Source of the DNA: Pseudomonadota bacterium
GTDB taxonomy: Bacteria > Pseudomonadota > Gammaproteobacteria > Xanthomonadales > Rhodanobacteraceae
Direction of reading: 5' to 3'
Assembly: GCA_023430685.1 (NCBI GenBank)
Contig: JAEYZH010000024.1
Location: 1,372-65,371, forward strand
Length of the DNA stretch: 64,000 bases
Each line of letters opens with the position of its first letter. Positions within the stretch are counted from its first letter, which is position 1. The position numbers and the translations under genes are program-made. This document shows positions 1 through 64,000 of the stretch, piece after piece. Under the pieces are notes generated by a model, which made no database searches, was not told the DNA's origin, and saw only the letters and a list, made by a program, of their open reading frames with translations.

Positions 1-144
1 ACACCGGGTCAAGGATCCAACCGCTTCGTCGCGAGAAACCGTGCGGGAGGGGTGTAGGCCCCTGACCGGGACGCGCCATCGATGGTCGATCTTGCGGTCC
101 GCTCATCGCCAAAGATGCAACGAACGTGCTGGCGCAGCGCGATG

Positions 145-228
145 TGCCCGGACCCGGACTCGAACCGGGATGACCTTGCGGTCGAGGGATTTTAAGTCCC
201 TTGCGGCTACCGATTTCGCCATCCGGGC
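145..228 (-). tRNA. tRNA-Leu (anticodon UAA), type II with long variable arm
   Basis: Reverse complement reads GCCCGGATGGCGAAATCGGTAGCCGCAAGGGACTTAAAATCCCTCGACCGCAAGGTCATCCCGGTTCGAGTCCGGGTCCGGGCA. It has a 7-bp acceptor stem GCCCGGA/TCCGGGC, anticodon loop CTTAAAA and T-loop GGTTCGAGTCC. CCA is not encoded. Confidence 0.9.
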
Positions 229-288
229 AATGGCGCGGATGGTAACAGCCCGCCCGGCCACGCGAACGCGCGGCCGGGCCGGTCACGC

Positions 289-816
289 TCAGTCGGCCTC
301 GATCACGCCGCAAGCGATGCGCGCGCCCGAGTTGCCCGCGGGTTGGGAGGTGTAATCGTCGGGATCGGCGTGGACGACGATCGCACGGCCGATGATGTCG
401 TTCGCGGCACCGAGTGAAACCCCGGTGATGCGTGCATCGACCTTCGCGCGTCCGGATGCGTCGGCGCGCACGTTAGGGACGTCGCCCGCATGATGCGGAC
501 CGGACATCGGGTTGCCGTGCGCGTTCGACGTCGGGTTGTAGTGCCCGCCCGCGCTGCTCGCATCGAGCGCACTGCAGTCGCCCTTCTCGTGCACGTGGAA
601 GCCGTGCTCGGCGCCGGGCTTGAGGCCCTGCAGGGTGCCGGTCACGTGGACGCCGTCTGACTCCTGGCGCAGCTTCAACTCGCCACGAGCGAGCTGGCCC
701 TGGGTCGACGCGAGTGAAACATGCGCGGCGCGTGCGCTGTCATCGGCATCGCGTGCGTGGGTACCGGCACAGGCGGAAACCGCGAGTGCAAGCAGGCTGA
801 GCGGGAACATGCGCAT
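289..816 (-). CDS. sodC: Periplasmic Cu/Zn superoxide dismutase
   Basis: Motifs HGFHVHEKGDCS, GGHYNP, HHAGDVPN, GRAIVVHADPDDY and GNSGARIACGVI. Start moved from the ORF-track 897 to the ATG at 816 (MRMFPLSLLALAVSACAG signal peptide), which is preceded by GGAG. Confidence 0.93.
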   Translation of the reverse strand: MRMFPLSLLALAVSACAGTHARDADDSARAAHVSLASTQGQLARGELKLRQESDGVHVTGTLQGLKPGAEHGFHVHEKGDCSALDASSAGGHYNPTSNAHGNPMSGPHHAGDVPNVRADASGRAKVDARITGVSLGAANDIIGRAIVVHADPDDYTSQPAGNSGARIACGVIEAD

Positions 817-983
817 CGGCTGACTCCTTCGTCGTGAGGTAGGAGGACAGTGTGGCGCCCCCGGGGCTACCGCGGCTGAACTGGCCGTCCTGTTCACTCG
901 CGAGCAGGGCGACAGCCTGCAGGATGACGGTAGCGGCGGGTGATTGCGTCCGGCCCGCGTGCAAAACGAGGAGATGGATCCCG

Positions 984-1238
984 ATGACCCTGCGACACGA
1001 CGAAGTGGAATCGATGCTGGATGAACTCGAGCGCGGGCTGCTGCGCATGATCGAACGCTACGAAACGCCGGAAGCGTTCTGGCCGATCTTCGCCGGTTCG
1101 GTCGACGTGATTCTCGAAGGTTGCGAAGAAAACGACGGCGAGTACGCGCGTGGTCGTGTCGAGCGCCTGCGCGAACGCGCGGTGCAACTCGGCATGGCGC
1201 CCGACGGCAACAGCCGATCGAGCACCACGTCGGCCTGA
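984..1238 (+). CDS. Hypothetical small acidic protein (84 aa)
   Basis: ATG at 984 is preceded by AGGAG (970-974). Codon third positions are GC-rich, unlike the upstream part of track ORF 852..1238. No recognisable motif. Confidence 0.5.
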   Translation: MTLRHDEVESMLDELERGLLRMIERYETPEAFWPIFAGSVDVILEGCEENDGEYARGRVERLRERAVQLGMAPDGNSRSSTTSA

Positions 1239-1245
1239 TGAGGCA

Positions 1246-1599
1246 TCACGCCGCTGCGCGCGCACCCGCGGCGCAGCCGGCGTGGCCGCAGCCGCATCCC
1301 GAACCGGCGTCGGCGCCGCCGGCTGCGGTGCGGCAATGGTCGCTGCACCACTGCTCGCCCGCGCTCACCGTGCAGGCACACCCGCCATGCGCGCAGCGCG
1401 GCGCGCCGCCCGTTTCCGATTCGGACCTCACCGCCGGGACGAACGGTGATACCGGATCGCTGGTGGGAAAGGTTTCCTCGAGGGCTTCGTCGAGCGCGTC
1501 GCTTTCCTTCGCCTTGCGAGACGCGCGCTCATGCGGGCTTTCGTCCACGGGCGCGGCCTCGGCGGGATGCGGCGGATCCTTGCGATCTCGGGAACTCAT
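1246..1599 (-). CDS. Cys/His-rich putative metal-binding (metallothionein-like) protein with acidic disordered N-terminus
   Basis: C-terminal CAHGGCACTVSAGEQWCSDHC...GCGCGHAGC carries 8 Cys plus His. Start set at MSSRDRKD (ATG 1599), preceded by GAGGAAG. Confidence 0.55.
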   Translation of the reverse strand: MSSRDRKDPPHPAEAAPVDESPHERASRKAKESDALDEALEETFPTSDPVSPFVPAVRSESETGGAPRCAHGGCACTVSAGEQWCSDHCRTAAGGADAGSGCGCGHAGCAAGARAAA

Positions 1600-1724
1600 T
1601 GGATGGCTTCCTCGCTGGATTAGGGCTTGCATCCCATTGGAAGACGGACTCGCCCAACGCCGCCTGACTCGGGGCCCCCGAGGCAGGGCGGCGTTCAGTG
1701 CCTTCTCTCACTAGCCTCGAGCGA

Positions 1725-2282
1725 TCAGCGGTTCGGCGCTGCCGGCGAATGACCGGCACGTCGCGCCCGCAGCAGCTCTTCGGCGTAGGGACCCGCTGCG
1801 AGCAGCGCCACGCCGATTGCGAGCGCGGCGGCGTAGGCGGTCGATGGAGCCTGGTCATTCAAAACGGGATCGAATCGCGGAGCCTCGGAACCGACTCCGA
1901 AAAGCGCGACGAATTGCGGCCACTCCGCCGTCGCAAGCAGCATGAGGATGACCATCGGGCACGCCTCGAGCACGCTGTGGATCATCTGCTCGAGCACGCC
2001 GATCCTGCGACTCGACATCCCGACGCGCAGGTCGAGCCACGTGGTCGCTTCGTGCACGAGTGCTCCCGCGATCAGCAAGGCGAACACCAGCGCGTTCGCC
2101 TGCAGGTAGATCGCGGCGAGCAACGGAAGGCCCATTTCCGCCAGCAACAGCAGGTGCAGGGCCGATTCCGCCGCGCCGCTCGTGCGCTCGATCTGGCTGC
2201 GCCTGTGGCAGAGCCAGTCCGCGAAGCCCGCGAGCAACCAGGCAGGCACCACAACGTGCAACAGCAGAGCGTACTGGGGCAT
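1725..2282 (-). CDS. Integral membrane protein (about 5 hydrophobic helices), function unknown
   Basis: Starts at MPQYALLLHVVVPAWLLAGF (ATG 2282) after GGAGGAG. The 5' extension of track ORF 1725..2765 is Arg/Gly-rich and overlaps the next gene. Confidence 0.65.
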   Translation of the reverse strand: MPQYALLLHVVVPAWLLAGFADWLCHRRSQIERTSGAAESALHLLLLAEMGLPLLAAIYLQANALVFALLIAGALVHEATTWLDLRVGMSSRRIGVLEQMIHSVLEACPMVILMLLATAEWPQFVALFGVGSEAPRFDPVLNDQAPSTAYAAALAIGVALLAAGPYAEELLRARRAGHSPAAPNR

Positions 2283-2452
2283 CACGTCAGGCTCCTCCAG
2301 GCTTCGCGACCACCAGGTGGGAGACGGCGCTGAAGGCGGACGGTGCGGGCTCGCCGAGCGCGGGCAGGAAGCAGCGGTGCAACGCTCCGTTCGAACGGCG
2401 CCGCGGCCGCCTCGGCCCTTCGAGAATCCTGATGGGTGCCTCGGCGGTGACG

Positions 2453-2878
2453 TCAGGACGCGCGGCGCGAACGCGTCCTTGCCGCCTTCTTCGCGGCGGC
2501 GGAACGCTTCGCGGTATTGTGCGCGCGCGTCTGCGCAGCCTTCTTGCCGGCTGACTTCGCACTTGCGGTCGTGCGACCGGAGGACTTCGCGGTCGAGGTC
2601 TTTTTCGACGCGGATCGCCTGGTCGCCGCCTTGCGCGTGGCGGTTTTCCTCGTTCCCGACTTCTTCGCTGCCGAAGTCCTGGACGTCGACTTCTTGCGCG
2701 CGGTCTTCCTGGCCGTTGCCGCAGGACCCTTCGCACCGCCGTCCTGCTTGTTGACGGTCGCCCACGCGCGCCTGGCCGCGGTCTTCTTCGAAACGCCCTT
2801 CTTCTCGTAGCCTTCCTCGATGTGCTCGGCCTGGCGCTTCTGCTTGCTCGAGTACGAGGATTTGTCTCCGCGGGGCAT
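2453..2878 (-). CDS. Basic Lys/Ala/Thr/Arg-repeat (histone-H1/AlgP-like tail) protein with conserved N-terminal domain
   Basis: MPRGDKSSYSSKQKRQAEHIEEGYEKKGVSKKTAARRAWATVNKQ is followed by about 90 aa of K/A/T/S/R low-complexity repeats. GGAGA lies 5 nt upstream of the ATG at 2878. Confidence 0.6.
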   Translation of the reverse strand: MPRGDKSSYSSKQKRQAEHIEEGYEKKGVSKKTAARRAWATVNKQDGGAKGPAATARKTARKKSTSRTSAAKKSGTRKTATRKAATRRSASKKTSTAKSSGRTTASAKSAGKKAAQTRAHNTAKRSAAAKKAARTRSRRAS

Positions 2879-3147
2879 GCCGTTCTCCACTTCGAGCAGT
2901 TGGACCTGGCTAGACTAGGCGTGGTGCATCAACTCGGCGTGAATGGACGATGGCGCGACGCGCGCGATTCAGTCCGATGCGAGGGCTTCATGGCCGATCC
3001 ACGGCCGATGCGTAGGCGTCGCGCGAGCACACCTTGCGCACGCATTCGCGTACTCGCAACGACGTGGCGGCGAGTTCGGAAGCGACGGGATCGCAGGCGC
3101 ACGGGTCGTGCGGAGCGGCCGTGCGGGACGGCACGGCGGGGACGACA

Positions 3148-3221
3148 TGGAGGCCTGGGTCGGAATCGAACCGGCGTACGCGGATTTGCAGTCCGCTGCA
3201 TGACCACTCTGCCACCAGGCC
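3148..3221 (-). tRNA. tRNA-Cys (anticodon GCA), CCA encoded
   Basis: Reverse complement GGCCTGGTGGCAGAGTGGTCATGCAGCGGACTGCAAATCCGCGTACGCCGGTTCGATTCCGACCCAGGCCTCCA. Acceptor GGCCTGG/CCAGGCC, anticodon loop CTGCAAA. Confidence 0.93.
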
Positions 3222-3284
3222 GGTGACGATTCGCATCGCGCGCCTCGCGGCGGGCGCAATACCTGCATCTTCCGACGTCGGCCG

Positions 3285-3316
3285 GAAAAACGAAACCCCG
3301 GCATGCCGGGGTTTCG
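3285..3316 (-). terminator. Rho-independent terminator after tRNA-Gly
   Basis: An 11-bp perfect stem CGAAACCCCGG/CCGGGGTTTCG with loop CATG is followed on the minus strand by TTTTT. Confidence 0.7.
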
Positions 3317-3326
3317 TCGCAGATCC

Positions 3327-3402
<76 letters not shown>

Positions 3403-3413
3403 GTGGGACGCGC

Positions 3414-3441
3414 ATATTACGTGTTGGCGCGCGGGTGTCAA
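3414..3441 (-). promoter_or_regulatory. Sigma70-type promoter of the tRNA operon
   Basis: On the minus strand: TTGACA (3441-3436), 16-nt spacer, TAATAT (3419-3414), then the GC-rich discriminator GCGCGTCCC immediately before the tRNA-Gly 5' end. Confidence 0.6.
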
Positions 3442-3474
3442 CCCTCCCGCACAGGCCGGCGTGCGCGCGATGGC

Positions 3475-4035
3475 TCAACGCTGCTGCCGCAGGATCGGCC
3501 AGGCGGCGCGCACGTAGAGCAGACCCGACCAGATCGTGAGGCCCGCCGCGACCACGAGCAGGGCTTCGCCCACGCGGTAGAACCGCAGCTCCTCGAGGTC
3601 GTGCTGGTGCAGCAGCACGACGATCGCGAAGATCTGCATCGCGGTCTTGATCTTGCCGAGCGTCGCCACGCGCACGGTCGCGCGCTGGCCGATTTCGGCC
3701 ATCCATTCGCGCAGCGCCGAAATGCTGATCTCGCGGCCGACGATCACCGCGCTGGTCACTGCGAGCAGCGGCGTAGGGTTGCTCTGCACGAGCAGGAACA
3801 GCGTCACCGCGACCATCAGCTTGTCCGCGACCGGGTCGAGGAACGCGCCGAACGCCGAGCTCATGTTCCAGCGCCGCGCAACCCAGCCGTCGAGCCAGTC
3901 GGTCACGGCCGCGGCAATGAAGATGCCGGCGGCCGCGATGTTGGCGCCGCGGAACGGTGCATAGAACACGACCACCATCACCGGCAGCAGCGCGATGCGG
4001 AACAGGGTCAATGCGGTCGGTATCGTGATGTTCAT
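3475..4035 (-). CDS. pgsA: CDP-diacylglycerol--glycerol-3-phosphate 3-phosphatidyltransferase
   Basis: MNITIPTALTLFRIALLP..., and the CDP-alcohol phosphatidyltransferase motif DWLDGWVARRWNMSSAFGAFLDPVADK. Sits in the uvrC-pgsA-tRNA context. Confidence 0.95.
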   Translation of the reverse strand: MNITIPTALTLFRIALLPVMVVVFYAPFRGANIAAAGIFIAAAVTDWLDGWVARRWNMSSAFGAFLDPVADKLMVAVTLFLLVQSNPTPLLAVTSAVIVGREISISALREWMAEIGQRATVRVATLGKIKTAMQIFAIVVLLHQHDLEELRFYRVGEALLVVAAGLTIWSGLLYVRAAWPILRQQR

Positions 4036-4051
4036 CGAGGCAGTCGTCGCT

Positions 4052-5989
4052 TCATCCGTGGAAGGTCGCGTAGATGCGTTCGGCCAGTTCCCTGCTGATT
4101 CCTTTCACTTGCATGAGTTCCTCGATGCCGGCCTTGGACAGGCCGCCGAGGCCGCCGAAGTGCTTGAGCAGCGCCGATCGCCGGCGCGCACCGACGCCCG
4201 CGATATCCTCGAGCGTACTCGCCTCGCGTGCCTTTTCGCGACGACCGCGATGGCCGGTGATCGCGAACCGGTGCGCCTCGTCGCGCACTGCCTGCACAAG
4301 GTGCGAGGCCGGCGAGGCCGGGCCCGGGAACAGGGTGCGGCCGCTGCCGGCCACGATCAAGGTCTCGTCGCCCGCACGACGCGCCTCGCCCTTGGCGACG
4401 CCGACGATCGGCACGCCCTCGATGCCGAGTTCGTTGAGCACGTCCACGGCCTGTTGCAGCTGCGCCTTGCCGCCATCGATGAGCAGCAGGTCCGGCAGGT
4501 GGCCCCACTTCATTCCTGCCGCGGCGCCTTCGCCCTGCACGGCCGGAAGCGCGGCGATCTCGGCCTGCGCGCGCTTGAAGCGGCGCTCGAGTGCCTGGCG
4601 CATTGCCGCGTAGTCGTCCCCGGGCGTGATACCGGTGATGTTGAAGCGGCGGTACTGCGATTTTTCCGGCCCCTCCGGCCCGAACACGACGCAGGACGCA
4701 ACCGTCGCCTCGCCCATCGTGTGGCTGATGTCGAAGCACTCGATGCGCTGCGGGGTCTCGTCGAGGCCGAGCAGGTCGCGCAGCGCCTCGAACCTCAGCA
4801 GCAGGTTCTGGCGGCTCGCGAGGCGCGCGGCCAGCGCCGCATCGGCATTGCGCCGCGCGAGGTCGAGGAAACGCGCGCGCTCGGCGCGCACGCGCGACTT
4901 GATCCCGACATCGCGGCCGGCTCGCACCGACAGCGCTTCGGCGAGGGCCGCGCAATCCTCGGGCGCGGGGCTTGCCACGAGTTCCGCCGGCACCGGACGC
5001 TCGAGGTAATACTGCGCGATGAACGAGGCGAGCACCGCGGGCTCGTCGACGACGCCCGCGAGGCGAGGGAAGAAATCGCGCGAGCCGAGGCTGACGCCAT
5101 TGCGGAAGAACAGCACGCTGACGCAGGCGACGCCGCCCCTGATCGTGCATGCGATCACGTCCATGTCGGCGCTCGCGCCCTGCACGTAGTGATGCGCCTG
5201 CACGCGCTTGACCGCGCCGATCTGGTCGCGGATCCGCGCGGCCTGCTCGAATGCGAGGCGCGTGCTCGCGTCTTCCATCGCGGCGACGAGTTCGTCCATC
5301 ACGAGCCCGCCGCGCCCGTCGAGGAACATTTCCGCGTGACGCACGTTTTCCGCGTAGTCGCCGACGCTGACGAGGCCGACGCACGGCGCGGTGCAGCGCC
5401 GGATCTGGTACTGCAGGCAGGGGCGCGAGCGGTTGCGGAAGTAGCCATCCTCGCAGTTGCGGATCAGGAACAGCTTCTGGATCAGGTCGAGGCTCTCGCG
5501 CACCGCACCGGCACTCGGGAACGGCCCGAAATAGCGCCCGCTGCCGCTGCGCGCGCCGCGGTGGAACGCGAGGCGCGGGTAGGCTTCCGGGCGCGGCCGC
5601 TCCGCACTGCCCGGCGTCGCGTCGGTGTCCGCGACGACGGTGCCGCGCGGCGCACCGGTCAGGTGGATGTAGGGGTAGCTCTTGTCGTCGCGCAGCACGA
5701 TGTTGTAGCGCGGCTTGAGCGTCTTGATCAGCTGCGCCTCGAGCAGCAGCGCCTCGGCCTCCGTGCGCGTGACCGTGGTCTCCATGCGCGCGATCTGGCC
5801 GACCATCGCGGCGATGCGCGGGTCCATCTTCGGCTTGAGGAAATAGCTGCCGACGCGCTTCCTGAGATTGCGCGCCTTGCCGACGTAGAGCAGCTCGTCG
5901 CGCGCACCGAACATGCGGTACACGCCGGGCGCGCCCGTCAGGGTCTGGACGAACAGCTTGCCGTCGAACGGCAGCGGGGTTTCTTGCAT
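4052..5989 (-). CDS. uvrC: Excinuclease ABC subunit C
   Basis: 645 aa. N-terminal GIY-YIG (GVYRMFGARDELLYVGKARNLRKRVGSYF), a UvrBC-interaction region, and a C-terminal (HhH)2 (LEDIAGVGARRRSALLKHFGGLGGLSKAGIEELMQVKGIS). Confidence 0.97.
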   Translation of the reverse strand: MQETPLPFDGKLFVQTLTGAPGVYRMFGARDELLYVGKARNLRKRVGSYFLKPKMDPRIAAMVGQIARMETTVTRTEAEALLLEAQLIKTLKPRYNIVLRDDKSYPYIHLTGAPRGTVVADTDATPGSAERPRPEAYPRLAFHRGARSGSGRYFGPFPSAGAVRESLDLIQKLFLIRNCEDGYFRNRSRPCLQYQIRRCTAPCVGLVSVGDYAENVRHAEMFLDGRGGLVMDELVAAMEDASTRLAFEQAARIRDQIGAVKRVQAHHYVQGASADMDVIACTIRGGVACVSVLFFRNGVSLGSRDFFPRLAGVVDEPAVLASFIAQYYLERPVPAELVASPAPEDCAALAEALSVRAGRDVGIKSRVRAERARFLDLARRNADAALAARLASRQNLLLRFEALRDLLGLDETPQRIECFDISHTMGEATVASCVVFGPEGPEKSQYRRFNITGITPGDDYAAMRQALERRFKRAQAEIAALPAVQGEGAAAGMKWGHLPDLLLIDGGKAQLQQAVDVLNELGIEGVPIVGVAKGEARRAGDETLIVAGSGRTLFPGPASPASHLVQAVRDEAHRFAITGHRGRREKAREASTLEDIAGVGARRRSALLKHFGGLGGLSKAGIEELMQVKGISRELAERIYATFHG

Positions 5990-6032
5990 GCGCGCATGGT
6001 ACGGGACTGGCGAGCCGCGCGCGCCTTCGCGC

Positions 6033-7466
6033 TCAGGTATCGCCGATCGCGACGCGGCGCAGGCGACCGGCCGCGAGCTCGATGCACGCGATCTCGTGCA
6101 GGTTCGTGTTCGCGATCCACAACTGCCCGTCGCAGAGGCCGAGTCCGTGCGGCTCCTCGAGCCGGTACGGCATGCGCAGCGGCCGTGTCTCGCCGGTGCG
6201 CCGGTTCATCATCTTGATCGCCCCGTTGTAGCTGTCGGCGACGTGGATCACGCCGCGCGGATCGACCGCGACCGCGAGCGGATGCTGGAAGCGCACCTCG
6301 CCGCGCTGCCCGCTGGCATCGCCGAATTCGTACAGTCCCGCACCGGCGAGCGTTTCCACGCGCCCGTCGTCGATCGATACCGCGCGCAACGCATTCGCCT
6401 GGGCATCGGCGACGATCAGCTGGCGACCCGCGAGCGCGAGGCCGGCCGGCGCACCGAACGCGGCCGCGGTTCCGATCCCGTCGACGAGGCCCTGCTCGCC
6501 GCTGCCCGCGAGCGCCCACACCCTCCCCGTCGGCAGGTCGAGCCGCCACACCTGCTGCTGACCGGCGACCGAGACGAACAGGTCGTCGCCGGCCGCGAGG
6601 ACGTCGACCGGCGTGTTCAGCGCGGTCGCGCGCGCATCCGCGCCATCGGGGCGCGCGCGCCCCGCGCGGCCGGTGCCGAGCACGGTTTCGACGCTGCCGT
6701 CGGCGAGGTCGATGCGACGCACGCTGTGGTTGCCGCGGTCGGCGACGTAAAGCGAGCCGTTGTGGCGCGCGAGCCCGCGCGGATCCTCGAAGCAGGCCTG
6801 GGATGACACGCCGTCGACGTGCCCGGGGTCGCCGCTGCCGAACTGGCGCAGCACGCGCCCGTCGTGCTGGCATTCGAGCACGCGGTGATGGCCGCTGTCG
6901 GCGATGTAGAGCAGCTCCCGTTCGGGCAGCACCTTGCCCGGGAACAGCAACGTGCCGCGCGGCTCGCGGCGCTGCGCCGGCGGCGTCGGTTCGAACACGC
7001 GCAGGTCCTTCATCGCCGCTTCGTCGAGCAGTTCGGCGATGCGCGCATCGACCTGGGCCCTCGCGCCTTCTCCTGCGTACGCGGCCGCGAGGCGGCTCTC
7101 GACATCGATCAGCACGAGCGTCGGCCAGGCTTCGACCGCGTAGTCCTGCCAGACGCGGAAGTCGTCGTCGCTCGCGACCGCATGGCGCACGCCGAGCCGG
7201 TTCACCGCGCGCAGCACCGCGCCCGCATTGCGATGGTGCGGGTATTTCGGGCAATGGATGCCGATCACCGCGAGGCCGTCGTGGTAGCGGTCTTCGAGCT
7301 GGCGCAACGCCGGCACGAGGTTCCAGCAGTTGATCGAGTCCCCGCTCCAGAACCAGAGCAGCACGACGCGTCCGCGCAGCGCCGCGATGCGCGGCGGCGC
7401 ATCGGTATTGACCCAGGCGAGGTCGATCGGAAGCTCGGGAGCGGGCTTGCGCGGCGTCTGCATCAT
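6033..7466 (-). CDS. Thioredoxin-fold (redoxin) domain fused to an NHL-repeat beta-propeller protein
   Basis: The N-terminus VVLLWFWSGDSINCWNLVPALRQLEDRY...WPTLVLID is thioredoxin-like. The C-terminal half has repeated ...LYVADRGNHSVRRI / LFVSVAGQQQVWRL / IHVADSYNGAIKMM NHL-type blades. The ATGA start overlaps the upstream gene stop. Confidence 0.8.
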   Translation of the reverse strand: MMQTPRKPAPELPIDLAWVNTDAPPRIAALRGRVVLLWFWSGDSINCWNLVPALRQLEDRYHDGLAVIGIHCPKYPHHRNAGAVLRAVNRLGVRHAVASDDDFRVWQDYAVEAWPTLVLIDVESRLAAAYAGEGARAQVDARIAELLDEAAMKDLRVFEPTPPAQRREPRGTLLFPGKVLPERELLYIADSGHHRVLECQHDGRVLRQFGSGDPGHVDGVSSQACFEDPRGLARHNGSLYVADRGNHSVRRIDLADGSVETVLGTGRAGRARPDGADARATALNTPVDVLAAGDDLFVSVAGQQQVWRLDLPTGRVWALAGSGEQGLVDGIGTAAAFGAPAGLALAGRQLIVADAQANALRAVSIDDGRVETLAGAGLYEFGDASGQRGEVRFQHPLAVAVDPRGVIHVADSYNGAIKMMNRRTGETRPLRMPYRLEEPHGLGLCDGQLWIANTNLHEIACIELAAGRLRRVAIGDT

Positions 7467-7918
7467 CGTTCCTCCGGTCGCCCCGCGCGCAGCCGCGCCG
7501 CGAGCGCGGCGACGCCCGTGCGCGCAAGTTCGATCACGCGCAGGAAGTCCGCGTCGCCGCCGTAGTAGGGATCGGGCACTTCATCGTCGCCGAGGAACAG
7601 CAGCGGCCCCCGCGCGGCACGCTCGGGCACGAATCGCGCGAGGTCCTCGAGGTTGCGCCGGTCCATCGCGAGCACGAGGTCGTAGGTGTCGAAGTCCGTG
7701 CGCCGCACCTGGCGCGCTCGATGCGCGGAGAGTTCGTAGCCATGCGCCTTCGCGAACGCGATCGCGCGGCGGTCGGCACCCTGTCCGACGTGGTAGTCCT
7801 CGGTTCCTGCCGATGCGACGACGGCATCGAGCCCGGTGCGCGCGAACTCCGCGCGCGCGACTGCTTCCACCGTCGGCGAGCGGCAGATGTTCCCCATGCA
7901 GACGAACAAAATCCGCAT
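7463..7918 (-). CDS. Low-molecular-weight protein-tyrosine phosphatase
   Basis: MRILFVCMGNICRSP (CX5R P-loop) and the DVPDPYYGG general-acid loop. Start moved to the ATG at 7918, after AGGGGA. Confidence 0.9.
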   Translation of the reverse strand: MRILFVCMGNICRSPTVEAVARAEFARTGLDAVVASAGTEDYHVGQGADRRAIAFAKAHGYELSAHRARQVRRTDFDTYDLVLAMDRRNLEDLARFVPERAARGPLLFLGDDEVPDPYYGGDADFLRVIELARTGVAALAARLRAGRPEER

Positions 7919-8032
7919 ATTTCCCCTGCGAATCATGCGCTTAGGTCGCGAATTCGCCCCTCGCAACAGTGGCGAAAACGTGCTATCGCAGAGTAACAGA
8001 ATCAAATGCTTGCGCGCCGCAACCGGAGAGCT

Positions 8033-8293
8033 CTATTCGGCCGGCGTCGCGACGACGCCTTTCCACCGGCACTCGGGACACCCTGGGCCGCGACACGCAG
8101 GGCACCACGAGAACTGCCACAGGATGCGGTGCCGCTGCCGGCCGCCGCACTCGCACTCGACGCCGGGCGCGGTTTCCGTCCCAGCCATGTGCAGCCCGCA
8201 GCCGAAGATGCCGCAGCCGTCGCACACACAAGCTGGAATCGCGCGCAGCGGCGGGGTCAGGTACTCGCTGAGTGGAGGTCGGGCGCGGGCCAT
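8033..8293 (-). CDS. Small Cys-rich (zinc-ribbon-like) hypothetical protein
   Basis: 86 aa with 12 Cys (CVCDGCGIFGCG..., CECGG..., CPACRGPGCPEC). High third-position GC, but no convincing RBS. Confidence 0.35.
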   Translation of the reverse strand: MARARPPLSEYLTPPLRAIPACVCDGCGIFGCGLHMAGTETAPGVECECGGRQRHRILWQFSWCPACRGPGCPECRWKGVVATPAE

Positions 8294-8384
8294 GCGCGAA
8301 GGATATGCACGCCGACATCAGGAACTGAGACGGTCGGGACGCGGGACAGGATCCGTGGTTACAATCCATAGACAGGAGGGAGCA

Positions 8385-8750
8385 ATGCGAACGATTGCGC
8401 TTGCAGCCGCGATGGCGGCATCGATGCTGGTTTCCGGCAGCGCTGTTGCCGGAGGACTCATCGTCCACTGGCCCGGCGGCGAGGTGACGTCGTACACCGG
8501 CCACGTCGTCTACTACGATCCCGACCCGGGCGCGGACAACCTGTCCGGCGCGAGCTTCGTCGAGGATTCGGCCGCCGAGGTCTACGAGAGCGACGCGATC
8601 TTCGAGAGCCCCTTCGGGAGCGCCCCTACCGACTGGCGCTGGCGCGTCGTGAAAGAGGTCGGCGGTCATGCGACCGGCGCCGGTTACTGCGCGTCGTCCT
8701 TCGACGGGCAGCTGCTCGAGCTCACCTGTATCCCCTATCCGGATGACTAA
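8385..8750 (+). CDS. Small secreted protein (121 aa), unknown function
   Basis: AGGAGGGAGCA precedes the ATG at 8385. Signal peptide MRTIALAAAMAASMLVSGSAVAGG. The rest of track ORF 7836..8750 is an off-frame extension. Confidence 0.6.
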   Translation: MRTIALAAAMAASMLVSGSAVAGGLIVHWPGGEVTSYTGHVVYYDPDPGADNLSGASFVEDSAAEVYESDAIFESPFGSAPTDWRWRVVKEVGGHATGAGYCASSFDGQLLELTCIPYPDD

Positions 8751-8795
8751 GCTCGCAGCCTTTGGGCTCCAAGGTCGAAGCGACCACGCGATCAC

Positions 8796-9158
8796 GTGGC
8801 TATTCCGCGGCTCATAGCTCTCACCGGCAGGCTCGGAATTGCCTTGGCAACCGTCGTAGTTGTCGGAGCGCTGCTGACCATCTCGCTCCGAGGGTGCGTC
8901 GCCGATGTACGCCAAGCGTTCACCGACGACGAGGATGAGCCGGACGTGGTGGTGGACTACTGTGACAGCGATTGCGCAGCGGAGGCAGCTGGCGAACTCT
9001 TCATGAACCGCGAATACGAATCGGCCATGACCGAATGCCAACACCGGGGGCCGGCCTTCACACTTGGCTGCACCAACTTTGTTTCTGAGCTCGAGGAGCC
9101 AGAAGTCCTCGATCGGCCCACCGCTGACGAAGAAGACGCGAGGCCATATTGGCGCTGA
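8796..9158 (+). CDS. Hypothetical membrane-anchored acidic protein at the prophage edge
   Basis: GTG start and N-terminal hydrophobic segment LGIALATVVVVGALLTISL. The region is locally lower in GC than both flanks. Convergent with the giant virion gene. No motif recognised. Confidence 0.3.
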   Translation: MAIPRLIALTGRLGIALATVVVVGALLTISLRGCVADVRQAFTDDEDEPDVVVDYCDSDCAAEAAGELFMNREYESAMTECQHRGPAFTLGCTNFVSELEEPEVLDRPTADEEDARPYWR

Positions 9159-9181
9159 CGTCGAGTGCGAACCGACGCGAA

Positions 9182-12100
9182 CTAATGAGTCGCCCGCGAA
9201 CGCGCATCCACGTCTGCTGCGAGTTCTGCACGCTCCGCGTATAGCGCTTCGAGTTCGATCCGCTTCTCGCGCGCGCTGAGCTCGCGGTCGTTCGCGACCG
9301 CCTTGATCCGCTGGTTGATCTTCTGCATGCGCTTGTTCGCGCCGGCGTAGATCGGCCGCTTCGCCAGGTCCGGATGGTCTGCCAGGTCTTCCTCGCGCGC
9401 GGTGTTTCCGGTCTTGCGAGCGTGGTTGTATGCCGCGTAGGTCTCTTCGACGTCGCCGAGGACATCATAGAAGCGCGCGACATACTTGTCCGAGTTCGCG
9501 TCGGCATTCTTCACGAAGTCGCCGGCGACGAAGACATTGTCGATCTTGGTGAGATCTCGGCGCGGGTTCGACGGCAATCCCATCGCATCTCGCAACATCA
9601 GGTCCGAGACGTTCATTGCCTGCATGCCGAGCCAGCCGAAGTAGCCCCGCACGATGTGGTCGACCTTCTTGGGTGAGACGTTCGCGACGCGACCGATCGC
9701 GACCGCGCCGGCCGTCGTGGTCGGGCCCACGCGATCCTGCGCCGGCAACCGCTCGTCGCCCATCGAATCGATCGGCGCCTGGCGGAAGGTGTCGTAGTTC
9801 GCCCATGCCTCGATCAACGGCTTCACGGCCTGCGGCACCGGGTTCATCGACAGCTGGTCGCCGAGGATGTTGGCCAGCGTGTGCGCGAAGTCCTTGGCGC
9901 GATAGTCGTCGCCGCCGACCGCCAGCTCCGTCATGCGCTCGACGACGGAGCCCATCGCCCCGACCTCGAACGGCTTCGGGATGAACAGCATCTTGTCGCC
10001 GAGCTTCACGCACCAGTAGGTGTCGCGCGCCCAGTCCGGCAGCGCCTTGTAGTCGTCGTCATCGCGCTGCAGCAGGTAGCTCAGTGCCGACGCGATTGCG
10101 ACGGCGCCGGCGACGGCAGCGAACCGTGCAGGGTTTGCGGCCGCGCCCTTGCCGAGCTTGTACGTGCCTTGGATGCGCGCATTGAGAAACGGCACGACGG
10201 CCGTCAGGAAGCGCACCGAGGCCCACTTCCCGCCCATCGTGAAGTCCATCAGGTCGCGTGCCTCGTAGCTCGCTTCGAGGTGCGTCGCGCCACGCGCGCG
10301 GGCACGCTCGTAGACCGCCGATCGGTTGATGGTTTCGGAGCGGTCGCCGACGTCGTTCCACCAGTCCCACGCCGCGCGTAGCGCGTTCTTCGCGCGTTCG
10401 GGCGTACCGAGGATCTGGGCGTCGTCGATGCCCATCTCGATCAACCGGTGCGCGTTCCGCGCCTGCTGGCCATCGTTGAGGCTGCCGAACCGAATCTTCC
10501 CGCCACCAGCGAGCATGCGCGCCGCGGTGGCGGACCCCTTCTTGGTCGCCTTCCAGCCGTTCATCATGTTGCGCAGCGGGTTGAACCCGGCGTCGTCCGA
10601 CACGGCGAGGACGGAAATGCTGTCGCGCAGGAGGTTGCGAATCCGGAAGCTGGGCGAGATCGTCACACCGGTCGTGAGCGCGTGCCGGAACCAGCGCATC
10701 GCATCCATCGCGCGGCCCTTGATGCCGCCGAAGTGCAGCGCCGTCAGCGCGTCCAGCACGAGCGGGTCGTCGACCAGGTAGTGCACCTGCTGCCCATGGT
10801 CCATGACCCAGACGCTGCCCTTCTCGGCCGAACCGATCTTCCGCGCGATACCCGTGTTCTCGGCGGCCGCGAGCGCCTTCGTCGCAGCCATGTTGCGCAT
10901 GCTGCTGGTCATCAGCATCGACCAGTTCGCCAGCGTGTTGGCGAGCAGATCCCGCAGTGGGTCCTTGCCGCCCTTCAGCGCCTTGAAGGCCTGCTGCTTC
11001 ACCAGCCCTCCGCCGACGCGCGCCGGCGAGAAGTCGGGGTTGTCCTCGGCAATGCGGTAGAACGGAACGTAGAACTCGTGCTCCCACGCTTTGCGTGACG
11101 ATGGGTCGATCAGTCCGGCTTCCTCCGCGATGTCGAGCACCGCCTTCTGGTATCGGCGGAATGCCGTGTGCGCCTTCAGGTACACCGTTCCACGGTCGCG
11201 GCCGTCGGCCATCGTCCCTTGGTTGAGAGATTTCAGTTCGGCGATTTGCTTGTCGGTGAAGTGCCGTTCGCGCCCCTCGCCCTTCAGGCGCTCGGCGCGA
11301 TTTCCGGCAACCCACGCGAGGAACAGGTCGTGCTCGCCCGCGAGGTCCGACAGGATCCCGCGCAGGCCTTGGCCATCGACGTCGACATCCAGCGCGCCGT
11401 CCGACAGCTTCGGTGTGCCATACAGAAACGCCGCCTCGAGCGCGCCGTCGGTGCCGCGCGACAGGCGCGCCTGCATGTATCCGGTGAAGTCGAGGTCCTT
11501 CAGCGGCGCGAACTGGTCGACAATGCCCTGCGTGATTCGCAGGCTTGCTCGATCCATGATCTCGCGGAAGCGGTCGCGGAGGTTCGTGATCCGCGGCGAG
11601 GCGCCAATGCTGCGCAGCGCGTCGACCTGCCCCTTCGAGAGGTGCGGCGCCGGCGCCGCGAAGCTGAAGGCCGTCGAGTTGTCGCCCGGGAGACGAACCT
11701 TGCCGTCGACCACGGCACGTCGGGCTTGACGCAGCACGTGGGCGAGATCGGCATCGGTGAGCTTCGCCAGCTTCGCGAATCCGTGCTCGCGCAACCATGC
11801 CTTGATCGCACCGATGTACTCGCGGATGCGCTGGCGAACCCCCGGCGGCCCGTTCTGCGCAAGATGCGCGGCGAGCTCGTCGAGCAGAATCGCGTTCTTC
11901 TGCGCCGCGGTCAGGTCCGCGCGCCCGAGCACGCCGCTTTCGTAGACCGAGAGGTCGATGCCATGCTTCTTGGCGTAGCGCCGAATGCCATCGATGCCGC
12001 CCATGCCCGTCGCGATTCGCTCGAGCGCTGCCGGCAGATCCTTCCCGAACACCAAGCGCATGCCCTGGTGGCCCCAGGACTCGTGGAAGATCGCTCGCTC

Positions 12101-15100
12101 GATGCCGAGCTCCGTGGCAAGATCGGGATGGCTTCGAACCAGCCAGAGACGGCCGTCATGCCACGCCGCGACTACATCGCTGCCATCCGAGCCCTGCTCG
12201 CGCGCCTCGGCTTGAAGCGCTTGCGGAAGCTCCCCGAAGGATTCGACCGCTTCAACACGCGGAGCGTTCTTCCACCCGGCGGTTGTCCGTTCGACGACCG
12301 CGTCGAGATCCACTTCGCTCGCCGTCGGGACTGATTCGGCGCGCGTCGAGCGCGACAGGAATGGCCGATCGGCGACGGTGCGCTGACCGCTGCCAGCAAC
12401 CGAGGTTGCCTTGTTCCCATCGAGGTGGATGACGTCCAGCGCGCGGATATCGCCGTCGCTCAGCAAGCGCGCGATGTTGCGGCCGGCCTCGACGTTGCGC
12501 GACACCACGATGGCTGCTGCAGCATTCGCTTCCGTCACCTGCCTCATCACATGGGCGGCGCCGGTGTCGATGTCGCCGGTGCGCAACTTGGCCATCTCCG
12601 CTTCATCAAGCGGTAGGAAGCCGACGGGCCGATGTCGGTTGTCGAGCAGCAGCACGCCAGATTCTTGGCGCTCTCGCGCGTAGCGCAGAGCATCCTGCGG
12701 GTCTGTGATCGCGGCGCGATCGTTCGGCGGCACGCGCCGCAGCGCACGCTCTTGGATTGGCACGTCTACATTGCGACGGCTGGCCGTCACGCCATCGACT
12801 ACCGTGCTCCCGTCTTCGGGGCGGAACAGCGACGCCCGTCGGTTGCCGGGCGCGACGACGATCATGCCGTGCGTCTCGATGCCAGAGCCATCCATCAGGT
12901 TGCGAAGAAGGCTCGTGATGGCTTTGTCGGCGGCGCTTTGCTCGATGACGCCCGAAGGGTGGTTGTGCGCGAACCACACGTGGCGAGCGCCAGGCACCTG
13001 CGCGACAGCGCCGAACACAGTGCCGGGGGCCACGGATGAGCCGTCGATGGTTCCGACGCTATGCCGAATGACCGCCAGAGGGCGGCTGCTCGCGTCGGCG
13101 ACGACGGCGAGCATTTGCTCCTGCGGCGACTTGCGCAGCGGCGCGATGATGTGCGCGACGTCCTGCCAGCCGGAGATGCGCTCGATCCCTGCCCGGAAGG
13201 ATCCGGTCGTTACTAGGCGGGCGTTTTGCGCAAGCGTCGCAGCTTTGCGGCGGAGAGGGATGGTGCCGACGGCGGGCGAGGCGAAGAGGTCGAGCTGACC
13301 AGATACCTCGCCTCGGGCTCCCCGTCGAGCTTGTGCACGCGTCGGATCGGCAACGCTTCCACGTTCCGACTCAGGCGATAGCGGGCGGGTTTCTCCATAG
13401 GTCGCGGCGTTCTCTCGAACTTCTCCGAGATCGATTACTTCTGGCTCTCGAACGGATTCACCAGCTTCGGCTCGCTCGTCTTGAGTTCGTTCCCGGCCAT
13501 CACTGCCAGGCCGATCAGCGCCCGGTCGAGCCTCTGCAGCAGGGCGTCCCCCTGCAGTGAAGAGCGATCCGCTCGTTCGGATTCGGTTGTCGTCTGCATT
13601 GATTCGCTCCACCTCGCCGATCGCGCGGCGAGTCACGTCCTCGGCGCTCGCCGGCGACCGACCAAACATATCACCGTTCTGCGCTGCCTGTTGCTCGGCA
13701 GCCACGGCGCGCGCCGCCTCGCGCAAGCCCGTCGCCATGCGCGAAACCGACCGCGCATTCGCGCCGAACATTCGTGCCCACTGGTCGCCGGAAGTGTCGC
13801 GCGCGATCAGGTCTCCCTGAGCGAGGAACGCTTCGATGCGCTGCCCGGACTCGCGTGCGGCACGGAGTACGTCGAAGGCAGCTGCGATGCGCGACGGATA
13901 GTCACCGAGCGACCCGGTGCGATCCACCTTCGCCCACTCTGGCGCCGCACGCACGAGCGCGCTGAGCACGTTGCGGGCATCGGGGTCCGCGTCCTCTGCC
14001 ATCGCGGCGATCATCCGGTCGCTGCCGTAGGCGCGCGCGAACACGGCCGCTCGGAGGCGGTCGAAGAACGTCTTGTTGGGCCGCCCCTCGCCATCGACCA
14101 GTTTCGCCGCTTCGTTGGCGCCGAGGTTCCGGAGGAACGCGCGATAGAACGGCGAGGCCGGGTTGGTCGACAGGTCACCGGCATCCGTTACCGGCAGTTC
14201 GTCGAGATCAGGGAGCGCTCGCGCATCCGTCCGCGCCTGCTCGGTCGGAGAGAGCCCGAGGTTCGTCGAGGCATTGGACTCGGCGCCCATGTCGCCGACG
14301 TTGTGCTCGGCGTCGTAGAGCCGGATCAGCACCGGGTTGCGCTTGCCGGCGATCGCTTCCGCGCTGACGCCGTGCAGCGCGGCGTCGTCGATCAGACCCT
14401 GCCGATACGACTCGGCCGTGCCACGCTTCCAGGCGCCCTGCAGGCCGGCCACGCGCCCATTGTTGAGCGCGCGCAGTCGAGCCTTCGCGTAATGGGCGTT
14501 CGCCGTGCCGTCCGCAGAGTGCGACGCCGCGACATCGTCGGCTTCGACCACGGCATACCGGACGGGAATGCGGCGACCGGTCGACGGCATCACGACGTGG
14601 TCCTCGCGTCCGAGGTCGGCTTCCGGCACGGCGCGCGCGGACTCGGCGGCCGAAACCATCGGTGCGCCGGAGTTCGGGTCGCGCGAAAACGACAGGCGCT
14701 GCGCATCCGGCGCGCCCGCGATGCCCTGCATCTGCGCCACGCTCGCGGCGCGGGACCGGTCGCGGTTCTGGAGCGTCAGTCCGCCGTCGGCTTCCGCTGC
14801 ACGCCCTGCAGCGCCCGGGTCTGCACCAGGCAATCCGCTGACATCTCCACCACCCGACCGCGCGGCGGCTCCGGCGTTGCTTCCGTCGCTTCCGGGCGCG
14901 GGACCACCTTGTCCGGTCCGCGCCAATGTGGTTGCTGCTCGATCATTGTTGGCTCCTTGCTGTGGTTGCTGTGCACGCCACGCCTCGAAATCGCGCCGCG
15001 CCTTGTTTCGCAGGATGACGCCACCGCCACGCTGCACGAGAACACCGCCGACGCCGGCCGCCCGAAGCGCCTTGCGCACGCGTGAAACGTCGCCTGGGAT

Positions 15101-17992
15101 GAATACCCCATCACCGTCGACACGCGCCTTGGCCAGCGTCTTTGCGTGCTCCCGTGGTACAATTGCGCCGGAGGTAGGACCAATGGAACTTGATCCGCGC
15201 AACGCCGATCCGCGCTCGCTTCCGCCGGGCACCGAATGGTTCGATGACTGGGACGCCGGCTTGATCGCGCTGCTCCCGCCAGGCACCTCGCCCCGCATGC
15301 TGGCCTTCGAAGACGGTACGTCCCGTGCGATCTTCCGCGACTCGCCGCTCGGCAAGGCTGTCGGCTCCACTCGCGAACTGACGTCGCCGGTGGAAATAGA
15401 GCGCGCCATCGTTGAAGCAGGCTTCCCTGCGACAACGTCGGCCCAAGCTGCGGCGTAGATCTCCCGCATCCGGGCTACCAACTCGGCGTTTTTTGCCTGT
15501 TCCGCCGGCGTCAGCGCGCGGTCCTCTCGCGCAGCCTTTGCGCGGATTGCGCGCTGTTCCTCGTAGAGCTTGTGCCCCGCGTCCTTCGCGCGAAGCATCT
15601 CCGGCGTGTTGATCTGCAGTTCGACCGTGTGCCCGTCGACCCTGACGTTCATATTCACGTCGCGGTAACCGCCATCGATCCCGTCCACAGACGGGTCAAG
15701 CGTGTTGCGGAACTTCGTCGGCTTCCCGAACCGGCGCTCGACAGCCGCAATCACGGCCGGCACCTGGTCGAGGCGATCGACGACGAGCGTGCCGCGAACC
15801 AGATCCTTCAACTTCGTCGGGTCATAGGTGCCGTCCTCGATGTTCCGGTAATCGGACAGCGTTTTCTCGCCGGCACGCTTCACACCCTTCAGCGGCGCGA
15901 GCATCGGCCGCTTGGAGAGGCCGAGTTCGCGAGCGATTCCCGCAACGCCACGTTCGAACGCTGGGCGCGCGGCTTCCGCGCTCTCGTAGTGCGCGCGCAG
16001 ACCGCTGCGCGTGGCGTCGTCCAGATCGGCATGCGCGTCGAGCTCGGCACCCCAGTCAGCGCGCGGCGCTTCCTTCTTCGTGTTGCCGCTCGACAGCCAT
16101 TCGCGGAACTGCCGCATGTCGCCGAACCGGCTCACCGATCCGAGGCCCTGCCATCCTTCCTCGTAGTTCGCGGCGTACCCCTCGCGCGCGTCCGTCTCGG
16201 TCGGGAAGCCGATCATGACCTTGTGCTCGTCGAACTTTCCGGTCTTGGGATCGACCTGGTTCACTACGAACACGGGGAGGTCGGCGACGTCGTCGGCGTT
16301 CGCCTCGGGGCCGAGGAACGTGTCGACGTGATCCTTGTCCTTCCCGACGGTGCCGCGGATGTATCCGTAGTGGTGCTGCAGTGGCTCCCATTCTTCGCGG
16401 CGGCGCGATCCAGCTGGGTTCTCGATGCTGATGTCGAGACCACCGATGCGCATGTGCCCCTTGCGATAGTTGCCCGCCTCTTTCTGCGCCGGCGTCGGCT
16501 CAGGGAGGTCGTTCTTCGGCGAGGTCGCCGCGGCGTGCGCGGCCGCTTCGAACTGCGACTCAGCGTCCTGGCCAGCCATCCACCACGGCGGCGCGTCGTC
16601 GTCGCGCTGCTGCGCGAGGTCTGGCTGTTCCTGCGAGTTCTCGCGGCGCGAAACCGCGCGCTCGACATCCGGCGTCAGGCCCAACTCGGCCTTGCGCTGC
16701 GCGTCCGCTTCCATTGCAGCGGTGAGGCCGAAGCGTTGCGACGGCGTAGTCGCTGCGCCGGACGGCGACACCTCGATGATTTGCGCAGGCAGCGCCAGCA
16801 CGGGAGGCTGCGCGGCTTGACCTGCATTCGGTTGCTGCTGGTCGTCCCAGACGACGCCGTCTTCTTCGCCAGCACGGTTGAGGATGTCGCGCACGCGATC
16901 GCGCGGCTCGACACCGCCATTGGATGCGCGCGGCGCGCGCGCGCGCTCGGGTGCGCCAGGCAGTGGCGCTTCCGGACGCGGGCCCAGCGCGGCTCCCATG
17001 CCGGCGCCGAGCAGCGCGGATACCGGCGCTTGGCGCGGATCGAACAGCGGTCGATCGAGCTTGTCCGGCAGGGCCTCATTGACCAGCCCGACCTGAGCCG
17101 AGTCGGCGACGACGTTCGAGCCAGCGCCCTGCAGCGCGCGCGCGATCGCAGACCCTGGCGCACTGATCGGCGCGGCGTTCACCAGCGCATTTGCGCCGAA
17201 CTCGGTCGCGGCAGCCGTCAGGGCATCGCCGGAGTCGCCGCCGGCGCGCAGAACGTCGATGCCTGTACGAGCACCCATCGCTGCGCCGGGTACGAGCGAG
17301 GCCTTCGCCGAATGCTCGAGCGCACTCGCCAAGCCGCTCCGCACTGCTTCACCAGCGGTCGCTGCACCACGCATTGCGGCCGGCGCGGCGCTTACGCCGC
17401 CGGTGAGATACATGGCGCCGATGTCGGGAATCATGCGCGTACCGGCGAACGCAAGCCGCTCGCCAAGGTCCGCGTCCTGTCGCGGCTGCAACGCGGTGTC
17501 CGCGTCGAACGCGCGGTCGACCATGTTGCGCATCCAGAAGTCGGTGGCTGCGCTGTCGCCGCGCACGAAGTCTGCGGCCGCGGCAACCGGCGCTCCGGCG
17601 AGCAGGTTCGCCGTGCCAGCCGTGCCGTGCATCCACGATCGAGGTCCCCGAACCACTGGGTTGTCGACGATGGCCTCGGCGACGGGGTTGTCGAACAGAT
17701 GGGCGAACGGATCCGCCCCTTCCATCATCGAACGCAGGCCCGGCGCGCGCGGCGCGGGCGACGACGCTTGGGTGCCGTCCACAGGCTGCGGAAGCGGCAC
17801 TTCACCCGAGGCCTGCGCCGCGGTGATCGCGGTCGACATGCCGCCGGCACGCACGTTCCCGAAGTCCGGAGCGGCATCGTCCCACTGGATCGCATCAGCG
17901 GAGATTGCTGGCGCGTCGTCCCACTGGATACCGCCCGCGGCTTGCGGCGCGTCGTCCCAGACGATGCTGTTCGGGTCAAACGGGTTGGGCAT
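9182..17992 (-). CDS. Giant (2,936 aa) polyvalent virion/ejection protein: pyrophosphatase-like + RelA/SpoT-like + ParB-like + RadC/JAB modules and a large C-terminal region
   Basis: One uninterrupted ORF starting at ATG 17992 after AAGGAAGG. Motifs: NYRKGH..IENPAGSRR..YGYIRGTVGKDKDHVDTFLG (aa ~505-640); DLVRGTLVV, GYRDVNMNV, VELQINTPEM, HKLYEE (aa ~655-830); ALNNGRVAGL (aa ~1075-1230); HNHPSG..SAADK (aa ~1590-1720). It is the last gene of the virion module. Confidence 0.9.
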   Translation of the reverse strand: MPNPFDPNSIVWDDAPQAAGGIQWDDAPAISADAIQWDDAAPDFGNVRAGGMSTAITAAQASGEVPLPQPVDGTQASSPAPRAPGLRSMMEGADPFAHLFDNPVAEAIVDNPVVRGPRSWMHGTAGTANLLAGAPVAAAADFVRGDSAATDFWMRNMVDRAFDADTALQPRQDADLGERLAFAGTRMIPDIGAMYLTGGVSAAPAAMRGAATAGEAVRSGLASALEHSAKASLVPGAAMGARTGIDVLRAGGDSGDALTAAATEFGANALVNAAPISAPGSAIARALQGAGSNVVADSAQVGLVNEALPDKLDRPLFDPRQAPVSALLGAGMGAALGPRPEAPLPGAPERARAPRASNGGVEPRDRVRDILNRAGEEDGVVWDDQQQPNAGQAAQPPVLALPAQIIEVSPSGAATTPSQRFGLTAAMEADAQRKAELGLTPDVERAVSRRENSQEQPDLAQQRDDDAPPWWMAGQDAESQFEAAAHAAATSPKNDLPEPTPAQKEAGNYRKGHMRIGGLDISIENPAGSRRREEWEPLQHHYGYIRGTVGKDKDHVDTFLGPEANADDVADLPVFVVNQVDPKTGKFDEHKVMIGFPTETDAREGYAANYEEGWQGLGSVSRFGDMRQFREWLSSGNTKKEAPRADWGAELDAHADLDDATRSGLRAHYESAEAARPAFERGVAGIARELGLSKRPMLAPLKGVKRAGEKTLSDYRNIEDGTYDPTKLKDLVRGTLVVDRLDQVPAVIAAVERRFGKPTKFRNTLDPSVDGIDGGYRDVNMNVRVDGHTVELQINTPEMLRAKDAGHKLYEEQRAIRAKAAREDRALTPAEQAKNAELVARMREIYAAAWADVVAGKPASTMARSISTGDVSSRVEPTALPSGESRKIARDVPSSKASMRGEVPGGSSAIKPASQSSNHSVPGGSERGSALRGSSSIGPTSGAIVPREHAKTLAKARVDGDGVFIPGDVSRVRKALRAAGVGGVLVQRGGGVILRNKARRDFEAWRAQQPQQGANNDRAATTLARTGQGGPAPGSDGSNAGAAARSGGGDVSGLPGADPGAAGRAAEADGGLTLQNRDRSRAASVAQMQGIAGAPDAQRLSFSRDPNSGAPMVSAAESARAVPEADLGREDHVVMPSTGRRIPVRYAVVEADDVAASHSADGTANAHYAKARLRALNNGRVAGLQGAWKRGTAESYRQGLIDDAALHGVSAEAIAGKRNPVLIRLYDAEHNVGDMGAESNASTNLGLSPTEQARTDARALPDLDELPVTDAGDLSTNPASPFYRAFLRNLGANEAAKLVDGEGRPNKTFFDRLRAAVFARAYGSDRMIAAMAEDADPDARNVLSALVRAAPEWAKVDRTGSLGDYPSRIAAAFDVLRAARESGQRIEAFLAQGDLIARDTSGDQWARMFGANARSVSRMATGLREAARAVAAEQQAAQNGDMFGRSPASAEDVTRRAIGEVERINADDNRIRTSGSLFTAGGRPAAEARPGADRPGSDGRERTQDERAEAGESVREPEVIDLGEVRENAATYGETRPLSPESERGSVADPTRAQARRGARGEVSGQLDLFASPAVGTIPLRRKAATLAQNARLVTTGSFRAGIERISGWQDVAHIIAPLRKSPQEQMLAVVADASSRPLAVIRHSVGTIDGSSVAPGTVFGAVAQVPGARHVWFAHNHPSGVIEQSAADKAITSLLRNLMDGSGIETHGMIVVAPGNRRASLFRPEDGSTVVDGVTASRRNVDVPIQERALRRVPPNDRAAITDPQDALRYARERQESGVLLLDNRHRPVGFLPLDEAEMAKLRTGDIDTGAAHVMRQVTEANAAAAIVVSRNVEAGRNIARLLSDGDIRALDVIHLDGNKATSVAGSGQRTVADRPFLSRSTRAESVPTASEVDLDAVVERTTAGWKNAPRVEAVESFGELPQALQAEAREQGSDGSDVVAAWHDGRLWLVRSHPDLATELGIERAIFHESWGHQGMRLVFGKDLPAALERIATGMGGIDGIRRYAKKHGIDLSVYESGVLGRADLTAAQKNAILLDELAAHLAQNGPPGVRQRIREYIGAIKAWLREHGFAKLAKLTDADLAHVLRQARRAVVDGKVRLPGDNSTAFSFAAPAPHLSKGQVDALRSIGASPRITNLRDRFREIMDRASLRITQGIVDQFAPLKDLDFTGYMQARLSRGTDGALEAAFLYGTPKLSDGALDVDVDGQGLRGILSDLAGEHDLFLAWVAGNRAERLKGEGRERHFTDKQIAELKSLNQGTMADGRDRGTVYLKAHTAFRRYQKAVLDIAEEAGLIDPSSRKAWEHEFYVPFYRIAEDNPDFSPARVGGGLVKQQAFKALKGGKDPLRDLLANTLANWSMLMTSSMRNMAATKALAAAENTGIARKIGSAEKGSVWVMDHGQQVHYLVDDPLVLDALTALHFGGIKGRAMDAMRWFRHALTTGVTISPSFRIRNLLRDSISVLAVSDDAGFNPLRNMMNGWKATKKGSATAARMLAGGGKIRFGSLNDGQQARNAHRLIEMGIDDAQILGTPERAKNALRAAWDWWNDVGDRSETINRSAVYERARARGATHLEASYEARDLMDFTMGGKWASVRFLTAVVPFLNARIQGTYKLGKGAAANPARFAAVAGAVAIASALSYLLQRDDDDYKALPDWARDTYWCVKLGDKMLFIPKPFEVGAMGSVVERMTELAVGGDDYRAKDFAHTLANILGDQLSMNPVPQAVKPLIEAWANYDTFRQAPIDSMGDERLPAQDRVGPTTTAGAVAIGRVANVSPKKVDHIVRGYFGWLGMQAMNVSDLMLRDAMGLPSNPRRDLTKIDNVFVAGDFVKNADANSDKYVARFYDVLGDVEETYAAYNHARKTGNTAREEDLADHPDLAKRPIYAGANKRMQKINQRIKAVANDRELSAREKRIELEALYAERAELAADVDARSRATH

Positions 17993-18009
17993 CTCGCCTT
18001 CCTTGGCGG

Positions 18010-19245
18010 TTACTCGAGGGGCAGAATCGTTCCATCCTCGTACTGCGCGACGCGGCGCCCGTTCGCGGTTCCAGTGCGCACCACGCGACCGTGCGAGCCG
18101 CCAGGCGCTGGCGATGTGCCTGGCCGGGCACCACTGCGCTGTGGCTGCGCGGCGAAACGCGGTGGCGGCGCAGCTCCCTCATCGCCCCACTGCGGATCGA
18201 CGCGTCGTGGCGCCCACCAGCCCTCCGCTTCCGGATGCGCGCGGCGCATGTAGTGGGCCGTGACCTTCGCGGCATCGTCAGCGCGCGCGCCGTCCTTCAC
18301 CTGGTCGGCGTAGAACTTGGCGGCGATCTGCGCCGGGGTGCCCTCGCGCTCGCGGCCGGCCAGCGTTCCCTTTGCCGGCTGACCGGATTCGTCCATGATC
18401 GGCGCCGTGCGGCCGGTGGCGTAGTCGAACTGCTGCAGCGATCCATCGTCGCCGCGCACGAGCTCGGTGAAGTTCTTCGGGTTTTTCGCGCGCGCCGCGG
18501 CTTCTTCCTGCTGCGATCGGATGCCCTCGAAGGCAGCCTGCACGTAGATGCGCGGGTCGACCATCGTCGCCGCTGCGCGCAGCAACTGATCCTGATTCGC
18601 GAACTGGGTCACCTTGCCGCCGGCGCTCGTGATCGTGAACGAACCGTCTTCGTTCTGCGTGATTCCTGCGATGGGAGCGCCCCCGAAGGATCCGATCGTG
18701 CTGTTGTACGCTTCGGCCAGGCCGTTCCAATCGCCGGTCGCGCGGCCCTGCGCAAATCCCGCGCCGATCGCGTTCCGCGCCTTCGCAATGCCCATGTCGA
18801 GGCGCTTCTCGTCGATGCCCATGCGCTCGAGCTCGATGCGCATCGCATTGAGCGACATGCGCTGCCCGCTCTCGGCCATGCTCTGGCGCTTGGCCTGCTG
18901 GCCGAGATCGAACTCCGCATCCTCCTGCGCATACTTGGTCGGCAGGCGATCCAGTTCCATACGACCGCGCTCCGCCTGCATGCCGCGGATCGAGCGGTCG
19001 AGGCCGTACGTCTCGTCTTCGCGCTGCTCGAGGATAGGCCGACGTTTCAGCATGTGTGACCGATCCTCGAGCCCGTGCTCGAACACCGTCTCCACACGCT
19101 CGTCCGCGCGCGCCTCTCGCCCAGCCTGACGCTCGCGCTCCGCCCGCGCCTCCGCGTCCAGCGCGTTGCGGCGGTTGATTTCGTTCTGCTGGTCCCATCC
19201 ATCCATCAGGCCCTGCAGGATGCCGCCGGTCGCGAGGCCTGCCAT
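18010..19245 (-). CDS. Internal virion / ejection protein candidate (411 aa)
   Basis: Coiled-coil, charged protein positioned between another internal-protein candidate and the giant protein. The ATG at 19245 overlaps the upstream stop (TGATG), with GGAGG 6 nt upstream. Confidence 0.6.
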   Translation of the reverse strand: MAGLATGGILQGLMDGWDQQNEINRRNALDAEARAERERQAGREARADERVETVFEHGLEDRSHMLKRRPILEQREDETYGLDRSIRGMQAERGRMELDRLPTKYAQEDAEFDLGQQAKRQSMAESGQRMSLNAMRIELERMGIDEKRLDMGIAKARNAIGAGFAQGRATGDWNGLAEAYNSTIGSFGGAPIAGITQNEDGSFTITSAGGKVTQFANQDQLLRAAATMVDPRIYVQAAFEGIRSQQEEAAARAKNPKNFTELVRGDDGSLQQFDYATGRTAPIMDESGQPAKGTLAGREREGTPAQIAAKFYADQVKDGARADDAAKVTAHYMRRAHPEAEGWWAPRRVDPQWGDEGAAPPPRFAAQPQRSGARPGTSPAPGGSHGRVVRTGTANGRRVAQYEDGTILPLE

Positions 19246-19916
19246 CACACACCTCCGAACATGTTGTTGCCCGAGTACTCATTCACGAGCGAGCTGACGC
19301 CGCGGCCCATCATCTGGGCGCCGGCGGCCGCCGCTTGGGAATACTGGTCTGCCCTAGCGCCGTACATCGCCGCCTGCCCGCCGAATGCGCCGCCGAGCGC
19401 GCTGCTGCCGGCATTCATCGTGTTGAGCGCGTTCGCTTGCGCGCCGCTCGACAGGCTCGCAAAGCTGGCGAGCTTGTTAAACCGGGTGTCCTTGGCGGCC
19501 TTACGCGCCTGGTTGTTGCCGTTCACCTGCGCCATCGCGCGGCCGAGTCCATACTGGGTTTCGCTCGCGCTGAACGCACCGTCGGTCGGATTCACGCCGT
19601 AGCGCTCCATCGTCCGGCGATTGATGTCCTGCGCAGTGTCGAAGGACATGCCGACGTCTGCGGCGATCGCACCATAGTCGGGGCGCTCTTCTTCCATCGC
19701 GAGCTCGCGGAAACTGGTAAGCGCCGGCATGTAGAGCTGCTTCCAGTCCTCGTACTGCTCCTTGCCGAAGTCCAGCTGGTCCTGCGCAACCTGCGCCTGC
19801 GCATCCATCGACTGCTGCTGGCGCTTGGAGGCCTTGTCGGATGCCTTGCTTGCCTTGTTGGCGCTGTACGCGCCGGCTGCGACCGTCGCGACGGCCATCG
19901 CAGTTACTGCGGCCAT
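19245..19916 (-). CDS. Internal virion protein candidate (223 aa, Ala/Gly/Gln-rich)
   Basis: AAGGAG lies 8 nt upstream of the ATG at 19916. The N-terminus MAAVTAMAVATVAAGAYSA is hydrophobic, and composition is typical of podovirus internal core proteins. Confidence 0.55.
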   Translation of the reverse strand: MAAVTAMAVATVAAGAYSANKASKASDKASKRQQQSMDAQAQVAQDQLDFGKEQYEDWKQLYMPALTSFRELAMEEERPDYGAIAADVGMSFDTAQDINRRTMERYGVNPTDGAFSASETQYGLGRAMAQVNGNNQARKAAKDTRFNKLASFASLSSGAQANALNTMNAGSSALGGAFGGQAAMYGARADQYSQAAAAGAQMMGRGVSSLVNEYSGNNMFGGV

Positions 19917-20365
19917 TGCACCAGCTCCTTGGTGTAGCAGCTTTCGCTGAAGCGGTATCCCATCCGCTCGTAGAGGGCCGCCGCTTGGGGCGGGCTGTTC
20001 GACAGGTGCACCATCTGGATGGCCACGGCGCCAGCGGCGCGGCAGGCTGGCTCGACTGCCGAGAGCAGCGCGTGTCCCGCGCCGGACTTGCGCGCGTCAG
20101 GATCGACCCACCACACCACTTCGTGCGCAGTGCGCACCGCATGGTTGAACATGAATGGCGCGATGAACAGGCCGGCCATCCCGACCACGCGACCATCAAC
20201 CTCCGCGACCAGCATCGTGCCGGTCTCCATCATCGACCGCGTGAGCGCCGCGACTGCATCCTTCGACATCGACACGAATCTGGCATAGCTCGTGGTCGCG
20301 TAGAACGCACGCGACATCGCGACGATCGCTTCCAGATCCGCTTCGGTGGCGAGGCGGACGATCAC
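19904..20365 (-). CDS. GNAT-family N-acetyltransferase
   Basis: VIVRLATEADLEAIVAMS..., the acetyl-CoA-binding segment VWWVDPDARKSGAGHALLSAVE, and ALYERMGY. The GTG start at 20365 overlaps the upstream stop (GTGA). Confidence 0.8.
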   Translation of the reverse strand: MIVRLATEADLEAIVAMSRAFYATTSYARFVSMSKDAVAALTRSMMETGTMLVAEVDGRVVGMAGLFIAPFMFNHAVRTAHEVVWWVDPDARKSGAGHALLSAVEPACRAAGAVAIQMVHLSNSPPQAAALYERMGYRFSESCYTKELVQWPQ

Positions 20366-20637
20366 GACGCCGCAACCCCTAGAATGACGCCGAGCGCAAA
20401 CGGCGCCACGCAAGTACCGCGCTCGCTATTGGCCCGCTCGGCGGCCAACGCGCTGCGTTCCAATGCGGCAACTTCACGTCGACGCAGCAGAAGCAGTTCC
20501 CGGTCGCGACGCCACGCGGCCGCTTCATGCGGCGGCATGCCTGCCGTCACGGTAGCGACGAGCTGCTGTTCTCTCCTTGCCGCGTACTGCGCAACATCGA
20601 TCTGAGCCATCGCCGCGGCCGCTGCGATCACGAACAT
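20362..20637 (-). CDS. Small hypothetical protein (91 aa) with hydrophobic termini
   Basis: AAGGAG lies 5 nt upstream of the ATG at 20637. The long 5' extension in the ORF track is off-frame-like. Confidence 0.5.
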   Translation of the reverse strand: MFVIAAAAAMAQIDVAQYAARREQQLVATVTAGMPPHEAAAWRRDRELLLLRRREVAALERSALAAERANSERGTCVAPFALGVILGVAAS

Positions 20638-21197
20638 GGGACACTCCTTGGCGTGAAGAAGGCGACCGCCACCAGCCGGCCATTCTCCGGACAATTCCCG
20701 AATGCCGCGAAGGGATACCGGCTGTGGAACAGCGCGCTCTCGTAGATCGCGGCACGGTTGTAGCGCATGCGCGCGACGCCGCGGATCGACCAGGCGTCCG
20801 CGTTGTTCCAGTCGTGCCGCACCTGCTCGAACAGGTCCGCGTCGCCCGGATCGATCCGGTGCGCGCCGGTCGCGTGGTGGCGCCAAAATGCGGTGCCCCC
20901 GGGGCCGTCGCACAGGTAGAGCACAAGCGCATGCGTGCCCCAGCCGAGGTCCGAATGGATCGCAGCGTTCGGCATCTCGCCGTTGAAGTTCATGCGGTAG
21001 CCCATGCCGAGCATGTCGACGGGACCCATGATCGCCTCGATGCGCTCGCGCAGACCCGGCACGTCGACGAGGGAAACGCGCTTGTAGACCTCACCATCCG
21101 GGCCTGGCCAATCGATGAACTTCGAGCCGAGCGCGTGCGCCCGAACCGCGTCGGGGCTGGCGAGGAAACTGTCGTGGATAGTCAGGCCGTCGAGCAT
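20628..21197 (-). CDS. Cupin / 2OG-Fe(II)-oxygenase-like protein
   Basis: HxD...H facial-triad-like spacing: AAIHSDLGWGTHALVLYL ... RAAIYESALFHSR. 189 aa, embedded among tail and virion genes. Confidence 0.5.
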   Translation of the reverse strand: MLDGLTIHDSFLASPDAVRAHALGSKFIDWPGPDGEVYKRVSLVDVPGLRERIEAIMGPVDMLGMGYRMNFNGEMPNAAIHSDLGWGTHALVLYLCDGPGGTAFWRHHATGAHRIDPGDADLFEQVRHDWNNADAWSIRGVARMRYNRAAIYESALFHSRYPFAAFGNCPENGRLVAVAFFTPRSVPCS

Positions 21198-21259
21198 GGC
21201 TCTGAGCGCAATTTCGCGGACCTAGATGATCCGAGGACGTCCGTGCTGGTCCAAGTGAA

Positions 21260-24200
21260 TTACGCGATATGCATCGCGATCACGTTCCAACCTTGCATGA
21301 TCGAAAACTGCGCCTCAGCCATCGTTTTCATGTTGAGCCGGACGTAGTACTGGCCCGGCGTCGGCTGGACGACGCCCATGATCGTGAATGGCCAAACTTC
21401 GGGGGCGAAGTCGTCCACGACCTGCTCCTGGATCAGGTAGCCGGAAGTGTCCTCGTAGCCTGCGGCGCCGCCGCTGCCCGTCAGCGTCGCCTTGAACATG
21501 TAGCCCTTGTGATCGTTGCCGCCGCTGGACTGGGTCGCCAGCGTTCCGGAAATGATGATGAGGATGCGCGGCGCGCCGCCGCTGCGAGTCGGCTTCACGT
21601 TGATGCGGCCGCCCGAGACGGCCACCTGCACAATGCTCGAGGCGCGCGGGTTTGCGCCGCCGAATCCGGACCATCCCGAGCCAGGTCCAGCGTCGCTGGC
21701 CAGCGAAGGCAGCATCAGGCCAGAGTCGCCAAGGAACAGGTCGGTGTTGAAGCCTGCGCGCGCCTGATCGTCGCGAACCCAGAAGGCGCCGTTCGCTTCC
21801 GACCTACCCTCGCCCGCCGTGCCGTAGTTCGCGCGAGGACCGATCCACATGGCGAATCGCTGGCCCGGCTGGCCGTCTCCACCGATCGAGGCGACATTGA
21901 TGCCATCAGTCGCGATCACCGCATCGTCGCCGACGGAGAGGTTGCCGCCGACAAACAGGTTGCCCAGCCGGTCGAGCTTGAACGCTTCCTGCCCGGTCGC
22001 TGGCTTCCAGTAGCGCAGCGGGTACTGGCTGGTCACTGGATTGTTCATCTCGATGATGAAGTTCGAGATGCTGTCGTAGCTGCTGGGGTCCAATGCGCCG
22101 GTGCCGGGTGTGCCGGCGATCAGGCGCTGTCCAATGACGACGTTCGCGTTCACCACCTCGGCCTGCAGTTGGTGGATGAATGCGGTCTGCGCCGTCAACA
22201 CGTCGAAGTCGGCCTCGGTCGCGCGCACGAGCCCGTCGACCACGAGCTTGCCGCGGATCCCGACAACACCGCGCGTCGTGTCGATGACGAACGGGATATT
22301 CGGCGCCGGCATCAAGGCGTTCTTGTAGACGTTGAGGTCGCTCGCGTTCGAGAACGATCCGTTGTCCGTGCGCTTCACGCGCACCGTCGACCCGCTGACG
22401 GATACGACTTCCACTTCGAGGCCCGCCAGGCCGATGCCAGCGAGCGGGTTCGGGCTCTGCCCCTGCGGGTTGCCGTCGGTGATCGCGAAGACGGCCGTGT
22501 TCGGATGCTCGGCGTCGTCGCTCGCGCGGATGCCATGGTTCGAAGTGCCGAGCGCTATGTTTGCCTCGACGCCGGTCCCGATGCGGGAAATGCTCTGGAT
22601 CACGCCACCGGCCATGCCGGTGCCCATCACTGCGAATTGATTCGCATTGATCAGGAAGGTGCTCAGCGTCTCGAATTCGCCCTCTTCGTTCTGCGAGGTT
22701 TCCAGTCCGAGCCCGAAGCCGGCCGCGTAGACCAGGCCGTCTGAGGTGATCTCGCGCATGCGCACGGACCACATTGCTTCCACTGCGCCATCCGCGTGCT
22801 GGGCGATCTCCATCGCTTGCTGCGCCTGTACCGTTGCTTCCCCGATCGACGTCTCGAGCGCGGCCACCTCGCGCGCGATGACGCTTCCAGGCTCCGCGCT
22901 GACGAAGACGTTGTGGAACACGCTGGCGATGAGGTCGATGAAGTCGTCCGGATCGTTCCCGCCACCAGCTCCCGCAGCGCCGATCGTCACGCCCGTGACG
23001 GCAACGCCCGCGCCAAACGGGACGGAGTTGCCCGGGATGTTCAAGATGACATTCGGCCCGCCGACGCTGAATACCGTTTGGTTGCCGGCGATGCTGCTGA
23101 GCGGACCAGATGGCGCGATCAGGTTGATCGTTTGACCGGCGGAAAAGTTGCTGCCGGCCGAAGGGTTGGCGAGTGTCAGCAGGATCTGAGATGGCAGTTC
23201 CGCAGCGCGCGTGTAGGAGAAGACGGCGAACTGCTCGCCGCCGCTGTTATCCGCCGCTGCCTGCGTGATGGCAGCCTGCCAGATGTTCACCTCTTCGAGG
23301 TTCGCCGCGTTCTCTTCGGCGATGCCCGTCACGTATCCGATCCGCTGGATCAACGTCTGGCTGCCGGGCGGCTGATCGCTCACGCCGATGATGCGGATGA
23401 GCTGCTGGTTGATCTGGCCGTGCAGTGCGTCATCCAGCGAAGCGATGTAGTTCGTGACGCCGCCCGCCTGCATGATCGGGTTGAACGCCGCGGTGTCGAA
23501 GAACTGACCCACCAGTTGCCGGTAGATCGACGTGTTCTGCACGTTCGTGATGAGCTGACCTAGCACCAGCGCAGGGTCGATCGAGAGTTGTCCGCTCGCG
23601 CCGAGTAGCGGCGCGTACGGACCAGGCACGCCCGCCGTCGACACAAACCGGACCCAGTACCAGTAGGTCGTCGGGTTGAGCGCATCGCCCAGCGGATCGG
23701 CCGTGGTGTCGAGCCTCACGAGGTCCGCATCGGTGAAGATCGTTCCGGCACCGGTGCCAGCAAAGTCGGGATGTACGTTGCCCGGCCCGATCGGCCGGTT
23801 CGGCTGAGGCATGGCGCCGAGGTTGAACGTCGGCGCAATCGGATTGCCGGCGCCATCCCTGCCCGCCTCAGGCTTGCGAAAGAGCTCCGCGTAGGCGTGG
23901 TTGTGATAGTCGGGCGGGTTCCACGTGACCATCAGTCCGCTTGGCGCGATGTGATGCACCGAAACGCCTGTTGGCGCTGGCGGCGGCGTGAAGTCGTCGT
24001 CGCCGAAATCCGGATCTCCCGGGTCGAAGATCGGACTGCCGGGATCATCGCCACCACCATCGCCTGGGCCGACCACCGCAGCTCCGCCGCGCCCGACGTT
24101 GACCTTCGCGATGCCGGCGTCGCCGAGTTCGCGAAGCGTGACGAAGCGATCGAGCGGATCACCGCGACGGCCGTAGCCGACCTCAACCGACTCCTTCAGA

Positions 24201-24286
24201 GCCTTGAGCGCCAAGTCGACCTCATTCTGGCTGCGACCGATCGCAGGGATCGCCGGCACCTTGGTCTTGCGCGGGGAGCTGGTCAC
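21260..24286 (-). CDS. Large tail fibre / host-specificity protein (1,008 aa)
   Basis: The N-terminal conserved region is followed by an FN3-like segment (PPAPTGVSVHHIAPSGLMVTWNPPDYHNHAYAELF) and a long beta-rich region. The GTG start overlaps the upstream stop (GTGA). Confidence 0.75.
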   Translation of the reverse strand: MTSSPRKTKVPAIPAIGRSQNEVDLALKALKESVEVGYGRRGDPLDRFVTLRELGDAGIAKVNVGRGGAAVVGPGDGGGDDPGSPIFDPGDPDFGDDDFTPPPAPTGVSVHHIAPSGLMVTWNPPDYHNHAYAELFRKPEAGRDGAGNPIAPTFNLGAMPQPNRPIGPGNVHPDFAGTGAGTIFTDADLVRLDTTADPLGDALNPTTYWYWVRFVSTAGVPGPYAPLLGASGQLSIDPALVLGQLITNVQNTSIYRQLVGQFFDTAAFNPIMQAGGVTNYIASLDDALHGQINQQLIRIIGVSDQPPGSQTLIQRIGYVTGIAEENAANLEEVNIWQAAITQAAADNSGGEQFAVFSYTRAAELPSQILLTLANPSAGSNFSAGQTINLIAPSGPLSSIAGNQTVFSVGGPNVILNIPGNSVPFGAGVAVTGVTIGAAGAGGGNDPDDFIDLIASVFHNVFVSAEPGSVIAREVAALETSIGEATVQAQQAMEIAQHADGAVEAMWSVRMREITSDGLVYAAGFGLGLETSQNEEGEFETLSTFLINANQFAVMGTGMAGGVIQSISRIGTGVEANIALGTSNHGIRASDDAEHPNTAVFAITDGNPQGQSPNPLAGIGLAGLEVEVVSVSGSTVRVKRTDNGSFSNASDLNVYKNALMPAPNIPFVIDTTRGVVGIRGKLVVDGLVRATEADFDVLTAQTAFIHQLQAEVVNANVVIGQRLIAGTPGTGALDPSSYDSISNFIIEMNNPVTSQYPLRYWKPATGQEAFKLDRLGNLFVGGNLSVGDDAVIATDGINVASIGGDGQPGQRFAMWIGPRANYGTAGEGRSEANGAFWVRDDQARAGFNTDLFLGDSGLMLPSLASDAGPGSGWSGFGGANPRASSIVQVAVSGGRINVKPTRSGGAPRILIIISGTLATQSSGGNDHKGYMFKATLTGSGGAAGYEDTSGYLIQEQVVDDFAPEVWPFTIMGVVQPTPGQYYVRLNMKTMAEAQFSIMQGWNVIAMHIA

Positions 24287-26271
24287 TGCTCCCTCACGTC
24301 GTCCGTGTTGTCGCTGAGGACGAGGCTCTGGACATCGTGCGCGGTGTCGAGCACGACTTGGTACTCGCGCGACAAGAACCCACCGGGAAGGCGGAACGGC
24401 TCTGGCCCTGCGACGCTGATCGCGTAGCTGTCAGGAAGCGTGCCGTCGGGCTGCCCCGTCCCAGCCTGCAGGTTGCCGTAGCGCACCGTGAGAGCGACCG
24501 GATAGCCGCTCGCGAAGACTCGGCCGATCGACAGGTTCACGGCGTGCGGCAGCGTGAAAACCTTCGACACCCAGCGCGCGGTAAGCGCAGCAGGACCATC
24601 ATCGAAGCGATGGCGCGCCTGCTGCGACACGCCGGACACGAGGATGAAGTTCAGCGCATCGTCGTCCGGGTCGATCGCCGGCGCGCGTCCAAGCGTCGAC
24701 GTGTCGCTGATGTTGAGGCCGTCCCCCTTGAGCTCAACGATCAGCGTAGGCTTACCCGAGTCACGCGAGAATGCGATGTACCGCCCGTCGTGGTAGATCG
24801 CGTCCATCGTGCTGGACCAAAGCGCGGCCCACTGGCGCTTCGAGACGTGCTGCAACGTCACGACGCGCGAGCTCGCGGCAGAGATGAAGGCCAGGCCATC
24901 CGGTGTCGGGTACACGACGCCAGCGCCGACCGAGCAGACGCCACCCTTGTTGAGGCACGGCGCATCGATGTCGAGCTGCTGCAGCGATACGCTCGCCGGA
25001 TCGGTGCCACTCGCGAGGTAGGGCTTTCCTTTCGTGGCGAGCACGGCCGTCTGGCCGTACACGGCGATCCCGACGATGTCGTCCTGCGTGGTCTTCCGGT
25101 AGCTGTCCGGCCACGCGCTCGGCTGGTACGGCTCGCTGAGATAGAGCGTGTTCCCGTTGAAGCCCCCGAGGAACCCATTCGGCATCGCGAAGAGTCCGCG
25201 TAGCCCGTTCGGCGCCGGCGCCCAGAACTCGCTCGGCAGCAGTTCGCCCAGCGCAGCATCCTTCACGTCGTCCACGATCGGCTGCGTCGTACCGGTCGGC
25301 GCGATCGCGACCTCCTTGACGAAGAAGAACTCGGAGCCTGCCGTTCCCGTCTCGGTGCGGTACAACCGAATCCGGTTCACGAAGGCCGACGCCCACGCTG
25401 GCACTTGTCGATCGACGGTCACGGTGACGGTCGAGTCGTAGCGGAAGTCGGTCACGTCGCTGGGCGGGCTCGGCATGCCCTCTTCGCCCCAGTCGGTCAC
25501 GAAAGTGGACACGTAGCTGCGAGATTCGAGGTCGGAGTCCTGATAGACCCGCTTGATCGACATGCTGGTCGCCGACGTGAACGCCGTGTAGTTCGCGCCG
25601 TCGGAGTCACGAAGGTCAAACGTGCTCGCCGTGACGTTGCCGACGATGAACTCGAGGCCGATGACCTCCTTCATGCCTTCGTCGGTCGGCGCCGCGGCGA
25701 CGCGCGAGCACGCGACGCGCTGCCCCTCCTTGAACGGATGGTTCGGCGCAGTCACCGTCACCGGCGACGTCTGGCTCATGCTGGTGAGCGTGCGCGGCGG
25801 ACCGGTCGTGATCGACGCCGTCGCGCGCGACTCGACCGTCGTCGGCTTCACAGTAGGCTGCGGCACGCCGAGGCGACGGATGATGCCGGGATTGTTCGCC
25901 GTGATGGCGGCCTGCGTCGGCTGAGACGCGACGCGCGGATAGTTGTCGGCCGTCGGCGTGTTGATCGTCGAAGGATCCACGCGCGACCAGTACAGCCGCC
26001 CCAGCGAGTCCTGCGGAACAGGCGAAGCGACCGGGTCAACCTCCCATGGCGCCGGCCAAGCCAGCCAGGTCGAAGCACCTTGGAACCGGTACTTGAACAG
26101 GCGCGACACCGCGAAGCCGAGCGACGATTGCAACGACGTCGCCAGCAGCGGGCGCAGATCGGTTCCATCGAATCGGCAGTCGCGCGCGAGCGTCGCTCCG
26201 CCGGCGGCGAGCTTGCGCGGATCGATCAGCGGTGCGACGCCGCTGAACCCATCAATCCGAATGGCCGTCAC
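24283..26271 (-). CDS. Tail structural protein (about 662 aa)
   Basis: The track start at 26292 is TTG. I prefer the GTG at 26271, preceded by AGGAG 7 nt upstream. Large beta-rich protein between fibre genes, with no enzymatic motif. Confidence 0.65.
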   Translation of the reverse strand: MTAIRIDGFSGVAPLIDPRKLAAGGATLARDCRFDGTDLRPLLATSLQSSLGFAVSRLFKYRFQGASTWLAWPAPWEVDPVASPVPQDSLGRLYWSRVDPSTINTPTADNYPRVASQPTQAAITANNPGIIRRLGVPQPTVKPTTVESRATASITTGPPRTLTSMSQTSPVTVTAPNHPFKEGQRVACSRVAAAPTDEGMKEVIGLEFIVGNVTASTFDLRDSDGANYTAFTSATSMSIKRVYQDSDLESRSYVSTFVTDWGEEGMPSPPSDVTDFRYDSTVTVTVDRQVPAWASAFVNRIRLYRTETGTAGSEFFFVKEVAIAPTGTTQPIVDDVKDAALGELLPSEFWAPAPNGLRGLFAMPNGFLGGFNGNTLYLSEPYQPSAWPDSYRKTTQDDIVGIAVYGQTAVLATKGKPYLASGTDPASVSLQQLDIDAPCLNKGGVCSVGAGVVYPTPDGLAFISAASSRVVTLQHVSKRQWAALWSSTMDAIYHDGRYIAFSRDSGKPTLIVELKGDGLNISDTSTLGRAPAIDPDDDALNFILVSGVSQQARHRFDDGPAALTARWVSKVFTLPHAVNLSIGRVFASGYPVALTVRYGNLQAGTGQPDGTLPDSYAISVAGPEPFRLPGGFLSREYQVVLDTAHDVQSLVLSDNTDDVREQ

Positions 26272-26449
26272 TGGCCTGCTCCTGGGCTTCAACCGGCTTC
26301 GGCAGCATGGCTCGCAGCGTGCGGTGCGCCAGATTGATCCGGTCGAGCAACGCCTCTTGCGACGCCGGTCGATCCTTCAGCGTGGACACGTACTCGATCG
26401 CGATGTTCGCGAGAATCTTGAGGGCCGTATCCGCATTCATCGTGGTCAC
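26252..26449 (-). CDS. Small hypothetical virion-module protein (65 aa)
   Basis: The ATG at 26449 overlaps the upstream stop. Helical protein MTTMNADTALKILANIAIEYVSTLKD... Confidence 0.5.
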   Translation of the reverse strand: MTTMNADTALKILANIAIEYVSTLKDRPASQEALLDRINLAHRTLRAMLPKPVEAQEQASDGHSD

Positions 26450-27792
26450 CGCTTCACGCGCCAGCGCTGAGACGACGAGTCGTACCAGAGCGTGACGCTG
26501 TCATTGGCCGGGAGCGTGAAGTTCACGCTTCCCGGCATCGAGAATCGATTGGCAGCGGTCGAGCTCGCGTTCTCATGCGAGAGGGTCATCGCGCCGCCAG
26601 TGGTGTTGAAGAAGGTGATCTCGTTCCCACCACCGCTCGTGGCGGGAGCGATCAGCCCGGTGAACGTGGTGGCAGACCCTGTGATTCGAATGATCCGCGC
26701 GGTCGCGAGGTTGGTCGGGTTCCAGTTGTTCACGGTTCCACCGGCGCCTGCGGAACCGAAGTTGCCGAGGCGCCACTGCAGGGCTCCGGCAGCGATCTCG
26801 GTCGACGAGTCGAAGAAGACGACCCCTTGCGAAACGAGTGTGCCATTGCAGTTCAGCGTGTTCTGAAACGTCGCAGTGTTTACGACGTTCATCGCCCCGC
26901 CGACAGAGACGTTGCCGGCGAATGCCGCGTTGTAGACCGAGCCGTTGTGCGAGAGCGTGAGCACGGTGCCTGGCGCGCTGGTTCCGTCGGGAGAGACTTG
27001 GAACAGCATCGACACCTTCACGGCCGCTCCGCTGATGCTGGCGACCGTCGATACGATGCGCGCCGGCTGCGCCCAGTTGCTCGAGGCGTGGCGCGCGTAC
27101 CAGCGAATCGATCCGAGTTCGTCGTTCACCTGCACCGCGGTGTTGCCATCGATGCCGCGCCCCTTGGCCAGCGCGAAGCGCGGTCCGGCGGTACTGTTCG
27201 CGCCGACGAGCGCAGTGAACGACGCGATGGCCTCCGAGGATGAGCCCGCGAAGTAGGAGGTGTTGCCGTAGAACGCGGCGCGGACTCCGATACTGCTGTC
27301 CGACGACTCGAAGCCAGAAGCGTGCGCGCTTGAGTACGTCGAACCGAAGTTCGGAGTCCATGTGCTCTTGGCTCCGCCTGTTACGTTGAGGGCTGCTGCG
27401 ACGTTGACCGCTCCGCCCGCAATGACCTGGTCGACGGTGATGAACGGGTGCAGCAGGCCTTGGGCCGTGAGCGCCTGGTAGATCACGGCGCCAGCGGTCC
27501 ACGATTGCGCGGTCGAGCCCGCTGCGCCGCGCACGCAATGCCGCAGGCTGAACGTGCCGTCGCCGTTGTTGTCGACCGCGTCGTACAGCACGATCTCGAA
27601 CTTGGTCGGCTGCGTCAGCGAGTCGGTGAGGGTCGCGATGCCGAAGCCGCCGCTCGCAGCATCGCCAGTCGGGTTGGCGGGGTTGTTGAACGGCGCGACA
27701 GCAGCGTTGAAGGTGATCGTGTTCGCGACGGAGTTGATCGACGTCGCGAGCACCACCCGCGCGTTGTCCGCCATGGAGTATCGGCCGAGCAT
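26446..27792 (-). CDS. Tail fibre protein (448 aa)
   Basis: AAGGAGG lies 4 nt upstream of the ATG at 27792 (TGATG overlap with the upstream stop). Gly/Ser/Thr/Ala/Asn-rich beta composition. The track ORF 26446..28971 5' extension is rejected. Confidence 0.7.
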   Translation of the reverse strand: MLGRYSMADNARVVLATSINSVANTITFNAAVAPFNNPANPTGDAASGGFGIATLTDSLTQPTKFEIVLYDAVDNNGDGTFSLRHCVRGAAGSTAQSWTAGAVIYQALTAQGLLHPFITVDQVIAGGAVNVAAALNVTGGAKSTWTPNFGSTYSSAHASGFESSDSSIGVRAAFYGNTSYFAGSSSEAIASFTALVGANSTAGPRFALAKGRGIDGNTAVQVNDELGSIRWYARHASSNWAQPARIVSTVASISGAAVKVSMLFQVSPDGTSAPGTVLTLSHNGSVYNAAFAGNVSVGGAMNVVNTATFQNTLNCNGTLVSQGVVFFDSSTEIAAGALQWRLGNFGSAGAGGTVNNWNPTNLATARIIRITGSATTFTGLIAPATSGGGNEITFFNTTGGAMTLSHENASSTAANRFSMPGSVNFTLPANDSVTLWYDSSSQRWRVKR

Positions 27793-29606
27793 CAGACCTC
27801 CTTCACCTTGATCTTGAAATCGACCTCCTTCACGCGGCCGTCTTCGGTTTCGATCGTGAGGGTCAGCTTGTAGGTCACGCCGTCGATGCCGTCGGAGAGC
27901 CAGACTTTTACGCGCGAGGACCGCAGCCCGGGGTTGCTCAGTGCCGGCCCATCGTCGTCGGTCATGCGCACGACCTGGACGATGGTCAGGTCGGAGGTAT
28001 TGCCGCTGGTCGCCGACACGACCGCGCACTGCGCGGCTTCGATTTCGTCGCCCGGGATCTGCTCGAACCACGGACGGAAGTCGATGTCGTAGCCGAGCGT
28101 TTCGCCGGGTTGCTTCGTGAAGGTCTTCATGGCGCCGCTGTCGTCCGTGATGGCGAAAGACCAGTCCTCGGGCTCGATCGAGTTCGACCAGTCGTCGGGC
28201 TCGAGGACATAGGTGCGGAAGTCCGGTTCCGGGTCGTAGAGGTTGATCCAGATCGTGCCGGCGACCGTCGGCGCTCCGGCCTCCGCCTGAGCCGCGAGGA
28301 TGCGCGTACGAACCAGCGCATTCCCGTCTGCATCGACCTCGATTGTCGCGTCGGCGCGCAGCTCGCGATAAGTGAAATAGGGCGCAGGATCGACGTCGGC
28401 GCCCACCGTGGCCTCGGCCGCGAGCTTGATCGCGAGTTTGACGTCGGCGGCCGCTTCGCCCGAGATGCCGCAGACGACTTCGCCGGCCAGCGGGATCGCT
28501 TCCTTGATTGCTGGCGGCGCCGCGTCGACGTAGACCAGCGCCTCGCCGTAGAGCTTCTCGGCGTAGTTCACGTCGCCATAGGCGATCGGCGCGCCACAGA
28601 TCACGCTCGCGCTGAGGCCGCGGAAGTGCAACAACAGCGGCTCGGAAGTCGTCGCGGTCGCGAGCCCGGCCGCATACAGGAACCGCTGGCCGCGCAGGCG
28701 TGGAAGCGTGTTGACCTTCGCACCAGCGCTCGCGGTCGCCGCACCGATGCGCGCGGTGCGAAAGAGCGCGACCTGGCTGGTCGGCGCGCCAGCAACCACC
28801 GGATCCGCGAGCACCGTCACGAAGCCGCGCAGCGCGGGGAAGTTCGCGGTCGCGCCGGCGAGTTGCGGATTGCTTCGGAACTCGACGTAGCGGTTCACCT
28901 GGTTGCTGGCGACACCGCTGACCGCGATGGAGCCGGTGCCGCGCAGGAGCTTGGTCGGGTCGATGACGCACTCGGCGTCGGCCCCGAGGACGAGATCCGT
29001 GGCGAGCTCGGCATATCGGACCGGCGTTCCCTTGTCGTCGACGATCGTGTCGGGATTGCCGATGCCGCGCACCAGCACGTTCGCAACCGCGAAGGCGCGG
29101 CGATCAGCGAACATCCCGGCATCGTCCACGTCGGCGCCGCATGCCGCCGTCCCGAGCAGCCGGCGGATGCGCACGAGCTCTGGATCGTCACCGATGTCGA
29201 CGAACGCGCCGGCCGAGGCATCCGCCTCGAATAGCACGTCGTAGGGGTACATCAGCGCAGTGGCGCCAGCGGTCGCTTCCGCGGCAAGGAAGACGTCGAA
29301 CTGCGCACCAAGCAGGCTGTCGGTGAGGACGAAGGCCTGGGCGTACATGCGCCGCACGGGCGCGATGAAGTTGTCGTCGTCGGCGACCGCGCCAGCCGAG
29401 GCGTTCGATCGCAGGGCTCGTCGGCGATACAGCGCTACGGCCGGCGTTGCGCCACCCGATGCGGATGCCTGAAGCCCTCGGCGTCGATAGAGGATCGGCG
29501 GATCAACCGCCGCTCCCGCCGTCTGTGTGGCGGCGAGAGCGACGATCTTCTGGAGCTGTCCGCTGCCGTTGAGCTCTTGGGCGTTGAGCCAAAGAGCGTT
29601 GAGCAC
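27792..29606 (-). CDS. Repeat-rich tail protein with a C-terminal fibre-adaptor-like domain (604 aa)
   Basis: The N-terminal ~470 aa is built of about 20 degenerate ~21-aa repeats (A-x-A-x-x-G-A ... R-x-x-L). The C-terminal 112 aa, MKTFTKQPGETLGYDIDFRPWF...VKVWLSDGIDGVTYKLTLTIETEDGR, resembles a small phage Ig-like/adaptor family. GTG start. Confidence 0.7.
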   Translation of the reverse strand: MLNALWLNAQELNGSGQLQKIVALAATQTAGAAVDPPILYRRRGLQASASGGATPAVALYRRRALRSNASAGAVADDDNFIAPVRRMYAQAFVLTDSLLGAQFDVFLAAEATAGATALMYPYDVLFEADASAGAFVDIGDDPELVRIRRLLGTAACGADVDDAGMFADRRAFAVANVLVRGIGNPDTIVDDKGTPVRYAELATDLVLGADAECVIDPTKLLRGTGSIAVSGVASNQVNRYVEFRSNPQLAGATANFPALRGFVTVLADPVVAGAPTSQVALFRTARIGAATASAGAKVNTLPRLRGQRFLYAAGLATATTSEPLLLHFRGLSASVICGAPIAYGDVNYAEKLYGEALVYVDAAPPAIKEAIPLAGEVVCGISGEAAADVKLAIKLAAEATVGADVDPAPYFTYRELRADATIEVDADGNALVRTRILAAQAEAGAPTVAGTIWINLYDPEPDFRTYVLEPDDWSNSIEPEDWSFAITDDSGAMKTFTKQPGETLGYDIDFRPWFEQIPGDEIEAAQCAVVSATSGNTSDLTIVQVVRMTDDDGPALSNPGLRSSRVKVWLSDGIDGVTYKLTLTIETEDGRVKEVDFKIKVKEV

Positions 29607-29617
29607 GGCCTACCCCC

Positions 29618-30031
29618 TCAGTCGAACGTGATCTTCAGCGCGTTCGTCGGGAAGGACGGGACGTCCGTGGGGTCGAGCGTCTTGCTCGCCGTCAGCGGTC
29701 CGTACAGCAGCATGTTGCCGAGCGTGAGCGAGTCGAAGATCGCCCAGTGGCTGATCGTTACCGGGGAGACGCCGCCGACCGCCGGGAACACGATGGTGTT
29801 CCCGTTCTGGGTCATGCCGTTCGCATCGATCGCGGTGAACGCCGATGCCGGCGTTGCGCCGCACGACACGCGCGCGTAGTTCGTGTACGTGGTTTCCGAT
29901 CCGCCGCCTGCTTCGCCAGGATCCGACGTGAAGAGGGCCAGAAAGACCTCGCCGGGCGACGTGAACGCCGTCCCGCGCAGGATCACATCGGCCATCTTGC
30001 CCTCGAGGTAGTTGCTCAGTGCACCAGCCAT
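29618..30031 (-). CDS. Conserved phage virion protein (137 aa)
   Basis: AAGGAG lies 6 nt upstream of the ATG. SNYLEGKMADVILRGTAFTSPGEVFLALFTSDPGE...ISHWAIFDS matches a small family I recall from podophage and BPP-1-like tail regions (unverified). Confidence 0.6.
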   Translation of the reverse strand: MAGALSNYLEGKMADVILRGTAFTSPGEVFLALFTSDPGEAGGGSETTYTNYARVSCGATPASAFTAIDANGMTQNGNTIVFPAVGGVSPVTISHWAIFDSLTLGNMLLYGPLTASKTLDPTDVPSFPTNALKITFD

Positions 30032-30077
30032 CGCACGCTCCTTGTGCAGTCAGGCCCGACCATCCTTGGTCGGGCGG

Positions 30078-30707
30078 TTACGCAAACATCCGCGGCGCCG
30101 CGCGCAGCGGAACATGGCCGCCGCTGTGCTGGTTCCGCTTCGCGCGCACGATCCATTCGTGCCCGATCTCGCTCTGAACCGCCGCTTCCTTCAGGTTGTG
30201 CCATGGCATGCCAGGCGACAGCGCCATCAGGTCCGCCTTCGCGAGCGCGATCAGTCCGGGCCGGTACGCGATCGCGATGTCGTCGGGAAGCGTGGTCGCG
30301 CTCGGCAGCGGCACCAGCGTCGCGTACACCGCAATCGGACCTGTCTCGCCGACCGCCGGCGTCGGCCACAGGTGCAGGACCTGCGCGGCCGTCGACGTGC
30401 TGTAGGCGCGCGGAACACCCGGCACCGCGCTCTGCGCCAACAGCTCGCGATCGCGCACATGGAAGTCGAGCAGCGCGCCCTTGTACTTCACCCACACCGC
30501 GCGCTCGACGCGCGCTCCGCTCGGCGCGCCGATGTCGTATTCCGACTGGCCCGGCACGGCAGGCTGATCGTCCAGCACCTCCTGCCAGACATGCGACTCG
30601 CGGCACAGCGCCGCCGCAGCGCGGCGCAGCGCTCCGAGGATGACCGGATCCGGCGCAGCCGGCAGGCCCGCCCTCGCGTCCGGAAGCATGTCCTCGAAGC
30701 GCGCCAC
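30078..30707 (-). CDS. Head-tail connector/adaptor candidate (209 aa)
   Basis: Position between a head-completion-like gene and tail genes. GTG start at 30707. No motif beyond context. Confidence 0.5.
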   Translation of the reverse strand: MARFEDMLPDARAGLPAAPDPVILGALRRAAAALCRESHVWQEVLDDQPAVPGQSEYDIGAPSGARVERAVWVKYKGALLDFHVRDRELLAQSAVPGVPRAYSTSTAAQVLHLWPTPAVGETGPIAVYATLVPLPSATTLPDDIAIAYRPGLIALAKADLMALSPGMPWHNLKEAAVQSEIGHEWIVRAKRNQHSGGHVPLRAAPRMFA

Positions 30708-30711
30708 GTCG

Positions 30712-31461
30712 TCAGCCGCCCGTGCGGTTCTGGGGAGCAGCCGCCGGCGTCGGCGTCGCCAGCTGCGCGGCTGCGGCCATGAACTCCGTGGTCATCGACA
30801 CGTTCAGCGAGTTGCCGAACGCCTCGAGGTGCGCCATCGCGCGCTGCATATTGCCGGCGTAGCTCGCATCCTTCGCGTAGCAGCGCATCAGCACGAAGTC
30901 GAGCAGCGCATTCACGTACTGGTCGCTGAGCGTCAGCACGTCGGTGCCGGTGGTCGGCGAGCCATCGCCATTCGTCAGCACGGTCACCGGCAGGCCCGAG
31001 TAGACCACCTCGATGTAGGTGTTCGAAGGCGTCGGGATCGACGGGTAGACGTAGAACACCTTCGGCGCGATGTTGTCGAAGATGTAGTGCTGCACGATCG
31101 CCGAGGCGTTCGCCGAGTGCCAGTCCGGCAGTTCGTTGTCCAGCGCGACGCGCGAGCACTCGCGGATCGCGCGGCCAGGCGTGAGGCCATTCGCCCCCAT
31201 GTTGCGGACCGCGCGCAGGAAACGAATGCCCTTCGGCGTGGAGACGCCAGCCGGATCCGTACCATCCGCCATCGGGATCGACTGCTTCGATCCCGCGACC
31301 AGCTTGACCGAAGCGGTGACCGCATTCGAATCGGGGCGCAGCAGAATGATCTGCCGCTGCCCGTCATTGATGTAGTTCACCAGCTCCTGCAGGGACCAAC
31401 GGACATTGGTCGTGTCCTGCAGCGCGATCGATGCCCGCTGGATGATCTCAGTCGCCCGCAT
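30712..31461 (-). CDS. Head completion / adaptor candidate (249 aa)
   Basis: GAGGG lies 8 nt upstream of the ATG at 31461. Positioned downstream of the capsid and decoration genes. Confidence 0.5.
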   Translation of the reverse strand: MRATEIIQRASIALQDTTNVRWSLQELVNYINDGQRQIILLRPDSNAVTASVKLVAGSKQSIPMADGTDPAGVSTPKGIRFLRAVRNMGANGLTPGRAIRECSRVALDNELPDWHSANASAIVQHYIFDNIAPKVFYVYPSIPTPSNTYIEVVYSGLPVTVLTNGDGSPTTGTDVLTLSDQYVNALLDFVLMRCYAKDASYAGNMQRAMAHLEAFGNSLNVSMTTEFMAAAAQLATPTPAAAPQNRTGG

Positions 31462-31834
31462 TGCCGCCGCCCTCGGCGCCGACGGTGGCCAGCACTTCGG
31501 CCAGCTTCGCCTGCAGCGTGGTCAGGCCCGGGTTGCCCGGCAGCTTCACGCCACGCTCGGCGAGCAAGCGCTTGAGCTCGTCCTTGTCGGTGATCTCGAT
31601 CGGGTTGATCGTCGATGCGCCGCCGGCGTCGCCAGCACCGCCCGCATTGCCGCCGCCCTCGGCAGCACTCGCTTCAGCCTGCGCGCGCGACGGCTTGGCC
31701 TGCCGCGTGAAGTCCGTCGCCCCGAGTTCGACGGCCTCGGCATGGCTGATCTCGACCATGTCGGATCGGCGCGCGAGCTGCTCGGTCCAGGGCCACGCGG
31801 TGTTGCCGTCCCGCTTCTTCAACCACTTCATCAT
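31448..31834 (-). CDS. Hypothetical protein with HeH/SAP-like motif (128 aa)
   Basis: GAGGA lies upstream of the ATGATG. DKDELKRLLAERGVKLPGNPGLTTLQAKLAEV is a helix-extended-helix-like motif. AEGGGNAG occurs twice. Confidence 0.5.
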   Translation of the reverse strand: MMKWLKKRDGNTAWPWTEQLARRSDMVEISHAEAVELGATDFTRQAKPSRAQAEASAAEGGGNAGGAGDAGGASTINPIEITDKDELKRLLAERGVKLPGNPGLTTLQAKLAEVLATVGAEGGGNAGD

Positions 31835-31889
31835 CGAATCCTCGATTGGCGTGAGCCAAGGCGCGCCGAAGCGCGCCGTGGCCGAATCG

Positions 31890-32315
31890 TCACAGGCCGA
31901 ACATCAGCGCCTTGACTTCGATGACCGCGTCCGACAGCGCTTGGACGGGCGTGAGGTCGATGGTGTCCGCCGCGGCGTAGAACTTGCCGAGCGAGTAACC
32001 GGTCGGCGTGTTCGGCGTGCCCTCGGTCAGAGCCGGGGCCATTGCGCCGTGCGCGATCGTCTTCGCGTCGATGCCGTCTGCGAATCCGTCCGGGTCGACG
32101 CCGTCGCCGATGTCGAACGTGCGCGTGCTCGAGCCGGTGTCGGCCTTGATGACGCGATACGACACCTTCGCGACGAAGGTGCCGGCCGGGACGTTGAAGA
32201 TCTCGTGCGCGGCCGCCGCGAGCGGCGTCTTGGCGCAGTCGATCAGCGCCGTGACGACGACGCCGGCCTGCGCACCGTAGGGAAGAGCGGCGGTGCCGCC
32301 CGTGGTGAGGTTCAT
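31890..32315 (-). CDS. Capsid decoration / cement protein candidate (141 aa)
   Basis: Sits immediately downstream of the major capsid gene. Beta-rich, with AGGA upstream of the ATG. The call is based on context. Confidence 0.5.
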   Translation of the reverse strand: MNLTTGGTAALPYGAQAGVVVTALIDCAKTPLAAAAHEIFNVPAGTFVAKVSYRVIKADTGSSTRTFDIGDGVDPDGFADGIDAKTIAHGAMAPALTEGTPNTPTGYSLGKFYAAADTIDLTPVQALSDAVIEVKALMFGL

Positions 32316-32378
32316 GGTCCGAGTCCTTTCGTATGGCTGGGCAGGTTGCTGGGCGGCCGAAGCCGCCCAGCCGGTCGG

Positions 32379-33323
32379 TCAGAGCGTTCCCTTGGAGACG
32401 CAGTAGCTCACGAGCGCCTGCGGCTTCAGCACCTTCCAGTCCGCGACCGCCAGGCCGCGCGCCGCCGAGCCGAACGTCTGCTCGAGCACCGGGATGACCT
32501 GGTTCTGGGTGAGCTGGGCGGCGAAGCTGATCGCCGAGCGGTGCGTCGCGATGCCGTTCCAGCACTTCGTGGTGGACTGCATCTCGGTCGGGATCAGGTT
32601 GGAGTTGAAGACCTCCAGCCGGTCGATCACGCCGACGCGACCCGAACGCAGCGCGGACTTGCCGTCGCCGGTCAGCGACGCATCCTTGATGTCGCTGTTC
32701 TTCAGGCGCGCGGTCAGCCACGCGGGGACCACGCACTTGCGGTCCTCTTCCGGCACGTTCTGCTCGTCCATCACCTGCGCGATGTTGAGCAGGAACGCGA
32801 TCGGAGTGACCTGGCCGACGCCGTTGCCGACGACGACGTTCGTGGAACCGGACGCGCCGAGGTTGATGTCGCCACTGATCGCGCCGGCGGCGATACCACG
32901 GTTCGCCGGATCGGCGTCGACGTAGACGTCGCCGAGGAAGTCGCGATCCCAGTCGATCTTCAGCTGCTGGGCGGCATCGCGGGACCAGTCTTCCTGGAAG
33001 TCCAGGTCCGACTGGAACTTGTCGATGTCGTCGATGTGCACGTTCCAGTACTTCGCGCGCTCGATCGGGAACTCGACCACGTTGGGCTGCGGATTCTGGA
33101 CTTCCAGAATCTGGCCCTTCGTGTAGTTCTTGATGCGCACGTCCGGCGTCGTGCGGATGATGACCTTGTCGCCCTGCGACTTGATCTCGCCCTCGTAGTC
33201 GGTGTTGCAGATCTGGGCCATCACGCACGCGGCGTAGAACTTGACCAGGATCTTGCCCGACCAGACCTCGGGGATCAGGATGCCGGACTGCTGGGGAAAG
33301 CCGGCGGCGGCTCCGATAGACAT
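32379..33323 (-). CDS. Major capsid protein (HK97-fold type)
   Basis: 314 aa, placed after the scaffold gene and before the decoration candidate. Sequence typical of P22/BPP-1-like coat proteins (FPQQSGILIPEVWSGKILVKFY...). AAAGGA RBS. Confidence 0.8.
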   Translation of the reverse strand: MSIGAAAGFPQQSGILIPEVWSGKILVKFYAACVMAQICNTDYEGEIKSQGDKVIIRTTPDVRIKNYTKGQILEVQNPQPNVVEFPIERAKYWNVHIDDIDKFQSDLDFQEDWSRDAAQQLKIDWDRDFLGDVYVDADPANRGIAAGAISGDINLGASGSTNVVVGNGVGQVTPIAFLLNIAQVMDEQNVPEEDRKCVVPAWLTARLKNSDIKDASLTGDGKSALRSGRVGVIDRLEVFNSNLIPTEMQSTTKCWNGIATHRSAISFAAQLTQNQVIPVLEQTFGSAARGLAVADWKVLKPQALVSYCVSKGTL

Positions 33324-33374
33324 GGTGAGAATCCTTTCTCTGGGTCGGCCATCCTTGGCCGGTATGCGCTCGCG

Positions 33375-34379
33375 CTATCGAACGCGTCCTTCCTTCTGAG
33401 CCGCGGTGATCTCCGCTTCCAGCACCTTGAAATCGTCCTCGGAAATCTTCCCGATGGCCCGGCGCTTGTAGACCTCGCCGACTTCGGCCGTGGTCCAGAG
33501 ATGCTTCTCGCGATTCGGTTGCGTGCCGCCGCCCGGCGTCGGAACCTGCTGGCGTGCGAGCTTGTCGTCGACCGGCTGCGGCGCCGGCGGCTGATCGGCG
33601 GGCTTGATGCCAGCCTGCTCCTTGTAGGCGTTGAAGAACTCCGCGACGGCCGCGACGTCGCCATCCCGGAAGGCTTCCGCGATCAGTTCCTGCCGCGGTC
33701 GACGTGCGAAGCGATCGCGCTCGGCAAGGTACGCATGCCAGCGCTCGTCCGTATCGATCGACTGCCAGTCGGGAACCACTCGCGTCAGATCTGCCATGAA
33801 GGCCTGTCGCGCTGCCCTTGCTCGATCCGCCGCGACGTCCTCGGTCGCCTTGACGGCGGCCGTGGCCTGTTCGCGCACGGGCTCGATGTCCTTGCGTACG
33901 CCTGCGGCTGCGCTGTCTGCCCTGTTCGCGACGAACGCCTCGATCTCGTCGGCCACCTGGTCGCCCAGCGCCTCCCGGACTGCAGCCGGGAGTTTCGTCG
34001 CGGGCTCCGGTGCCGGAGTCGGTGTCGGAGGCGGTTGATCGGGGCTGGGAGTGCGCGCCTTGGAGAGCTCCGCCTGAAGCGCCGCGAGCCGTTCCTGTGC
34101 GTCCTTCAACTCGCGATTGAGCCTCGGGACGTCGGCGTTGTACATGCCCTGCAGCGTGAGGTACTTCGCCTTCCAGTCCGTGCGGTCCTGTCCGTCCTTC
34201 GGCGGATCCTGCTGCGTAGGCGGATCGTTCGGCGCCGGTGGATCACTCGGGTTTGGCGGTTGCGGTGGGTCCTGCGGCGGGTCGCCTGCCGGCGGGTCCT
34301 GCGTTCGGGATTTCATCGCTTCCTGAATCGCTCGCTCCGAGCGATCCGCGGCATCCTGCACCTGCTTGGGCAGCTTCAT
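33375..34379 (-). CDS. Scaffolding protein (334 aa)
   Basis: Lies between portal and capsid. Has a Pro-rich low-complexity region (DPPAGDPPQDPPQPPNPSDPPAPNDPP) followed by long coiled-coil helices. Start set at MKLPKQ (ATG 34379). Confidence 0.7.
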   Translation of the reverse strand: MKLPKQVQDAADRSERAIQEAMKSRTQDPPAGDPPQDPPQPPNPSDPPAPNDPPTQQDPPKDGQDRTDWKAKYLTLQGMYNADVPRLNRELKDAQERLAALQAELSKARTPSPDQPPPTPTPAPEPATKLPAAVREALGDQVADEIEAFVANRADSAAAGVRKDIEPVREQATAAVKATEDVAADRARAARQAFMADLTRVVPDWQSIDTDERWHAYLAERDRFARRPRQELIAEAFRDGDVAAVAEFFNAYKEQAGIKPADQPPAPQPVDDKLARQQVPTPGGGTQPNREKHLWTTAEVGEVYKRRAIGKISEDDFKVLEAEITAAQKEGRVR

Positions 34380-34424
34380 CGTCGATCCTTGAGGTCCGCG
34401 TTGCGCGGTGTCCATCGGGTGAGG

Positions 34425-34664
34425 CTATCGCCTCGCATCCTGGCGCTTTGCGAGCGCTGCGCGCGCGCCTTGCACCAGTTCCATGAGTTCGCCCGCCAGG
34501 CTCGCGCGCCCTTGCGCACGGCCGGTGAGCACCAGATCGGTCACCTGCTCCAGAGCATCCCTTGCATCTTCGCGGCGCTTCGCGATCTCGTCGAGGAAGA
34601 CTCGGAAATCGGGATCGCGCTCGAGGCGTGCGCAGGCTTGCTCCAGTGCGTGTTGACCTTCCAT
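34425..34664 (-). CDS. Small helical hypothetical protein (79 aa)
   Basis: ORF between portal and scaffold with good codon bias but no clear RBS. Confidence 0.4.
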   Translation of the reverse strand: MEGQHALEQACARLERDPDFRVFLDEIAKRREDARDALEQVTDLVLTGRAQGRASLAGELMELVQGARAALAKRQDARR

Positions 34665-34706
34665 TGCGGCGCATCGTGCAGTCGCGCCACGCGCGCGCCT
34701 AGTGAA

Positions 34707-36758
34707 TTACGCGGCTTCGCGGAACAGCGCGTGATCGACGCCGCCGGCGGGATTGCCAGCAGCGTCGACGGCGCCCGGTTGTCCGGGCTGCTGGCCAGGC
34801 GTGCCGAGCATCATGGTTGCCTGCCGCTGCTGCGCCAGCATTTCGTCCTTCGACGGCAGAATGTCGTCGGGGTTGAGGTCGAGCGCCTTGATCGTTTCGC
34901 GCAGGAGCGCCGCGCGTCCCATAGGTCCGAGGATCGGCGCATCGATCGCGTTCGCCGTAGCCTGCAGGAACTGGGTGCGGCGCAGTTGCTGCTGCTCCTT
35001 CGCGACCAGCGAAGCAGCGCCGCGCGCCTGCAGCTGCGCATCGCCCTTCACGTCGGGGTTCGGGTCGAACAGCATGATGTGCGTGTGCACGCGGTTGAGG
35101 CTGCCTTCGATCACGCGGTCGATCGCGGCGATGACCCGCTTGATCTGGCGCGAGCTCGCGGTCATCAACATCGACAGGCCGGACGCGGTGCCAGCCGCTC
35201 CCGTCGTCGGATTGACGCCCTGCTCGTAGCTCGGGATGCCGCTGTAGTTGTCGGCCAGCTGCGCGAAGTAGCCGTAGACCTTCATCAGCACGTCGACCAC
35301 CGACTGCGGATTGTGGAACCGCACCGCCGGCGACGGCGTCGTTTTGCTCGACTTCGTCTGGAAGATGCGCCACGGGTAGAGCTGAGTCACGTCCTCGCCG
35401 GACGCGAGACGATCGACCTCGACCTCGATCATCGGACCGGATGCGATGCCCATGTTGTTGCACAGTGCGCGCGCGCAGGCGTTGCAGATGTTCTGCAGGT
35501 CGCGGATGAGGCGCGGCAGGCCACGGCCCCAGAACTGGCCTTTGATCGAATCGAAGCTCGCCTTCATGTACGGCCGGCGGCGCAGCGGGTCTTCGTTGAG
35601 CACGCACCGCACGATGAACCGGCCGACCTTCAGGCAGGTAACCTCGTAGTCGGCATCGGCATCGGGAACCTGCGCCGCCTCCATGCCCCACTCGAGCAGC
35701 CATTCGCCGCGCACGGAGCCGTGGAACTCGAGCGCGTCGATCGTGCCGTCCGGCGACATCTGCCAGTTGCGCGACCGCTCCAGCTCTCGGCGCTGCTGGT
35801 CGCCGGCGATCGCCAGGTCGTACCCACTGCGCTGATATTCCTCGAGGGCCGCACGGATTTTCTGCTCGTCGTAGCCGGGGACACCGATCATCGAGAAGAG
35901 CGCCGACCGGCGCAGCGGAATGCGTTCGAACAGGTAGCCGTCGTCAATGTCGCGGCTGTCGGGCGCCGGGTAGATGTCGAGCACCGATGGCGAGTAGAAC
36001 ATCGGCACGAGCTCGTCCTCGGCCTGCGGCACCGACTTCCCGGTCTTCGGATCGGGCACCCAGGTCAGGCGGCGATTCTTGCGGATTACAGGCCCTTTGA
36101 GGATGCCGGCCGGCAGCGCGACGAGATCGGGGATCATGTCCTCCATCGCGTCGTACCACGCGCCCTCGACCAGCACGTCGTCGATGGCATCTTCCATGCG
36201 CTGCGCGCGGATCTTCGCTTCGTCGCGCATGCGCTGCTGGATCTGGTCGTAGAGCGACCGCGCGCGCTCGTACACCGCTTCTGGCGTCACGAACAGGCCC
36301 GCCTGAATCGCCTGCTCGAGTTCGATCATGGTGCGCTGGTAGATGCCGGCCTTGAGTTCCTGCGGCAGGTCATCGGGCACCGGCGTCGGCTTCACCGTGA
36401 AGGGACGCTCGCCGGCGGGCAGCAGGATGTCGCGAATCCAGCCCTCCGCGGCGCGGCACTTCACGTTGGTCAGCAGCATGTAGACCTCGCTGCCGCCCTG
36501 CTTCCTGATCTCCGCGAGCTTCGTCGGCGAGTAAATGCCCTCGCGCTGCCGCAGGTCCTCGAGCATGTCCGGCTCGATCTGCGACTCCTTCGCGGAGCGC
36601 GCAGCCTCCCAGCAGTTCGCGATGTAGCTGTCGAGACGGCTGAGCAGGTTCTGGTAGGGATCGTTACCGGGCGACGGCGCAGACGTCGGAGCGCCAGGCG
36701 CCGCGTCGCGCTTCGCCGACTGGACCTGCTTCAGGATCTCTTCGAGTAGCCCAGGCAT
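34707..36758 (-). CDS. Portal protein (683 aa)
   Basis: Size and position (first gene of the head module downstream of terL) support the call. AGGAAG lies 8 nt upstream of the ATG at 36758. Confidence 0.8.
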   Translation of the reverse strand: MPGLLEEILKQVQSAKRDAAPGAPTSAPSPGNDPYQNLLSRLDSYIANCWEAARSAKESQIEPDMLEDLRQREGIYSPTKLAEIRKQGGSEVYMLLTNVKCRAAEGWIRDILLPAGERPFTVKPTPVPDDLPQELKAGIYQRTMIELEQAIQAGLFVTPEAVYERARSLYDQIQQRMRDEAKIRAQRMEDAIDDVLVEGAWYDAMEDMIPDLVALPAGILKGPVIRKNRRLTWVPDPKTGKSVPQAEDELVPMFYSPSVLDIYPAPDSRDIDDGYLFERIPLRRSALFSMIGVPGYDEQKIRAALEEYQRSGYDLAIAGDQQRRELERSRNWQMSPDGTIDALEFHGSVRGEWLLEWGMEAAQVPDADADYEVTCLKVGRFIVRCVLNEDPLRRRPYMKASFDSIKGQFWGRGLPRLIRDLQNICNACARALCNNMGIASGPMIEVEVDRLASGEDVTQLYPWRIFQTKSSKTTPSPAVRFHNPQSVVDVLMKVYGYFAQLADNYSGIPSYEQGVNPTTGAAGTASGLSMLMTASSRQIKRVIAAIDRVIEGSLNRVHTHIMLFDPNPDVKGDAQLQARGAASLVAKEQQQLRRTQFLQATANAIDAPILGPMGRAALLRETIKALDLNPDDILPSKDEMLAQQRQATMMLGTPGQQPGQPGAVDAAGNPAGGVDHALFREAA

Positions 36759-37226
36759 TGCGTGCGCTTCCTGCTCATGTTCACTGAACTTGCTGCCGTG
36801 TCTACCCTCTCACCAGTGGGCAGAACAGTGAAGTTAATTCCGGCTCGACAGTCCACATGCCGTAAGACTTTTCCTATTTTCCTGTAAGACATTTCCTACA
36901 AGCCACCCGGCATGCCTTCAATCTCCAGCTGGAGCAATCGAGCGACACCGCGCTGCACAATGACACCGCGTGTCGCATTTGATACAGGACAATCGGCGGA
37001 GGGCGCGCTGTTCGCGCCGGGGACTCTCAGTTCTCATTGACGTCGACGCACTTTGCGTGGCCTACCACGGAGTGCCGCACGTGCCCGCCCATCCTCAACA
37101 GTCTTGAACTCGGCTGGTCGATCTTCGGCGGGCGCGATTCGACGTACTCGGACACAACTCCTTCGCCGTTCTGGCGCGCCACTGCGTGCGGCGCTCCGCT
37201 TACGCCATCTGAGAGGGGAACTCGAT

Positions 37227-38222
37227 ATGTGCAGTATTCGGATCCGGCTTTTTGTTCTATCCATGCTCATCTACGGGTGGGCAACAACCTGTCTTGGGCA
37301 AGGCGCAGAGCCTCCTCCGCAAGCATCACAAGAAGTGTGCGCATCGGAGGAGGCGGCACTGCTGGATGTTCAAAATAGATACAAACCAATCATGGATTCT
37401 TTGGAGAAACGGGGGGCTGCCATCAGCGAAGAAGGGGACGAAACCAGCCTACTGCGGGTCGATCTCGTGTGGCGGGAAGAGAGATGGGTTTTCGACCTTC
37501 CAACGGTAAGCATGAAGACGAAAGACATGAGCCTCGACTTACCCCAGTTTTCAATGCGAAGGAAAGATATGTCCTTTGACATCGTCGAAACCTTCATGGG
37601 CACCACTGATTGCGGCAAGTATCCCGAGTTCACATGCAGCGGCTTCAAGTGTAGGGTGAAGTGGTCGGTTATACGTTGCGACCTCCCGCAGACCCGCAAG
37701 AAGCGCGTACGCATCTCGCTCGACGTCCCAGAAACCCGGTGGGATACGACCCATTTCTCGATGGATATCCCGGAGATCTCCATGCACAAACAAGAATGGA
37801 CGTTCAAGCTTCCGGACAAGGTGACTGTTGAGACCCTGGATGAACAAGTCGCGGAGATCAAGCTCAAAGGAGACGCGCTGAAGAGCGAGTCCGAAGCGGT
37901 TGTGCAAGCAATGCAGAAGGAGGTGACAGAGAGGACCAGTAGCATGCTGACCTGCCGCCGTCAGGACCTTCTCTCAAAACGATCCGGCGTCGCGTCTCAG
38001 TTCGACGCCGCGATTGCACAGTTCGATACATCGATCCAGATGATCACCGCTCAAGGGGGCAATCCGCGCGCAGTCATCAATGATCAAAAGGTCAGCGTCG
38101 ACATGCTCGCGGCAAAAGACGAATTGGTCAGGAACAAGGAGCGATCGATGGCTGAGTTTGATGCCGCGTTGAAGTCATTGGATGACGCCTCCACGAAGTC
38201 GCTGCAGGCCGTAGCCGGATAG
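37227..38222 (+). CDS. Secreted repeat-containing protein (331 aa), low-GC moron on the opposite strand
   Basis: ATG at 37227 after GAGAGGGGAA. Signal peptide MCSIRIRLFVLSMLIYGWATTCLG. About 13-aa repeats FDLPTVSMKTKDMS / LDLPQFSMRRKDMS / MDIPEISMHKQEWT, and a coiled-coil C-terminal half. GC is visibly lower than the flanks. Confidence 0.75.
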   Translation: MCSIRIRLFVLSMLIYGWATTCLGQGAEPPPQASQEVCASEEAALLDVQNRYKPIMDSLEKRGAAISEEGDETSLLRVDLVWREERWVFDLPTVSMKTKDMSLDLPQFSMRRKDMSFDIVETFMGTTDCGKYPEFTCSGFKCRVKWSVIRCDLPQTRKKRVRISLDVPETRWDTTHFSMDIPEISMHKQEWTFKLPDKVTVETLDEQVAEIKLKGDALKSESEAVVQAMQKEVTERTSSMLTCRRQDLLSKRSGVASQFDAAIAQFDTSIQMITAQGGNPRAVINDQKVSVDMLAAKDELVRNKERSMAEFDAALKSLDDASTKSLQAVAG

Positions 38223-38257
38223 TTCTTTCCAACGCGTTACCCTCCATAGTGCTTTCG

Positions 38258-38282
38258 GGGCCCAAGTCCAAAGCTTGGGCCC
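38258..38282. terminator. Stem-loop between convergent genes (terminator-like, no U-tract)
   Basis: GGGCCCAAG-tccaaag-CTTGGGCCC, a 9-bp perfect stem, lies between the stop of 37227..38222 (+) and the stop of terL (-). Confidence 0.4.
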
Positions 38283-38301
38283 TCTCGTGCCGAGTGATCG
38301 C

Positions 38302-39750
38302 CTAGGTCCACCCTGCCGCGCTGCGCTGCTTCACGGTGCGCGCGACGGCCGTCGGCGCCACCACGTTGCCGGCCCACGCCGCCTGGCAGGTGTGCTGGTG
38401 CGCATCGTGCGGATGCGAGAACCGGTTCTTCTCTGGCGCTTCCTTGTAGCGCTCGTCGCCCGACACGTTGAGCTTCGCGTAGCGATAGCCACCGAGGAAT
38501 CCGCGGCGCAGGTAGGTGCACTTCGGCGACAGCAGGTATCCCGGCTGGCCGTCGATCGTCGACTTCAGGAAGCGGATCACCGCGTCCTGGCGCGCAGCTG
38601 GATCGTTGGTCGGCGCCTCCTGCGTCGGGATGCCTTCCTCAGCCTGGATGTCCATGCACGAGGTCTCTTCGCCCTGCCCCTTCGCCGCGCCGGCCGGATC
38701 GCCCCACGACAGTCCGATGGGCATGCCGACGTAGTTCGCAGCGAGGTGCGGCTTCACGATCTCGCGCGTGAAGGTGCGGATCCCCATGCCCTCGCCGGCG
38801 GCGTCGACGACAAGCTCGTCGATCACGCGGAGCTGACCCTTCGGCGTCATTTGCGCGATCACGCAGGCGGGCGTGCGGCCGTAGTCCCAGCCCAGCAGCA
38901 GCGGCAAGCCGCGCCACGGCTCGAGGATGTCCGGCGCGCAGTGGATCGAATCGACGTACTCGGGGAACACGACGCGGCCGTCGAGCACGGTGCCGTACTG
39001 GCCAAGGATGTAGACCTTGATCCACTCGTCGGTTTTGCCCGGCAGCTGACGGAGCCAGTACTCGTAGCCCAGCTCGTGGTTCTGCACGTTCTCCGCGGCA
39101 GGGTTTGGCACGTAATCGGCCGGGCCGCGCTTGATGAGCGCCGGCGGCTGCGCCCAGAACTCGAAACCCTTCGGCCGCTCTTCCTCGGCGAGTCGATACC
39201 ACCAGTGGATGTCATCCGGCGGATTGGTGTCCATGATGACGCCGGACCAGGACGCGCCGCCGTCGCGCTTCGACGGATAGCGTCCGACGCGGCCCATCGC
39301 GGCGTCGATCACCGCCTTCGGGATTTCCTTCGCCTCGTTGATCCAGACGCCGGTCAGCTCCAGGGACAGCAGCTTCTTCACGTCCTTCGGGCGGTCCAGC
39401 GCGATGAACAGTATCTCGAGGTCGATGTCGCGCAGGCGAAGGCGACCGCGGATCGGCGCGTCGTACACGATCGGGCAGATGTCGTCCGGGAACCAGTCCT
39501 GCCAGGTCTTGATCGTGGTCGACTTCAGCTCCGCGTAGGTGTTGCGCACGATCGCCCAGCGACTGCGCCGGATGCCGCCCTTTCCCGGGCGCTGCTCGGC
39601 AGCGCGCCGGAACACTTCGACGCAGCAGCCGACCGACTTGCCCGAGCCGATCGGGCCGCGAATGCCGCGCACGAAGGCATTCGACGCGTGAAACCGCGCC
39701 AGCGTCGGCGATGCCGTGTAGTCGATGTGGATGGGGGTGAGCGCGGTCAC
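38302..39750 (-). CDS. terL: Terminase large subunit
   Basis: Walker A GPIGSGKS, then ...VWINEAKE (Walker B-like) and a C-terminal nuclease region. The GTG start overlaps the terS stop (GTGA). Confidence 0.9.
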   Translation of the reverse strand: MTALTPIHIDYTASPTLARFHASNAFVRGIRGPIGSGKSVGCCVEVFRRAAEQRPGKGGIRRSRWAIVRNTYAELKSTTIKTWQDWFPDDICPIVYDAPIRGRLRLRDIDLEILFIALDRPKDVKKLLSLELTGVWINEAKEIPKAVIDAAMGRVGRYPSKRDGGASWSGVIMDTNPPDDIHWWYRLAEEERPKGFEFWAQPPALIKRGPADYVPNPAAENVQNHELGYEYWLRQLPGKTDEWIKVYILGQYGTVLDGRVVFPEYVDSIHCAPDILEPWRGLPLLLGWDYGRTPACVIAQMTPKGQLRVIDELVVDAAGEGMGIRTFTREIVKPHLAANYVGMPIGLSWGDPAGAAKGQGEETSCMDIQAEEGIPTQEAPTNDPAARQDAVIRFLKSTIDGQPGYLLSPKCTYLRRGFLGGYRYAKLNVSGDERYKEAPEKNRFSHPHDAHQHTCQAAWAGNVVAPTAVARTVKQRSAAGWT

Positions 39751-40238
39751 TTGCCGGCGAGGTTCAGCGTGATGTTCACCGGCCGATCGGGGTCATTGGA
39801 CAGCTCGACCTTCTCGCGCCACTCGTCCTTCTGGCGGTTCTTCAGCCAGAAGATGCAGGCGACCGTGTCCGGCGGGTAGATCTCGGTGTACGGCACGATC
39901 ACCGGCTCGCCTTTGTCCTGCATGATCTTCACGGCCGGGTGCCGATAGCCGCACGCACGCTCGAACAGGCTGCGTACCACGCGAGCGTCAGCTTCGGCCT
40001 TCGCGGCTTTTAGGGCCTCCGAAAACTCGGGGTGCTCCTTCTTCCACAGGTTCAGGGTCGACTCGGCGATATCGAAGATGCGAGCGAGGTCGGCATCGGT
40101 CGCACCGAGGGGTGCAATCTCCTTGGCCATCCGGATGAACTCGGGGCGAAACGACGAAGGACGGCCGCCCGTCTTCGGTGCGGCCGCCTTCTTGTTCGCC
40201 CGGGCCTTCGCCGGTGCCGGCTTCTTGCGCGACGCCAC
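39747..40238 (-). CDS. terS: Terminase small subunit
   Basis: 163 aa with a basic N-terminus and the HTH-like segment ATDADLARIFDIAESTLNLWKKEHPEF. Sits immediately upstream of terL. Confidence 0.8.
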   Translation of the reverse strand: MASRKKPAPAKARANKKAAAPKTGGRPSSFRPEFIRMAKEIAPLGATDADLARIFDIAESTLNLWKKEHPEFSEALKAAKAEADARVVRSLFERACGYRHPAVKIMQDKGEPVIVPYTEIYPPDTVACIFWLKNRQKDEWREKVELSNDPDRPVNITLNLAGK

Positions 40239-40240
40239 GG

Positions 40241-40423
40241 TTACTGGACCTTGATCGTCCCGCGGCCGCTCGAACGCATCGGTCGGCCGGCGGCTGGCAC
40301 GCGGTGAGCGCGCGGCGCGGCCGGGATTGCCGCTGCCGGCGCCGGGACGCGGGCCGGCTTCGTCGGTGCACGCGGCGCCGGGGCGGGCTTGGCCGGCATC
40401 ATGCCGGCGGGGATCTTTCGCAT
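40241..40423 (-). CDS. Small basic Pro/Ala-rich protein (60 aa)
   Basis: GGAG lies 7 nt upstream of the ATG at 40423, directly after the Rz1 stop. Third-position GC is high. Function unknown. Confidence 0.4.
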   Translation of the reverse strand: MRKIPAGMMPAKPAPAPRAPTKPARVPAPAAAIPAAPRAHRVPAAGRPMRSSGRGTIKVQ

Positions 40424-40427
40424 GGTC

Positions 40428-40691
40428 CTACTCCGTGGGTTGCCCTGCCGCCCACTGGCGGAGGGATTCGAGCCTCGACCGCAGTTCGCGGAAGCCCGCG
40501 CGCAGGTCGAGGCGGTTGACCAGCTTCGCGCCGATCGTCTCGTTCTCCGGCACCGGCTCCGCGACATCGACCAGCAGGTCCGCCGGAGGCAGGACGCGTT
40601 CAGTCCGAACGGTCGGGATGCACTCCGGCGCCGGCTCCGGTCGCGGTGGCGACACCTGGCAGGCCGACAACGAAATCAGGCACGACAACAT
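40428..40691 (-). CDS. Outer-membrane spanin (Rz1-like lipoprotein)
   Basis: MLSCLISLSAC carries a lipobox (LSAC). The mature part is Pro-rich (QVSPPRPEPAPECIP). It overlaps the 3' end of the i-spanin gene in another frame (overlapped architecture). Confidence 0.75.
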   Translation of the reverse strand: MLSCLISLSACQVSPPRPEPAPECIPTVRTERVLPPADLLVDVAEPVPENETIGAKLVNRLDLRAGFRELRSRLESLRQWAAGQPTE

Positions 40692-41055
40692 CGAGGCAGC
40701 GAGCCAGATCCGGCTCGGCCTTTCGGCGCCACAGTTCGAGGTTCCGCTTCGCATCGCTCAGCTCCTTCTGGATCACCGCGCTGCGAGCCGCGGCGTTCCG
40801 GTTCACGTCCTCGCGCAACGCGAGTTCGCGCGCGTGGTCCCTCGCGGCCGTCTCGGCGTCCGCCTTCGCCCGCTCGGTCGCGGCGCGCGCTTCGTTGAGG
40901 TCCAGCACCAGATCGGTGCGGTCCTTCTCCATGCCGGCGACCTTCGTCTGCAGGGCATCGCGGTCCCGGAAGGCGCCGGCGATCGTGTCAACGCCGTACC
41001 AGGCGCCGAGGATCGCGACGATGGCGGCGATCGCGTAGGCGGCGAGCTTCGTCAT
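40600..41055 (-). CDS. Inner-membrane spanin (Rz-like)
   Basis: N-terminal TM MTKLAAYAIAAIVAILGAWYG followed by a charged coiled coil. The ATGA start overlaps the endolysin stop. Confidence 0.8.
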   Translation of the reverse strand: MTKLAAYAIAAIVAILGAWYGVDTIAGAFRDRDALQTKVAGMEKDRTDLVLDLNEARAATERAKADAETAARDHARELALREDVNRNAAARSAVIQKELSDAKRNLELWRRKAEPDLARCLDVVVPDFVVGLPGVATATGAGAGVHPDRSD

Positions 41056-41615
41056 GTCGTGGTCACTCCTGACTGCACGTTCGAGAAATCGGCGCGCTCG
41101 TACCGGCGGCGCGCCGCGTTGAATGCTTCGATCAGCTGGCCCATGCGGTGCTCGGGCTGGCCATACCCTGCACCCGGGAAGCTGGCCCAGATGCGCTTCG
41201 CTGCGACGATGGCGGCCTGCACGTCGCCGGCGTGCACCAATGGGAGCGAACCGCACTCCCGCAGTAGCTGGACGCAGGCGATGTCTTGGCTCTCCGGGCT
41301 GAAGTCGGGGAGCGAGAGCGCCGCGGCGAGAGCAGACCAGGTGCCACGCAGGAACTGGTAGCGCCCCGCGGCCGAAGATCGAACGACCTTGTCGGTGCCG
41401 TTCGCCGGATCCGCGAACTTCACCGGCACGACTTCGTTCGGGTGCGCGTCGTAGCCGGCAATCAGGCGGAGCCGTCCCGGGCGCGATCCGACCTGCACGT
41501 TGTAGCCGTCGTCGGACTCCGCGAGCATGCGCGGGCCAATCTCGCTGAACGCGATGGTGTCGAGCATGGCGCAGACGTTGGCGCCGCCTGCGCGCGCTAC
41601 CGAGATCCTGCACAT
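41052..41615 (-). CDS. Endolysin, lambda R-type lytic transglycosylase
   Basis: Aligns by eye with lambda R: LDTIAFSEIG (catalytic Glu), AAGRYQFLRGTW, FSPESQD, IWASFPGAGYGQPEH. Start set at ATG 41615 (GGAG 6 nt upstream). The track start at 41642 is GTG. Confidence 0.88.
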   Translation of the reverse strand: MCRISVARAGGANVCAMLDTIAFSEIGPRMLAESDDGYNVQVGSRPGRLRLIAGYDAHPNEVVPVKFADPANGTDKVVRSSAAGRYQFLRGTWSALAAALSLPDFSPESQDIACVQLLRECGSLPLVHAGDVQAAIVAAKRIWASFPGAGYGQPEHRMGQLIEAFNAARRRYERADFSNVQSGVTTT

Positions 41616-41671
41616 CGTCGGCTCCGAAACGGACCGCGCCACTCCGGCGCGATCCGCGGTCCAGGCCCGGC

Positions 41672-42151
41672 TTACTGCAGCTCGGGTTCGCCGAACACGA
41701 TCTCGGCGTTCGTCGCTTCGGCGAGCACGACCTCGAGCGCGCCGGTCGCGACCACTTCGCGCACGCCTTCGCCCATGTCGGCATCGCCGGCGGCGGTGAT
41801 CAGGGTCGCGCCCGCGCCGACCGCCAGCACGAAGGCGCTGGTGGCATCGATGCGCTCGATGACCGCGACGTCGGGATTGCTCGACTCGAAGCGGACCTCG
41901 CCGTCGACCGGGGCCGGGTTGCCAGCCTGCGTGGTCGGTGCGAACTCGATGCGGACCTTCTGCTCGTTCGTGATGCGTGCCATGACGTGCTCTCCTTCCA
42001 TGAAGGTTTCAGGTGTGATGTACATCCGCAGCCGCGCGCGGCGTGGCTGTGGCTTGTTGCCGAGTGCGACGCACATGAACCACAGCGCCGCGACCGCAGC
42101 TGCGAAGCTGCCGACGAGATAGCCAGCGATGAACTCGCCGGGCGAGGTCAT
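41672..42151 (-). CDS. Membrane-anchored protein with an Ig-like (Big_2-like) domain, inside the lysis cassette
   Basis: N-terminal TM FIAGYLVGSFAAAVAALWFMCVAL. The C-terminal ~100 aa is beta-rich: VRIEFAPTTQAGNPAPVDGEVRFESSNPDVAVIE...LITAAGD. The ATGA start at 42151 overlaps the upstream stop. An alternative internal start at 41983 has AAGGAGAG. Confidence 0.55.
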   Translation of the reverse strand: MTSPGEFIAGYLVGSFAAAVAALWFMCVALGNKPQPRRARLRMYITPETFMEGEHVMARITNEQKVRIEFAPTTQAGNPAPVDGEVRFESSNPDVAVIERIDATSAFVLAVGAGATLITAAGDADMGEGVREVVATGALEVVLAEATNAEIVFGEPELQ

Positions 42152-42462
42152 TCCGGCGTGTGTCCGAGTCGGCGAATCTGGTCCTCGAGGGCGGCGACGC
42201 GCCGCGTCAGCGTCGCGACCTTGTCCTCGGCGACCATGCGCTTCTGCCGCTCGCTCTCGAAGGCCGCCCATGCCTCTTCCTGCGCCTGCTCGAGCTTGCT
42301 CACGCGAGCCGTCAGGAGCTCGATCACGTCCGTGCGCGCCGATGCCTCGGCGGCGTCGGTTCGAATGCCGAACACCATCGGGACCAGTTTCGAGATCGCG
42401 AAGATCGCAAGCGCAGGGAGCAGCCCCCACTTGCCGATTGCTTCCAGGAGTGCGGCATCCAT
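42148..42462 (-). CDS. Single-TM plus coiled-coil protein (holin/antiholin or lysis regulator candidate)
   Basis: TM WGLLPALAIFAISKLVPMVFGI, then a charged helix. TGATG overlap with the upstream gene. Confidence 0.5.
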   Translation of the reverse strand: MDAALLEAIGKWGLLPALAIFAISKLVPMVFGIRTDAAEASARTDVIELLTARVSKLEQAQEEAWAAFESERQKRMVAEDKVATLTRRVAALEDQIRRLGHTPE

Positions 42463-42884
42463 CAGGCGGTATCCCTGTCGCTCTGGGTCATGTCGGTGCG
42501 CAGGGAAACCCAGATCGATGCCGCTAGCAGCGCGACGCCGCCAGCCATGCTCGGAGACAGGTAACCGACTGAAGCGACGCTGGCAGCGACGTACATCGTC
42601 CACATGCCGCAGGTCGCCGCGTTCACCCCGCGGGTCACGCCGATGCGTGGATTCCGCGCGATGATCCGCCACGTCAGCGCGATGCCGTCCGCAACCGAGA
42701 GTGCGACCCACACCCAGCGTGGCGCAGCGCGTAGCAGGGCGACGTACAGCGGTTCGGCGAGCACTCTGTCCGGCGCGAGCGCGAACGCCGCAGCCCAGAT
42801 CAGCGCCGCCATCGCGAGCATGACCCTGACCGGCAGGGTCGAGCTGTACCTGAGCGCCGTGCGTACCGGTGTCGGAGCCTTCAC
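42462..42884 (-). CDS. Holin candidate (140 aa, 4 predicted TM helices)
   Basis: First gene of the lysis cassette downstream of Q. GTG start after GAGG. A second in-frame Met (M22) allows dual starts. Four hydrophobic segments. Confidence 0.55.
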   Translation of the reverse strand: MKAPTPVRTALRYSSTLPVRVMLAMAALIWAAAFALAPDRVLAEPLYVALLRAAPRWVWVALSVADGIALTWRIIARNPRIGVTRGVNAATCGMWTMYVAASVASVGYLSPSMAGGVALLAASIWVSLRTDMTQSDRDTA

Positions 42885-43038
42885 ATGGTTGCCTCGAAGA
42901 GCGGGCGGCCGTCCTTGGCCGATGGCGCGTCCTTGCGCTCACTTCGGCAGCTTATGGAGCGCGACTTCGGGCAATAAGTGAATTAGCGATTGAATTGTTG
43001 GATGATGCTGAACAACTGCATGGCCCGAGGTGTTCCGG

Positions 43039-43620
43039 ATGCCTCTTCAGGAAGATGAGCTGCGTACGTGTCTGGCGGCGGCCAACGAATCCTTACTCGC
43101 CATCCAGATTGCTTACGGTCGGGAGAATGCGCCCGAAGCGCGGATTCGATTTCCACGTGGGTGGATTCGAACCGCTGCTACTCTGCGGCAGACGCTCCCG
43201 AACATGGGGACACCACTTGAAAGGCGGAACGCGTCATACGCGCTTCTAGGTCTCGAGCCAATGCGATGGCTCGCCGTCAGAACGGACATTAGCAATGCAG
43301 CCCTCAGCATGATCGTGAAGCAAATGATCGCGATTCTTGGCTCACTGCTCGAATGGTTCGTACGAGTCCCAACTCGCGACAGAAGGGGCCGGCATAGCTT
43401 CAACAAGCGTTCTCAGATGCTGGTGGCGCTTGGAATATTCGACGAAGAACAGAAGGCTGAAATCGACTGGGTATGGTCCAAACGCAGTGTTGGCTTACAC
43501 CTGCACTTACCCATCGCCTTGGAACATGAAGGATATACTCGGGCCGACTGGAATCGGGCTGCCGCTGCGTATGTGAGCGCGCGGAAGTCACTCGTAGACC
43601 TCCACGGTAGTGCGCCTTAA
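43039..43620 (+). CDS. Low-GC moron: HEPN-like (Rx4H) protein, 193 aa
   Basis: ATG at 43039 is 6 nt after GAGGTG. The C-terminal LVALGIFDEEQKAEIDWVWSKRSVGLHLH resembles the helix plus Rx4-6H signature of HEPN/DUF4145-type proteins. Opposite strand to all neighbours, and its stop overlaps the Q stop (TTAA). Confidence 0.6.
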   Translation: MPLQEDELRTCLAAANESLLAIQIAYGRENAPEARIRFPRGWIRTAATLRQTLPNMGTPLERRNASYALLGLEPMRWLAVRTDISNAALSMIVKQMIAILGSLLEWFVRVPTRDRRGRHSFNKRSQMLVALGIFDEEQKAEIDWVWSKRSVGLHLHLPIALEHEGYTRADWNRAAAAYVSARKSLVDLHGSAP

Positions 43621-44078
43621 GGGGCCGCTTGGCGTCGCAGATTCGCCAGATAGGCCAATGTCGCTTGATATGCATTGTGCAGTCGGTCGCGGAAGTCATT
43701 CCGGTGGCATTCGCACTCACTCGCGCGCCAGCTCATGCTGTTGCGTCGCAACCCTGATCCCGCACACATCGGACAGATCGGTCCGACGTTCGCGACGAGG
43801 TCAATCCGACCAGTGCCGCGGCACACGGTGCACGCAGGCGCCGAGCTCATCTCGAGCAGGATTGCGCTGGCAATCCGGAAGTGCGTGCCGTTCCTGGACT
43901 TGCATCCGATCGCTCGCAGCATGCTGAGCGCCACGGCCGCGGCGTAGACATACGCGCGCCGCTCCGCAGTGTTCGCCGCGTCGTCACGCAATGGGCCATA
44001 GGCGTCCCACAGGTACGGCGTCGACAGACCTGAGCGATGCAGTTCCGCGAGATCAAGTCCAGGATCGACGGCGACCAT
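43617..44078 (-). CDS. Q: Late-gene antiterminator, lambda Q family
   Basis: CTVCRGTGRIDLVANVGPICPMCAGSGL matches the lambda Q CRDCHGTGRAVD...CGRCKGVGYSR zinc motif. Positioned directly upstream of the lysis cassette. Confidence 0.8.
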   Translation of the reverse strand: MVAVDPGLDLAELHRSGLSTPYLWDAYGPLRDDAANTAERRAYVYAAAVALSMLRAIGCKSRNGTHFRIASAILLEMSSAPACTVCRGTGRIDLVANVGPICPMCAGSGLRRNSMSWRASECECHRNDFRDRLHNAYQATLAYLANLRRQAAP

Positions 44079-44089
44079 CGAACGATGCC

Positions 44090-44602
44090 TCAGGCGGCCG
44101 CCGGCGCGGTGCCAGCGCTCTCCGTGCGGAAGCCCCAGTGCGCCAGCAGCAGCGCTTCGGCACGACCGTCATCGCGTTTGCGCGAGAGCGGTGCATCGGG
44201 GAACCGGTCAATCGCGAGCGCGCGGCTCGCCTCCTTGTCGCATCCGATCAGCGAGTACGAGCGCTTCCAAACCTGCGGGGTGACCTGCAGGACGGGAATT
44301 CGCAACGCGGCCAGCACGCCGAGCACGCAACCATGCGACTGGCCGAAGCGGAACGTGCTCGCCAACCCCTGCCGCGGCATGGATCCGACGGCCTCGACGA
44401 CGCCATGCACGTACACGCCGGAGTGCCCCGCGATCTGCTCGCGCAGATAGCTGGCGAGATACGCCGCGTTCACCGCGCGCTTTCCGGCCTTGCCGCGGCC
44501 GCACGTTGGCATGTCGATCACGTCCGCGAACACGCCATCGGCCAGCACGCCGATGGCCCCCGTGAACCCGGGATCGATTCCGATCGTCAACCTGTGCGAC
44601 AT
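44090..44602 (-). CDS. RuvC-like Holliday junction resolvase
   Basis: MSHRLTIGIDPGFTGAIGVL (first catalytic Asp), ...VEAVGSMPRQG..., and C-terminal DDGRAEALLLAHW. Start at ATG 44602 after GGAGGA. Confidence 0.8.
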   Translation of the reverse strand: MSHRLTIGIDPGFTGAIGVLADGVFADVIDMPTCGRGKAGKRAVNAAYLASYLREQIAGHSGVYVHGVVEAVGSMPRQGLASTFRFGQSHGCVLGVLAALRIPVLQVTPQVWKRSYSLIGCDKEASRALAIDRFPDAPLSRKRDDGRAEALLLAHWGFRTESAGTAPAAA

Positions 44603-44811
44603 GCATCCTCCGTGGGTGGCGAGTCCAGCCGGACCGGCCCGTCCTCGTAGTGGGTCAAGTGCCAGCGCTTGCAGATGCCGCACTGGTACGCGCTGCGCTC
44701 CAATCGGTGCGGACCGCGCGGCTTCCCGCGCTTGGTGAACTGGGTGCGCAGCAGCGCGCGGCGCGCAGCCGACGCGTTCCGATATGTCTTCTTCCCTGAC
44801 TTGCACGACAT
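44587..44811 (-). CDS. Small zinc-ribbon protein (74 aa)
   Basis: MSCKSGKKTYRNASAARRAL...RSAYQCGICKRWHLTHYE. GGGAGGG lies 9 nt upstream of the ATG at 44811. It is the C-terminal part of a longer spurious track ORF. Confidence 0.6.
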   Translation of the reverse strand: MSCKSGKKTYRNASAARRALLRTQFTKRGKPRGPHRLERSAYQCGICKRWHLTHYEDGPVRLDSPPTEDACRTG

Positions 44812-44816
44812 GCACG

Positions 44817-45491
44817 TCAGCCCTCCCGGTAGCAGGCAGGGAGCAGGTGATCGACGCGGCGCCGTTGAGCCCACGCGAGCAGCTTCTCCGGCGGCACTTC
44901 GCGCCAAGACTCGAATCCGAGTTCGGCCTTTAGGGATTCCCAGCACCAGCGCTGCAGATGCTCGATGCGCCAGCGGTCCCACGTTTCGGGCGGAGCGATG
45001 CGCGACTCGCCGTGCTGGTGCTGGAGGTTGTGCTCGCTGTCGTGCAGTGGCACGCCGCAGTACGGCGGCTTGATCCCGACGCCTGCGCCCTCGGCAACGC
45101 GGCGCAGGTGCGCGAACACGATCGGGTTCTGGTCCCCGCCATCGCGCTCGCACGCGGCGCACACCTGCTTGCGGCACCAGGCCTGATAGGCAGCGTCGGT
45201 GCCGACCGCACGCCAGACGTCAGGCGTGCGGAAGAACGACGACAGTTTCAACTCGCGCGCCTGCTCGCCGTAGCTCGGCGCAGACGTCGCGGCGGCCTGC
45301 ATTTCACCCGCAGCGGCCTGCCGCGTGATTCGCGCCACGGCGACGGGCATGTCCGGTTCGAGCCACGAAGCCAGCACGTCGCGGAACCGCGGCTCGATGT
45401 CGATCGTGAGGCGGATGCTTCCGTCCTTCAGGACCTTCGTGACTGTGGCGCTACCGATCGCTGCCTGACGGTCGTCGATCATGCGATCCAT
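44817..45491 (-). CDS. Phage protein with a CxxC ... HxxxH nuclease-like motif (DUF968-like as I recall it)
   Basis: CAACERDGGDQNPIVFAHLRRVAEGAGVGIKPPYCGVPLHDSEHNLQHQHGES. The start is either ATG 45491 or ATG 45482, the latter overlapping the upstream stop as ATGA. Confidence 0.55.
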   Translation of the reverse strand: MDRMIDDRQAAIGSATVTKVLKDGSIRLTIDIEPRFRDVLASWLEPDMPVAVARITRQAAAGEMQAAATSAPSYGEQARELKLSSFFRTPDVWRAVGTDAAYQAWCRKQVCAACERDGGDQNPIVFAHLRRVAEGAGVGIKPPYCGVPLHDSEHNLQHQHGESRIAPPETWDRWRIEHLQRWCWESLKAELGFESWREVPPEKLLAWAQRRRVDHLLPACYREG

Positions 45492-45784
45492 CCGATCTCG
45501 CGTGCGCGAGCGCGAAGGTCCTCGATGACCAGTTCCTCGGTGACCGGCGCGCGTCGGCGTACACCGCCGATGTACATTCCGACGAGCGCATCCGGGTGCA
45601 ACGCCAGCCATTCGGTCGCGGCGATCGCGTCCGCGCTCGGCGTGTAGACGGAACCATCGTGGTCGACCATGACCATGACCGGCCGCCCATTCGCGCGGTC
45701 GCAACGCGCCACGATGCTCTGCGCGAGCGCTTCGAGGCCATCGCGAACATGACCGACGAGCGACTTGCGAACGAACCCGTTCAT
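45479..45784 (-). CDS. Hypothetical early protein (101 aa)
   Basis: The ATGA start at 45784 overlaps the upstream stop. MNGFVRKSLVGHVRDGLEALAQSIV... Confidence 0.5.
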   Translation of the reverse strand: MNGFVRKSLVGHVRDGLEALAQSIVARCDRANGRPVMVMVDHDGSVYTPSADAIAATEWLALHPDALVGMYIGGVRRRAPVTEELVIEDLRARAREIGWIA

Positions 45785-45996
45785 GCCGCCACCCGGTAGC
45801 GATTGGATGGGCGGCCGCACTTGCGAGCGCGCGATGGAGCGATGTCTCGCGCAAGCTCGCCTGATTGCCGAATGGTCTCGACGTTCAACCACACTGCGTG
45901 GCTGGTGGCGGCCAGGCATCGCGCGAGTTCATCGATGGTCATCGGACCGAGCTTCAGCGCATCGACGATGCGAACACGGAGGGGCCGTGGTTTCAC
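45781..45996 (-). CDS. Small winged-helix DNA-binding protein (71 aa)
   Basis: GGAGGAA lies 5 nt upstream of the GTG at 45996 (GTGA overlap). RIVDALKLGPMTIDELARCLAATSHAVWLNVETIRQSGEL is an HTH/wHTH pattern. Confidence 0.6.
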   Translation of the reverse strand: MKPRPLRVRIVDALKLGPMTIDELARCLAATSHAVWLNVETIRQSGELARDIAPSRARKCGRPSNRYRVAA

Positions 45997-46679
45997 GCGC
46001 GTTCCTCCATGCGGAGTTCGCTGCCTGGCGCGGTCTCTGGAGCCTGATCGGCCAGTCGCAATGCCGTCGCGATCTCGGAAAGGTTCCATTCGGCGACTTC
46101 CGGCGGCGCCGGCGTGCGCTTCGTCGGCGCGGGCGCCTCGAGTTCAACCGCAGGTTCGGGCATCGAACCGCCTCGCATGACGTGCTCGCGCGCTGCGTCG
46201 TACGCTTCCCGCAGCATGCGATCAGCGCGGTCCGCGTCGGCCATCCGGTAGCGGTGCGCGTCGACGTGCGACCACACCAGCACCACGAACGGCGATCGGC
46301 GCGCGTCGCGGCGCGCAAGTTCTACGCGCACCGTCGCCAGCGACGGGATGCCGAGGCACAGCGCGCGGAATCTGGGCGCCGACGGCGGGTAGTCGCTGCC
46401 GAGCGCCAGCGTCGCCTGCAGACCGGCCGCGAGCTGCGCGCCCGTGACGCCTGCGAGTGCTGCCGCCCACGTGTCGCCGCCGATTCCGTCCGGGCGCGCA
46501 CCGTACTGGCTTAGCCAGGTGTGGCCGAACATGCCGGCCATCCGCAGCCAGAACGCATCAAGGGTCGAGGACGGTAGCCTCGCCCTCGATGTCGACGGGT
46601 TCGGTTTTGCGGCGTTCGTCGATGGCGGCTTGGACGCGCTCGACAGCGCTGAGTTTGCCGCCTGAATTGCTGGTTGCAT
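45993..46679 (-). CDS. Replication protein, lambda P-like (helicase loader candidate)
   Basis: Co-linear by eye with lambda P: FWLRMAGMFGHTWL.., TGAQLAAGLQ.., PPSAPRFRALC.., HRYRMADADRADRMLREAYDAAREHVMRGGSMPEP. ATG at 46679 after GGAGGAA. Overlaps the O-like gene by 122 nt. Confidence 0.65.
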   Translation of the reverse strand: MQPAIQAANSALSSASKPPSTNAAKPNPSTSRARLPSSTLDAFWLRMAGMFGHTWLSQYGARPDGIGGDTWAAALAGVTGAQLAAGLQATLALGSDYPPSAPRFRALCLGIPSLATVRVELARRDARRSPFVVLVWSHVDAHRYRMADADRADRMLREAYDAAREHVMRGGSMPEPAVELEAPAPTKRTPAPPEVAEWNLSEIATALRLADQAPETAPGSELRMEERA

Positions 46680-47439
46680 GACTTCCTCCGAGCGCCGGCC
46701 GCGCGGAGTCTTGCTCCTTTGCCAGCCAGCGATTCACGAAACGCAGGATTCCTGCACGCGTCTTGCGATTGGTCGGATTGGCCACGCACCAGCCGCGCAT
46801 CGAGCGCAGCGCCTGGGAAACATCGACTGCGGGGTACAGGCCGGCGAACTCACGCGCCTGTTCCTCGGTGATGGGGTATTCACTGCCATCGTTCAGCGGC
46901 AGGCTGACGATCGGCGGCGGCGGCGTCCGAGCATCGGACGGCGCAAACGGCTTTTGCTCTTTCTCTGCTTCTGCTTCTGCTTCTGCTTCTGCTTGGGTCG
47001 GATCGCTTCGGTCTTTGTCGGACGTGTCGGACTTTGTCGGACTTTGTCGGACCGCTTTTCCCTGTCGGGCGTGGCCGCTTGGACGGTTCGCACGGTCCCA
47101 TTCCCGTTGTTGCTCGCGGCGAGTCTCTTCGTCGCGCGCATTGCGGTATGCGAGGTAATTTACGATCTGCCAGCCACCTTCTGAGGCGCGCAGGCGTCGA
47201 CCTTCGTCCTCTCGCGTGCGCGAGTACGGGTCAGGCGCCGTGAGGATCGCCAGGATCTGCTCAAGCCGTTCGATCGGCACCATGCACAGGTGCGCCATCG
47301 CTGGCACTGACGCGCGTACGTAGCCCGTCCGGTTGGCCTTGGCCAACATCGCAATCCAGACGCGCAGGACATCATGAGGCTGCATCCACAGCGTGGAGTC
47401 GACGATGCCACCGTCGAGCTTGGCAAAACTAATGCTCAT
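46558..47439 (-). CDS. Replication initiator (lambda O-like role), 293 aa
   Basis: N-terminal wHTH-like domain, a low-complexity linker (SDK/AEAEAE) that encodes the iterons, and C-terminal LPLNDGSEYPITEEQAREFAGLYPAVDVSQALRSMRGWCVANPTNRKT. The ATGA start at 47439 overlaps the upstream stop. Confidence 0.7.
   Translation of the reverse strand: MSISFAKLDGGIVDSTLWMQPHDVLRVWIAMLAKANRTGYVRASVPAMAHLCMVPIERLEQILAILTAPDPYSRTREDEGRRLRASEGGWQIVNYLAYRNARDEETRREQQREWDRANRPSGHARQGKAVRQSPTKSDTSDKDRSDPTQAEAEAEAEAEKEQKPFAPSDARTPPPPIVSLPLNDGSEYPITEEQAREFAGLYPAVDVSQALRSMRGWCVANPTNRKTRAGILRFVNRWLAKEQDSARPALGGSHATSNSGGKLSAVERVQAAIDERRKTEPVDIEGEATVLDP
46965..46994. repeat. Perfect hexamer microsatellite (CTGCTT)x5
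   Basis: Read directly: ctgctt repeated five times. It encodes the (AE)n stretch of the initiator on the minus strand. Confidence 0.95.
47016..47052. repeat. Four phased direct repeats TGTCGGAC (putative ori iterons)
   Basis: TGTCGGAC occurs at 47016, 47025, 47035 and 47045 (spacing 9/10/10 bp). Degenerate copies lie at 47063 (TGTCGGGC) and upstream (ATCGGAC 46934). Confidence 0.8.
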
Positions 47440-49058
47440 GGGTTGGCCACCAAGATCGAAACCTCGACTGACGTGCCCGGAAAGCGGAACACTTCGCCCC
47501 AACGCGTCGATAGGTTCGGCAGCAGGCGGCACTTGCGCGCCGACACCGGCAGGATGGCGACCAGTCGACCATCCGGCGCGAGCATCCCCGCCGCGTGGTC
47601 GAGGTGCGCTTGCCAGCGGCCTTCCGAGAACGGCGGGTTCATCACGATGCGGTCGTAGGTGGCGCCGCGGGGAACCTTCAGGAAGTCGGCTTTGATAGCG
47701 CTGAACCCGCGCGCGCGCAGCACTGCGGCATGGAGCGCGCTGACTTCGACGCATTCCACGTTCGCACCATCAGGGAACAGCGCGGCCAGGTTGCCGGTGC
47801 CGGCGCTCGGCTCGAGCCATCGATCGCCAGCGCCTGCCCCATCGACCGCGAGCGCGACCGCCTTCTCGGCGATGTCGGCCGGCGTCGGATAGAACTGGTG
47901 CGAGACAGCATCGGGAATGCACCCGAGGCACAGGATCTCGCTGATGACCTCGCCAGGCTCGTAGTCGAAGCGCCAGCCGTCGCCATCGGGAACGCCGCCG
48001 ATCGCGGCCAGAACTTCGTCCAGACGCTTGCGCTGGGCCTTGTCCGGCTTCGTCCCGTAGCCGAGCACCAGCTTCTGGCGATCGGTGCCGGTGCAAACGT
48101 GCTCGCCGCGGCGGTCCCTGCCCCACGACTTCTCCTGCTGCAGCTCACGCAGAAGGCCCAGCACCGCGAACGGCAGCGGCTGCTGCATCATGTTGAACTC
48201 GCGCGCCTTGCGCTTCGGCGGCTCGCGGAACTGCGATGGAATCGCGGCTGGATGCAAGCTGGCCAGCACCGCGTTGAGGCGCCAGGCCATGTCCGGGTGC
48301 ACCTCGAGGTGCGCGGTGCGTACGCCGGTGTAGACGCGCATGCGCAGCGCGCCGCCGTCGAACGTGACCCACTTGCCAGCACGTTCGGTGGCGACCCGGA
48401 TGGCGCGATCGCTGTCGCACCAGTGCGGCTCGTCGCGGCCCATGAAACGCGCGATCACGCAGCGCAGATCGTTGATCGTGCCGGCTTGGCGATGGTCCGG
48501 CGAATCGCCCCACTCGCTCAGCACGTAGGGAATGATCATGCGCTTGCCGAACCCTTCCGGCTGATTCGTGACGTGGGTCCGGCTCAGCGCCCGGAATATC
48601 CCGTCGACACGCTCGGCGAAGAACTTCGCGCGGCTCGACAGCAGGAAGTCGAAGGTCGCGGCGATGTTCTCTTTCGTGAACGGCGGCGTCTTGTGGTCGC
48701 GGATCTGTTCGTTCCACTCGTCCCGACGCGCCTGCGGCATGCAGTCGTAGACGTCGGTCAGCTTCATGGCCTTCGACCACAGATCCGCGTCGAGCGCCGC
48801 GATCGCGCTGGGCTCGTCGAGCAGTTCGGTTGCGCTGATGACGCCGCCGCGGTCGCGCCTCTTCACGTATGCGGCGTCAAGGAAGTAGTTCAGCGCGGTG
48901 CGCGCGCAATCGGTGAATCCGACGATCGCCTGGATCCGCTCGAGGACGCTTTCGCGGAACGACAGCAGGTGATCTAGCGCGCCCTCGGTGGAAGGCGCGC
49001 TAAATAGTTCAGCCACAACCAGCCTGTGGTCGCCCCCGCTGGAGTGCAAATTGGTCAC
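47436..49058 (-). CDS. Orphan N6-adenine DNA methyltransferase with a large N-terminal domain of unknown function
   Basis: The C-terminal third has FYPTP, LEPSAGTGNL (motif I) and IVMNPPF (motif IV). The ~370-aa N-terminal domain is unassigned. The GTG start at 49058 overlaps the upstream stop (GTGA). Confidence 0.8.
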   Translation of the reverse strand: MTNLHSSGGDHRLVVAELFSAPSTEGALDHLLSFRESVLERIQAIVGFTDCARTALNYFLDAAYVKRRDRGGVISATELLDEPSAIAALDADLWSKAMKLTDVYDCMPQARRDEWNEQIRDHKTPPFTKENIAATFDFLLSSRAKFFAERVDGIFRALSRTHVTNQPEGFGKRMIIPYVLSEWGDSPDHRQAGTINDLRCVIARFMGRDEPHWCDSDRAIRVATERAGKWVTFDGGALRMRVYTGVRTAHLEVHPDMAWRLNAVLASLHPAAIPSQFREPPKRKAREFNMMQQPLPFAVLGLLRELQQEKSWGRDRRGEHVCTGTDRQKLVLGYGTKPDKAQRKRLDEVLAAIGGVPDGDGWRFDYEPGEVISEILCLGCIPDAVSHQFYPTPADIAEKAVALAVDGAGAGDRWLEPSAGTGNLAALFPDGANVECVEVSALHAAVLRARGFSAIKADFLKVPRGATYDRIVMNPPFSEGRWQAHLDHAAGMLAPDGRLVAILPVSARKCRLLPNLSTRWGEVFRFPGTSVEVSILVANP

Positions 49059-49297
49059 TGCACAACCTCGAACCCTGATCGGAACACGCCGTCGGTAGTC
49101 GTGTCGGTCCACTCCACCAGCATCGAGCCGCCGGAGTACTGCCAGCGAGTCAGCACGCCCGCCGACTCGAAGGGCCCCGGGTAGGCGTGCTGCACGATCA
49201 GCACCTGCGCGGTTTCACGTGGAGCGTCGGGCGCTGCTGCGAACAGCGCAGTGAGCGCGACAGCCGCCGCGGCGCGGATTGCCAGGTCACCCAACAT
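49055..49297 (-). CDS. Small secreted/periplasmic protein (80 aa)
   Basis: Signal-like MLGDLAIRAAAAVALTALFAAAPDAP. GGAGGA lies 7 nt upstream of the ATG at 49297. Confidence 0.5.
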   Translation of the reverse strand: MLGDLAIRAAAAVALTALFAAAPDAPRETAQVLIVQHAYPGPFESAGVLTRWQYSGGSMLVEWTDTTTDGVFRSGFEVVQ

Positions 49298-49502
49298 GGT
49301 CATTCCTCCGTGTTGCTTCCTTGCCTCGAAGGTGCGCATTCGCTCGAGCGACGCGCATGCGTTGCGCAATGCTGCGCAGATAGGTTTCGCATTCCTCGCG
49401 GCATTCAGCGGGAACGCGTTCGAGCGCGGCCGGCCACTCGCGAGGTGGGATGCGCGTCTGGATCTCCAGAGCGTGGTGTAGGCAGGTGGAGACGTAGGTC
49501 AT
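49287..49502 (-). CDS. Small hypothetical protein (71 aa)
   Basis: ATG at 49502 after GAGG (7 nt upstream). Codon bias is good in the first two thirds. Overlaps the next gene by 11 nt. Confidence 0.35.
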   Translation of the reverse strand: MTYVSTCLHHALEIQTRIPPREWPAALERVPAECREECETYLRSIAQRMRVARANAHLRGKEATRRNDHVG

Positions 49503-49738
49503 GGCTGCGCCTCGCTCGATCGATGCGCGATCCGTTGCCGACGGCTGCCTGGTTGCCAATCCCCACTGCGGCCGGCTCGGTGGTAGCCTGCGCCGGCAAC
49601 TCCCCATTGACCCAAGGATTGCAATGGCCACGAAGACCCCACAGCGCCCGCCATCAGGCCCCGTTCCGACGCCACGCAACGCTCCACCTCATAGAACGGT
49701 CCCTCCGCCGCCCCCGCCGAATCCGCAGAGATAGCGAC

Positions 49739-50218
49739 ATGGCGGACTGCAGATATCCGCGCACGGAGGAGGAGGTTTGCCTCGATATCGAATACTCGAG
49801 GCGCCTCCATGAGCTGCACTGCAAACTCTTTCGCCGGCTGCGGTGGCTTGCGGTGCTGGTTTCTCTCGCTGCGGGAGCGAGCGCGGTAACCGATCTCGTC
49901 CGCATGGTCCCCGGGGGCGTCCTTCTGGCTGCGGGGATCGTCACGTTCATGACGATCGTTGACGCCATTAGCCACTGGGAGGAACGTGCGGCGCAACACA
50001 ATCTTTGGCGGCGACAGTTCGCGCGGTTGGCAGCGCAGGCCGAGGGCATGTCTTACGAAGATCTGCAACGCGCGTACAAGACGTTGGATGCCGAGGTGGA
50101 CGACGTTCTCAGAATCCTCGAAACCATCGCTTACAACGATGTGGAGCGAGCCAACGAGCTGACGCACATGGTGCGCCCGGAGTCGATCACCCAACGTGCC
50201 TTGCGACTGCTGCTGTAG
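49739..50218 (+). CDS. Opposite-strand moron: 2-TM protein with flanking helices (SLATT-like topology), 159 aa
   Basis: ATG at 49739. Two adjacent hydrophobic helices, WLAVLVSLAAGASAVTDLV and GGVLLAAGIVTFMTIVDAI, lie between amphipathic helices. Convergent with the C5-methyltransferase gene, stops 5 nt apart. Confidence 0.6.
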   Translation: MADCRYPRTEEEVCLDIEYSRRLHELHCKLFRRLRWLAVLVSLAAGASAVTDLVRMVPGGVLLAAGIVTFMTIVDAISHWEERAAQHNLWRRQFARLAAQAEGMSYEDLQRAYKTLDAEVDDVLRILETIAYNDVERANELTHMVRPESITQRALRLLL

Positions 50219-50223
50219 AACGC

Positions 50224-51990
50224 TCACGCCGCGCACCTCGCGTCCACGTGCGTGTGGTCGAGGTTCGCGCGCGCGATCGCGCACAGCGGCGGCGGGCTCA
50301 CGCTGTTGCCGACCATCTTCACGGCGCGCGTGCCGGTAATCGGGCGTCCATCGGCGGTGCGGTCGATGATGTAGTCGGCCGGGAAGCCCTGCGCGCGGTA
50401 CAGCTCGGGCGGGCGCAGCATGCGCAGGCCGATGTCGACGATCACGTAGGGCGTGCCCTTGATCGTGACCGTGACCAGGGCGAGGCGATCGCGGGTGGTC
50501 ACCGTGTCGAGCGGGTCGCGGCAGTCGAGCGGCTGGCCGTTGCCGTAGTAGTTCACGAGGAACGCGGCAACGCGCAGCGCGCCGGCCTCCGCTTCGGGAC
50601 TCAGCGTGCACTCGACGACCGCGTGGTGCTCGCCACCGGCGCTGATGGTGTGCAGCGGGTCGGCGACGTCGGCGCAATGGCTGGTGCCGCGCAGCTTCGC
50701 CATGTGGGCGGTCACCAGCTGCTGCTGGCTGCCCTTCCCCACGATCGTGCTGACCGGCTCGCGCATGTCGCGTGGTCGCGAGGGGTTGCTGTTCGGGCCG
50801 CCAGCGGCCTGCTCGAGGTAGGCCATCACGATGCCGGCGCCGTTGCCGGTCGGCACGATGGTCGGCATCGGCTCGTCGGCGGCGAGAGCGCGCGGCTCCT
50901 GCCCTTCCCGCTCGCCGTACCGCGGCACCAGCGCCGCGGCGGCGAGCGCGAAATGCCCACCCTTCACGTTGGCGCATTGCGTGCGCAGTGGCTCGTCTGC
51001 CGACCAAGTCGCGCCGCGCGACGCGTTGGCGAACTCGGTCAGGAAGAATGGCTCGGCCGCATCGATCACGTACCGCTTCACGCCGCGCGCGATGCGGCGC
51101 AGCGTCGCCTCCGCGAGGGGCTTCTTGCGGGTGAAGATCGACGGGCACTCGATCGACCAGTCGATGCAGTCGGCCGCGGTGACGTAGGGCTGCGCGCGAC
51201 CCGGGCCGTGCGTCGGCTGGGGCCAGCGGATCGCCTCGCCATCGCAGCGCGCGACCATGAACAGGCGCGTGCGGCTCGTGCCGGCGCCGTGGTCGCAGGC
51301 CTTCACCTTGCGCCACTCCACGGCGTAGCCGAGGCTGCGCAGCGCCGCGACGAAGTGCCCCCACGTGCGACCCTCGTGGCGCTTGTCGGGGATCAGGTGT
51401 TGGTTATCGACCGGAACCCTCTCGCGCGCGTCGGCGACGCGATAGATCCAGTCGCCTGGCTTTGCTTCGGGGGACGGATCAGGGATCTCGTCCAGCGTCA
51501 CAACGCGACCGGTCGCGCGGTCGCGCTTCGCGATCAGCGGCCCCCACTTCAGGATTTGCTCGACGTTCTCGAGGCTGATGATGCGCGGGCGGACGGCGCC
51601 AGCCCACTTCAGCACCACCCACGAAAGCGACCGCGTTGCGCGGCTGCGCGGCTGGCCGCCCTTCGCCTGGCTGAAGTGCGTGCAGTCCGGCGATGCATGC
51701 AGCCAGCCGACATGCCGGCTTGCGCACTCGCGCCGCGGATCGGCGTGCCACACGTCCTCGCACAGGTGCCGCGCGAACGGATGGTTCGCCGCGTGCATCC
51801 CGATCGCCCACTCGTCGTGGTTGATGCAGATGTCCGGGTCGCGGCCAAGCGCCTGGCGCAGCGCCTCGCTCGCGCCGCCGCCCCCGGCGAACAGGTCGAC
51901 GACGATCTCGCCGGCGCGCAGCGCGCTGGTCAGTGCGCGCTCGGGGAAGTTAAACCCGGATTGCGGACGGGCGCGGGAACCGTCAGCCAC
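50224..51990 (-). CDS. Orphan DNA (cytosine-5) methyltransferase (588 aa)
   Basis: Motif I VVDLFAGGGGAS, motif IV HASPDCTHFSQAKGG, motif VI SLENVEQ, then RAQGFPADY and VGNSVSPP. GTG at 51990 lies 6 nt after AGGAGG. The track 5' extension to 52689 is rejected. Confidence 0.88.
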   Translation of the reverse strand: MADGSRARPQSGFNFPERALTSALRAGEIVVDLFAGGGGASEALRQALGRDPDICINHDEWAIGMHAANHPFARHLCEDVWHADPRRECASRHVGWLHASPDCTHFSQAKGGQPRSRATRSLSWVVLKWAGAVRPRIISLENVEQILKWGPLIAKRDRATGRVVTLDEIPDPSPEAKPGDWIYRVADARERVPVDNQHLIPDKRHEGRTWGHFVAALRSLGYAVEWRKVKACDHGAGTSRTRLFMVARCDGEAIRWPQPTHGPGRAQPYVTAADCIDWSIECPSIFTRKKPLAEATLRRIARGVKRYVIDAAEPFFLTEFANASRGATWSADEPLRTQCANVKGGHFALAAAALVPRYGEREGQEPRALAADEPMPTIVPTGNGAGIVMAYLEQAAGGPNSNPSRPRDMREPVSTIVGKGSQQQLVTAHMAKLRGTSHCADVADPLHTISAGGEHHAVVECTLSPEAEAGALRVAAFLVNYYGNGQPLDCRDPLDTVTTRDRLALVTVTIKGTPYVIVDIGLRMLRPPELYRAQGFPADYIIDRTADGRPITGTRAVKMVGNSVSPPPLCAIARANLDHTHVDARCAA

Positions 51991-52168
51991 GGCGTGCCTC
52001 CTGGAATGCCACGAGGCAGTCGTCACAGAAGCGCGCGCGCGCCCCATTCGGCAGCACCGCGCACGGCTCGCCGCATTCGCAGATGGTCGGCACGGGTTTG
52101 CGCACGGCGAGTGCGCGCGCGAGATCCGCGGCGATGAAGTCGGCTGCGTTGTCGGCGATGTCAGCCAT
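51983..52168 (-). CDS. Small Cys-containing (zinc-ribbon-like) protein (61 aa)
   Basis: GGGAG lies 7 nt upstream of the ATG at 52168. Contains ICECGEPC...FCDDC. Confidence 0.5.
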   Translation of the reverse strand: MADIADNAADFIAADLARALAVRKPVPTICECGEPCAVLPNGARARFCDDCLVAFQEARRG

Positions 52169-52499
52169 CGGTCGGCTCCCACGGTTCCGCGGAGCGGCCT
52201 GTCACGGCGCACTTCCGCTTCGGCATTCGGCGCACCGCGCCGGCGGTCTCGCATTCGCTGACGCGGCGGCCGAGCATGAAGCGGCAGTAGCCAGTCAGCT
52301 CGGCCAGTTCCTGCATCGTCCGACCCGGGAATGCGCGGATGGCGGCGATGGTCTGCGCTTGCTGCTGCGCGCGCGTGCCGGACGCCGTGACGTGTTCGGC
52401 CGCCTCGTGGGACGTTTCCGGATCGGTGTTGCGCGCGGCGGGCGTTTCCACGCGAATGAGCGGGCCGCGATACGCGAAGGAAAGGTCGAGCTGGTTCAT
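52161..52499 (-). CDS. Winged-helix DNA-binding protein (112 aa)
   Basis: RNTDPETSHEAAEHV...AIRAFPGRTMQELAELTGYCRFMLGRRVSECETAGAV is a pattern common in phage early regions. The ATGA start overlaps the upstream stop. Confidence 0.6.
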   Translation of the reverse strand: MNQLDLSFAYRGPLIRVETPAARNTDPETSHEAAEHVTASGTRAQQQAQTIAAIRAFPGRTMQELAELTGYCRFMLGRRVSECETAGAVRRMPKRKCAVTGRSAEPWEPTDG

Positions 52500-52912
52500 T
52501 GCGGCGCCCGCCCGAGAAGGTCGCGGATGGTGCGGCGCTCAATTTCCCGCTCGCGCTCCATCGTCTCGACCTGCTCGCGGAGTTCGCGGTTCTCGCGTTC
52601 GACGTCGCTTTCGATCCGGCGCAGGCTGCGCGGGTCATAGCCGCGGCGCAGGAGCCATGCATATAACGGCGCTTCGCAGCCGGTGGCATCCATGAGCGCG
52701 TTGAGTGCGTCTTCGTTGAGTCGCGCCTGGCCGAGTTTTGCCTTGCTCAAGACGGCGCTGTCGGCATCGATCTCGATGGCGATCGACTTGTCCTGCATGC
52801 CGCAGTTCTCGGTGCAGTAGCGCACCGCGGCGGCCTCGCTTTTCAGCTTGCGGAAGTCGGTCTCTGGGATCGCGCGTAGCGGGCGACGAACCCTCAATGG
52901 AAGGGCAGTCAC
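52496..52912 (-). CDS. CII-like / HTH regulatory protein candidate with a C-terminal coiled coil (138 aa)
   Basis: Position right after Cro and a terminator. HTH-like MQDKSIAIEIDADSAVLSKAKLGQ. GTG start. Confidence 0.45.
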   Translation of the reverse strand: MTALPLRVRRPLRAIPETDFRKLKSEAAAVRYCTENCGMQDKSIAIEIDADSAVLSKAKLGQARLNEDALNALMDATGCEAPLYAWLLRRGYDPRSLRRIESDVERENRELREQVETMEREREIERRTIRDLLGRAPQ

Positions 52913-53054
52913 AACGGGGTTCCAGAGAATTGACTGTGGTTGAAGGTCGTCTCGCGGGCAAACTGAAACCCGATGAAGACCAGCACCGACGAAAACAAAG
53001 CGGTCAGCCCAATGTGCGAGGCTGTCACTCGCACCCTGGGCGGGCTGACCGTGC

Positions 53055-53098
53055 GGAAAAGGTGCGCCCCGCGACGCAGGGGGTACGTCGCGGGGCGC
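53055..53098 (-). terminator. Rho-independent terminator between the cro-like and cII-like genes (tR1-like position)
   Basis: On the minus strand: GCGCCCCGCGACG-taccccctg-CGTCGCGGGGCGC (13-bp stem) followed by ACCTTTTCC. Confidence 0.65.
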
Positions 53099-53149
53099 GG
53101 GTCGCGCGCAGGGGAACGCGCGATGACGGGTGGGCGGTGGCCGCGCATG

Positions 53150-53392
53150 TCAGGCCGCCCTCTTCCGGCGCACCTTCGGTGGCTTGGGCTCGCCCCAGAT
53201 GTCAGGACGGAGTTCTTCGCGCGAGACCGCGCGGCTGCTCTGCTCGTAGAGGCGCCGGACCAAGCCGCCATCGAGCTTGGGCTGGGTCGAGAGCGCCTTG
53301 CGCAGGTAGCCGATCGTGGTGCCGCAACGCTTCGCGTATGCAGCTTGGTCGTCTGGCGTCAGGGTGGACAGGTAGGCGCGCAGGGTTTCCAT
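53150..53392 (-). CDS. Cro-like HTH repressor (80 aa)
   Basis: METLRAYLSTLTPDDQAAYAKRCGTTIGYLRKALS is HTH-like. It is divergent from the CI-like gene across the operator cluster. The -10 hexamer ends 6 nt before the ATG. Confidence 0.75.
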   Translation of the reverse strand: METLRAYLSTLTPDDQAAYAKRCGTTIGYLRKALSTQPKLDGGLVRRLYEQSSRAVSREELRPDIWGEPKPPKVRRKRAA

Positions 53393-53398
53393 GCGCGG

Positions 53399-53461
53399 AT
53401 ATTACCATTCGGTAATGTTCAGTCAATACCTTTTGGTCATGTACCGTCGGGTAATTGATAC
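53399..53461. promoter_or_regulatory. Divergent promoter/operator region with three TTACC-N4-GGTAA-type operators
   Basis: ATTACCattcGGTAAT (53401-53416), AATACCttttGGTCAT (53425-53440), TGTACCgtcgGGTAAT (53440-53455). The minus-strand promoter is TTGACT (53426-53421), 16 nt, TAATAT (53404-53399). Confidence 0.8.
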
Positions 53462-53468
53462 TTCACGG

Positions 53469-53966
53469 ATGACTGACCGCGACTCCCCGATCATGGCGGC
53501 GCGCCGCAAGCGGCTGCGCGAATGGATCGACGCCCAACATGGCGGCGTGCAGGCGCAGTTTCAGAAGGCGATCGGCATCAATCAGGGAGAGCTCTCCGGC
53601 TTGCTGAACAGCAAGTCGTTCGGGGAGAAGAAGGCGATGGCCATCGAGGTGGCCGCCGCCATGCCGGATGGTTACCTGACCCGACCCTTGGATCCGGCTG
53701 AGCCGGTGTCGCAGTCCGCGAGAATCGACCGCGAGAAGATGGCCGAAGCCATCGAGGTTGCGATGGCCATGAGGGGTCCGCTGACCGCGCAGAAGGTCGC
53801 GGACGCGTACGAACTGTTGGTACGACAGGCGTCGGTGGCCGTGATCAAGCCGAAAGATCAACCGCCACGCGACCCCAAGGGGCCGAAGAGTCATGGCGTT
53901 GTCGAAGGAAGAGGTACAGGAACTGGCGCGCATTCTGGACGCGCGAGCCGGGCACGGAAGAAGTGA
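53469..53966 (+). CDS. CI-like prophage repressor candidate (165 aa, HTH, no S24 peptidase domain seen)
   Basis: RLREWIDAQHGGVQAQFQKAIGINQGELSGLLNSKSFGEKKAMAIE is HTH-like. Divergent from the cro-like gene. The 3' 74 nt overlaps the next ORF, so the exact end is uncertain. Confidence 0.65.
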   Translation: MTDRDSPIMAARRKRLREWIDAQHGGVQAQFQKAIGINQGELSGLLNSKSFGEKKAMAIEVAAAMPDGYLTRPLDPAEPVSQSARIDREKMAEAIEVAMAMRGPLTAQKVADAYELLVRQASVAVIKPKDQPPRDPKGPKSHGVVEGRGTGTGAHSGRASRARKK

Positions 53967-54366
53967 GCGGCCACGTCTGAGGCTGGTCGTTCCGCCAACA
54001 TCGAAGCTGCTGGATCCGATCTTCAGGGATGCTCACATCAAGAGGATCGTCCACCTGCAGCGCGCATACCGGCTGCAATGGTTGGTCGACCAGGCGACGT
54101 TCAACGTCGCCTCACTGTCCTGCCTCGAGGATTGCGACCTGATCCGCCTGGTCAACGACATGGAGCGTGCGCGCGAGTGCATCATGGATGGCGTGTCTTT
54201 CGAGGATGCGGGTCTTGTACGATCAGCCCTCCGAGGCGCCGGCAGTTCGTCGATCGAGGACCTGCGTGACTGCAAGATGGCCGATGAAGTGCGAATGCGC
54301 GTCGATGCGCTCTTGCGCAGTGCGCCGAAGCCTTTCGAGCGCGCGCACGACGAGGCGCCTTTCTAG
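53893..54366 (+). CDS. Hypothetical cytoplasmic protein (157 aa) co-oriented downstream of the repressor
   Basis: MALSKEEVQELARILDARAG... No motif recognised. Slightly lower GC. Sits in the rexA-equivalent position. Confidence 0.5.
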   Translation: MALSKEEVQELARILDARAGHGRSERPRLRLVVPPTSKLLDPIFRDAHIKRIVHLQRAYRLQWLVDQATFNVASLSCLEDCDLIRLVNDMERARECIMDGVSFEDAGLVRSALRGAGSSSIEDLRDCKMADEVRMRVDALLRSAPKPFERAHDEAPF

Positions 54367-54384
54367 GCGGCAGAATGGTGGTGC

Positions 54385-54618
54385 ATGCGCGACGACTTGA
54401 CCCCGGGACAACTCGACGCGCTGCGCCAGCTCGGATGGCGCTCACCAGTGGAGCGCCGCGCGGCTCGGCGAAGAGTGCTCGCGCGCGAAATCGGCTTGGT
54501 GATTGCCGTCGTCGTCGGCTCTACCCTCTTCCTGAAGGCGTGTCAGTGGTCAGGCGGGCGGCCGTACGTTTCGCGCGGGGACGACAGCTACGAGTGCAAC
54601 CATCGAGGTTGCGAGTGA
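54385..54618 (+). CDS. Small single-TM protein (77 aa) ending the repressor-side operon
   Basis: TM IGLVIAVVVGSTLFL and a C-terminal Cys/His-containing tail. Its stop lies 1 nt from the convergent hydrolase stop. Confidence 0.45.
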   Translation: MRDDLTPGQLDALRQLGWRSPVERRAARRRVLAREIGLVIAVVVGSTLFLKACQWSGGRPYVSRGDDSYECNHRGCE

Positions 54619-54619
54619 A

Positions 54620-55150
54620 TCACGCTGCGGCTCTATCGCGCTCGATCAGGATGGCATCGGCTGCCGCTTCAAGGCCGTAGTTCACGCCGCGCAGGCCTGC
54701 GACGACGGTCGCCGCCCAGTCGAAATATTCCCGCTTGCGCTGGGCCGGCCAGTCCGGCGGTGCGTGCACCAAGTCGCGCAGATTCGCGATCTTGTCGGCG
54801 AGCTTTACCAGCTTCGCCTCACGTGAAAGATGCGGCGCATGCTCGACCTGCAGATCCTTCCGACGCTGCTTCGGCAACGTCTTGTCGTCGGTGACCTCGA
54901 GCACGATCGACGCAACGGCATCGTCGAACTCGGAGCACAGCTCTTCGAAGGTGGTGTCCGTGTCCTCGATCGTGTCGTGGAGCAGCGCCGCCGCAAGCAC
55001 AATCGGATCGGAAACGCCGCCCTCTTCCACCAGGATGCGGGCGACCGTTATCGGATGGTTGATGTAGGGAGAGGCTGCAGCGTCCTTGCGACGCTGGTCA
55101 CGGTGCTTGTGGGCGGCGAAGGCCGCTGCACGAAGGACGATGCTGTCCAT
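54620..55150 (-). CDS. Small alarmone hydrolase, Mesh1/SpoT-type HD domain (176 aa)
   Basis: HKHRDQRRKD..PYINHP, AALLHDTIEDTDTT, EVTDDKTLPKQRRKDLQVEHAPHLSREAKLVKLADKIANLRD. This is co-linear with my recollection of metazoan MESH1/HDDC3 and bacterial SAH. Start set at MDSIVLRAAAF (ATG 55150). Confidence 0.85.
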   Translation of the reverse strand: MDSIVLRAAAFAAHKHRDQRRKDAAASPYINHPITVARILVEEGGVSDPIVLAAALLHDTIEDTDTTFEELCSEFDDAVASIVLEVTDDKTLPKQRRKDLQVEHAPHLSREAKLVKLADKIANLRDLVHAPPDWPAQRKREYFDWAATVVAGLRGVNYGLEAAADAILIERDRAAA

Positions 55151-55308
55151 GCGGCGAATCGTAGCAGAACTGGTGCACCGCAGTCGCGGCTTATGGGCTT
55201 CCCTTGCGGGCGCGGGTGCGCTGACTTGCGGTGCGTGATCAGTGTCGCAGCGACGATCCCGTAACGGCAGCGGCATTCGCCGCGCTGCGGCGTAGGAAAT
55301 CTCCGACA

Positions 55309-55340
55309 AGAAAAAGCCCCGCTTTGGCGGGGCTCGATTT
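55309..55340 (-). terminator. Rho-independent terminator after the 2-TM/DUF4760-like gene
   Basis: AGCCCCGC-caaa-GCGGGGCT followed by TTTTT on the minus strand. Partly T-rich on the plus side as well. Confidence 0.75.
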
Positions 55341-55427
55341 CTTCAGTCTAGTTTAGCGGCCGTCAAATCCGACCAGTCTGTTCGTTGGGGGTGTGTGTCA
55401 TTTGAGAGCTCCCTTTGGGCGACTCAC

Positions 55428-56171
55428 TTAGCGGCGGAGTCGGTTGCCGAACTTATCCTTTTGGACCTGTCCTTTCGGCTTCTTCGCTTCAAGCTCTTGC
55501 GCAATCTCTTTGTCGCGCCTTTCTTGCCATGTGGATGCTAAATCTACGAGTTCAATGTACGCCTTGGCATTCGCGATCTGGAAATGCGAGATAAGCGGTC
55601 CCAGCACCTTCACAGCCCGGAGCACTCTCCCTGCTTGTAGGCAGAAAGCGTATTCCTCATCAACAAAGCCTGAATGAACGGCTGCGGCTAGCGACTCTAG
55701 ACAATCCAGGTACGCGCGTGCCGCGTCGCTCCATTTTGTGTTGTCAACAATCTGGTTGACCAGGTCGGCCGTAATGGCCTCTCCACCTGCATTGAAGTGT
55801 GCATCGATCTTGGACTCGTGCGCGACTTCTGCAAAGCGATCATTGGTTGCCCTGCTAGCGTCGGCGCTGAAATATCGATAGAACGTTTCGACGCGATTGA
55901 ACTCCAGATCGGCAATCTGCTTTGCTTTCGCCTCTGCATGCTGTCGGCGCGCTAGCAATACCGAAAGTAGGCCAGACGAAAGGATGAGCAACGACGCTGC
56001 CTTATACGCCGCATCGAAATAATCGCGTCCGTTTTGGGTCCCAAGACGCAGCCCTATCAGGAATAGAACACAAGCAAGACCCACAGTTCCACAGAATGGC
56101 AGCCACACGCGCGGGAGCGCGGCTGGCTGCACTTGATGCATTCGACTAGGGCCTGCATCCGCTTCACTCAT
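55428..56171 (-). CDS. Low-GC moron: 2-TM N-terminus plus DUF4760-like C-terminal domain (247 aa)
   Basis: GGAGG lies 9 nt upstream of the ATG at 56171. TMs WLPFCGTVGLACVLFLIGL and AASLLILSSGLLSVLLA. The C-terminal YLDCLESLAAAVHSGFVDEEYAF...YIELVDLASTWQER resembles DUF4760 as I recall it. Confidence 0.65.
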   Translation of the reverse strand: MSEADAGPSRMHQVQPAALPRVWLPFCGTVGLACVLFLIGLRLGTQNGRDYFDAAYKAASLLILSSGLLSVLLARRQHAEAKAKQIADLEFNRVETFYRYFSADASRATNDRFAEVAHESKIDAHFNAGGEAITADLVNQIVDNTKWSDAARAYLDCLESLAAAVHSGFVDEEYAFCLQAGRVLRAVKVLGPLISHFQIANAKAYIELVDLASTWQERRDKEIAQELEAKKPKGQVQKDKFGNRLRR

Positions 56172-56321
56172 TCAGCCACGCCTCCCCTGTGATTAAGTGT
56201 TTCACGGTCCACGGACGCTGTCCAACCGCGTGCCGGAGGCAGCGCGCACGCACGTATAGCCATCCCGCTAGCAATTCTCGTGCCGCATCGACAGCCCGCC
56301 TCAACGCGGGCTCAGCGCTGC

Positions 56322-56363
56322 TTTACCTTTTGGTATTGACATAGCATTACCGTTTGGTAATAT
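56322..56363 (+). promoter_or_regulatory. Second operator pair plus strong sigma70 promoter (PL-like) for the rightward early operon
   Basis: TTGACA (56336-56341), 16 nt, TAATAT (56358-56363). Operators TTTACCttttGGTATT (56322-56337) and ATTACCgtttGGTAAT (56346-56361) share the consensus seen at 53401-53455. Confidence 0.8.
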
Positions 56364-56401
56364 CTCTCCGTGGCCGATCGGGTCGGCCTTGGGAGAGAGT
56401 G

Positions 56402-57103
56402 ATGGAAGCACACTGCGTCCAGCCCACCATCCAGCTCGGACGGCGGGTCCACTACGAAGCCGGCTACGGCTGCATCGGCGGCGACGGCCTCATCGTCGCG
56501 ATCCACGGCAACCCCAACCACGCCCCGCCCGTCCGGATCGGAGCGATGCGGGTCATCCGCAAGGACGACTGCCGCGTCGACGTGATCCTGTTCGACGGCC
56601 GTCGGATGCTCAGCATCCACCAGTGCAGCATCGACGCGCCTGGCATCGGCATCAAGCTGCTCGATCGGGTCCACGGCCCCGAGCTGATCGAAGTCGCGAA
56701 GCGCAACGCCGCGAGGTACGAAGCCGACCGGGTCATCGCCGAGGCGAAGGCCGCCGAAGACTTCAAGCGGAACGAAGCCTCGCGCGTCATCGAGAACCCG
56801 CCGCTCTTCTACTGGAACGGCATCAAGGATGCGAAGGGCCAGAAGCTGCAGCCGTGCTGGTACAGCGGCGGTCAGCCGGGCGACGAAATCACCATCTACG
56901 CCCGCGACTACACGCACTTCAGCCCCACGGTGCGCGCCTGCTTCAGGGTCGAGAACAACAGCGACCTCATGACCGATTACTTCGAGCAGGATCGGATCCG
57001 GGTCATTCCCGAGCATCCGCTCTACGCGAAGGTCAGGGAAGCGCTCGAAGCGCAGAACGCGCACCGGGAAAAGATGGGCGCCAAGCGCCGGAGCGCGGCA
57101 TGA
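56402..57103 (+). CDS. Hypothetical early protein (233 aa), first gene of the rightward operon
   Basis: GGGAGAGAG lies upstream of the ATG at 56402. No motif recognised. Confidence 0.6.
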   Translation: MEAHCVQPTIQLGRRVHYEAGYGCIGGDGLIVAIHGNPNHAPPVRIGAMRVIRKDDCRVDVILFDGRRMLSIHQCSIDAPGIGIKLLDRVHGPELIEVAKRNAARYEADRVIAEAKAAEDFKRNEASRVIENPPLFYWNGIKDAKGQKLQPCWYSGGQPGDEITIYARDYTHFSPTVRACFRVENNSDLMTDYFEQDRIRVIPEHPLYAKVREALEAQNAHREKMGAKRRSAA

Positions 57104-57423
57104 CCGCCCCGGTGGATGTGCTGGCGGTGCGCGCGATCCAGTTCGCCCCGTGCGACGGTTTCGGCGACGCCGGCCGATCGGCGACGCTACTGGACGATGC
57201 TGGCGAGGTGGTCGGCACGGGCTACGGCGAGACTGACGACGAAGCCGTGATCGAGGCCCTGACGGACTTCGGCATGAGCTGGGACGACGCCTTCGACTTC
57301 GACGCGCGCGCCTTGATCGCCCACGCCCGCCGGCACGACGAGCCGCATGCAGACGACGACAGCCGCGCGGAGTTCCCCCGTGGTGAGTTCCCGCCGTGCG
57401 CCAACGTCGGGCCGCTGGCATGA
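57100..57423 (+). CDS. Small very acidic protein (107 aa)
   Basis: ATGA start-stop overlap. By eye, about a quarter of the residues are Asp/Glu (DDAGEVVGTGYGETDDEAVIEALTDFGMSWDDAFDFD). Confidence 0.55.
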   Translation: MTAPVDVLAVRAIQFAPCDGFGDAGRSATLLDDAGEVVGTGYGETDDEAVIEALTDFGMSWDDAFDFDARALIAHARRHDEPHADDDSRAEFPRGEFPPCANVGPLA

Positions 57424-57695
57424 GCGCCTTTCACTTTCATCATCGGTTTGCGATCGACGGCCGCGCACTGGTCGCGACCATTTCGGAGGTCAACGGTCGC
57501 CTTTTCGTTGACCGCATCGCTCAGGTAGTCAAGCGGCCGCGCGCATATGGCGAAGTGCAGCGCAAAATCTGGCCGAAAGAGAAGCCGAACGCGATCGCGC
57601 GCGCCGCCCTTGAAAACTTGGGCGCGGACGGGCGCGGCTCGATCGAAGATGAAAAAGCCGCCGCCCTCGCGCGCTGCAAAGGCGGTGCGGCATGA
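57420..57695 (+). CDS. Hypothetical early protein (91 aa)
   Basis: ATGA overlap with the upstream stop. MSAFHFHHRFAIDGRALVATISEVNGRLFVD... Confidence 0.5.
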   Translation: MSAFHFHHRFAIDGRALVATISEVNGRLFVDRIAQVVKRPRAYGEVQRKIWPKEKPNAIARAALENLGADGRGSIEDEKAAALARCKGGAA

Positions 57696-58042
57696 ACGCC
57701 TACGACCGCTGGCTCGTCGGCCCATACGTCGACGCGCCGGAACCGCCCGAGCCTACTGACGAGCAGCTGGAACAGGCCGTCGACGATGTCGCCGAGCGCG
57801 GCGGCGACGAGCTGCTGATCGCCATGCGCGATGACGGCTTCTACCTCGACAACCTGCGCGCAGTGATTGTCGCCCGCACGCCGGCGGCGAAAGCCCGTGC
57901 ATGCGACGCCGTGCGCCAAGCGTTCCAGCTGCTGCACGGCGATCGGATCGACACCGAGGCGCAGCGCATCGCTGCAGCCGCAATCCAGCAATCGAAAGAC
58001 GACGCGGCCGAGTACGCCGCGGAATGCGCGGAGGACTGCTGA
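57692..58042 (+). CDS. Small acidic protein (116 aa)
   Basis: ATGA overlap. Acidic helices (PEPPEPTDEQLEQAVDDVAERGGDELL...). Confidence 0.5.
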   Translation: MNAYDRWLVGPYVDAPEPPEPTDEQLEQAVDDVAERGGDELLIAMRDDGFYLDNLRAVIVARTPAAKARACDAVRQAFQLLHGDRIDTEAQRIAAAAIQQSKDDAAEYAAECAEDC

Positions 58043-58350
58043 TGAACGCTCACGTGCACTACCTGCGCCCGGCGGCGGTCGAGCACCACGTTCGCAGGGT
58101 GGTCCAGCGCATGGGCGCTGATCCCGACACGACGAAGAAGGCGGTCCAACGCGCCGCACTCGCGATTCGCACGGGAGACACGGCTCACCGGGCCATTGTG
58201 GCCGGCGTCGAAGTTGCCGCGGCCACGATGGCGATCGAGCGCCGCCGCACGCGCGCACAGAGCGAGCCGCCCTCGATTCTTCGCTGCATCGCAATCTTGG
58301 TCGCGACCATCGCGGCGCTCCTGCTGATCGCCGCGGTGACGGGCGGCTGA
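58042..58350 (+). CDS. Small protein with a C-terminal TM anchor (102 aa)
   Basis: TGATG overlap. The C-terminal ILRCIAILVATIAALLLIAAVTGG is hydrophobic. Confidence 0.5.
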   Translation: MNAHVHYLRPAAVEHHVRRVVQRMGADPDTTKKAVQRAALAIRTGDTAHRAIVAGVEVAAATMAIERRRTRAQSEPPSILRCIAILVATIAALLLIAAVTGG

Positions 58351-58351
58351 C

Positions 58352-58561
58352 ATGGAACGCATCTCGCGCATGACCGGAACACTCGCCGCATGCCCTGGCT
58401 GCGGCGGCCAGCCCAAGCACGTCGAGCGCTTCGGCTATGGCGGAACCCACTGGCTCGAATGCCCGCCCTGCGGCACCCGCACCCCGAAATTCCAGACGCT
58501 CAACGAAGCGGTCGAGGCGTGGGAACGCAGCGAAACCAAGCAACAAGGAGTAGCCGCATGA
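58352..58561 (+). CDS. Lar-family restriction-alleviation-like zinc-ribbon protein (69 aa)
   Basis: CPGCGGQPKHVERFGYGGTHWLECPPCGTRTPKFQTLNEAVEAWERSE follows the CxxC...CxxC...A..W pattern of Lar-like proteins. Confidence 0.65.
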   Translation: MERISRMTGTLAACPGCGGQPKHVERFGYGGTHWLECPPCGTRTPKFQTLNEAVEAWERSETKQQGVAA

Positions 58562-59535
58562 ATGCACAAACCATCGAGCGCGAAGTCCCCGGGATGGTCG
58601 CCGAGCAGGGCATGGTCAGCATGCTCAACCGCTCGGAGATCGAGCAACAGATCGCGACCGCACGGCGCTTCCCGCGCTCCATCAAGCGCTTCCGTGACGA
58701 GGCGCTGCAGATGGTCACGCTGAGCGAGTCGGTCGCCGAGCAGTGCATCTACGCGCTGCCGCGTGACGGCAAGACGATCGAGGGTCCGAGCGCGCGCTTC
58801 GCCGAAGTCGTCGCTTCGGCATGGGGTAACTGCCGCGCCGGCGCGCGCGTCGTTGACGACTCGGGCGAGTTCGTCACCGCGCAGGGCGTATTCCACGACC
58901 TCGAGCGCAACGTCGCGATCACGTACGAGGTGCAACGCCGCATCACGAACAAGCACGGCAAGCGCTACAACGCCGACATGATCGGCGTGACCGCGAACGC
59001 GGCGTGCTCGATCGCGCTGCGCAACGCGATCCTGAAAGGCGTCCCGAAGGCGTTCTGGGACGACATGTACGGCGCCGCGCGGCAGGTCATCATGGGCGAC
59101 ATCCAGACGCTCGCGAATCGCCGCGCATCGACGATCGCGGCCTTCCAGAAGTTCGGTGTCCTGCCAGAACAAATCATTGCGAAGCTCGATGTCGCCGGCG
59201 TCGAGGACATCACGCTCGAACACCTGGTCGTGCTCCGTGGCCTGCTGACCGCGATCAAGGAAGGCGACACCACGGTCGAGGAAACCTTCCCCGCGATTGC
59301 CGGACCGGCGCGCGGCGAGCTCGCGCCCTACCCGGCCGAGACCTTCAGCACCAATCTCCCCAAGTGGAGCGAGGCGATTAAGGCCGGCAAGAAGACGCCG
59401 CACGAGATCATCGCGATGGTGTCCAGCAAGGGCACGCTCAGCGAGCAGCAGCGCCAGGCGATCCAAGCCTGCGCGGAACTGCAGGGCGAAGCCGACACGG
59501 ACGCTACGGCGCAGGCCGAAGGCGGTGCAGCATGA
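58558..59535 (+). CDS. Single-strand annealing protein (RecT/Red-beta-like role), 325 aa
   Basis: AAGGAG RBS and ATGA overlap. Sits directly upstream of a YqaJ-type exonuclease gene. The conserved core is GPSARFAEVVASAWGN...VFHDLERNVAITYEV. Family assignment rests on context plus weak recollection. Confidence 0.6.
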   Translation: MNAQTIEREVPGMVAEQGMVSMLNRSEIEQQIATARRFPRSIKRFRDEALQMVTLSESVAEQCIYALPRDGKTIEGPSARFAEVVASAWGNCRAGARVVDDSGEFVTAQGVFHDLERNVAITYEVQRRITNKHGKRYNADMIGVTANAACSIALRNAILKGVPKAFWDDMYGAARQVIMGDIQTLANRRASTIAAFQKFGVLPEQIIAKLDVAGVEDITLEHLVVLRGLLTAIKEGDTTVEETFPAIAGPARGELAPYPAETFSTNLPKWSEAIKAGKKTPHEIIAMVSSKGTLSEQQRQAIQACAELQGEADTDATAQAEGGAA

Positions 59536-61262
59536 AGACGCTGCAACTGGTCCAAGGGGACCCGGAGTGGCACGCGCACCGCGCTGCGCACTTCAACGCC
59601 AGCGACGCGCCCGCAATGCTCGGCGTCTCGCCCTACAAGACGCGCACGCAGCTGCTGCGCGAACTCGCCACCGGCGTCGCCCGCGAGTTCAGCGACTACG
59701 TGCAGGAGCGCGTCATCGACCCGGGCCATGCGTTCGAGGCGAACGCGCGCGCCATCGCCGAGGAAATCATCGGCGAAGAGCTCTATCCCTGCACCGGCAG
59801 TGAGGGGCGGTTCTCGGCCAGCTTCGACGGCCTGACGCTCATGGGCGACATCGCCTTCGAGCACAAGTCGATGAACGCCGAGCTGCGGCAGGCGATCAAG
59901 GACGCGAACGAACGCGGTGCCGCGCTCCCAGAACCCTACCGCGTGCAGATGGAACAGCAGTGCATGGTCAGCGGCGCCGAGCGCGTGCTGTTCATGGCTT
60001 CTCGCTGGTCCGACGAAGGGAAGCTGCTCGAGGAAGCGCATTGCTGGTACACGCCGGACCCGGCGCTGCGCAAGCGCATCGTGGCGGGCTGGGCACAGTT
60101 CGAGCGCGACCTCGCCGACTACAAGCCAGAGCCCGCCGCGGCGCCTGCGCCGGTCGCGCGCCAGGTCGAGGGATTCGGCGCCCTGTCCCTCCGGATCGAA
60201 GGTCGCGTGCTGGCCTCGAACCTCGACGCATTCAAGGCAGGGGCCGAGGCGTTCATCGCGCGGCTTCCGAAGCCGGACGAACTGCAGACCGACCAGGACT
60301 TCGCCGACGCCGATGCCGCGGTGAAGGCCTGCGCCGAGGCGGAATCGCGGATCAAGGCCGCGAAGGATGCCGCGCAGGCGCAAATGGCCGACGTCGACGC
60401 GGCGTTCCGGCTCGCCGACGCAATCACGGAATCGATCCGTACTGCGCGCCTCGCGCTCGACAAGGCGGTCAAGTCCGAGAAGGAGGTGCGCAAGGCTCAG
60501 ATCGTCGACCGCGGCCGGCTGGCCGTCGTGGACCACTACGCGATCATCAACGCGACCCTCGGCAAGCATGCGATCCATCCGCCGCAGTCGCTCCAGCTGA
60601 ACATCGGCGCCGCGATCAAAGGCCTGCGCACGATCGCGAGCATTACGGATGCCGTCGACACGGCCGTCGCGTCGGCGAAGATCGAAGCCAGCCAGCGCGC
60701 AGAATGCGTGCGCGCGTGCATGGCGGTGCTGGATGCCGCGCCTGCTGCCGATCATCCGGCGCTGTTCCCGGACCGCGTGGCGCTCTGCGCCGAGAAGACC
60801 GCAGACGACCTGCGCAACCTGGTCGCCGCACGCATCGCCGAGCACGAGAAGCGCGAAGCAGCGCGGCTCGAGCAGGAGCGTGAGCGCATCCGCAAGGAAG
60901 AGGCGGAGAAGCTGGCGCGCGAGCAGGCTGGCACACAGAACACCACGAGGGCCGTTGAAGCCGAGCAGCAGTCGCCCGCTGCCGGCCGAGGCATGGGCGA
61001 CTCAACCCGGGAGCTTCGGGCGGCTGGAGAACCGGGGATTGGTATAGCGAAACCGACCTCTCCTGTCGCTCGCATCAAGCTCGGCGACATCAATGCCCGC
61101 ATCGCGCCGCTGTCGATCACCGCGGACGGACTGGCGCAACTCGGCTTCCGCGCAGTCGGCACCAGCGGTGCCGCCAAGCTCTACAGCGAATCCGACTGGC
61201 CCGCGATCTGCGCCGCACTCGCGAAGGTCATCGAGAGCGCGGCGCTCAAGGAGGCTGCGTGA
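59532..61262 (+). CDS. YqaJ/lambda-Exo-type recombination exonuclease with a ~370-aa helical C-terminal extension
   Basis: N-terminal GDPEWHAHRAAHFNASDAPAMLGVSPYKTRTQLL, and ...SFDGLTLMGDIAFEHKS (PD-(D/E)xK). The long coiled-coil C-terminus is reminiscent of DUF1351-type phage proteins. Confidence 0.75.
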   Translation: MKTLQLVQGDPEWHAHRAAHFNASDAPAMLGVSPYKTRTQLLRELATGVAREFSDYVQERVIDPGHAFEANARAIAEEIIGEELYPCTGSEGRFSASFDGLTLMGDIAFEHKSMNAELRQAIKDANERGAALPEPYRVQMEQQCMVSGAERVLFMASRWSDEGKLLEEAHCWYTPDPALRKRIVAGWAQFERDLADYKPEPAAAPAPVARQVEGFGALSLRIEGRVLASNLDAFKAGAEAFIARLPKPDELQTDQDFADADAAVKACAEAESRIKAAKDAAQAQMADVDAAFRLADAITESIRTARLALDKAVKSEKEVRKAQIVDRGRLAVVDHYAIINATLGKHAIHPPQSLQLNIGAAIKGLRTIASITDAVDTAVASAKIEASQRAECVRACMAVLDAAPAADHPALFPDRVALCAEKTADDLRNLVAARIAEHEKREAARLEQERERIRKEEAEKLAREQAGTQNTTRAVEAEQQSPAAGRGMGDSTRELRAAGEPGIGIAKPTSPVARIKLGDINARIAPLSITADGLAQLGFRAVGTSGAAKLYSESDWPAICAALAKVIESAALKEAA

Positions 61263-61840
61263 TGCGCGCCCTTTTCCTGGACACGGAAACGACCGGTATG
61301 CCGGACTTCGGCGCGCCGTCCGAATCGCCGCAACAGCCGCACATCGTCCAACTGGCAGCCGCGCTGGTCGACGTCGACATGCGCAGGACGATCGCCAGCG
61401 TCGATTTGGTCGTGAAGCCGGAGGGATGGGAGATCCCGGCCGAGGTCACCGCGATCCACGGAATCACGACGGAGCACGCCGCCGACGTCGGAGTTCCCGA
61501 AACCTTGGCGATCGAGGCGCTACTCGCGCTCTGGCGCTCTGCGCAGGTCCGCATCGGCCACAACGAATCCTTCGACGCGCGCATCGTGCGCATCGGCCTG
61601 AAGCGATTCCAGGACGACGTGATTGCCGATGCGTGGAAGGCATTCCCGGCCGAATGCACGATGCGGCAGGCTCGGCCGATCTGCGCGTTGCCGAAGAGCA
61701 AGGCGCCGACTCTTGCCGAGGCGCACGCCATTCTGTGCGGCTCGCCGCTTCATGGAGCGCATTCCGCGCTCGGCGACATGCTCGGCTGCATGGCCGTCTA
61801 CTGGGCTCTGCGCGATCGCGAAGCAATGGCGGTGGCGTGA
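61259..61840 (+). CDS. DnaQ-like DEDDh 3'-5' exonuclease
   Basis: ExoI FLDTETTG, ExoII IGHNESFDARI, ExoIII HSALGDMLG. Confidence 0.88.
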   Translation: MMRALFLDTETTGMPDFGAPSESPQQPHIVQLAAALVDVDMRRTIASVDLVVKPEGWEIPAEVTAIHGITTEHAADVGVPETLAIEALLALWRSAQVRIGHNESFDARIVRIGLKRFQDDVIADAWKAFPAECTMRQARPICALPKSKAPTLAEAHAILCGSPLHGAHSALGDMLGCMAVYWALRDREAMAVA

Positions 61841-62352
61841 TGGCGAACAACGGCCACCAGCCGGGCATGATCCTGAAGCCGCTGATCGCATTCGGGCGCA
61901 CGCCGAGCGACTGCTGGACTTGGCTCGGGAACCACGACGCTGCCGGCGTTCCGACGAAGACCTATCTCGGCCAGCACATGCCGGCGCGCCGCTGGCTCTG
62001 GATGCAGCTTTTCGGCCCCGTTCCGGACGGTCTCGTCATCACGACGATGCCAGTGTGCGGCAACAAGGCGTGCATGAATCCGCAGCACTTCCGCGCCTGT
62101 CATCAAGCGCATGCGAATCGCGCAAGCGTGCAAACGGTGCTGATGCCCGCCGACGTGATCGAAATCCGTCGCGCGAAGAAAGATCGCGGCCCGAACACCG
62201 CGCGCGTGCTCGCCGAGAAGATCGGATGCAGTCAGCAGGCGATCCGCGACATCTGGCGTGGTCGCTCATGGGGCGCGCCGAACCCGAATTACGGACCCCG
62301 AATTCCCCCTGGCAGCCCTGCGCCAGAAGCCGCGGCGCCTCCCCCGTCGTAG
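61840..62352 (+). CDS. HNH endonuclease (homing-type) with a C-terminal HTH-like segment
   Basis: CWTWLGNHDAAGVP...PDGLVITTMPVCGNKACMNPQHF is an HNH_3-like pattern. TGATG overlap with the upstream stop. Confidence 0.7.
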   Translation: MANNGHQPGMILKPLIAFGRTPSDCWTWLGNHDAAGVPTKTYLGQHMPARRWLWMQLFGPVPDGLVITTMPVCGNKACMNPQHFRACHQAHANRASVQTVLMPADVIEIRRAKKDRGPNTARVLAEKIGCSQQAIRDIWRGRSWGAPNPNYGPRIPPGSPAPEAAAPPPS

Positions 62353-62431
62353 CTGGACCCGGCCCGTCGTCGCCGCGGGTACGCAGGGCAAGGCGGCACC
62401 AATTCGATTCCCAGGCCAAAGGAGGCCGAAC

Positions 62432-62797
62432 GTGAGCAACAGCAACAAGACCAACTTCGCCGAGATGATCGGCGAACTCAACGCCGGCGTGTTCTCCGAA
62501 CAGGTGAACCAGGCGATCAGCGATGTCGCGCTCGGCGTCGTGACGCAGGGCAAGCCCGGCGAAGTCATCATCAAGCTGTCGCTGAAGCAGATCGGCGAAG
62601 GCCAGCAGGTGAGCATCAAGCACAAGCTGAGCTACGTGAAGCCGACCCATCGCGGAAAGCTCACCGAAGAATCCTCGTCCGACACGCCGATGCACGTCGG
62701 CCACGGCGGCGTCGTGTCCCTGTTCCCGAACAAGCAGACCAGCATGGAGCTCGGCGCGGGCGCCGCGACCGGCCGCACGGACGGCGTGCGCGGGTAG
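62432..62797 (+). CDS. Hypothetical protein (121 aa)
   Basis: AAGGAGG lies 6 nt upstream of the GTG at 62432. No motif recognised. Confidence 0.55.
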   Translation: MSNSNKTNFAEMIGELNAGVFSEQVNQAISDVALGVVTQGKPGEVIIKLSLKQIGEGQQVSIKHKLSYVKPTHRGKLTEESSSDTPMHVGHGGVVSLFPNKQTSMELGAGAATGRTDGVRG

Positions 62798-62843
62798 TTC
62801 CGATCGCGCTGCTGCACAACTCCCTTCCCACTGAGGTTTCCCC

Positions 62844-63704
62844 ATGTTCAACGAAGAAGCACTGGATCTCTTGCAGAGGACCGCCGTGCGCGCGAGCGGC
62901 GTTGTCGCCGTCGACACCCACAAGCCGCAGCTTGCAGTTCCCGAAGGCGTCGTCCTCAAGGACATCGAGCACCTGCAGGCCGGCCGGTCGCGTTTCCGCG
63001 GTCAGTACCAGACGAGCATGCTGGCGGAGTTCAACTCCTACACGAGCAAGCGGCACAGCGACGCGAGCGGTCTTGCTCCGGCGCCGGCTGGCACCGGCTC
63101 GACGAGCGTGTTCGTCAATGCCGATGGCGCCTCGGCCACGGCGTTTTTCAATCTCGGCGCGCCGACCAACCCGGGCCACGGCGACGACATCGCAGTCCTG
63201 ACGCTGCGCAGCACGGCCGCGCACGCCGCGCTCATGGCCATCATCGGCAAGCAGATGAAGCAGCGCCAGCTGGCCGAATTCCTCGAGGACTGGCACGACA
63301 TCGTGTTGCCGGTCTATCCCGTCGACGATCCGAATGCTCCCGTCCCCTCGCTCAGTGCCGCGATCGCCGCGATCCGCGACATCACGATCTCGGCGAAGGC
63401 CGAGCAGTCATCGGTCCAGGGCGATCTGAGCGCCGGCCGTACCGCGATCGAGGAGATCGAGGCGCGCAGCCGCAAGGTGCTGCCGACCGGCTTCACCTTC
63501 GCCACCGAACCTTACGAGGGCTTCCTCCAGCGCACGTTCAATCTGCGCCTGGCTGTGCTGCCGCAGGAGAAGGATCCGCTCCTGACCCTGCGCATCGTCG
63601 GCCATGCCGACGTGCAGGAGAAGATCGCCAAGGAGTTCGAGCAGAAGGTCCGCGACGGCGTGCCGACCGGCGTCAACGTCTATCGCGGCACGTTCGCGCC
63701 CTGA
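62844..63704 (+). CDS. YfdQ/DUF2303-like prophage protein (286 aa)
   Basis: Length and motifs (NPGHGDDIAVLTL..., LAEFLEDWHD...) match my recollection of the CPS-53 YfdQ family. Unverified. Confidence 0.55.
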   Translation: MFNEEALDLLQRTAVRASGVVAVDTHKPQLAVPEGVVLKDIEHLQAGRSRFRGQYQTSMLAEFNSYTSKRHSDASGLAPAPAGTGSTSVFVNADGASATAFFNLGAPTNPGHGDDIAVLTLRSTAAHAALMAIIGKQMKQRQLAEFLEDWHDIVLPVYPVDDPNAPVPSLSAAIAAIRDITISAKAEQSSVQGDLSAGRTAIEEIEARSRKVLPTGFTFATEPYEGFLQRTFNLRLAVLPQEKDPLLTLRIVGHADVQEKIAKEFEQKVRDGVPTGVNVYRGTFAP

Positions 63705-64000
63705 TCCGGGCTGATCGATGTCGTACTTCATCCGTTACGAGTTGCCGCCGCTCCTGCTGGTGACCCCTGGCTGGTGCTGGATTCGTAACGAGATTCCGAA
63801 TTGGGGCCGGCCTCGCGGCACCGGCGTCCATATGCCCCGGCAGCGTGCCGGGCCTCGCAACGCGACATTCCCGCCGGCGAATGCGCGGCGGCGCCGAGAA
63901 GAGGACTCGGTATGCCGCCGCGGAGTGACCGGATGAACGAAGCAAGGTGATGGCCGAGTGCGCGGCCGTGAGGCGCACCAGGCGGCTGGAAGGCCGCCAC

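Follow-up and report, generated by a model that had tools for sequence, protein, structure and literature searches.

A predicted phage-type polyvalent protein of 2,936 residues with a Tas1-like synthetase domain and a C-terminal LPD38 module in the virion gene block of a Rhodanobacteraceae prophage

The window analysed here, the whole 64,000-nt stretch of contig JAEYZH010000024.1, contains a gene for a 2,936-aa protein (9182..17992, minus strand) that starts with ATG and runs without an internal stop to its stop codon at 9182-9184. A Shine-Dalgarno-like AAGGAAGG lies ∼5 nt before the ATG, and a gap of 17 nt separates the gene from the stop of the preceding gene. Each 900-nt segment of the ORF has a GC3 of 0.70-0.91, with GC2 as the lowest position, and because this pattern is alike in all segments, one frame is coding throughout. 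Independent metagenome assemblies carry the identical protein, NCBI records hold one copy of it too, and a 2,942-aa relative sharing 91% identity is collinear with it end to end. The single uninterrupted ORF described in an earlier sequence-only reading is thus real. Long spurious ORFs do arise in high-GC DNA (e.g., an 893-aa antisense ORF at 15572-18253), so one could suppose that assembly or frameshift errors had fused several genes, but the agreement among assemblies, the collinear relative, the uniform frame signal, and the presence of the same C-terminal module in dozens of homologues of 2,000-5,000 aa leave this explanation a vanishingly small probability, and we regard a chance ORF or a mis-assembled fusion as excluded. 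The gene had no megablast match among 50,697 phage records, and an NCBIfam search of the protein returned RadC alone, below threshold.

The neighbouring genes are those of a phage structural module (large terminase, portal, major capsid, tail fibre, and internal virion protein). The 2,936-aa gene closes this module as its last large gene, ahead of the junction of prophage and host; the sequence-only reading had likewise put it last in the virion module. Upstream, a tail fibre gene is followed by an acetyltransferase gene, two small or medium genes, and then the 2,936-aa gene. The acetyltransferase is of the GNAT type (19904..20413, minus strand; phrog_1249, E 4e-27, and Pfam Acetyltransf families). 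The two genes after it had been called internal-protein-like, a description that gains some backing for one and none for the other: the 223-aa product (19245..19916, minus strand) has weak matches to virion structural and DNA ejection PHROGs (phrog_8003, 7.5e-8; phrog_21132, 1.7e-5), and the 412-aa product (18010..19248, minus strand), which matched no PHROG, phage, or Pfam entry and no phage by tblastn, is a candidate internal virion protein by position only. Downstream lie two small ORFs with no tblastn match in phages. Both look like exported proteins, their N-termini resembling a signal peptide or lipobox, and on this ground we rejected the possibility that they are Tis1-like cytoplasmic immunity proteins. 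Next to the 2,936-aa gene we saw no immunity gene of the Tis1 or Aph1 kind.

The nearest portals to that of this prophage are those of Rhizobium phage RHph_TM3_14A and HMO-2011-type phages (25-32% identity), not those of Bcep22 or 933W, and a phage of the Bcep22 lineage was rejected on this ground. The sequence-only reading had compared the position of the gene with the one that T7-like and Bcep22-like phages use for ejected core proteins, and Pelagibacter podophage HTVC034P supports the comparison with T7. There, tail tubular B is followed by an acetyltransferase (in the same place relative to the next two genes as here), an 'internal virion protein B-like' gene, a 580-aa gene, a gene with an LPD38 module, and the tail fibre gene; the layout is as here, but ends at the tail fibre gene. 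The slot of the LPD38-module gene is presumably that of T7 gp16, since in T7 also a large internal protein gene stands just before the tail fibre gene. None of the three genes upstream of the 2,936-aa gene, the 223-aa and 412-aa genes included, resembled its positional counterpart in HTVC034P by BLASTP.

The extreme N-terminus of the protein bears three aromatic-acidic repeats (aa 10-42; 17867..17965, minus strand), with WDD at aa 12, 24, and 37; the triple WDDAP repeat reported for aa 10-40 is found, its third copy reading WDDAAP, and a fourth copy, VVWDDQ, occurs at aa 382. Other LPD38 giants, otherwise unrelated, begin with comparable two- to threefold [FW]-[DE]-rich repeats. The repeats form part of an acidic, Ala-rich region (21% Ala; aa 1-450; 16643..17992, minus strand) that has no Pfam or PDB match and only three homologues among the matches listed. 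Following it is an InPase domain (aa 502-633; 16094..16489, minus strand), previously recognized as a family-I pyrophosphatase-like core at aa ∼505-640 and matched here by PF18823 (E 3.6e-44) over profile positions 2-134 of 135, i.e., nearly the full domain. The sequence displays ENP and D-K-D-H-V-D, which we take to be the metal ligands of family-I pyrophosphatases.

An Achromobacter phage homologue is annotated as a portal, an identity that we rejected for the 2,936-aa protein because it has no portal fold or profile; it resembles a portal chain solely through the InPase domain that Pa193 gp19 bears at its C-terminus (the unmodelled C-terminus of chain 9b41_L, E 8e-26), and a separate portal gene is present in the window (34707-36758). 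Pbunavirus portal proteins carry this InPase domain at the C-terminus, beyond the C-terminal barrel, the end of the portal that faces the capsid interior. A 'DarB-like' PHROG match was limited to the InPase region (aa 444-654). P1 DarB combines N6-adenine methyltransferase and helicase domains, and we found no methyltransferase or helicase Pfam domain in the 2,936-aa protein; a P1 DarB-like antirestriction protein was thus rejected.

The region at aa 650-835 (15488..16045, minus strand) is, judging from its sequence, clearly a RelA/SpoT-homologue (RSH) synthetase domain, closest to the (p)ppApp-synthesizing toxin Tas1/Apk1. In a single-sequence search, aa 664-805 matched Tas1 (PDB 6ox6) with E 1.6e-9, and a profile built from seven RSH sequences found Tas1 at 2e-22, followed by RelA, Rel, and the small synthetases RelP and RelQ at 1e-6 to 1e-2; in bits, Tas1 scored 83 and each (p)ppGpp synthetase at most 32. 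The RelA/SpoT-type nucleotidyltransferase that the sequence-only reading had placed at aa ∼655-830 is therefore borne out by the Tas1 match even though the domain misses the threshold of the Pfam RelA_SpoT model PF04607 (13.1 bits vs. 27, E 0.12), a model that also fails on most of its close relatives. Ten residues are invariant in the seven sequences (K702, R706, K710, D730, R733, G775, Y776, D778, E791, and Q793), and the K/R cluster, D-x-x-R, G-Y, and E-x-Q motifs, presumably catalytic as in RSH enzymes generally, align with Tas1. The domain's GY-x-x-N motif aligns with GYSGVN of Tas1; in long RSH enzymes, a His is found at that position. A word-indexed homologue search with this tile gave a single match, and an exhaustive HMMER search used instead gave 260 clusters at E 1e-30 or better, with proteins of 2,000 aa or more making up roughly a third of the best 150. 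We scanned seven mid-sized relatives (594-729 aa) for MuF, seeking a link to Apk2, and found none; six of the seven had no Pfam match at all and the other had RelA_SpoT only.

What the domain has in common with Tas1/Apk1, a T6SS effector, is an RSH synthetase domain and its conserved motifs, and Apk2 is fused to a phage-head protein, as the domain described here probably is too. It differs in being internal in a 2,936-aa chain, where the toxins have a PAAR or MuF carrier with the synthetase at its C-terminal end, and in that we saw no gene of the Tis1 or Aph1 immunity type next to this gene. Both Tas1/Apk1 and Apk2, the MuF-fused phage enzyme, synthesize (p)ppApp (PMC10083569). SaEAS yields (p)ppGpp as well as (p)ppApp, and related toxic small alarmone synthetases are reported to pyrophosphorylate tRNA instead. 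The domain could therefore be a tRNA 3′-CCA pyrophosphokinase (FaRel2- or CapRel-like) or a (p)ppGpp synthetase rather than a (p)ppApp synthetase, and would then stop host translation or trigger a stringent-like state at entry. Such an assignment has in its favor that each of these activities occurs among RSH toxins of very similar fold, that SaEAS has a dual product, and that Iyer et al. (2017, PMC5512222) suggested a host shut-off triggered by alarmones where polyvalent proteins contain a RelA/SpoT domain. Tas1 is nonetheless by far the nearest solved relative in profile score, and the GY-x-x-N alignment points the same way, so we hold a product other than (p)ppApp to be rather unlikely.

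Beyond a Gly/Ser/Ala-rich basic linker (aa 850-1070; 14783..15445, minus strand), which is probably disordered, matched no family, and has only two or three homologues among ∼120 related proteins, lies a DdrB-like ParB domain (aa 1073-1225) with a conserved extension (to aa 1480; 13553..14776, minus strand). PF18763 matches with E 7.6e-16, over profile positions 25-119 of 121 only and with an insert included, and PHROGs 5143 and 14770 also match this region. The ParB/DdrB-like domain (aa ∼1075-1230) and extension proposed earlier are both recovered: the conserved block reaches ∼aa 1480 in homologues, of which there are ∼55 over aa 1150-1450. A RadC-type JAB domain follows (aa 1607-1722; 12827..13174, minus strand; PF04002, E 3e-17), with a profile match to PDB 2qlc at E 4e-10 and a Foldseek TM of 0.82. 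Its HNHPSG(x5)S(xx)D signature, which begins at aa 1676, is intact, and seven homologues all keep its H, N, H, P, S, G, S, and D, in keeping with the RadC-type assignment made for aa ∼1590-1720. The protein thus has the JAB fold and the HxHx7Sx2D metal site in common with RadC, but here the domain is internal in a very large chain, and a second, RadC-like domain that lacks the HxH comes after it.

That second domain (aa 1743-1865; 12398..12766, minus strand) is possibly a degenerate JAB/RadC fold. As had been noted for aa ∼1775-1860, the HxH is absent; the RadC homology also claimed there is weak, with a collinear hhalign match to the RadC profile at a probability of 21% and E 0.001. In the AF2 model, both domains have the same order of elements (H-E-E-H-E-H-E-E), and the second always comes after RadC in the seven homologues. 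Foldseek gave weaker JAB and deaminase matches as well, in output that did not give the query region, and PDB sequence searches with aa 1720-2200 and with a profile of the second domain found no match. The helical domain that comes next (aa ∼1895-2100; 11693..12310, minus strand) contains the HESWGH motif at aa 1970-1975 (nt 12068-12085, minus strand), one residue off the 1969-1975 first given. H1970, E1971, and H1975 are kept in at least 90% of 21 homologues, and in the AF2 model a long helix (H372-407) begins at the HExxxH. No Pfam model matches this domain, and Foldseek matches to anthrax lethal factor were weak (E 0.4-0.8); since HEXXXH is a motif variant of polyvalent-protein metallopeptidases (PMC5512222), we consider it a putative zincin-like metallopeptidase. 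A Pfam search with eight tiles of the unassigned regions gave nothing significant, RelA_SpoT appearing below threshold only.

The remainder of the protein (aa 2150-2936; 9185..11545, minus strand) is the conserved C-terminal module of LPD38-type giant phage proteins (PHROG 18222, E 2e-202), with the Pfam LPD38 core at aa 2645-2816 (9545..10060, minus strand; PF18857, E 5.5e-38). The sequence-only reading had rightly seen an ∼800-aa region with one hydrophobic helix, but the region that it had left unassigned is this module, which it did not name. The helix, predicted as transmembrane at aa 2621-2641, corresponds to aa 2624-2642 (10067..10123, minus strand; Kyte-Doolittle mean 1.73), the sole stretch of the protein whose Kyte-Doolittle mean over 19 residues reaches 1.3 or more; it is helical in the AF2 model, is followed by a conserved DDDDY, and is kept in the consensus of two homologue alignments. 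The model of the ∼790-aa module (pLDDT 80, pTM 0.76) had no fold match in the PDB by Foldseek (best E 0.3, TM <0.15), and its BFVD matches were all LPD38 proteins, with TM up to 0.9. In related proteins the module is always C-terminal and is preceded by widely differing cargos (methylases, helicases, ADP-ribosyltransferases, and lysozymes), and some proteins of 955-1,428 aa consist mostly of it. A scan of a genome collection with the module gave no confirmed relative.

Along the protein, coverage by ∼120 related proteins changes stepwise, block by block: ∼3 at the N-terminus, 55 over InPase, 4-10 over RSH, 55 over ParB, 8 over RadC, 25 over the HExxxH domain, and 34-83 over the C-terminal module. 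Divergence from the 91% relative is also concentrated, with identity at 46-72% in the RSH domain and its following linker and at 92-100% elsewhere.

From its sequence and setting we assign the 2,936-aa protein to the phage-type polyvalent proteins (Iyer et al. 2017, PMC5512222), in agreement with the earlier appeal to that concept of the Aravind group. It combines at least two unrelated effector domains (four Pfam domains described in polyvalent proteins in that work, namely InPase, DdrB-ParB, RadC, and LPD38, together with the RSH domain and the HExxxH motif), includes an LPD domain (LPD38), and is encoded in a late, virion gene neighbourhood of a prophage; many effector domains in one huge polypeptide beside virion late genes are what characterize the class, and InPase, DdrB-ParB, RelA/SpoT, and LPD38 are listed there as specific to its phage type (PMC5512222). 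The suggestion that this combination may be undescribed is right only in a narrow sense. Among 120 matches listed, the full Pfam set was found only here and in the 91% relative, but overlapping sets (RadC+ParB+LPD38, RadC+InPase+LPD38, and RSH+LPD38) are common, and the set is one permutation within a combinatorial family.

The closest comparisons are LPD38-terminated giants, namely JC1 gp69/Bcep22 gp75, phi24B gp47, PTXU04 gp25, and WNO49116 of Achromobacter phage CF418P1. They share the C-terminal module (25-53% identity, BFVD TM 0.85-0.9), their genes stand last or nearly last in the virion block, as here, and in JC1 the LPD38 gene is also followed by two small opposite-strand genes. The cargo differs: JC1/Bcep22 have a lytic transglycosylase, a methylase, and a helicase, and phi24B has LPD5, LPD1, and MuF-C. 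Because the 2,936-aa protein lacks a methylase and a helicase, the 'DarB-like' label of JC1 gp69/Bcep22 gp75 does not apply to it. Virion mass spectrometry detected both JC1 gp69 (LPD38 at aa 4195-4401) and phi24B gp47, for which a trans-periplasmic conduit role has been proposed by the phi24B authors, and knockdown of PTXU04 gp25, which has the same C-terminal module (TM 0.85), strongly lowers plating efficiency, the protein being required for plaques. T7 gp16, of the gp14-gp15-gp16 ejection complex, likewise joins an N-terminal enzyme (a lytic transglycosylase) to a large helical body. For the C-terminal module, no sequence or fold similarity to any PDB chain was detected (no match at E below 0.3), and the correspondence to gp16 lies in gene position only.

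By analogy with these relatives, the 2,936-aa protein is probably packaged in the phage head, and we consider it likely that it is a carrier that is packaged and then ejected with an enzyme cargo. We infer virion packaging, ejection, and processing, as well as all of the enzyme activities and their targets. The LPD38 module, with its one hydrophobic helix, would lodge the protein within the capsid and, at infection, carry it out by way of the tail, and the variable N-terminal ∼2,100 aa would be a string of enzymes entering the cell with or just before the DNA. One of these would be the InPase-type pyrophosphatase. The Tas1/Apk-like RSH domain would most likely transfer pyrophosphate from ATP to the 3′-OH of adenine nucleotides, and the resulting (p)ppApp synthesis would deplete ATP and weaken host metabolism or the defences that depend on ATP. 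The DdrB-like ParB domain would bind or hydrolyse NTPs or nick DNA, the RadC/JAB metalloenzyme and the possibly degenerate copy after it would act on nucleic acid, and the putative metallopeptidase could split the chain into separate effectors. Against this scheme, sending an ATP-draining enzyme into a cell that the phage needs is counter-intuitive, and the C-terminal model matches no solved structure, be it a channel or the T7 ejection proteins. The flanking 223-aa and 412-aa genes show no BLASTP similarity to their HTVC034P counterparts, the RSH domain is below the Pfam threshold and its substrate cannot be read from sequence, the metallopeptidase fold is putative given the lethal factor scores, and an adjoining immunity gene was not seen.

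One may instead suppose that the protein is mainly a structural conduit for ejection, in which the LPD38 module, with its hydrophobic helix and perhaps the Ala-rich N-terminus, forms a trans-envelope channel as its essential task and the enzymes are dispensable or partly decayed. The PTXU04 homologue is needed for plaques although PTXU04 infects a laboratory E. coli, in which anti-defence cargo should be of little use; this, the conduit proposal for gp47, the presumed gp16 slot of the HTVC034P gene, the existence of proteins made up mostly of the C-terminal module, and the loss of HxH in the second RadC-like copy are all consistent with such a role. However, InPase, RSH, RadC, and HExxxH all have intact catalytic motifs that distant homologues share, which argues for selection on enzyme activity, and the module has no structural likeness to solved ejection proteins. 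We thus find a mainly structural role unlikely, although it is compatible with carriage of cargo and differs from it in emphasis. Still less probable is a prophage-borne polymorphic toxin serving bacterial competition or superinfection exclusion in the manner of MuF-fused toxins. The MuF-fused Apk2 is toxic and has immunity genes (PMC10083569), and the clustering of divergence from the 91% relative in the RSH domain and linker resembles that of toxin-immunity pairs, but no immunity gene was seen here, the gene sits within a late structural operon 17 nt from its upstream neighbour, and relatives have the LPD38 module as part of the virion.

More speculatively, and with considerable doubt on our part, the LPD38 module may be an essential ejection subunit of new structure, standing in for the T7 gp16 type in several podophage lineages and serving as a universal carrier of exchangeable enzymes, whose Tas1-like cargo here disarms ATP-dependent defences. 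If so, ATP and purine metabolism would collapse briefly at DNA entry, with a pyrophosphatase delivered alongside the (p)ppApp synthetase, and the highly variable stretch within the RSH domain would be the trace of an arms race against hydrolases or inhibitors of the host. Because Tas1/Apk-like RSH domains are common (260 clusters) and many are in giants, alarmone-type pyrophosphokinases may be frequent cargo delivered by virions. The LPD38 module is a good structural target for learning how podophages move large proteins out of the head. The 2,936-aa protein leaves the current understanding of giant polyvalent proteins unchanged, and is one more well-documented case in a class on which experimental work is scant. 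RadC also occurs in at least eight LPD38 or InPase giants of current databases, and its presence in phage-type polyvalent proteins extends the 2017 census (Iyer et al.).

Because G+C across the giant gene is 65–70%, long spurious ORFs occur in this DNA, but the giant ORF itself (9182–17992, −) is genuine despite that composition. It begins with ATG and runs for 2,936 aa without an internal stop, and since GC3 is high (0.70–0.91) and GC2 the lowest in every 900-nt segment, the reading frame is continuous along the whole gene. A ribosome-binding-like sequence (AAGGAAGG) stands 5' of the ATG, which lies 17 nt beyond the stop codon of the upstream gene. An identical 2,936-aa protein is encoded in independently assembled metagenomes and also has an NCBI record, and a 2,942-aa relative (P0002) aligns with it end to end at 91% identity; the single uninterrupted ORF proposed in the sequence-only reading was thus confirmed. 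An 893-aa ORF antisense to the giant gene (15572–18253, +) is no gene but a shadow ORF of the sort that high-GC coding DNA typically gives.

The window is mostly prophage, whose virion module includes the large terminase (38302–39750, −), portal (34707–36758, −), major capsid protein (32379–33323, −), an internal virion protein (24283–26292, −), the tail fibre (21260–24286, −), and several further structural proteins on the minus strand. Beyond the tail fibre, the gene order is a GNAT acetyltransferase (19904–20413, −), a 223-aa protein, a 412-aa orphan, and the giant gene, which is the last large gene at one prophage end because only two small plus-strand ORFs (8385–8750 and 8844–9158) and then host genes follow. 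It had been described as the last gene of the virion module, after two internal-protein-like genes; the terminal position stands and the 223-aa protein has weak PHROG matches (“virion structural / DNA ejection”), but the 412-aa protein is an orphan. A Bcep22-like placement was not upheld, as the portal has its nearest relatives (25–32%) in Rhizobium phage RHph_TM3_14A and HMO-2011-type phages, not in Bcep22. The two small ORFs, one with a signal-peptide-like start and the other with a lipobox-like LRGC, recall the “two reverse-strand hypothetical genes” after the giant gene of Bcep22-like phages; they have no phage homologue and are absent from the syntenic host flank of relatives. Past them lie host genes for a low-molecular-weight phosphatase, a thioredoxin/NHL protein, UvrC, PgsA, tRNA-Gly, and tRNA-Cys; the UvrC shares 79% identity with its Dokdonella ginsengisoli counterpart. 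Synteny of this block with Dokdonella and other Rhodanobacteraceae genomes ends near 7940, and the prophage-host junction is within ∼7940–9180.

The giant protein is a phage-type polyvalent protein of the LPD38-terminated subgroup, and the polyvalent protein concept of the Aravind group fits its domain set, LPD38 terminus, and virion-block position. Four Pfam families scored well over their curated thresholds: InPase (aa 502–633, E 3.6e-44), DdrB-like ParB (aa 1073–1225, E 7.6e-16), RadC (aa 1607–1722, E 3.2e-17), and LPD38 (aa 2645–2816, E 5.5e-38), bearing out the family-I pyrophosphatase-like core, the ParB/DdrB-like domain, and the RadC-type JAB domain recognized by eye. Homologue coverage is block-like: among ∼120 related proteins, about 3 cover the N-terminus, 55 the InPase, 4–10 the RelA/SpoT homologue (RSH) domain, 55 the ParB domain with its extension, 8 RadC and the RadC-like copy, 25 the HExxxH domain, and 34–83 the residues from aa 2150 to 2936. 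This last block, the LPD38 module, is C-terminal in every case, while its partners vary widely (methylases, SNF2 and ResIII helicases, ADP-ribosyltransferases, lysozymes, zeta-toxin-type kinases, and GGDEF). AlphaFold folds this module with confidence (pLDDT 80, pTM 0.76). A search of the PDB with the model gave no match (best E 0.3, TM <0.15); the predicted viral structures that it matched were LPD38 proteins only (TM up to 0.9). The one TM helix predicted near the C-terminus corresponds to the sole strongly hydrophobic helix of the protein (aa 2624–2642).

The catalytic residues of the RadC domain are intact, as had been noted: HNHPSG starts at aa 1676, all 7 homologues share the H-x-H...S-x-x-D residues, and the AlphaFold model of aa 1590–2150 (pLDDT 76) superposes on the RadC structure 2qlc with a TM of 0.82. 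The segment at ∼aa 1743–1865, invariably after RadC in homologues, is plausibly, though unproven, a second, degenerate RadC copy; its alignment to the RadC profile is collinear but weak (hhalign probability 21%, E 0.001), and its helix/strand order in the model is that of RadC. The HESWGH motif is indeed present (aa 1970–1975), with His1970, Glu1971, and His1975 kept in at least 90% of 21 homologous segments in the context (L/F)HExxGHxGLR. This very HEXXXH variant has been reported for a set of polyvalent-protein metallopeptidases (Iyer et al., PMC5512222). Because no Pfam model matches this domain and anthrax lethal factor gives only weak structural matches to it (E 0.4–0.8), we infer rather than assign a metallopeptidase. 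For aa 1–450 and the linkers at 850–1070 and 1480–1600, no relatives are detectable beyond 2–3 close homologues; the C-terminus, left unassigned by eye, holds LPD38. The triple WDDAP repeat was found at aa 12, 24, and 37 (17867–17965 in the window, aa 10–42). Two to three short aromatic-acidic repeats also open many other LPD38-type giants (P0008, P0106, P0006, P0010, P0028) with otherwise unrelated N-termini, in forms such as NWDDF(T/S)PV x2, IQWDDEAP/IVWDDQKA, FDPF x2, FDQFD(A/K)P x2, and TWEDD/TWEDE; such repeats might serve as a short linear motif that targets the protein to the capsid or portal.

The RelA/SpoT-type domain failed at the Pfam threshold (RelA_SpoT, 13 bits against a 27-bit cut-off) but was recovered by comparison with the sequence of the Tas1 crystal structure (PDB 6ox6), which aa 664–805 matched at E 1.6e-9 and a profile of 7 homologous segments at E 2.2e-22; RelA, Rel, SaSAS, and small alarmone synthetases came next with that profile (E 1e-6 to 1e-2). 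Invariant in the alignment are Lys702, Arg706, Lys710, Asp730, Arg733, Gly775, Tyr776, Asp778, Glu791, and Gln793, which we take to be RSH synthetase motif positions. The subtype is widespread (260 clusters at E 1e-30 or better in an exhaustive search); about one third of its best 150 matches are proteins of at least 2,000 aa, and both of the two large ones scanned carry LPD38. Only 1 of 9 scanned relatives reached PF04607 (RelA_SpoT), and this Pfam model mostly misses the Tas1-like subfamily. Identity to P0002 falls to 46–72% over aa 700–950 (window ∼15143–15892), the C-terminal half of the domain and the following linker, as against 92–100% elsewhere, which marks either a recombined patch or a stretch under diversifying selection. 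(p)ppApp is the product of both Tas1, now called Apk1, and Apk2, a MuF-fused phage enzyme (PMC10083569).

Other identities for the giant protein can be weighed against its domains and relatives. A DarB-like protein is ruled out, there being no methylase or helicase, and so is a portal protein. The homologue in Achromobacter phage CF418P1 is annotated “putative portal”, probably because Pbunavirus portals likewise bear an InPase at their C-terminus (Pa193 gp19, PDB 9b41_L, residues 636–760). This appended InPase probably also explains why tblastn turned up 293 Pseudomonas phage records. Residues 529–765 of the Pa193 portal were left unmodelled by its authors and the appended domain undiscussed. 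The giant protein has no detectable homology to T7 gp16. In Pelagibacter phage HTVC034P, the gene for a 1,229-aa module-bearing protein lies after an “internal virion protein B-like” gene and a 580-aa gene and before the tail fibre gene, which is the gp16 position in T7 gene order. JC1 gp69 (4,515 aa, LPD38 at aa 4195–4401), whose gene likewise has two small reverse-strand genes after it, was detected in CsCl-purified virions; phi24B gp47 (LPD5, LPD1, LPD38, MuF-C) is abundant in virions yet invisible in the cryo-EM map, and its authors proposed it to be an ejection protein; and knockdown of PTXU04 gp25 (2,197 aa) strongly lowers plating.

As read from its sequence, one gene product, whose gene closes the virion block, joins a conserved C-terminal module to modular N-terminal cargo with catalytic sites intact; virion presence and a requirement for plaque formation are shown for relatives only. 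The C-terminal module would direct packaging and exit, its single hydrophobic helix perhaps inserting into the inner membrane, and the cargo would pass into the cell together with the DNA. There, the HExxxH domain may free individual effectors, the RSH domain would most probably make (p)ppApp from ATP, the InPase could remove PPi or hydrolyse a nucleotide-like signal, and the targets of ParB and RadC would be nucleotides or nucleic acids, as argued by Iyer et al. (PMC5512222). No immunity gene is apparent adjoining the giant gene; the prophage may not need one, given that synthesis of the protein would come late, shortly before lysis of the cell.

The suggestion that this domain combination may be undescribed is sustained only in a narrow sense: among the 120 best matches, InPase, ParB, RadC, and LPD38 occur together only here and in the 91% relative, but overlapping sets exist. 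In a 2017 census of polyvalent proteins, RadC was found only in the conjugative-element type (PMC5512222); its presence in a phage-type protein extends that census, though it is not unique today. The giant protein is a careful example, unsurprising to a specialist, and its value lies in testable hypotheses on a Tas1-like enzyme carried in the virion and on a carrier fold yet to be characterised. The early or replication region of the prophage also has two large DNA methyltransferase genes (47436–49112, −, 558 aa; 50224–52689, −, 821 aa), and PHROG families of giant proteins match the C-terminal part of the first; one of them, phrog_5143, also covers the ParB extension of the giant protein.

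Follow-up and report, generated by a model that had tools for sequence, protein, structure and literature searches.

A divergent RelA/SpoT-homologue synthetase domain next to a pyrophosphatase-like domain in a giant polyvalent protein of a gammaproteobacterial prophage

The window (the whole stretch of 64,000 nucleotides that was analysed) includes a single intact ORF encoding a phage-type polyvalent protein of 2,936 aa (9182..17992, minus strand), which is the last gene of a virion-gene block. This ORF is uninterrupted, has a coding-type GC3 of 0.80, and independent metagenome contigs carry a protein identical to its product. The genes located 5′ of it on the same strand encode TerL, portal, major capsid, internal virion protein, tail fibre and a DNA-ejection-like protein, and host uvrC, pgsA and tRNA genes are found downstream. 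Pfam searches identified InPase, ddrB-ParB, RadC and LPD38 domains in this protein, which is a giant multi-effector phage "polyvalent protein" from a prophage of a Rhodanobacteraceae-like host. Beyond its InPase domain and a RelA/SpoT-homologue (RSH) domain, it includes: (i) a ddrB-like ParB domain (aa 1073-1225; 14318..14776, minus strand; PF18763, E = 7.6e-16), which accompanies the RSH domain in 37 of the 149 relatives listed, (ii) a RadC-like JAB domain (aa 1607-1722; 12827..13174, minus strand; PF04002, E = 3.2e-17) with the motif HNHPSG at aa 1676-1681, (iii) a HESWGH (HExxH) motif (12068..12085, minus strand) and (iv) a conserved C-terminal module (aa 2150-2927; 9212..11545, minus strand) that matches phrog_18222 (E = 2e-202) and includes LPD38 (E = 5.5e-38). 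The HExxH region was recognised by its motif only, with no family match in Pfam and no structure match in the PDB; the surrounding residues (aa 1880-2150) recur in five of the relatives listed, and the region may be a zincin-type processing peptidase. The C-terminal module is common to large proteins of many cultured phages (tblastn matches in Achromobacter, Aeromonas, Vibrio, Escherichia and Pelagibacter phages), one of which is annotated as a "putative virion structural protein".

A preliminary description of the segment 15503-16480 (minus strand), which corresponds to aa 505-830 of the ORF translation, proposed that a pyrophosphatase-like module is followed, about 20 residues further, by an intact RelA/SpoT-like synthetase module. 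All the motifs that it quoted are present in one frame, that of the minus-strand ORF 9182-17992: IENPAGSRR (aa 523-531), YGYIRGTVGKDKDHVDTFLG (aa 542-561) and DEHKVMIGF (aa 588-596) for the former, LKGVKRAGEK (aa 701-710), DLVRGTLVV (aa 730-738), GYRDVNMNV (aa 775-783), VELQINTPEM (aa 790-799) and HKLYEE (aa 807-812) for the latter. Both domain identities were corroborated. The first is an InPase domain with a family I pyrophosphatase-like OB fold (aa 502-633; 16094..16489, minus strand; PF18823, E = 3.6e-44) and the second is a Tas1/Apk1-like RSH pyrophosphokinase (alarmone synthetase) domain (aa 656-856; 15425..16027, minus strand), identified from Tas1, a family profile and its fold. The proposed spacing also holds, since the InPase domain ends (aa 633) about 22 residues before the first RSH helix (aa ~659), and the RSH fold reaches about aa 856, some 25 residues beyond the end initially given (aa 830).

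The family membership proposed for aa 655-830 was missed by Pfam RelA_SpoT (PF04607) alone (E = 0.14; 12.8 bits, under the cut-off of 27). However, this failure is overridden by four lines of evidence: (i) the match with Tas1 6OX6 (phmmer, E = 2e-9, about 30% identity over 142 residues), (ii) the family profile, which retrieved SaEAS (2e-7), RelA (3.5e-3), RelP and Rel from the PDB, (iii) the detection of PF04607 in 14 of 36 relatives of the domain, and (iv) the fold search. The AF2 model of the RSH domain is confident and complete (pLDDT 92); Foldseek retrieved 61 matches at E ≤ 1e-3, the best 50 of which are all RSH synthetases, the closest being SaEAS (TM 0.69, E = 6e-8). NCBIfam PRK09169 also matches the domain by the C-terminal stretch of the model (E = 1.3e-6). 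Therefore, aa 656-856 can be firmly placed as a divergent RSH synthetase domain. Among 1.84 billion cluster representatives from metagenomes, 1,650 relatives were detected at E ≤ 1e-3, so that, together with the Tas1 E-value, the matches are far beyond chance. Most of these relatives lie inside big multi-domain phage proteins, and the family is nearly absent from cultured phages; relatives of the RSH domain are found on 44 IMG/VR viral contigs.

Residues K702, R706, K710, D730, R733, E791 and Q793 are invariant across the 36 relatives (31-53% identical to the RSH domain), which agrees with the intact synthetase motifs initially reported; judging from its sequence, the domain is an RSH-superfamily pyrophosphokinase that looks catalytically intact. 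The ATP-site residues of Tas1 (R330, K353, N370, E382 and Q384, named in PMC12691689) align with R733, K757, N780, E791 and Q793. Since K757 and N780 vary across the family, the acceptor pocket differs from that of Tas1. The syn2 (D-L-V-R-G-T) and syn4 (E-L-Q-I-N-T) motifs follow the Apk pattern and not the Rel pattern (DxxGxR and EIQIRT), according to the motif types defined in PMC12226406. The nearest relatives of the domain are Tas1/Apk1 and SaEAS, toxins that pyrophosphorylate nucleotides. Some Apk1 homologues synthesise (p)ppGpp alone and others both products (PMC12691689), and therefore the product of the domain cannot be read from sequence.

The YGYI...DxDxxD core of the InPase domain aligns with what we take to be residues 54-75 of the E. 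coli PPase, and the two-domain model gave a weak fold match to the Legionella PPase 6n1c (E = 4.7e-3). By sequence, the InPase domain has a single relative in the PDB, the C-terminal end of the Pa193 portal gp19 (PDB 9B41, E = 4e-28), and the same domain is fused to the portal BcepF1 gp124. These Pbunavirus domains keep the YG[YF]I..DxDxVD and FDEHK motifs but are C-terminal portal appendages with no synthetase next to them; the one of Pa193, which is located at the capsid-interior end of the portal, is not resolved in the cryo-EM map (PMC11456595).

The preliminary description also suggested that the two modules work together. The two domains might form a functional two-enzyme cassette in which, for example, the InPase would trim the 5′ phosphates of pppApp, or would destroy the PPi released by host alarmone hydrolysis and make the loss of ATP irreversible. 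The same order and close adjacency are found in three RSH subclades (the 2,936-aa protein, P0048 with P0050, and P0085), and P0085 consists of only 422 aa with InPase (E = 6.9e-40) and RelA_SpoT (E = 7.6e-6) alone. However, an adjacent pair is present in only four of the 150 representatives listed, most relatives lack an InPase, and it lies 370-800 residues from the RSH domain, on either side, in L044 and L046. The InPase is also widespread without RSH; examples are the portals of Pbunaviruses and 544 phage records, mostly of Pseudomonas phages. Furthermore, RSH enzymes release AMP and not PPi. In the two-domain model, the linker is of low confidence and the pTM is 0.58, and therefore there is no sign of a fixed interface. 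A functional link is thus unlikely, and the InPase most probably belongs to the same toolkit as a module of its own, without acting together with the synthetase.

Elsewhere in this prophage, an ORF extending to 55309 encodes a Mesh1-like small alarmone hydrolase (176 aa counted from Met54; 54620..55150, minus strand) that matches Pfam HD_4 (1.5e-18), human MESH1/HDDC3 (3nr1, E = 4.5e-57) and phrog_990. Its gene belongs to a moron-like cassette beside the lysogeny switch, where GC is 60.5% compared to about 67% elsewhere; a GC-rich hairpin of nine pairs (seven G-C) followed by a T-run, resembling a terminator (55314..55335), separates it from a DUF4760 gene. In the characterised Apk2 systems, the HD hydrolase Aph1 confers immunity (PMC10083569). 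No Tis1/IapK-like gene was found among the genes neighbouring the 2,936-aa ORF, and the two small ORFs downstream of it are not conserved near other RSH loci. The hydrolase is a likely candidate antidote to the prophage synthetase. However, the link is circumstantial, since the two genes are 37 kb apart and many viral contigs carry HD hydrolases of the Mesh1-like type (at least 466 loci confirmed).

Considering what was observed (the identity of both domains, the conservation of the catalytic residues, the fold, the genomic context and the distribution of the family), we propose, with a probability of roughly 0.55 for the whole account, that this is a virion-delivered polyvalent protein with an RSH toxin, an independent InPase and a hydrolase antidote. 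The 2,936-aa protein, whose delivery by the virion is plausible, would travel inside the capsid and be ejected along with the DNA, and the HExxH region may cut it into separate units. The RSH domain would then transfer the beta,gamma-pyrophosphate of host ATP to the 3′-OH of an adenine, possibly guanine, nucleotide; the (p)ppApp or (p)ppGpp made and the drain of ATP would shut down host metabolism and competing elements at entry. The hydrolase, from its separately terminated cassette, might protect the lysogen or the producing cell, or end the pulse.

Alternatively, the protein may not be ejected: the synthetase would act in the producing cell or the lysogen (superinfection exclusion or abortive infection), or as an interbacterial toxin released by lysis. 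The element is a prophage, its moron-like hydrolase gene fits a toxin-immunity logic, and prophage toxSAS and MuF toxins were proposed to serve the lysogen (PMC10083569). However, the RSH domain is buried in a late protein of the structural block, and this ORF has no recognisable secretion domain, which makes this alternative rather improbable.

The proposed nucleotide acceptor is also open to question, since the RSH fold and catalytic residues are common to enzymes that pyrophosphorylate tRNA (FaRel2/CapRel class), the acceptor-side K757 and N780 are variable within the family, and a hydrolase of the Mesh1 type could also undo the pyrophosphorylation of tRNA. Nevertheless, the nearest relatives in both sequence (Tas1) and structure (SaEAS) are nucleotide pyrophosphokinases. 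In the fold search with the two-domain model, FaRel2 matched far more weakly than SaEAS (E = 3.9e-3 vs 8e-7); it appears only at rank 48 (TMq 0.17) among the best 50 fold matches, and no CapRel structure is found among the 50 matches listed in either fold search. A tRNA target is accordingly improbable. That the domain is a degenerate, non-catalytic remnant serving as a structural spacer only, as the failure of the Pfam model and its 20-30% identity to characterised enzymes could suggest, is very improbable given core catalytic residues invariant over such distant relatives and a confident, complete model.

The arrangement was initially presented as unusual, which was overstated: RelA/SpoT and InPase domains are reported in phage polyvalent proteins by Iyer, Burroughs, Anand, de Souza and Aravind 2017 (PMC5512222), who already predicted a phage weapon of this kind, and temperate phages encode the characterised Apk2 toxins, (p)ppApp synthetases fused to MuF, for which IapK/Tis1 and Aph1 provide immunity (PMC10083569, PMC12226406). 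The proteins described in PMC5512222 share the giant multi-domain organisation, the context of virion genes and the proposed role of an injected enzyme causing an alarmone-like shutdown. However, their RelA/SpoT domains were traced there to prophages of Spirochaetes and Epsilonproteobacteria, whereas the present one is part of a Tas1-like clade, lies in a prophage of a gammaproteobacterium and is missed by Pfam RelA_SpoT; the same paper lists RadC only for proteins of conjugative elements, whereas the 2,936-aa protein carries one. What is new here is the Mesh1-like hydrolase encoded by the same prophage as the synthetase.

Of the proteins with a solved structure, the one that best matches the domain in sequence is Tas1/Apk1 (PDB 6OX6), a (p)ppApp synthetase that P. 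aeruginosa uses as a type VI secretion effector; the ATP-site R, K, N, E and Q align, and the syn2 (DLxRxT) and syn4 (ExQ[VI]N) motif types are shared. Unlike Tas1/Apk1, the domain lies inside a phage protein, in a window devoid of PAAR/Rhs delivery domains and of an adjacent Tis1. SaEAS (PDB 8VX3), an exported alarmone synthetase, is related to the domain by structure, and the XopAD/PRK09169 type III effectors, which have Rel-like C-termini, by the PRK09169 stretch (PMC12691689); all of these are secreted by bacteria and have signal peptides or secretion-system domains. The resemblance to Apk2 systems lies in a head-associated phage protein that carries a Tas1-like synthetase, and in a gene for an HD-type hydrolase in that phage. 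However, a MuF domain and a downstream immunity pair are both lacking, the synthetase occupies an internal position (aa 656-856 of 2,936) instead of the C-terminus, and the distant hydrolase is Mesh1-like and not Aph1-like (E = 2.7e-5). Bordetella phage PHB04 (gp034-gp032) looks like an Apk2-type system: its synthetase is 33% identical to the present RSH domain, and gp032, two genes after its RSH gene, is 50% identical to the present hydrolase. In PHB04 and in the viral loci L020-L024, the small alarmone hydrolase gene lies 1-2 kb from the RSH gene.

The sequence 15503-16480, which encodes a pyrophosphatase-like (InPase) module followed by an RSH (RelA/SpoT-homologue) synthetase domain, lies on the minus strand inside a single uninterrupted ORF of 2,936 aa (9182-17992), the giant ORF, whose GC3 of 0.80 shows the third-position bias of real genes (window GC 67%). 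Independent contigs from ENA metagenomes, 82-94 kb in length, encode an identical protein. All the motifs quoted in the preliminary description were found in one frame of this ORF: IENPAGSRR (aa 523-531), YGYIRGTVGKDKDHVDTFLG (aa 542-561) and DEHKVMIGF (aa 588-596) in the InPase domain, then LKGVKRAGEK (aa 701-710), DLVRGTLVV (aa 730-738), GYRDVNMNV (aa 775-783), VELQINTPEM (aa 790-799) and HKLYEE (aa 807-812) in the RSH domain. Pfam also detected ddrB-ParB (aa 1073-1225), RadC/JAB (aa 1607-1722, window 12827-13174, minus strand) and LPD38 (aa 2645-2816). InPase, RSH, ddrB-ParB, RadC and LPD38 therefore share one ORF located among virion genes, which makes its product a phage-type polyvalent protein. 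A tape-measure or tail-fibre identity was rejected because the matches in Pfam and PHROGs are effector domains and polyvalent-protein families. The C-terminal 780 aa or so (phrog_18222, LPD38) have counterparts within large proteins encoded by cultured Achromobacter, Aeromonas, Vibrio, Escherichia and Pelagibacter phages; these proteins are mostly unannotated or variously named, and one is described as a putative virion structural protein. An HESWGH motif (aa 1970-1975), devoid of any Pfam or PDB match, is a candidate zincin-like MPTase, a self-processing domain that is frequent but not obligatory in the polyvalent proteins of Iyer et al. 2017 (PMC5512222); searches of the HExxH region and of the C-terminal module against the PDB gave no usable matches.

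Other features of the giant ORF should also be mentioned. Aa 12-39 (window 17876-17959) contain three [IV]-x-W-D-D-A-P repeats at close intervals (IVWDDAP, IQWDDAP and IQWDDAAP), a fourth WDD is found at aa 382-384 (window 16841-16849), and similar short P-F-D repeats (consensus) open long relatives. Such repeats might serve as a signal for packaging or for docking to the portal. The RadC-like JAB domain lies here inside a phage-type polyvalent protein and is also carried by seven of the 149 other RSH relatives (among the matches listed); Iyer et al. 2017 (PMC5512222) listed RadC for the polyvalent proteins of conjugative elements alone.

The preliminary description assigned the second module to the RelA/SpoT family and named as an argument against this assignment any profile search failing to place aa 655-830 there. 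Taken literally, this is what PF04607 (RelA_SpoT) gives on the RSH domain alone (12.8 bits, E 0.14, below the cut-off of 27), but every other line of evidence assigns the domain to the superfamily. Using phmmer against PDB sequences, it matches Tas1/Apk1 (6OX6, E 2e-9, aa 664-805) and SaEAS (8VX3, E 0.039). A profile of 36 relatives retrieves SaEAS (2e-7), E. coli RelA (3.5e-3), RelP and RelSeq, its score for Tas1 being obtained by construction since the alignment contains a Tas1 fragment. Fourteen of these 36 relatives independently match PF04607 (E<=0.01), and a 422-aa relative, P0085, scores 26.6 bits. Furthermore, the AF2 model of the domain (pLDDT 92, from 17 sequences) has the SYNTH fold, of the Pol-beta-like nucleotidyltransferase type, with a central antiparallel sheet and flanking helices; Foldseek found 61 PDB matches at E<=1e-3, the best 50 of which are all RSH synthetases, with SaEAS at the top (TM 0.69). 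The assignment and the intact signature motifs reported initially are thus corroborated by the Tas1 match, the family profile, the PF04607 matches of relatives and the fold search.

The syn motifs are kept (basic syn1, Asp and Arg of syn2, Glu-x-Gln of syn4). K702, R706, K710, D730, R733, E791 and Q793 are invariant in the 36 relatives, including Tas1, despite identities of only 31-53%. The Tas1 ATP-site residues R330, K353, N370, E382 and Q384, as named in PMC12691689, align to R733, K757, N780, E791 and Q793; the PDB chain numbering of Tas1 is offset by 21, an offset that fits all five residue types. Given this invariant core and these aligned residues, the domain looks catalytically competent. 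Its syn2 (D-L-V-R-G-T) and syn4 (E-L-Q-I-N-T, QVN in Tas1) follow the pattern of the Tas1/Apk2 adenosine 3'-pyrophosphokinases and not that of Rel, the reported Apk signatures being RxT in syn2, GxN in syn3 and a syn4 other than I-R (PMC12226406). Its syn3 is D-V-N instead of G-x-N, with an Asn that is variable across the family; SaEAS makes both products despite its GxN, and the group of Tas1 homologues includes enzymes making (p)ppGpp only and others making both products (PMC12691689). The match to FaRel2, a tRNA-modifying toxin, is far weaker than those to nucleotide-making enzymes. We favour (p)ppApp as the product, although sequence alone cannot settle this point. The only NCBIfam match of the RSH segment (15425-16027) involves the C-terminal 120 positions or so of PRK09169, a 2,319-position model named 'hypothetical protein' that presumably corresponds to XopAD/RipS-type type III effectors. 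Rel-like C-terminal domains are mentioned for such effectors in PMC12691689.

When 1.84 billion cluster representatives were searched exhaustively with HMMER, 1,650 relatives of the RSH domain were found at E<=1e-3 (626 at E<=1e-10). Only this search made the family visible, as word-indexed protein searches retrieved one, then 16 short relatives. Of the 150 representatives listed, 149 are other proteins; 66 of these have at least 1,000 aa and 27 at least 2,000 aa. This Tas1-like clade is large, mostly unannotated and housed in giant phage proteins; since it escapes the Pfam model, routine annotation misses it. Two separate RSH matches per polypeptide were observed in P0056, P0067, P0075, P0079 and P0120, one of them being partial in P0120 and P0079. 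At the DNA level, megablast against 50,697 phage records found no cultured relative of the giant gene. A search of genome contigs with the single protein yielded no related loci, and a search with a narrower alignment yielded only three MAG loci, one of them from a Rhodanobacteraceae MAG.

The label 'pyrophosphatase-like' given initially to the module preceding the RSH domain is correct. Aa 502-633 match InPase (PF18823) in Pfam (E 3.6e-44, 150.3 bits for a cut-off of 26.8) and keep the acidic/metal-site residues (E of IENP, Y of YGYI, D553-x-D555-x-x-D558 and D588-E-H-K). In an alignment, the YGYI...D-x-D-x-x-D core corresponds to E. coli pyrophosphatase residues 54-75, and a two-domain model shows a weak fold match to a Legionella family I pyrophosphatase (E 4.7e-3). 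This is the phage-specific InPase family described by Iyer et al. 2017 (PMC5512222). A trait expected of InPase in polyvalent proteins is the lack of a beta-hairpin that cellular family I pyrophosphatases have between strands 1 and 2; the spacing between IENP and YGYI is only about 17 residues here, compared with about 35 in E. coli PPase. The one sequence relative among solved structures is gp19, the portal of Pseudomonas phage Pa193, through its last 125 residues (9B41, E 4e-28), a part unresolved by cryo-EM, where the modelled residues are 94-528 (PMC11456595).

The preliminary description further proposed that the two enzymes act together, the InPase domain processing the product or substrate of the synthetase. 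InPase was found in three of the 149 other listed RSH relatives, always directly N-terminal of the RSH domain. Together with the pair described here, they are spread over three separate RSH subclades and one of them, P0085, consists of InPase and RSH alone, a noteworthy recurrence. However, enzymatic coupling is unlikely: the pair is present in few of the relatives listed, InPase commonly occurs without RSH, and the two domains lie far apart, in either order, in the viral loci L044 and L046. Moreover, the RSH reaction yields AMP, not PPi. The two-domain model, obtained from only four sequences (pLDDT 76, pTM 0.58) and too weak for judging the domain interface, shows a disordered linker. The RSH domain also has other partners, among them ADP-ribosyltransferase, tail lysozyme and ddrB-ParB (the last in 37 of the 149 relatives, among the matches listed). 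Taken together, these results make the fusion a probable product of modular shuffling and not of a coupled pathway.

Upstream of the giant gene, the minus strand encodes a large terminase (38302-39750), a portal (34707-36758), a major capsid protein (32379-33323), an internal virion protein (24283-26292), a tail fibre or tip protein (21260-24286) and a DNA-ejection-like protein (19245-19916). Downstream are found genes for a low-molecular-weight phosphatase and a thioredoxin-like protein, uvrC, pgsA, and tRNA-Gly, tRNA-Cys and tRNA-Leu genes; the UvrC clusters at 90% identity with a protein from a Dokdonella MAG. Therefore, the window contains one end of a prophage, whose other end lies outside it and whose late genes finish with the giant gene. 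In this setting, the giant protein is plausibly packaged in the virion and ejected into the host. Two small ORFs on the opposite strand, 8385-8750 (+), with a signal-peptide-like N-terminus, and 8844-9158 (+), very acidic, separate the giant gene from the host genes and likely mark the prophage end. A GNAT acetyltransferase (19904-20365) and a DUF6445 protein (20628-21197), both on the minus strand, are inserted after the tail genes and before the giant gene, an unusual place for enzymes of this kind. In addition, the early region includes two large methyltransferase-type genes (47436-49112 and 50224-52689, minus strand), encoding a 558-aa protein with DUF4942 and MTS-like domains and an 821-aa C5-cytosine methylase fusion, which probably serve anti-restriction self-methylation.

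Immunity genes were sought beside the giant gene. Two upstream genes (412 aa and 223 aa) and the ORFs 8385-8750 and 8844-9158 have no significant Pfam match, and all four were rejected as candidates because other RSH loci do not have them as conserved neighbours. The same prophage encodes a 176-aa hydrolase (54620-55150, minus strand) that matches Pfam HD_4 (E 1.5e-18), human MESH1 (E 4.5e-57 over 164 residues) and phrog_990, and is 49-50% identical to the HD phosphohydrolase of Bordetella phage PHB04. Its metal-site residues H16, H32, H58-D59 and D119 are invariant among phage relatives. It thus combines HD_4, a His...HD...D site and close similarity to characterised small alarmone hydrolases (SAHs, Mesh1 type), as expected of a SAH. 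It is flanked on one side by a CI-like helix-turn-helix ORF (53391-53966, plus strand) and a Cro-like gene (53150-53392, minus strand, phrog_35), and on the other by a recombination operon (YqaJ, exonuclease, DUF2303) starting near 56354 (+). The CI-like and Cro-like genes run in divergent directions, a promoter-like site lies at 53426-53399 (-), and 53150-53966 looks like a lysogeny switch; a near-consensus promoter-like site (10/12 matches) precedes the recombination operon at 56336-56363 (+). Because the hydrolase gene opposes both flanking operons in orientation, has a GC content of 60.5% and is directly preceded by a strong hairpin terminator (55314-55335), its cassette has the look of a moron.

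In the viral loci L020-L024, a SAH lies 1-2 kb from the RSH gene, and in the characterised Apk2 systems immunity is provided by an HD hydrolase (PMC10083569); by analogy, the hydrolase is a reasonable antidote candidate. However, its link to the synthetase is circumstantial, since hydrolases of this type abound in viral contigs, with at least 466 loci confirmed; among the matches listed, 3300020711_000090 is the only contig shared by the two families, a count on which we base no statistical claim. A more daring reading, to which we give a probability of about one in four, is a self-limiting alarmone pulse: the virion-carried Tas1-like synthetase would poison ATP and nucleotide pools at entry, the Mesh1-like hydrolase expressed from the moron-like cassette would end the pulse in phage-controlled cells, and lysogens would also be immune to the same weapon from sibling phages or type VI attackers. 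If so, this would be the first example of an alarmone synthetase delivered by the virion whose enzymatic antidote is encoded at a distance, and a metagenomic family of about 1,650 clusters would become connected with the biology of phage entry. The presence of both enzymes in the same phage provides a concrete toxin-antidote pair for testing.

The unusual offensive use claimed initially was overstated. Iyer et al. 2017 (PMC5512222) already described RelA/SpoT and InPase domains in phage polyvalent proteins and proposed the same offensive role, and in Apk2 Tas1-like synthetases are carried on phage head proteins (PMC10083569, PMC12226406). According to PMC10083569, injection of alarmone synthetases by phages is still experimentally open. 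The present element differs from these precedents by its Tas1-like, proteobacterial clade, invisible to Pfam, by the presence of RadC, by its 2,936-aa carrier and by a hydrolase that is Mesh1-type and distant. Unlike Tas1/Apk1, the giant ORF has no PAAR or Rhs Pfam domain and no adjacent Tis1, its neighbour genes having no informative match. Unlike Apk2/MuF toxins, it has no MuF (SPP1 gp7) match in Pfam or PHROGs; its RSH domain is internal, whereas the Apk2 toxin domain is C-terminal, and no iapK/aph1 immunity pair lies downstream. The practical value of the element is limited: it is known only from metagenome contigs, and therefore tests need gene synthesis or a cultured relative. A possible experimental stand-in is Bordetella phage vB_BbrM_PHB04, the sole cultured phage in which a relative of the RSH domain was detected. 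In its locus (L048 7083-9348, gp034-gp032), a portal gene, a 493-aa protein that ends in an RSH domain, a 69-aa ORF and the HD hydrolase follow each other, a layout that looks like an unannotated Apk2-like system; the 493-aa protein and the 69-aa ORF are annotated solely as 'hypothetical protein'.

Follow-up and report, generated by a model that had tools for sequence, protein, structure and literature searches.

The junction between the genes for the large terminase (terL) and the portal protein is a variable cargo slot in the phage group to which the prophage studied here belongs, and in this prophage the ancestral cargo, which was co-oriented with its neighbors, has been swapped for a foreign cassette of 1531 bp with one gene on the opposite strand. 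For the product of this moron gene a fold with an exceptionally long β-hairpin was predicted, and we consider it very probable that the cassette replacement and the predicted fold, taken together, are correct. With regard to function, we tentatively propose that the moron protein might be an envelope-level exclusion factor against superinfecting phages. The window, i.e., the whole stretch of 64,000 nucleotides that was analyzed, contains the host genes uvrC and pgsA and three tRNAs at positions 1-8005, to the left of the phage. Since host genes flank the element on this side, it is an integrated prophage; its host belongs to the Lysobacterales and is Dokdonella-like.

The left flank of the cassette is formed by the portal gene (34707-36758, minus strand; PF23899 SU10_portal, 7.8e-13; phrog_332/1216) and the right flank by terL (38302-39750, minus strand; phrog_2, 1.5e-26), next to which terS is located (39747-40238, minus strand; phrog_309, 9e-47). 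The cassette itself spans positions 36773-38303, as delimited by blastn against the sister phage L021 and by a drop in GC content, extending from the terL stop codon to 14 nt ahead of the portal ATG. In this blastn comparison, L021 398-5069 corresponded to window positions 42938-38304 and L021 5988-14052 to 36772-28694, both at ~94% nucleotide identity, and nothing between L021 5069 and 5988 could be aligned to the window. In L021, the same slot comprises 918 bp of native GC content with two genes co-oriented with their neighbors, namely a 58-aa ORF and an HslV-like peptidase (phrog_1040). The slot of L022 is also occupied by other genes, and in L023 and the Roseobacter phage CRP-1 it is empty, terL abutting the portal gene. 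The earlier note had claimed that terL and portal are separated by roughly 1.5 kb of lower GC content, and had interpreted this as a moron-type insertion. Both claims hold, as the cassette has a GC content of ~0.55 vs. 0.67, its breakpoints relative to L021 are exact, and a distant relative has the two genes adjacent. On a finer scale, GC content was 0.52-0.59 over 36600-38300 vs. 0.65-0.69 on either side. The moron gene has a GC content of 0.544 and a GC3 of 0.67, as compared to a GC content of 0.66-0.68 for the flanking genes and a GC3 of 0.88-0.90 for portal and terL; with a GC3 this far below that of its neighbors, the cassette looks recent. In searches for a donor, no plasmid matched the cassette at the DNA level, and the cassette portion was also without match in phages. 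Exact peptide patterns revealed no close phage relatives in IMG/VR and the JGI metagenomes; L021 and the other phage relatives were reached via the protein database. The present phage differs from L021 additionally by an insertion at 42939-43632. Together with the base-exact cassette swap between two ~94% identical phages, this insertion marks out a hotspot for cargo in temperate podophages of the SU10-portal type, a group that has received little study. The pair also represents a clean natural experiment, allowing lysogens with and without the gene to be compared.

The moron concept was introduced by Hendrix and Juhala, with gene 15 of HK97 as the prototype. Morons are recognized as extra DNA in comparison to close relatives, by a promoter and a terminator of their own and by expression from the repressed prophage (PMC3594210), and the HK97 moron product gp15 acts as an exclusion protein (Cumby, Davidson and Maxwell 2012, PMC3594210). 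Like phage morons, the cassette is extra DNA of deviant GC content between two late genes, consists of a single gene plus a stem-loop and resides in an integrated prophage; L021 is collinear with the window on both sides and lacks the 1531 bp, and the GC content of the cassette gene is unlike that of the adjacent genes. Unlike typical morons, it replaced earlier cargo instead of adding DNA, its gene lies on the opposite strand, and its promoter and terminator could not be demonstrated by consensus scans. Moreover, the cassette protein is unrelated in sequence to gp15 and to other known moron products.

The moron gene occupies positions 37227-38222 of the plus strand and encodes an exported protein of 331 aa from an unnamed family. 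A Shine-Dalgarno-like sequence, GAGAGGGG, can be read at 37211-37218 (plus strand), 8 nt before the ATG, and the N-terminal hydrophobic segment constitutes a Sec-type signal peptide (aa 1-24, MCSIRIRLFVLSMLIYGWATTCLG; 37227-37298, plus strand) with n, h, and c regions and a terminal CLG. The confidence of the AlphaFold (AF2) model dips at residues 21-25, and we infer cleavage after G24. Open reading frame, ribosome-binding site and hydrophobic N-terminus thus bear out the signal-peptide gene which the earlier note had placed at exactly these coordinates. Two other starts were considered and rejected: an in-frame TTG upstream at 37053 (389 aa), whose arginine-rich extension lies ahead of the signal peptide and has no counterpart in homologs, and the public gene call P0001 (217 aa from M115), which omits 114 N-terminal residues that are conserved in homologs. 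The moron protein contains neither a lipobox nor a transmembrane segment nor a peptidoglycan-binding domain. There is strong support for an exported protein whose repeat is real and unusual and whose C-terminal half is helical, and the signal peptide together with cysteines co-varying as pairs points to a Sec-exported, disulfide-bonded envelope protein. A hydrophobic N-terminus was found in 91 of 135 family members, whereas 28 of 136 (about one fifth) are devoid of both signal peptide and cysteines, including the C38/C243 pair. The existence of this leaderless, cysteine-free fifth means that the core activity is not intrinsically periplasmic, which speaks against an exclusion role.

Upstream of the gene, two direct repeats GTAAGAC(T/A)TTTCCTA are located on the plus strand at 36862-36876 and 36884-36898, 22 nt from start to start. 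These repeats had been reported before with a first coordinate one base early (36861), and they proved to be real: four matches were found at ≤3 mismatches vs. 0.49 expected, a number reached in 0 of 100 whole-window shuffles, and the window contains no exact copy besides these two. They bracket the -10 element of TCCACA-17-TATTTT (36852-36880), the only weak plus-strand promoter candidate, which was obtained in a relaxed search with 8/12 positions matched. No σ70-like promoter passed the consensus scan, the best relaxed candidates reaching 8/12, and this result was counted against exclusion. The 7-bp inverted repeat TTCACTG/CAGTGAA (36780-36786/36826-36832, 39-nt loop), earlier described as a hairpin, does exist, but it is not significant as a structure, its fold being comparable to that of shuffled sequence (z = -0.4 on the plus and -0.9 on the minus strand). 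A search of the leader against Rfam gave no RNA element at E≤1, and a comparison with the upstream regions of homologs revealed nothing in common. At the other end of the unit, a GC-rich, terminator-like stem-loop (38257-38267/38273-38283) lies between the convergent stop codons of the moron gene and terL and begins 34 nt past the former. This closing structure turned out to be stronger than claimed, with 11 bp rather than 9 and folding energies of -23.1 kcal/mol (z = -3.2, plus strand) and -21.2 kcal/mol (z = -2.8, minus strand). As it is not followed by a proper T-run, the terminator scan made no call, and the absence of a U-tract terminator after the moron gene likewise weighs against exclusion.

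The missing promoter calls would also suit a neutral or decaying passenger, brought into a permissive slot by illegitimate recombination and not expressed, or of no use, in the present host. Acquisition must have been very recent in view of the 94%-identical sister phage without the cassette and of a GC content not shifted toward that of the phage, and since the three public copies are all identical, they provide no evidence of selection; both points agree with a passenger. Such a gene would hardly be expected to retain an intact frame of 331 codons, all family-invariant residues (P168, P182, the Cys pairs, G130, and P133), a good ribosome-binding site and a stable stem-loop at its 3′ side, and we therefore regard a passenger as quite unlikely.

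By sequence, the moron gene belongs to an unnamed and mostly chromosomal bacterial family. A full HMMER scan collected 340 representatives at E≤1e-3, so that the family comprises no fewer than 340 clusters when grouped at 50% identity. Nearly all representatives are full-length, with ~300-340 aa, and 206 of the 340 match at E≤1e-10; a word-index homology search gave only two to four members. Wherever they are named, the proteins are annotated as hypothetical. The earlier note had recognized no family and had called for sensitive profile and structure searches. Searches of Pfam, NCBIfam, PHROGs, PADLOC, and PDB sequences with the moron protein and 54 family members gave no match beyond coiled-coil noise, so that the statement is true of curated libraries. 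The protein is nevertheless no orphan, and this sizeable family has remained unannotated and without match to solved or curated families. In particular, PADLOC, PHROGs, Pfam, and NCBIfam indicated no similarity to known superinfection-exclusion or defense families, and tblastn found the family in 0 of 50,697 INPHARED phage genomes. Both results were counted against an exclusion factor. A pattern search of IMG/VR identified one clear family contig and one weak partial match of 53 residues.

The repeats noted earlier are real as well, but their period is 14 aa, as given by the spacing of prolines across the family, and not ~13. Units start at aa 75 (degenerate), 89, 103, and 117, and again at aa 151, 165, 179, and 193, the two sets of four being separated by a 20-aa tip (aa 131-150). 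The repeat prolines (92/106/120 and 154/168/182/196), 14 residues apart, are 83-99% conserved in the family. In the AF2 model (pLDDT 83.7), helix H1 (aa 39-72; 37341-37442, plus strand), preceded by C38 in a putative disulfide with C243 of H2, forms an antiparallel three-helix bundle with helices H2 (aa 205-275) and H3 (aa 293-330; 37839-38216 for both, plus strand), which agrees with the helical C-terminal half described before. Between H1 and H2, a giant two-stranded antiparallel β-hairpin is predicted (aa 75-206; 37449-37844, plus strand; strands 78-138 and 141-201), consisting of four 14-aa repeats, the tip and another four repeats. The tip (37617-37676, plus strand), modeled with a pLDDT of 92-94, is polar and basic and would be stapled by C137-C142 and, in the moron protein, by C129-C151. 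It is the best-conserved segment of the family (P133 98%, C137 92%, W146 75%, I149 78%, with the flanking G130 at 89%). Hydrophobic rungs recur every 7 residues, which suggests that ribbons associate with one another or with a hydrophobic partner, and conserved prolines face conserved methionines across the strands. Conserved residues are mostly structural, i.e., Pro/Met pairs, cross-strand salt bridges, and disulfides.

Co-evolution analysis of 136 family sequences revealed a single ridge at i+j=278, extending from 80/199 to 136/142 (mean 0.167 vs. a background sd of 0.043), as well as antiparallel coupling of H1 with H2 at i+j ~281-285 and of H2 with H3 at i+j ~564; strong coupling between hairpin and helices was not found. 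Because of the i+j=278 ridge, the repeats can be assigned to the opposite arms of a single giant hairpin rather than to a solenoid or independent units. C38 and C243 occur together in 88 sequences and singly in 0 and 1, respectively, and co-occurrence counts were 69/5/2 for C137/C142 and 9/0/0 for C129/C151. AlphaFold, co-evolution and the three co-varying cysteine pairs, as three independent lines of evidence, agree in supporting this architecture. After Sec export and cleavage, the mature protein of ~34 kDa is accordingly predicted to be a disulfide-bonded three-helix bundle, from which a free-standing β ribbon of ~60 residues per strand and roughly 18-20 nm in length is predicted to project. 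The 14-aa pattern h-x-h-x-h-P-x-h-x-h-x4 recalls the adenovirus fiber repeat. In the triple β-spiral of adenovirus fiber and reovirus σ1, repeats of ~15 aa fold locally as strand-turn-strand and assemble into trimers, and N- and C-terminal repeats do not pair antiparallel over long distances. This fold was rejected for the moron protein, since co-evolution pairs repeat 1 with 8, 2 with 7, etc., as in one long hairpin.

Foldseek searches against the PDB and BFVD yielded no credible homolog, only analogies of low TM-score (0.07-0.15) to proteins with long hairpins, namely lysenin, aerolysin, anthrax PA, iota and CDT toxins, the FliF collar and lower collars of the phi29 type. The lower collar matches comprised those of Andhra, phi29, and P68 and one in BFVD (TM 0.10-0.15), with 8egr_I at E = 9e-5 and a probability of 0.90. 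Since these are among the top matches and the gene adjoins that of the portal, we also weighed whether the protein is part of the virion or serves its assembly, like a lower collar or adaptor, with a gene that lies between terL and portal by chance. This reading is effectively refuted by the opposite strand, the foreign GC content, the signal peptide and the disulfides, by the absence of the gene from the otherwise collinear L021, by an hhalign probability of only 0.03% against phi29 gp11 with TM-scores of 0.12-0.15, and by homologs that are chromosomal and without phage neighbors. With gp11-type lower collars, lysenin, aerolysin, anthrax PA, and the FliF collar, the moron protein shares a helical or globular body with a very long hairpin; it differs from them by a hairpin about twice as long (~60 residues per strand), by exact 14-aa proline repeats and by the lack of an inter-subunit register signal.

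In the best of these analogies the long hairpins form oligomeric barrels, prophage-borne toxins are classic moron cargo, and the hydrophobic rungs recur along the hairpin. The protein could hence be imagined as a secreted pore-forming or membrane-active effector, the hairpins of several subunits joining into a β-barrel or bundle in the membrane of a grazer or competitor (as a toxin) or of the host itself (in abortive infection). A barrel would need a second strand-pairing register, whereas no other ridge at i+j 256-301 and no ridge within either strand (s1-s1 or s2-s2) was detected, with power limited by the 136 sequences; a β-barrel oligomer is therefore disfavored. The low TM-scores, the conserved prolines every 14 residues on both strands and a polar, basic, disulfide-stapled tip without an alternating hydrophobic belt also argue against a pore, which we consider very unlikely.

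If the moron protein is an exclusion factor, the gene would be transcribed in the lysogen from its own 454-nt upstream region, and the rod would be located in the periplasm. There it could hinder a step of infection that crosses the envelope, most likely the delivery of superinfecting phage genomes, with the conserved tip as the likely contact point, and would serve as a single-gene factor guarding both lysogen and prophage. Prophage-encoded exclusion proteins that act at the envelope include P1 Sim (exported), P22 SieA, T4 Imm and Sp, phi80 Cor, T5 Llp, and Ltp of TP-J34. Like these, the moron protein is the product of a single prophage-borne gene and targeted to the envelope, here by a predicted signal peptide; in distinction from them, it belongs to neither the lipoproteins nor the membrane proteins, has a different size and fold and shows no detectable sequence similarity to them. 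A parallel in terms of action is HxsA of the HXS defense system, a periplasmic repeat-containing effector which blocks phage DNA entry, carries His-x-Ser repeats and a peptidoglycan-binding domain and needs two rSAM enzymes (hxsB/C) and HxsD (PMC13128918). Both proteins bear signal peptides, contain repeats and are proposed to gate DNA entry in the periplasm, and HxsA thus provides a real example of the proposed mode of action. In contrast to HxsA, the moron gene is monocistronic and encodes 14-aa Pro/Met β repeats, with no HxS repeats, peptidoglycan-binding domain or rSAM/hxsD neighbors.

The genomic contexts of relatives bear on this proposal in both directions. Most family genes lie in ordinary chromosomal neighborhoods, and defense-gene contexts amount to a raw count of 3 out of ~11 informative ones, both of which were counted against exclusion. 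Of these three, the copy in Bradyrhizobium adjoins a CBASS cyclase (6.5e-64) and a 4TM effector (1.4e-98), one in a MAG is adjacent to PDC-S42 (4.6e-113) with DitA (3e-52) nearby, and the one on the Ti plasmid pTiAF1_95 has AbiJ-like and PD-T4-5/AbiD-like neighbors together with a zeta toxin. These contexts and the prophage-accessory context of another relative lend circumstantial support to the exclusion or surface-modification function suggested in the earlier note. If the associations hold, the family would represent a new single-gene, envelope-level defense; if they fail, it would still be a new kind of rod-like envelope protein. A more far-reaching proposal is an undescribed structural class in which a three-helix base and a ~20 nm Pro/Met ribbon with disulfide-stapled tip would act as a single-gene anti-phage barrier in the envelope to genome delivery across the periplasm, carried by chromosomal defense islands, a Ti plasmid and, rarely, prophage morons, with the leaderless subfamily doing an equivalent job from the cytoplasmic side; in this full form we consider it unlikely.

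In three Sphingomonas genomes, the GC3 of the family gene (0.83-0.92) and its codon usage are native, and its TPR and SH3_3 neighbors are conserved, which suggests a housekeeping role of these copies in the envelope and was counted against exclusion. Along these lines, the moron protein might be a lysogenic-conversion factor without anti-phage role, i.e., a structural or adhesive rod (periplasmic strut, spacer or surface fibril) whose prophage copy raises host fitness via stress tolerance, attachment or biofilm formation. Relatives that are mostly single chromosomal genes in housekeeping neighborhoods, including those of Sphingomonas, the chiefly structural nature of the conserved residues and a rod length which, as inferred from the AF2 model, is on the scale of the periplasm are in line with such a factor. 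Nevertheless, it appears rather unlikely, as it explains neither the defense-island and int-proximal prophage contexts nor the leaderless subfamily, and an anchoring motif (lipobox, transmembrane segment or peptidoglycan-binding domain) is lacking. The int-proximal copy is found in a temperate phage from IMG/VR, directly after int-xis; genes for a CI-like repressor and a Ser/Thr kinase lie close by. Across the family, the GC content of the gene was below that of its flanks in 9 of 13 loci.

The gap between the portal gene (34707-36758, minus strand; PF23899 SU10_portal, 7.8e-13; phrog_332/1216) and terL (38302-39750, minus strand; phrog_2, 1.5e-26), next to which lies terS (39747-40238, minus strand; phrog_309, 9e-47), drops in GC to 0.52-0.59 vs 0.65-0.69 around it. 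Its sole credible gene is a plus-strand ORF (37227-38222) encoding 331 aa, with a GC of 0.544 and a GC3 of 0.67 (neighbours 0.88-0.90), which confirms the low-GC, opposite-strand gene described at this place in the earlier note. The SD-like sequence GAGAGGGG precedes its ATG, which lies 8 nt downstream. An in-frame TTG start at 37053 was rejected, since it adds an Arg-rich extension absent from every homologue. Likewise, the start at M115 used by the public gene call P0001 (217 aa, window 37569-38222) was rejected as too short, as the first 114 residues are conserved among homologues. The public annotation keeps only the C-terminal 217 aa and thereby loses half of the hairpin described below as well as the signal peptide; this truncation is the probable reason why earlier homology clustering overlooked the gene.

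Three related phage contigs (L021, L022, and L023) were reached via portal homologues. The sister phage L021 shares ~94% DNA identity with the window and is collinear with it on either side of the terL-portal slot: L021 398-5069 aligns to window 42938-38304, ending at the terL stop codon, and L021 5988-14052 aligns to window 36772-28694, starting 14 nt before the ATG of portal. Within the slot, L021 (portal 98% aa identity) carries a 58-aa ORF and a 242-aa phrog_1040 “peptidase HslV family” protein (5071-5972; slot 918 bp, GC 0.674), and L022 (portal 72%) a 168-aa ORF and a phrog_1040 protein (4993-5978), in both cases co-oriented and at native GC. In L023 (portal 65%) and Roseobacter phage CRP-1 (portal 27%) the slot is empty, with 25 and 10 nt, respectively, between terL and portal. 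The slot is thus a cargo hotspot. Since the phrog_1040 cargo is common to two relatives and has native GC, it represents the older state, and the low-GC, reverse-oriented cassette (36773-38303, 1531 bp) is the derived one. The replacement is shown by the alignment and looks recent; the three public copies of the window phage are all identical, and phage and plasmid searches found no donor at the DNA level. The comparison with L021 makes the breakpoints base-exact and strongly supports the reading as a moron, here one with a new type of cargo, whose family is the interesting part. The phrog_1040 cargo is dispensable, being absent from the window phage and L023. That the gene now in its place is a neutral passenger is improbable; it was shown to be intact, with all family-invariant residues present.

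Upstream of the moron gene, the two direct repeats reported previously are present, as GTAAGAC(T/A)TTTCCTA at 36862-36876 and 36884-36898 (22 nt from start to start), and are the only exact copies within the window. With up to three mismatches, 4 matches were found in the window vs 0.49 expected from shuffles, none of which reached 4. The repeats bracket the -10 element of the only plus-strand promoter candidate, a weak one (TCCACA-17-TATTTT, 36852-36880, 8/12 positions matching), and this arrangement would suit an operator. Another weak candidate, on the minus strand (TAGACA-16-GAACAT, 36804-36777), is situated immediately upstream of portal; without it, the late transcript must run antisense through the closing 11-bp stem-loop and then the entire cassette. 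In L021, terL through portal form a single tightly packed operon. The stem-loop said to close the unit stands (38257-38283, -23.1 kcal/mol, z = -3.2), but with 11 bp instead of 9 bp; it has no T-run, and a terminator scan made no intrinsic terminator call. The proposed leader hairpin closed by a 7-bp inverted repeat (36780-36786 / 36826-36832) did not hold up, as shuffled sequence folds just as well (z = -0.4 and -0.9), and no Rfam family matched the terL-portal region.

The encoded protein, alone or with 54 family members, yielded no match in Pfam, NCBIfam, PHROGs, PADLOC, or PDB. When 1.84 billion representatives were scanned exhaustively with HMMER, 340 proteins passed E<=1e-3 (206 passed E<=1e-10 and 38 E<=1e-30), nearly all of 300-340 aa and matching end to end, with a nearest relative of 51% identity. 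Members with a source name, e.g., from Bradyrhizobium, Sphingobium, and Grimontia indica, are always called “hypothetical protein”; genome matches include Sphingobium, Sphingomonas, Neorhizobium, and a Rhodobacteraceae MAG. The earlier statement that no family is recognized therefore holds for curated libraries but not in the sense of an orphan: the cargo protein is one member of a genuine family that comprises at least 340 clusters and has no name.

The N-terminus MCSIRIR-LFVLSMLIYGWATT-CLG constitutes a Sec-type signal without a lipobox, in agreement with the former description as a signal-peptide protein, and a comparable hydrophobic N-terminus occurs in 91/135 relatives, just one of which has a TM-like segment at another position. 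Sorted by signal peptide and C38/C243 pair, the sequences comprise 71 with both, 20 with the signal peptide only, 17 with the pair and a weak or truncated N-terminus, and 28 with neither. This last, leaderless and cysteine-free subtype (28/136, about a fifth of the family) starts directly at helix H1. The window protein is predicted to be of the exported, disulfide-bonded type, its predicted rod being supported by co-evolution.

AlphaFold, run with a 54-sequence alignment (pLDDT 83.7, pTM 0.63), places a signal helix at 5-17, helices H1 at 39-72, H2 at 205-275, and H3 at 293-330, and two uninterrupted strands at 78-138 and 141-201. The model was tested independently by cysteine co-occurrence and APC-corrected mutual information in 136 family sequences. 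Cysteine pairs co-occur almost perfectly: C38/C243 are both present in 88 sequences (first only 0, second only 1), C137/C142 in 69 (5 and 2), and C129/C151 in 9 (0 and 0). Nearly all top mutual-information pairs fall on the antidiagonal i+j=278, from 80/199 to 136/142 (mean score 0.167, background sd 0.043), with no other ridge within i+j 256-301 and none of the strand1-strand1 or strand2-strand2 type. Antiparallel helix ridges appear for H1-H2 (i+j ~281-285) and H2-H3 (~564), and hairpin-helix coupling is weak. Co-evolution hence supports the predicted architecture, a bundle of three antiparallel helices with C38-C243 as its staple, from which one free-standing hairpin of ~60 residues per strand would project.

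The ~13-aa repeat claimed as novel is a repeat, but with a period of 14 aa, and is better described as a giant hairpin of 4+4 units, ascending from 75, 89, 103, and 117 and, after a 20-aa tip (131-150), descending from 151, 165, 179, and 193. A conserved Pro (unit position 4) faces a conserved Met (position 8) on the opposite strand, Asp (position 2) is paired with an opposite-strand Arg or Lys, and strongly hydrophobic rungs follow each other at 7-residue intervals, alternating between the two faces (87/191, 94/184, 101/177, 108/170, 115/163, 122/156, and 129/149). Conservation is highest in the tip (G130, P133, C137/C142, W146, I149). Such a ribbon would be ~18-20 nm long; if it twists by ~180 degrees per 7 residues, the rungs would line up as a single stripe in need of burial, be it through self-association or by a partner. 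The 14-aa pattern resembles the triple beta-spiral repeat of the adenovirus fibre; a triple beta-spiral reading was rejected, as the long-range co-evolution contradicts it.

Foldseek returned only low-TM analogies (0.07-0.15), all to long-hairpin proteins building oligomeric tubes. These include the lower collars of Andhra, phi29, and P68 (best E = 9e-5); aligned with phi29 gp11 by hhalign, the family scored a probability of 0.03%, and a role as virion component is highly improbable. Other analogues are lysenin, aerolysin, PA, the iota/CDT pores, and the FliF collar. A membrane-active effector seems even a little less probable than a neutral passenger.

The family gene is monocistronic everywhere, and no partner is conserved across lineages. 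Housekeeping surroundings were found in Sphingomonas (TPR protein upstream, SH3_3 protein downstream; native GC3 0.83-0.92), Sphingobium (VWA/CoxE, AnmK, TyrRS), a Bacteroidota-like contig (ATP synthase, MacB/FtsX), and Grimontia (metabolic genes). Conflict-type surroundings occur on a Bradyrhizobium chromosome (IS630, CBASS cyclase 6.5e-64, 4TM effector 1.4e-98), in a MAG (adjacent PDC-S42 4.6e-113, DitA 3e-52, resolvase), and on Agrobacterium pTiAF1_95 (AbiJ-like 1.7e-17, PD-T4-5/AbiD-like 7.6e-15, zeta toxin, IS110). A host-envelope fitness factor is conceivable, if rather unlikely. In 9/13 loci the GC of the gene is 0.03-0.12 under that of its flanks, as would be expected if horizontal transfer is frequent. 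Phages seldom carry the gene: tblastn against INPHARED found the family in 0/50,697 genomes, and IMG/VR pattern searches yielded one clear contig and one weak, partial match of 53 residues (L028). The clear contig, UViG_2878873491_000004, encodes a leaderless member (L026 1829-2647, GC 0.37 vs 0.45 for the locus) that follows directly on a tyrosine integrase (PDB Int, 1.5e-7) and a small ORF, a putative excisionase. Nearby genes encode a lambda-CI-like repressor (5e-9) and a Ser/Thr kinase, and the whole is a textbook temperate-phage accessory region.

For the window protein, we tentatively propose exclusion of superinfecting phages, based on moron logic (PMC3594210), a precedent in which DNA entry can be blocked by a repeat protein of the periplasm (PMC13128918), and the conflict-type contexts. 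The gene would be transcribed from its own 454-nt upstream region, and the rod would be located in the periplasm and interfere there with a trans-envelope step of the incoming phage. The circumstantial evidence behind this function is modest, and we regard it as a hypothesis.

At its left end, the window comprises 8 kb of host chromosome, and the phage is therefore integrated. This flank (1-8005) contains tRNA-Leu (144-228), tRNA-Cys, tRNA-Gly, a thioredoxin-NHL protein, an LMW phosphatase, uvrC (4052-5989; Pfam UvrC domains), and pgsA (3475-4035), the latter named by sequence and position beside uvrC and not by a family scan. The left prophage end falls within 8005-9182; within the window, neither an att site nor an integrase was detected. 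At >=90% identity, the thioredoxin-NHL protein groups with proteins from Lysobacteraceae/Xanthomonadaceae and Dokdonella MAGs, and the host is probably Dokdonella or another member of the Lysobacterales. Two minus-strand ORFs, 289-897 and 1725-2765 (346 aa; no match in Pfam and PHROG searches), sit between tRNA-Leu and tRNA-Cys. These ORFs (within 289-2765) interrupt the pgsA-tRNA-Gly-Cys-Leu cluster, which is usually compact, as in E. coli.

A second low-GC (0.53-0.58), opposite-strand insertion at 42939-43632, where L021 has 75 bp only, contains a plus-strand ORF (43030-43620, 196 aa) without a match in Pfam, PHROG, or PADLOC and probably represents another moron of this phage. A third low-GC island (0.52; 55251-56201) lies between leftward and rightward gene blocks; its minus-strand ORF (55428-56171, 247 aa; no PADLOC match) has a hydrophobic N-terminal segment and neighbours an HD-domain protein (54620-55309, PF13328 HD_4). 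The giant virion-associated protein (9182-17992, minus strand, 2936 aa), segments of which match phrog_938 endolysin/transglycosylase, phrog_10089 DarB-like antirestriction, and large PHROGs of unknown function, is likely an ejected internal protein. Two large minus-strand DNA methyltransferase genes (47436-49112, phrog_6263 2.4e-168; 50224-52689, phrog_116 2.3e-90) are presumably anti-restriction cargo. The lysis region upstream of terS (40428-40754 and 41052-41642, minus strand) includes an endolysin (phrog_90, 1.4e-41) and a 108-aa ORF that, given its lipobox-like LSAC, may encode an o-spanin.
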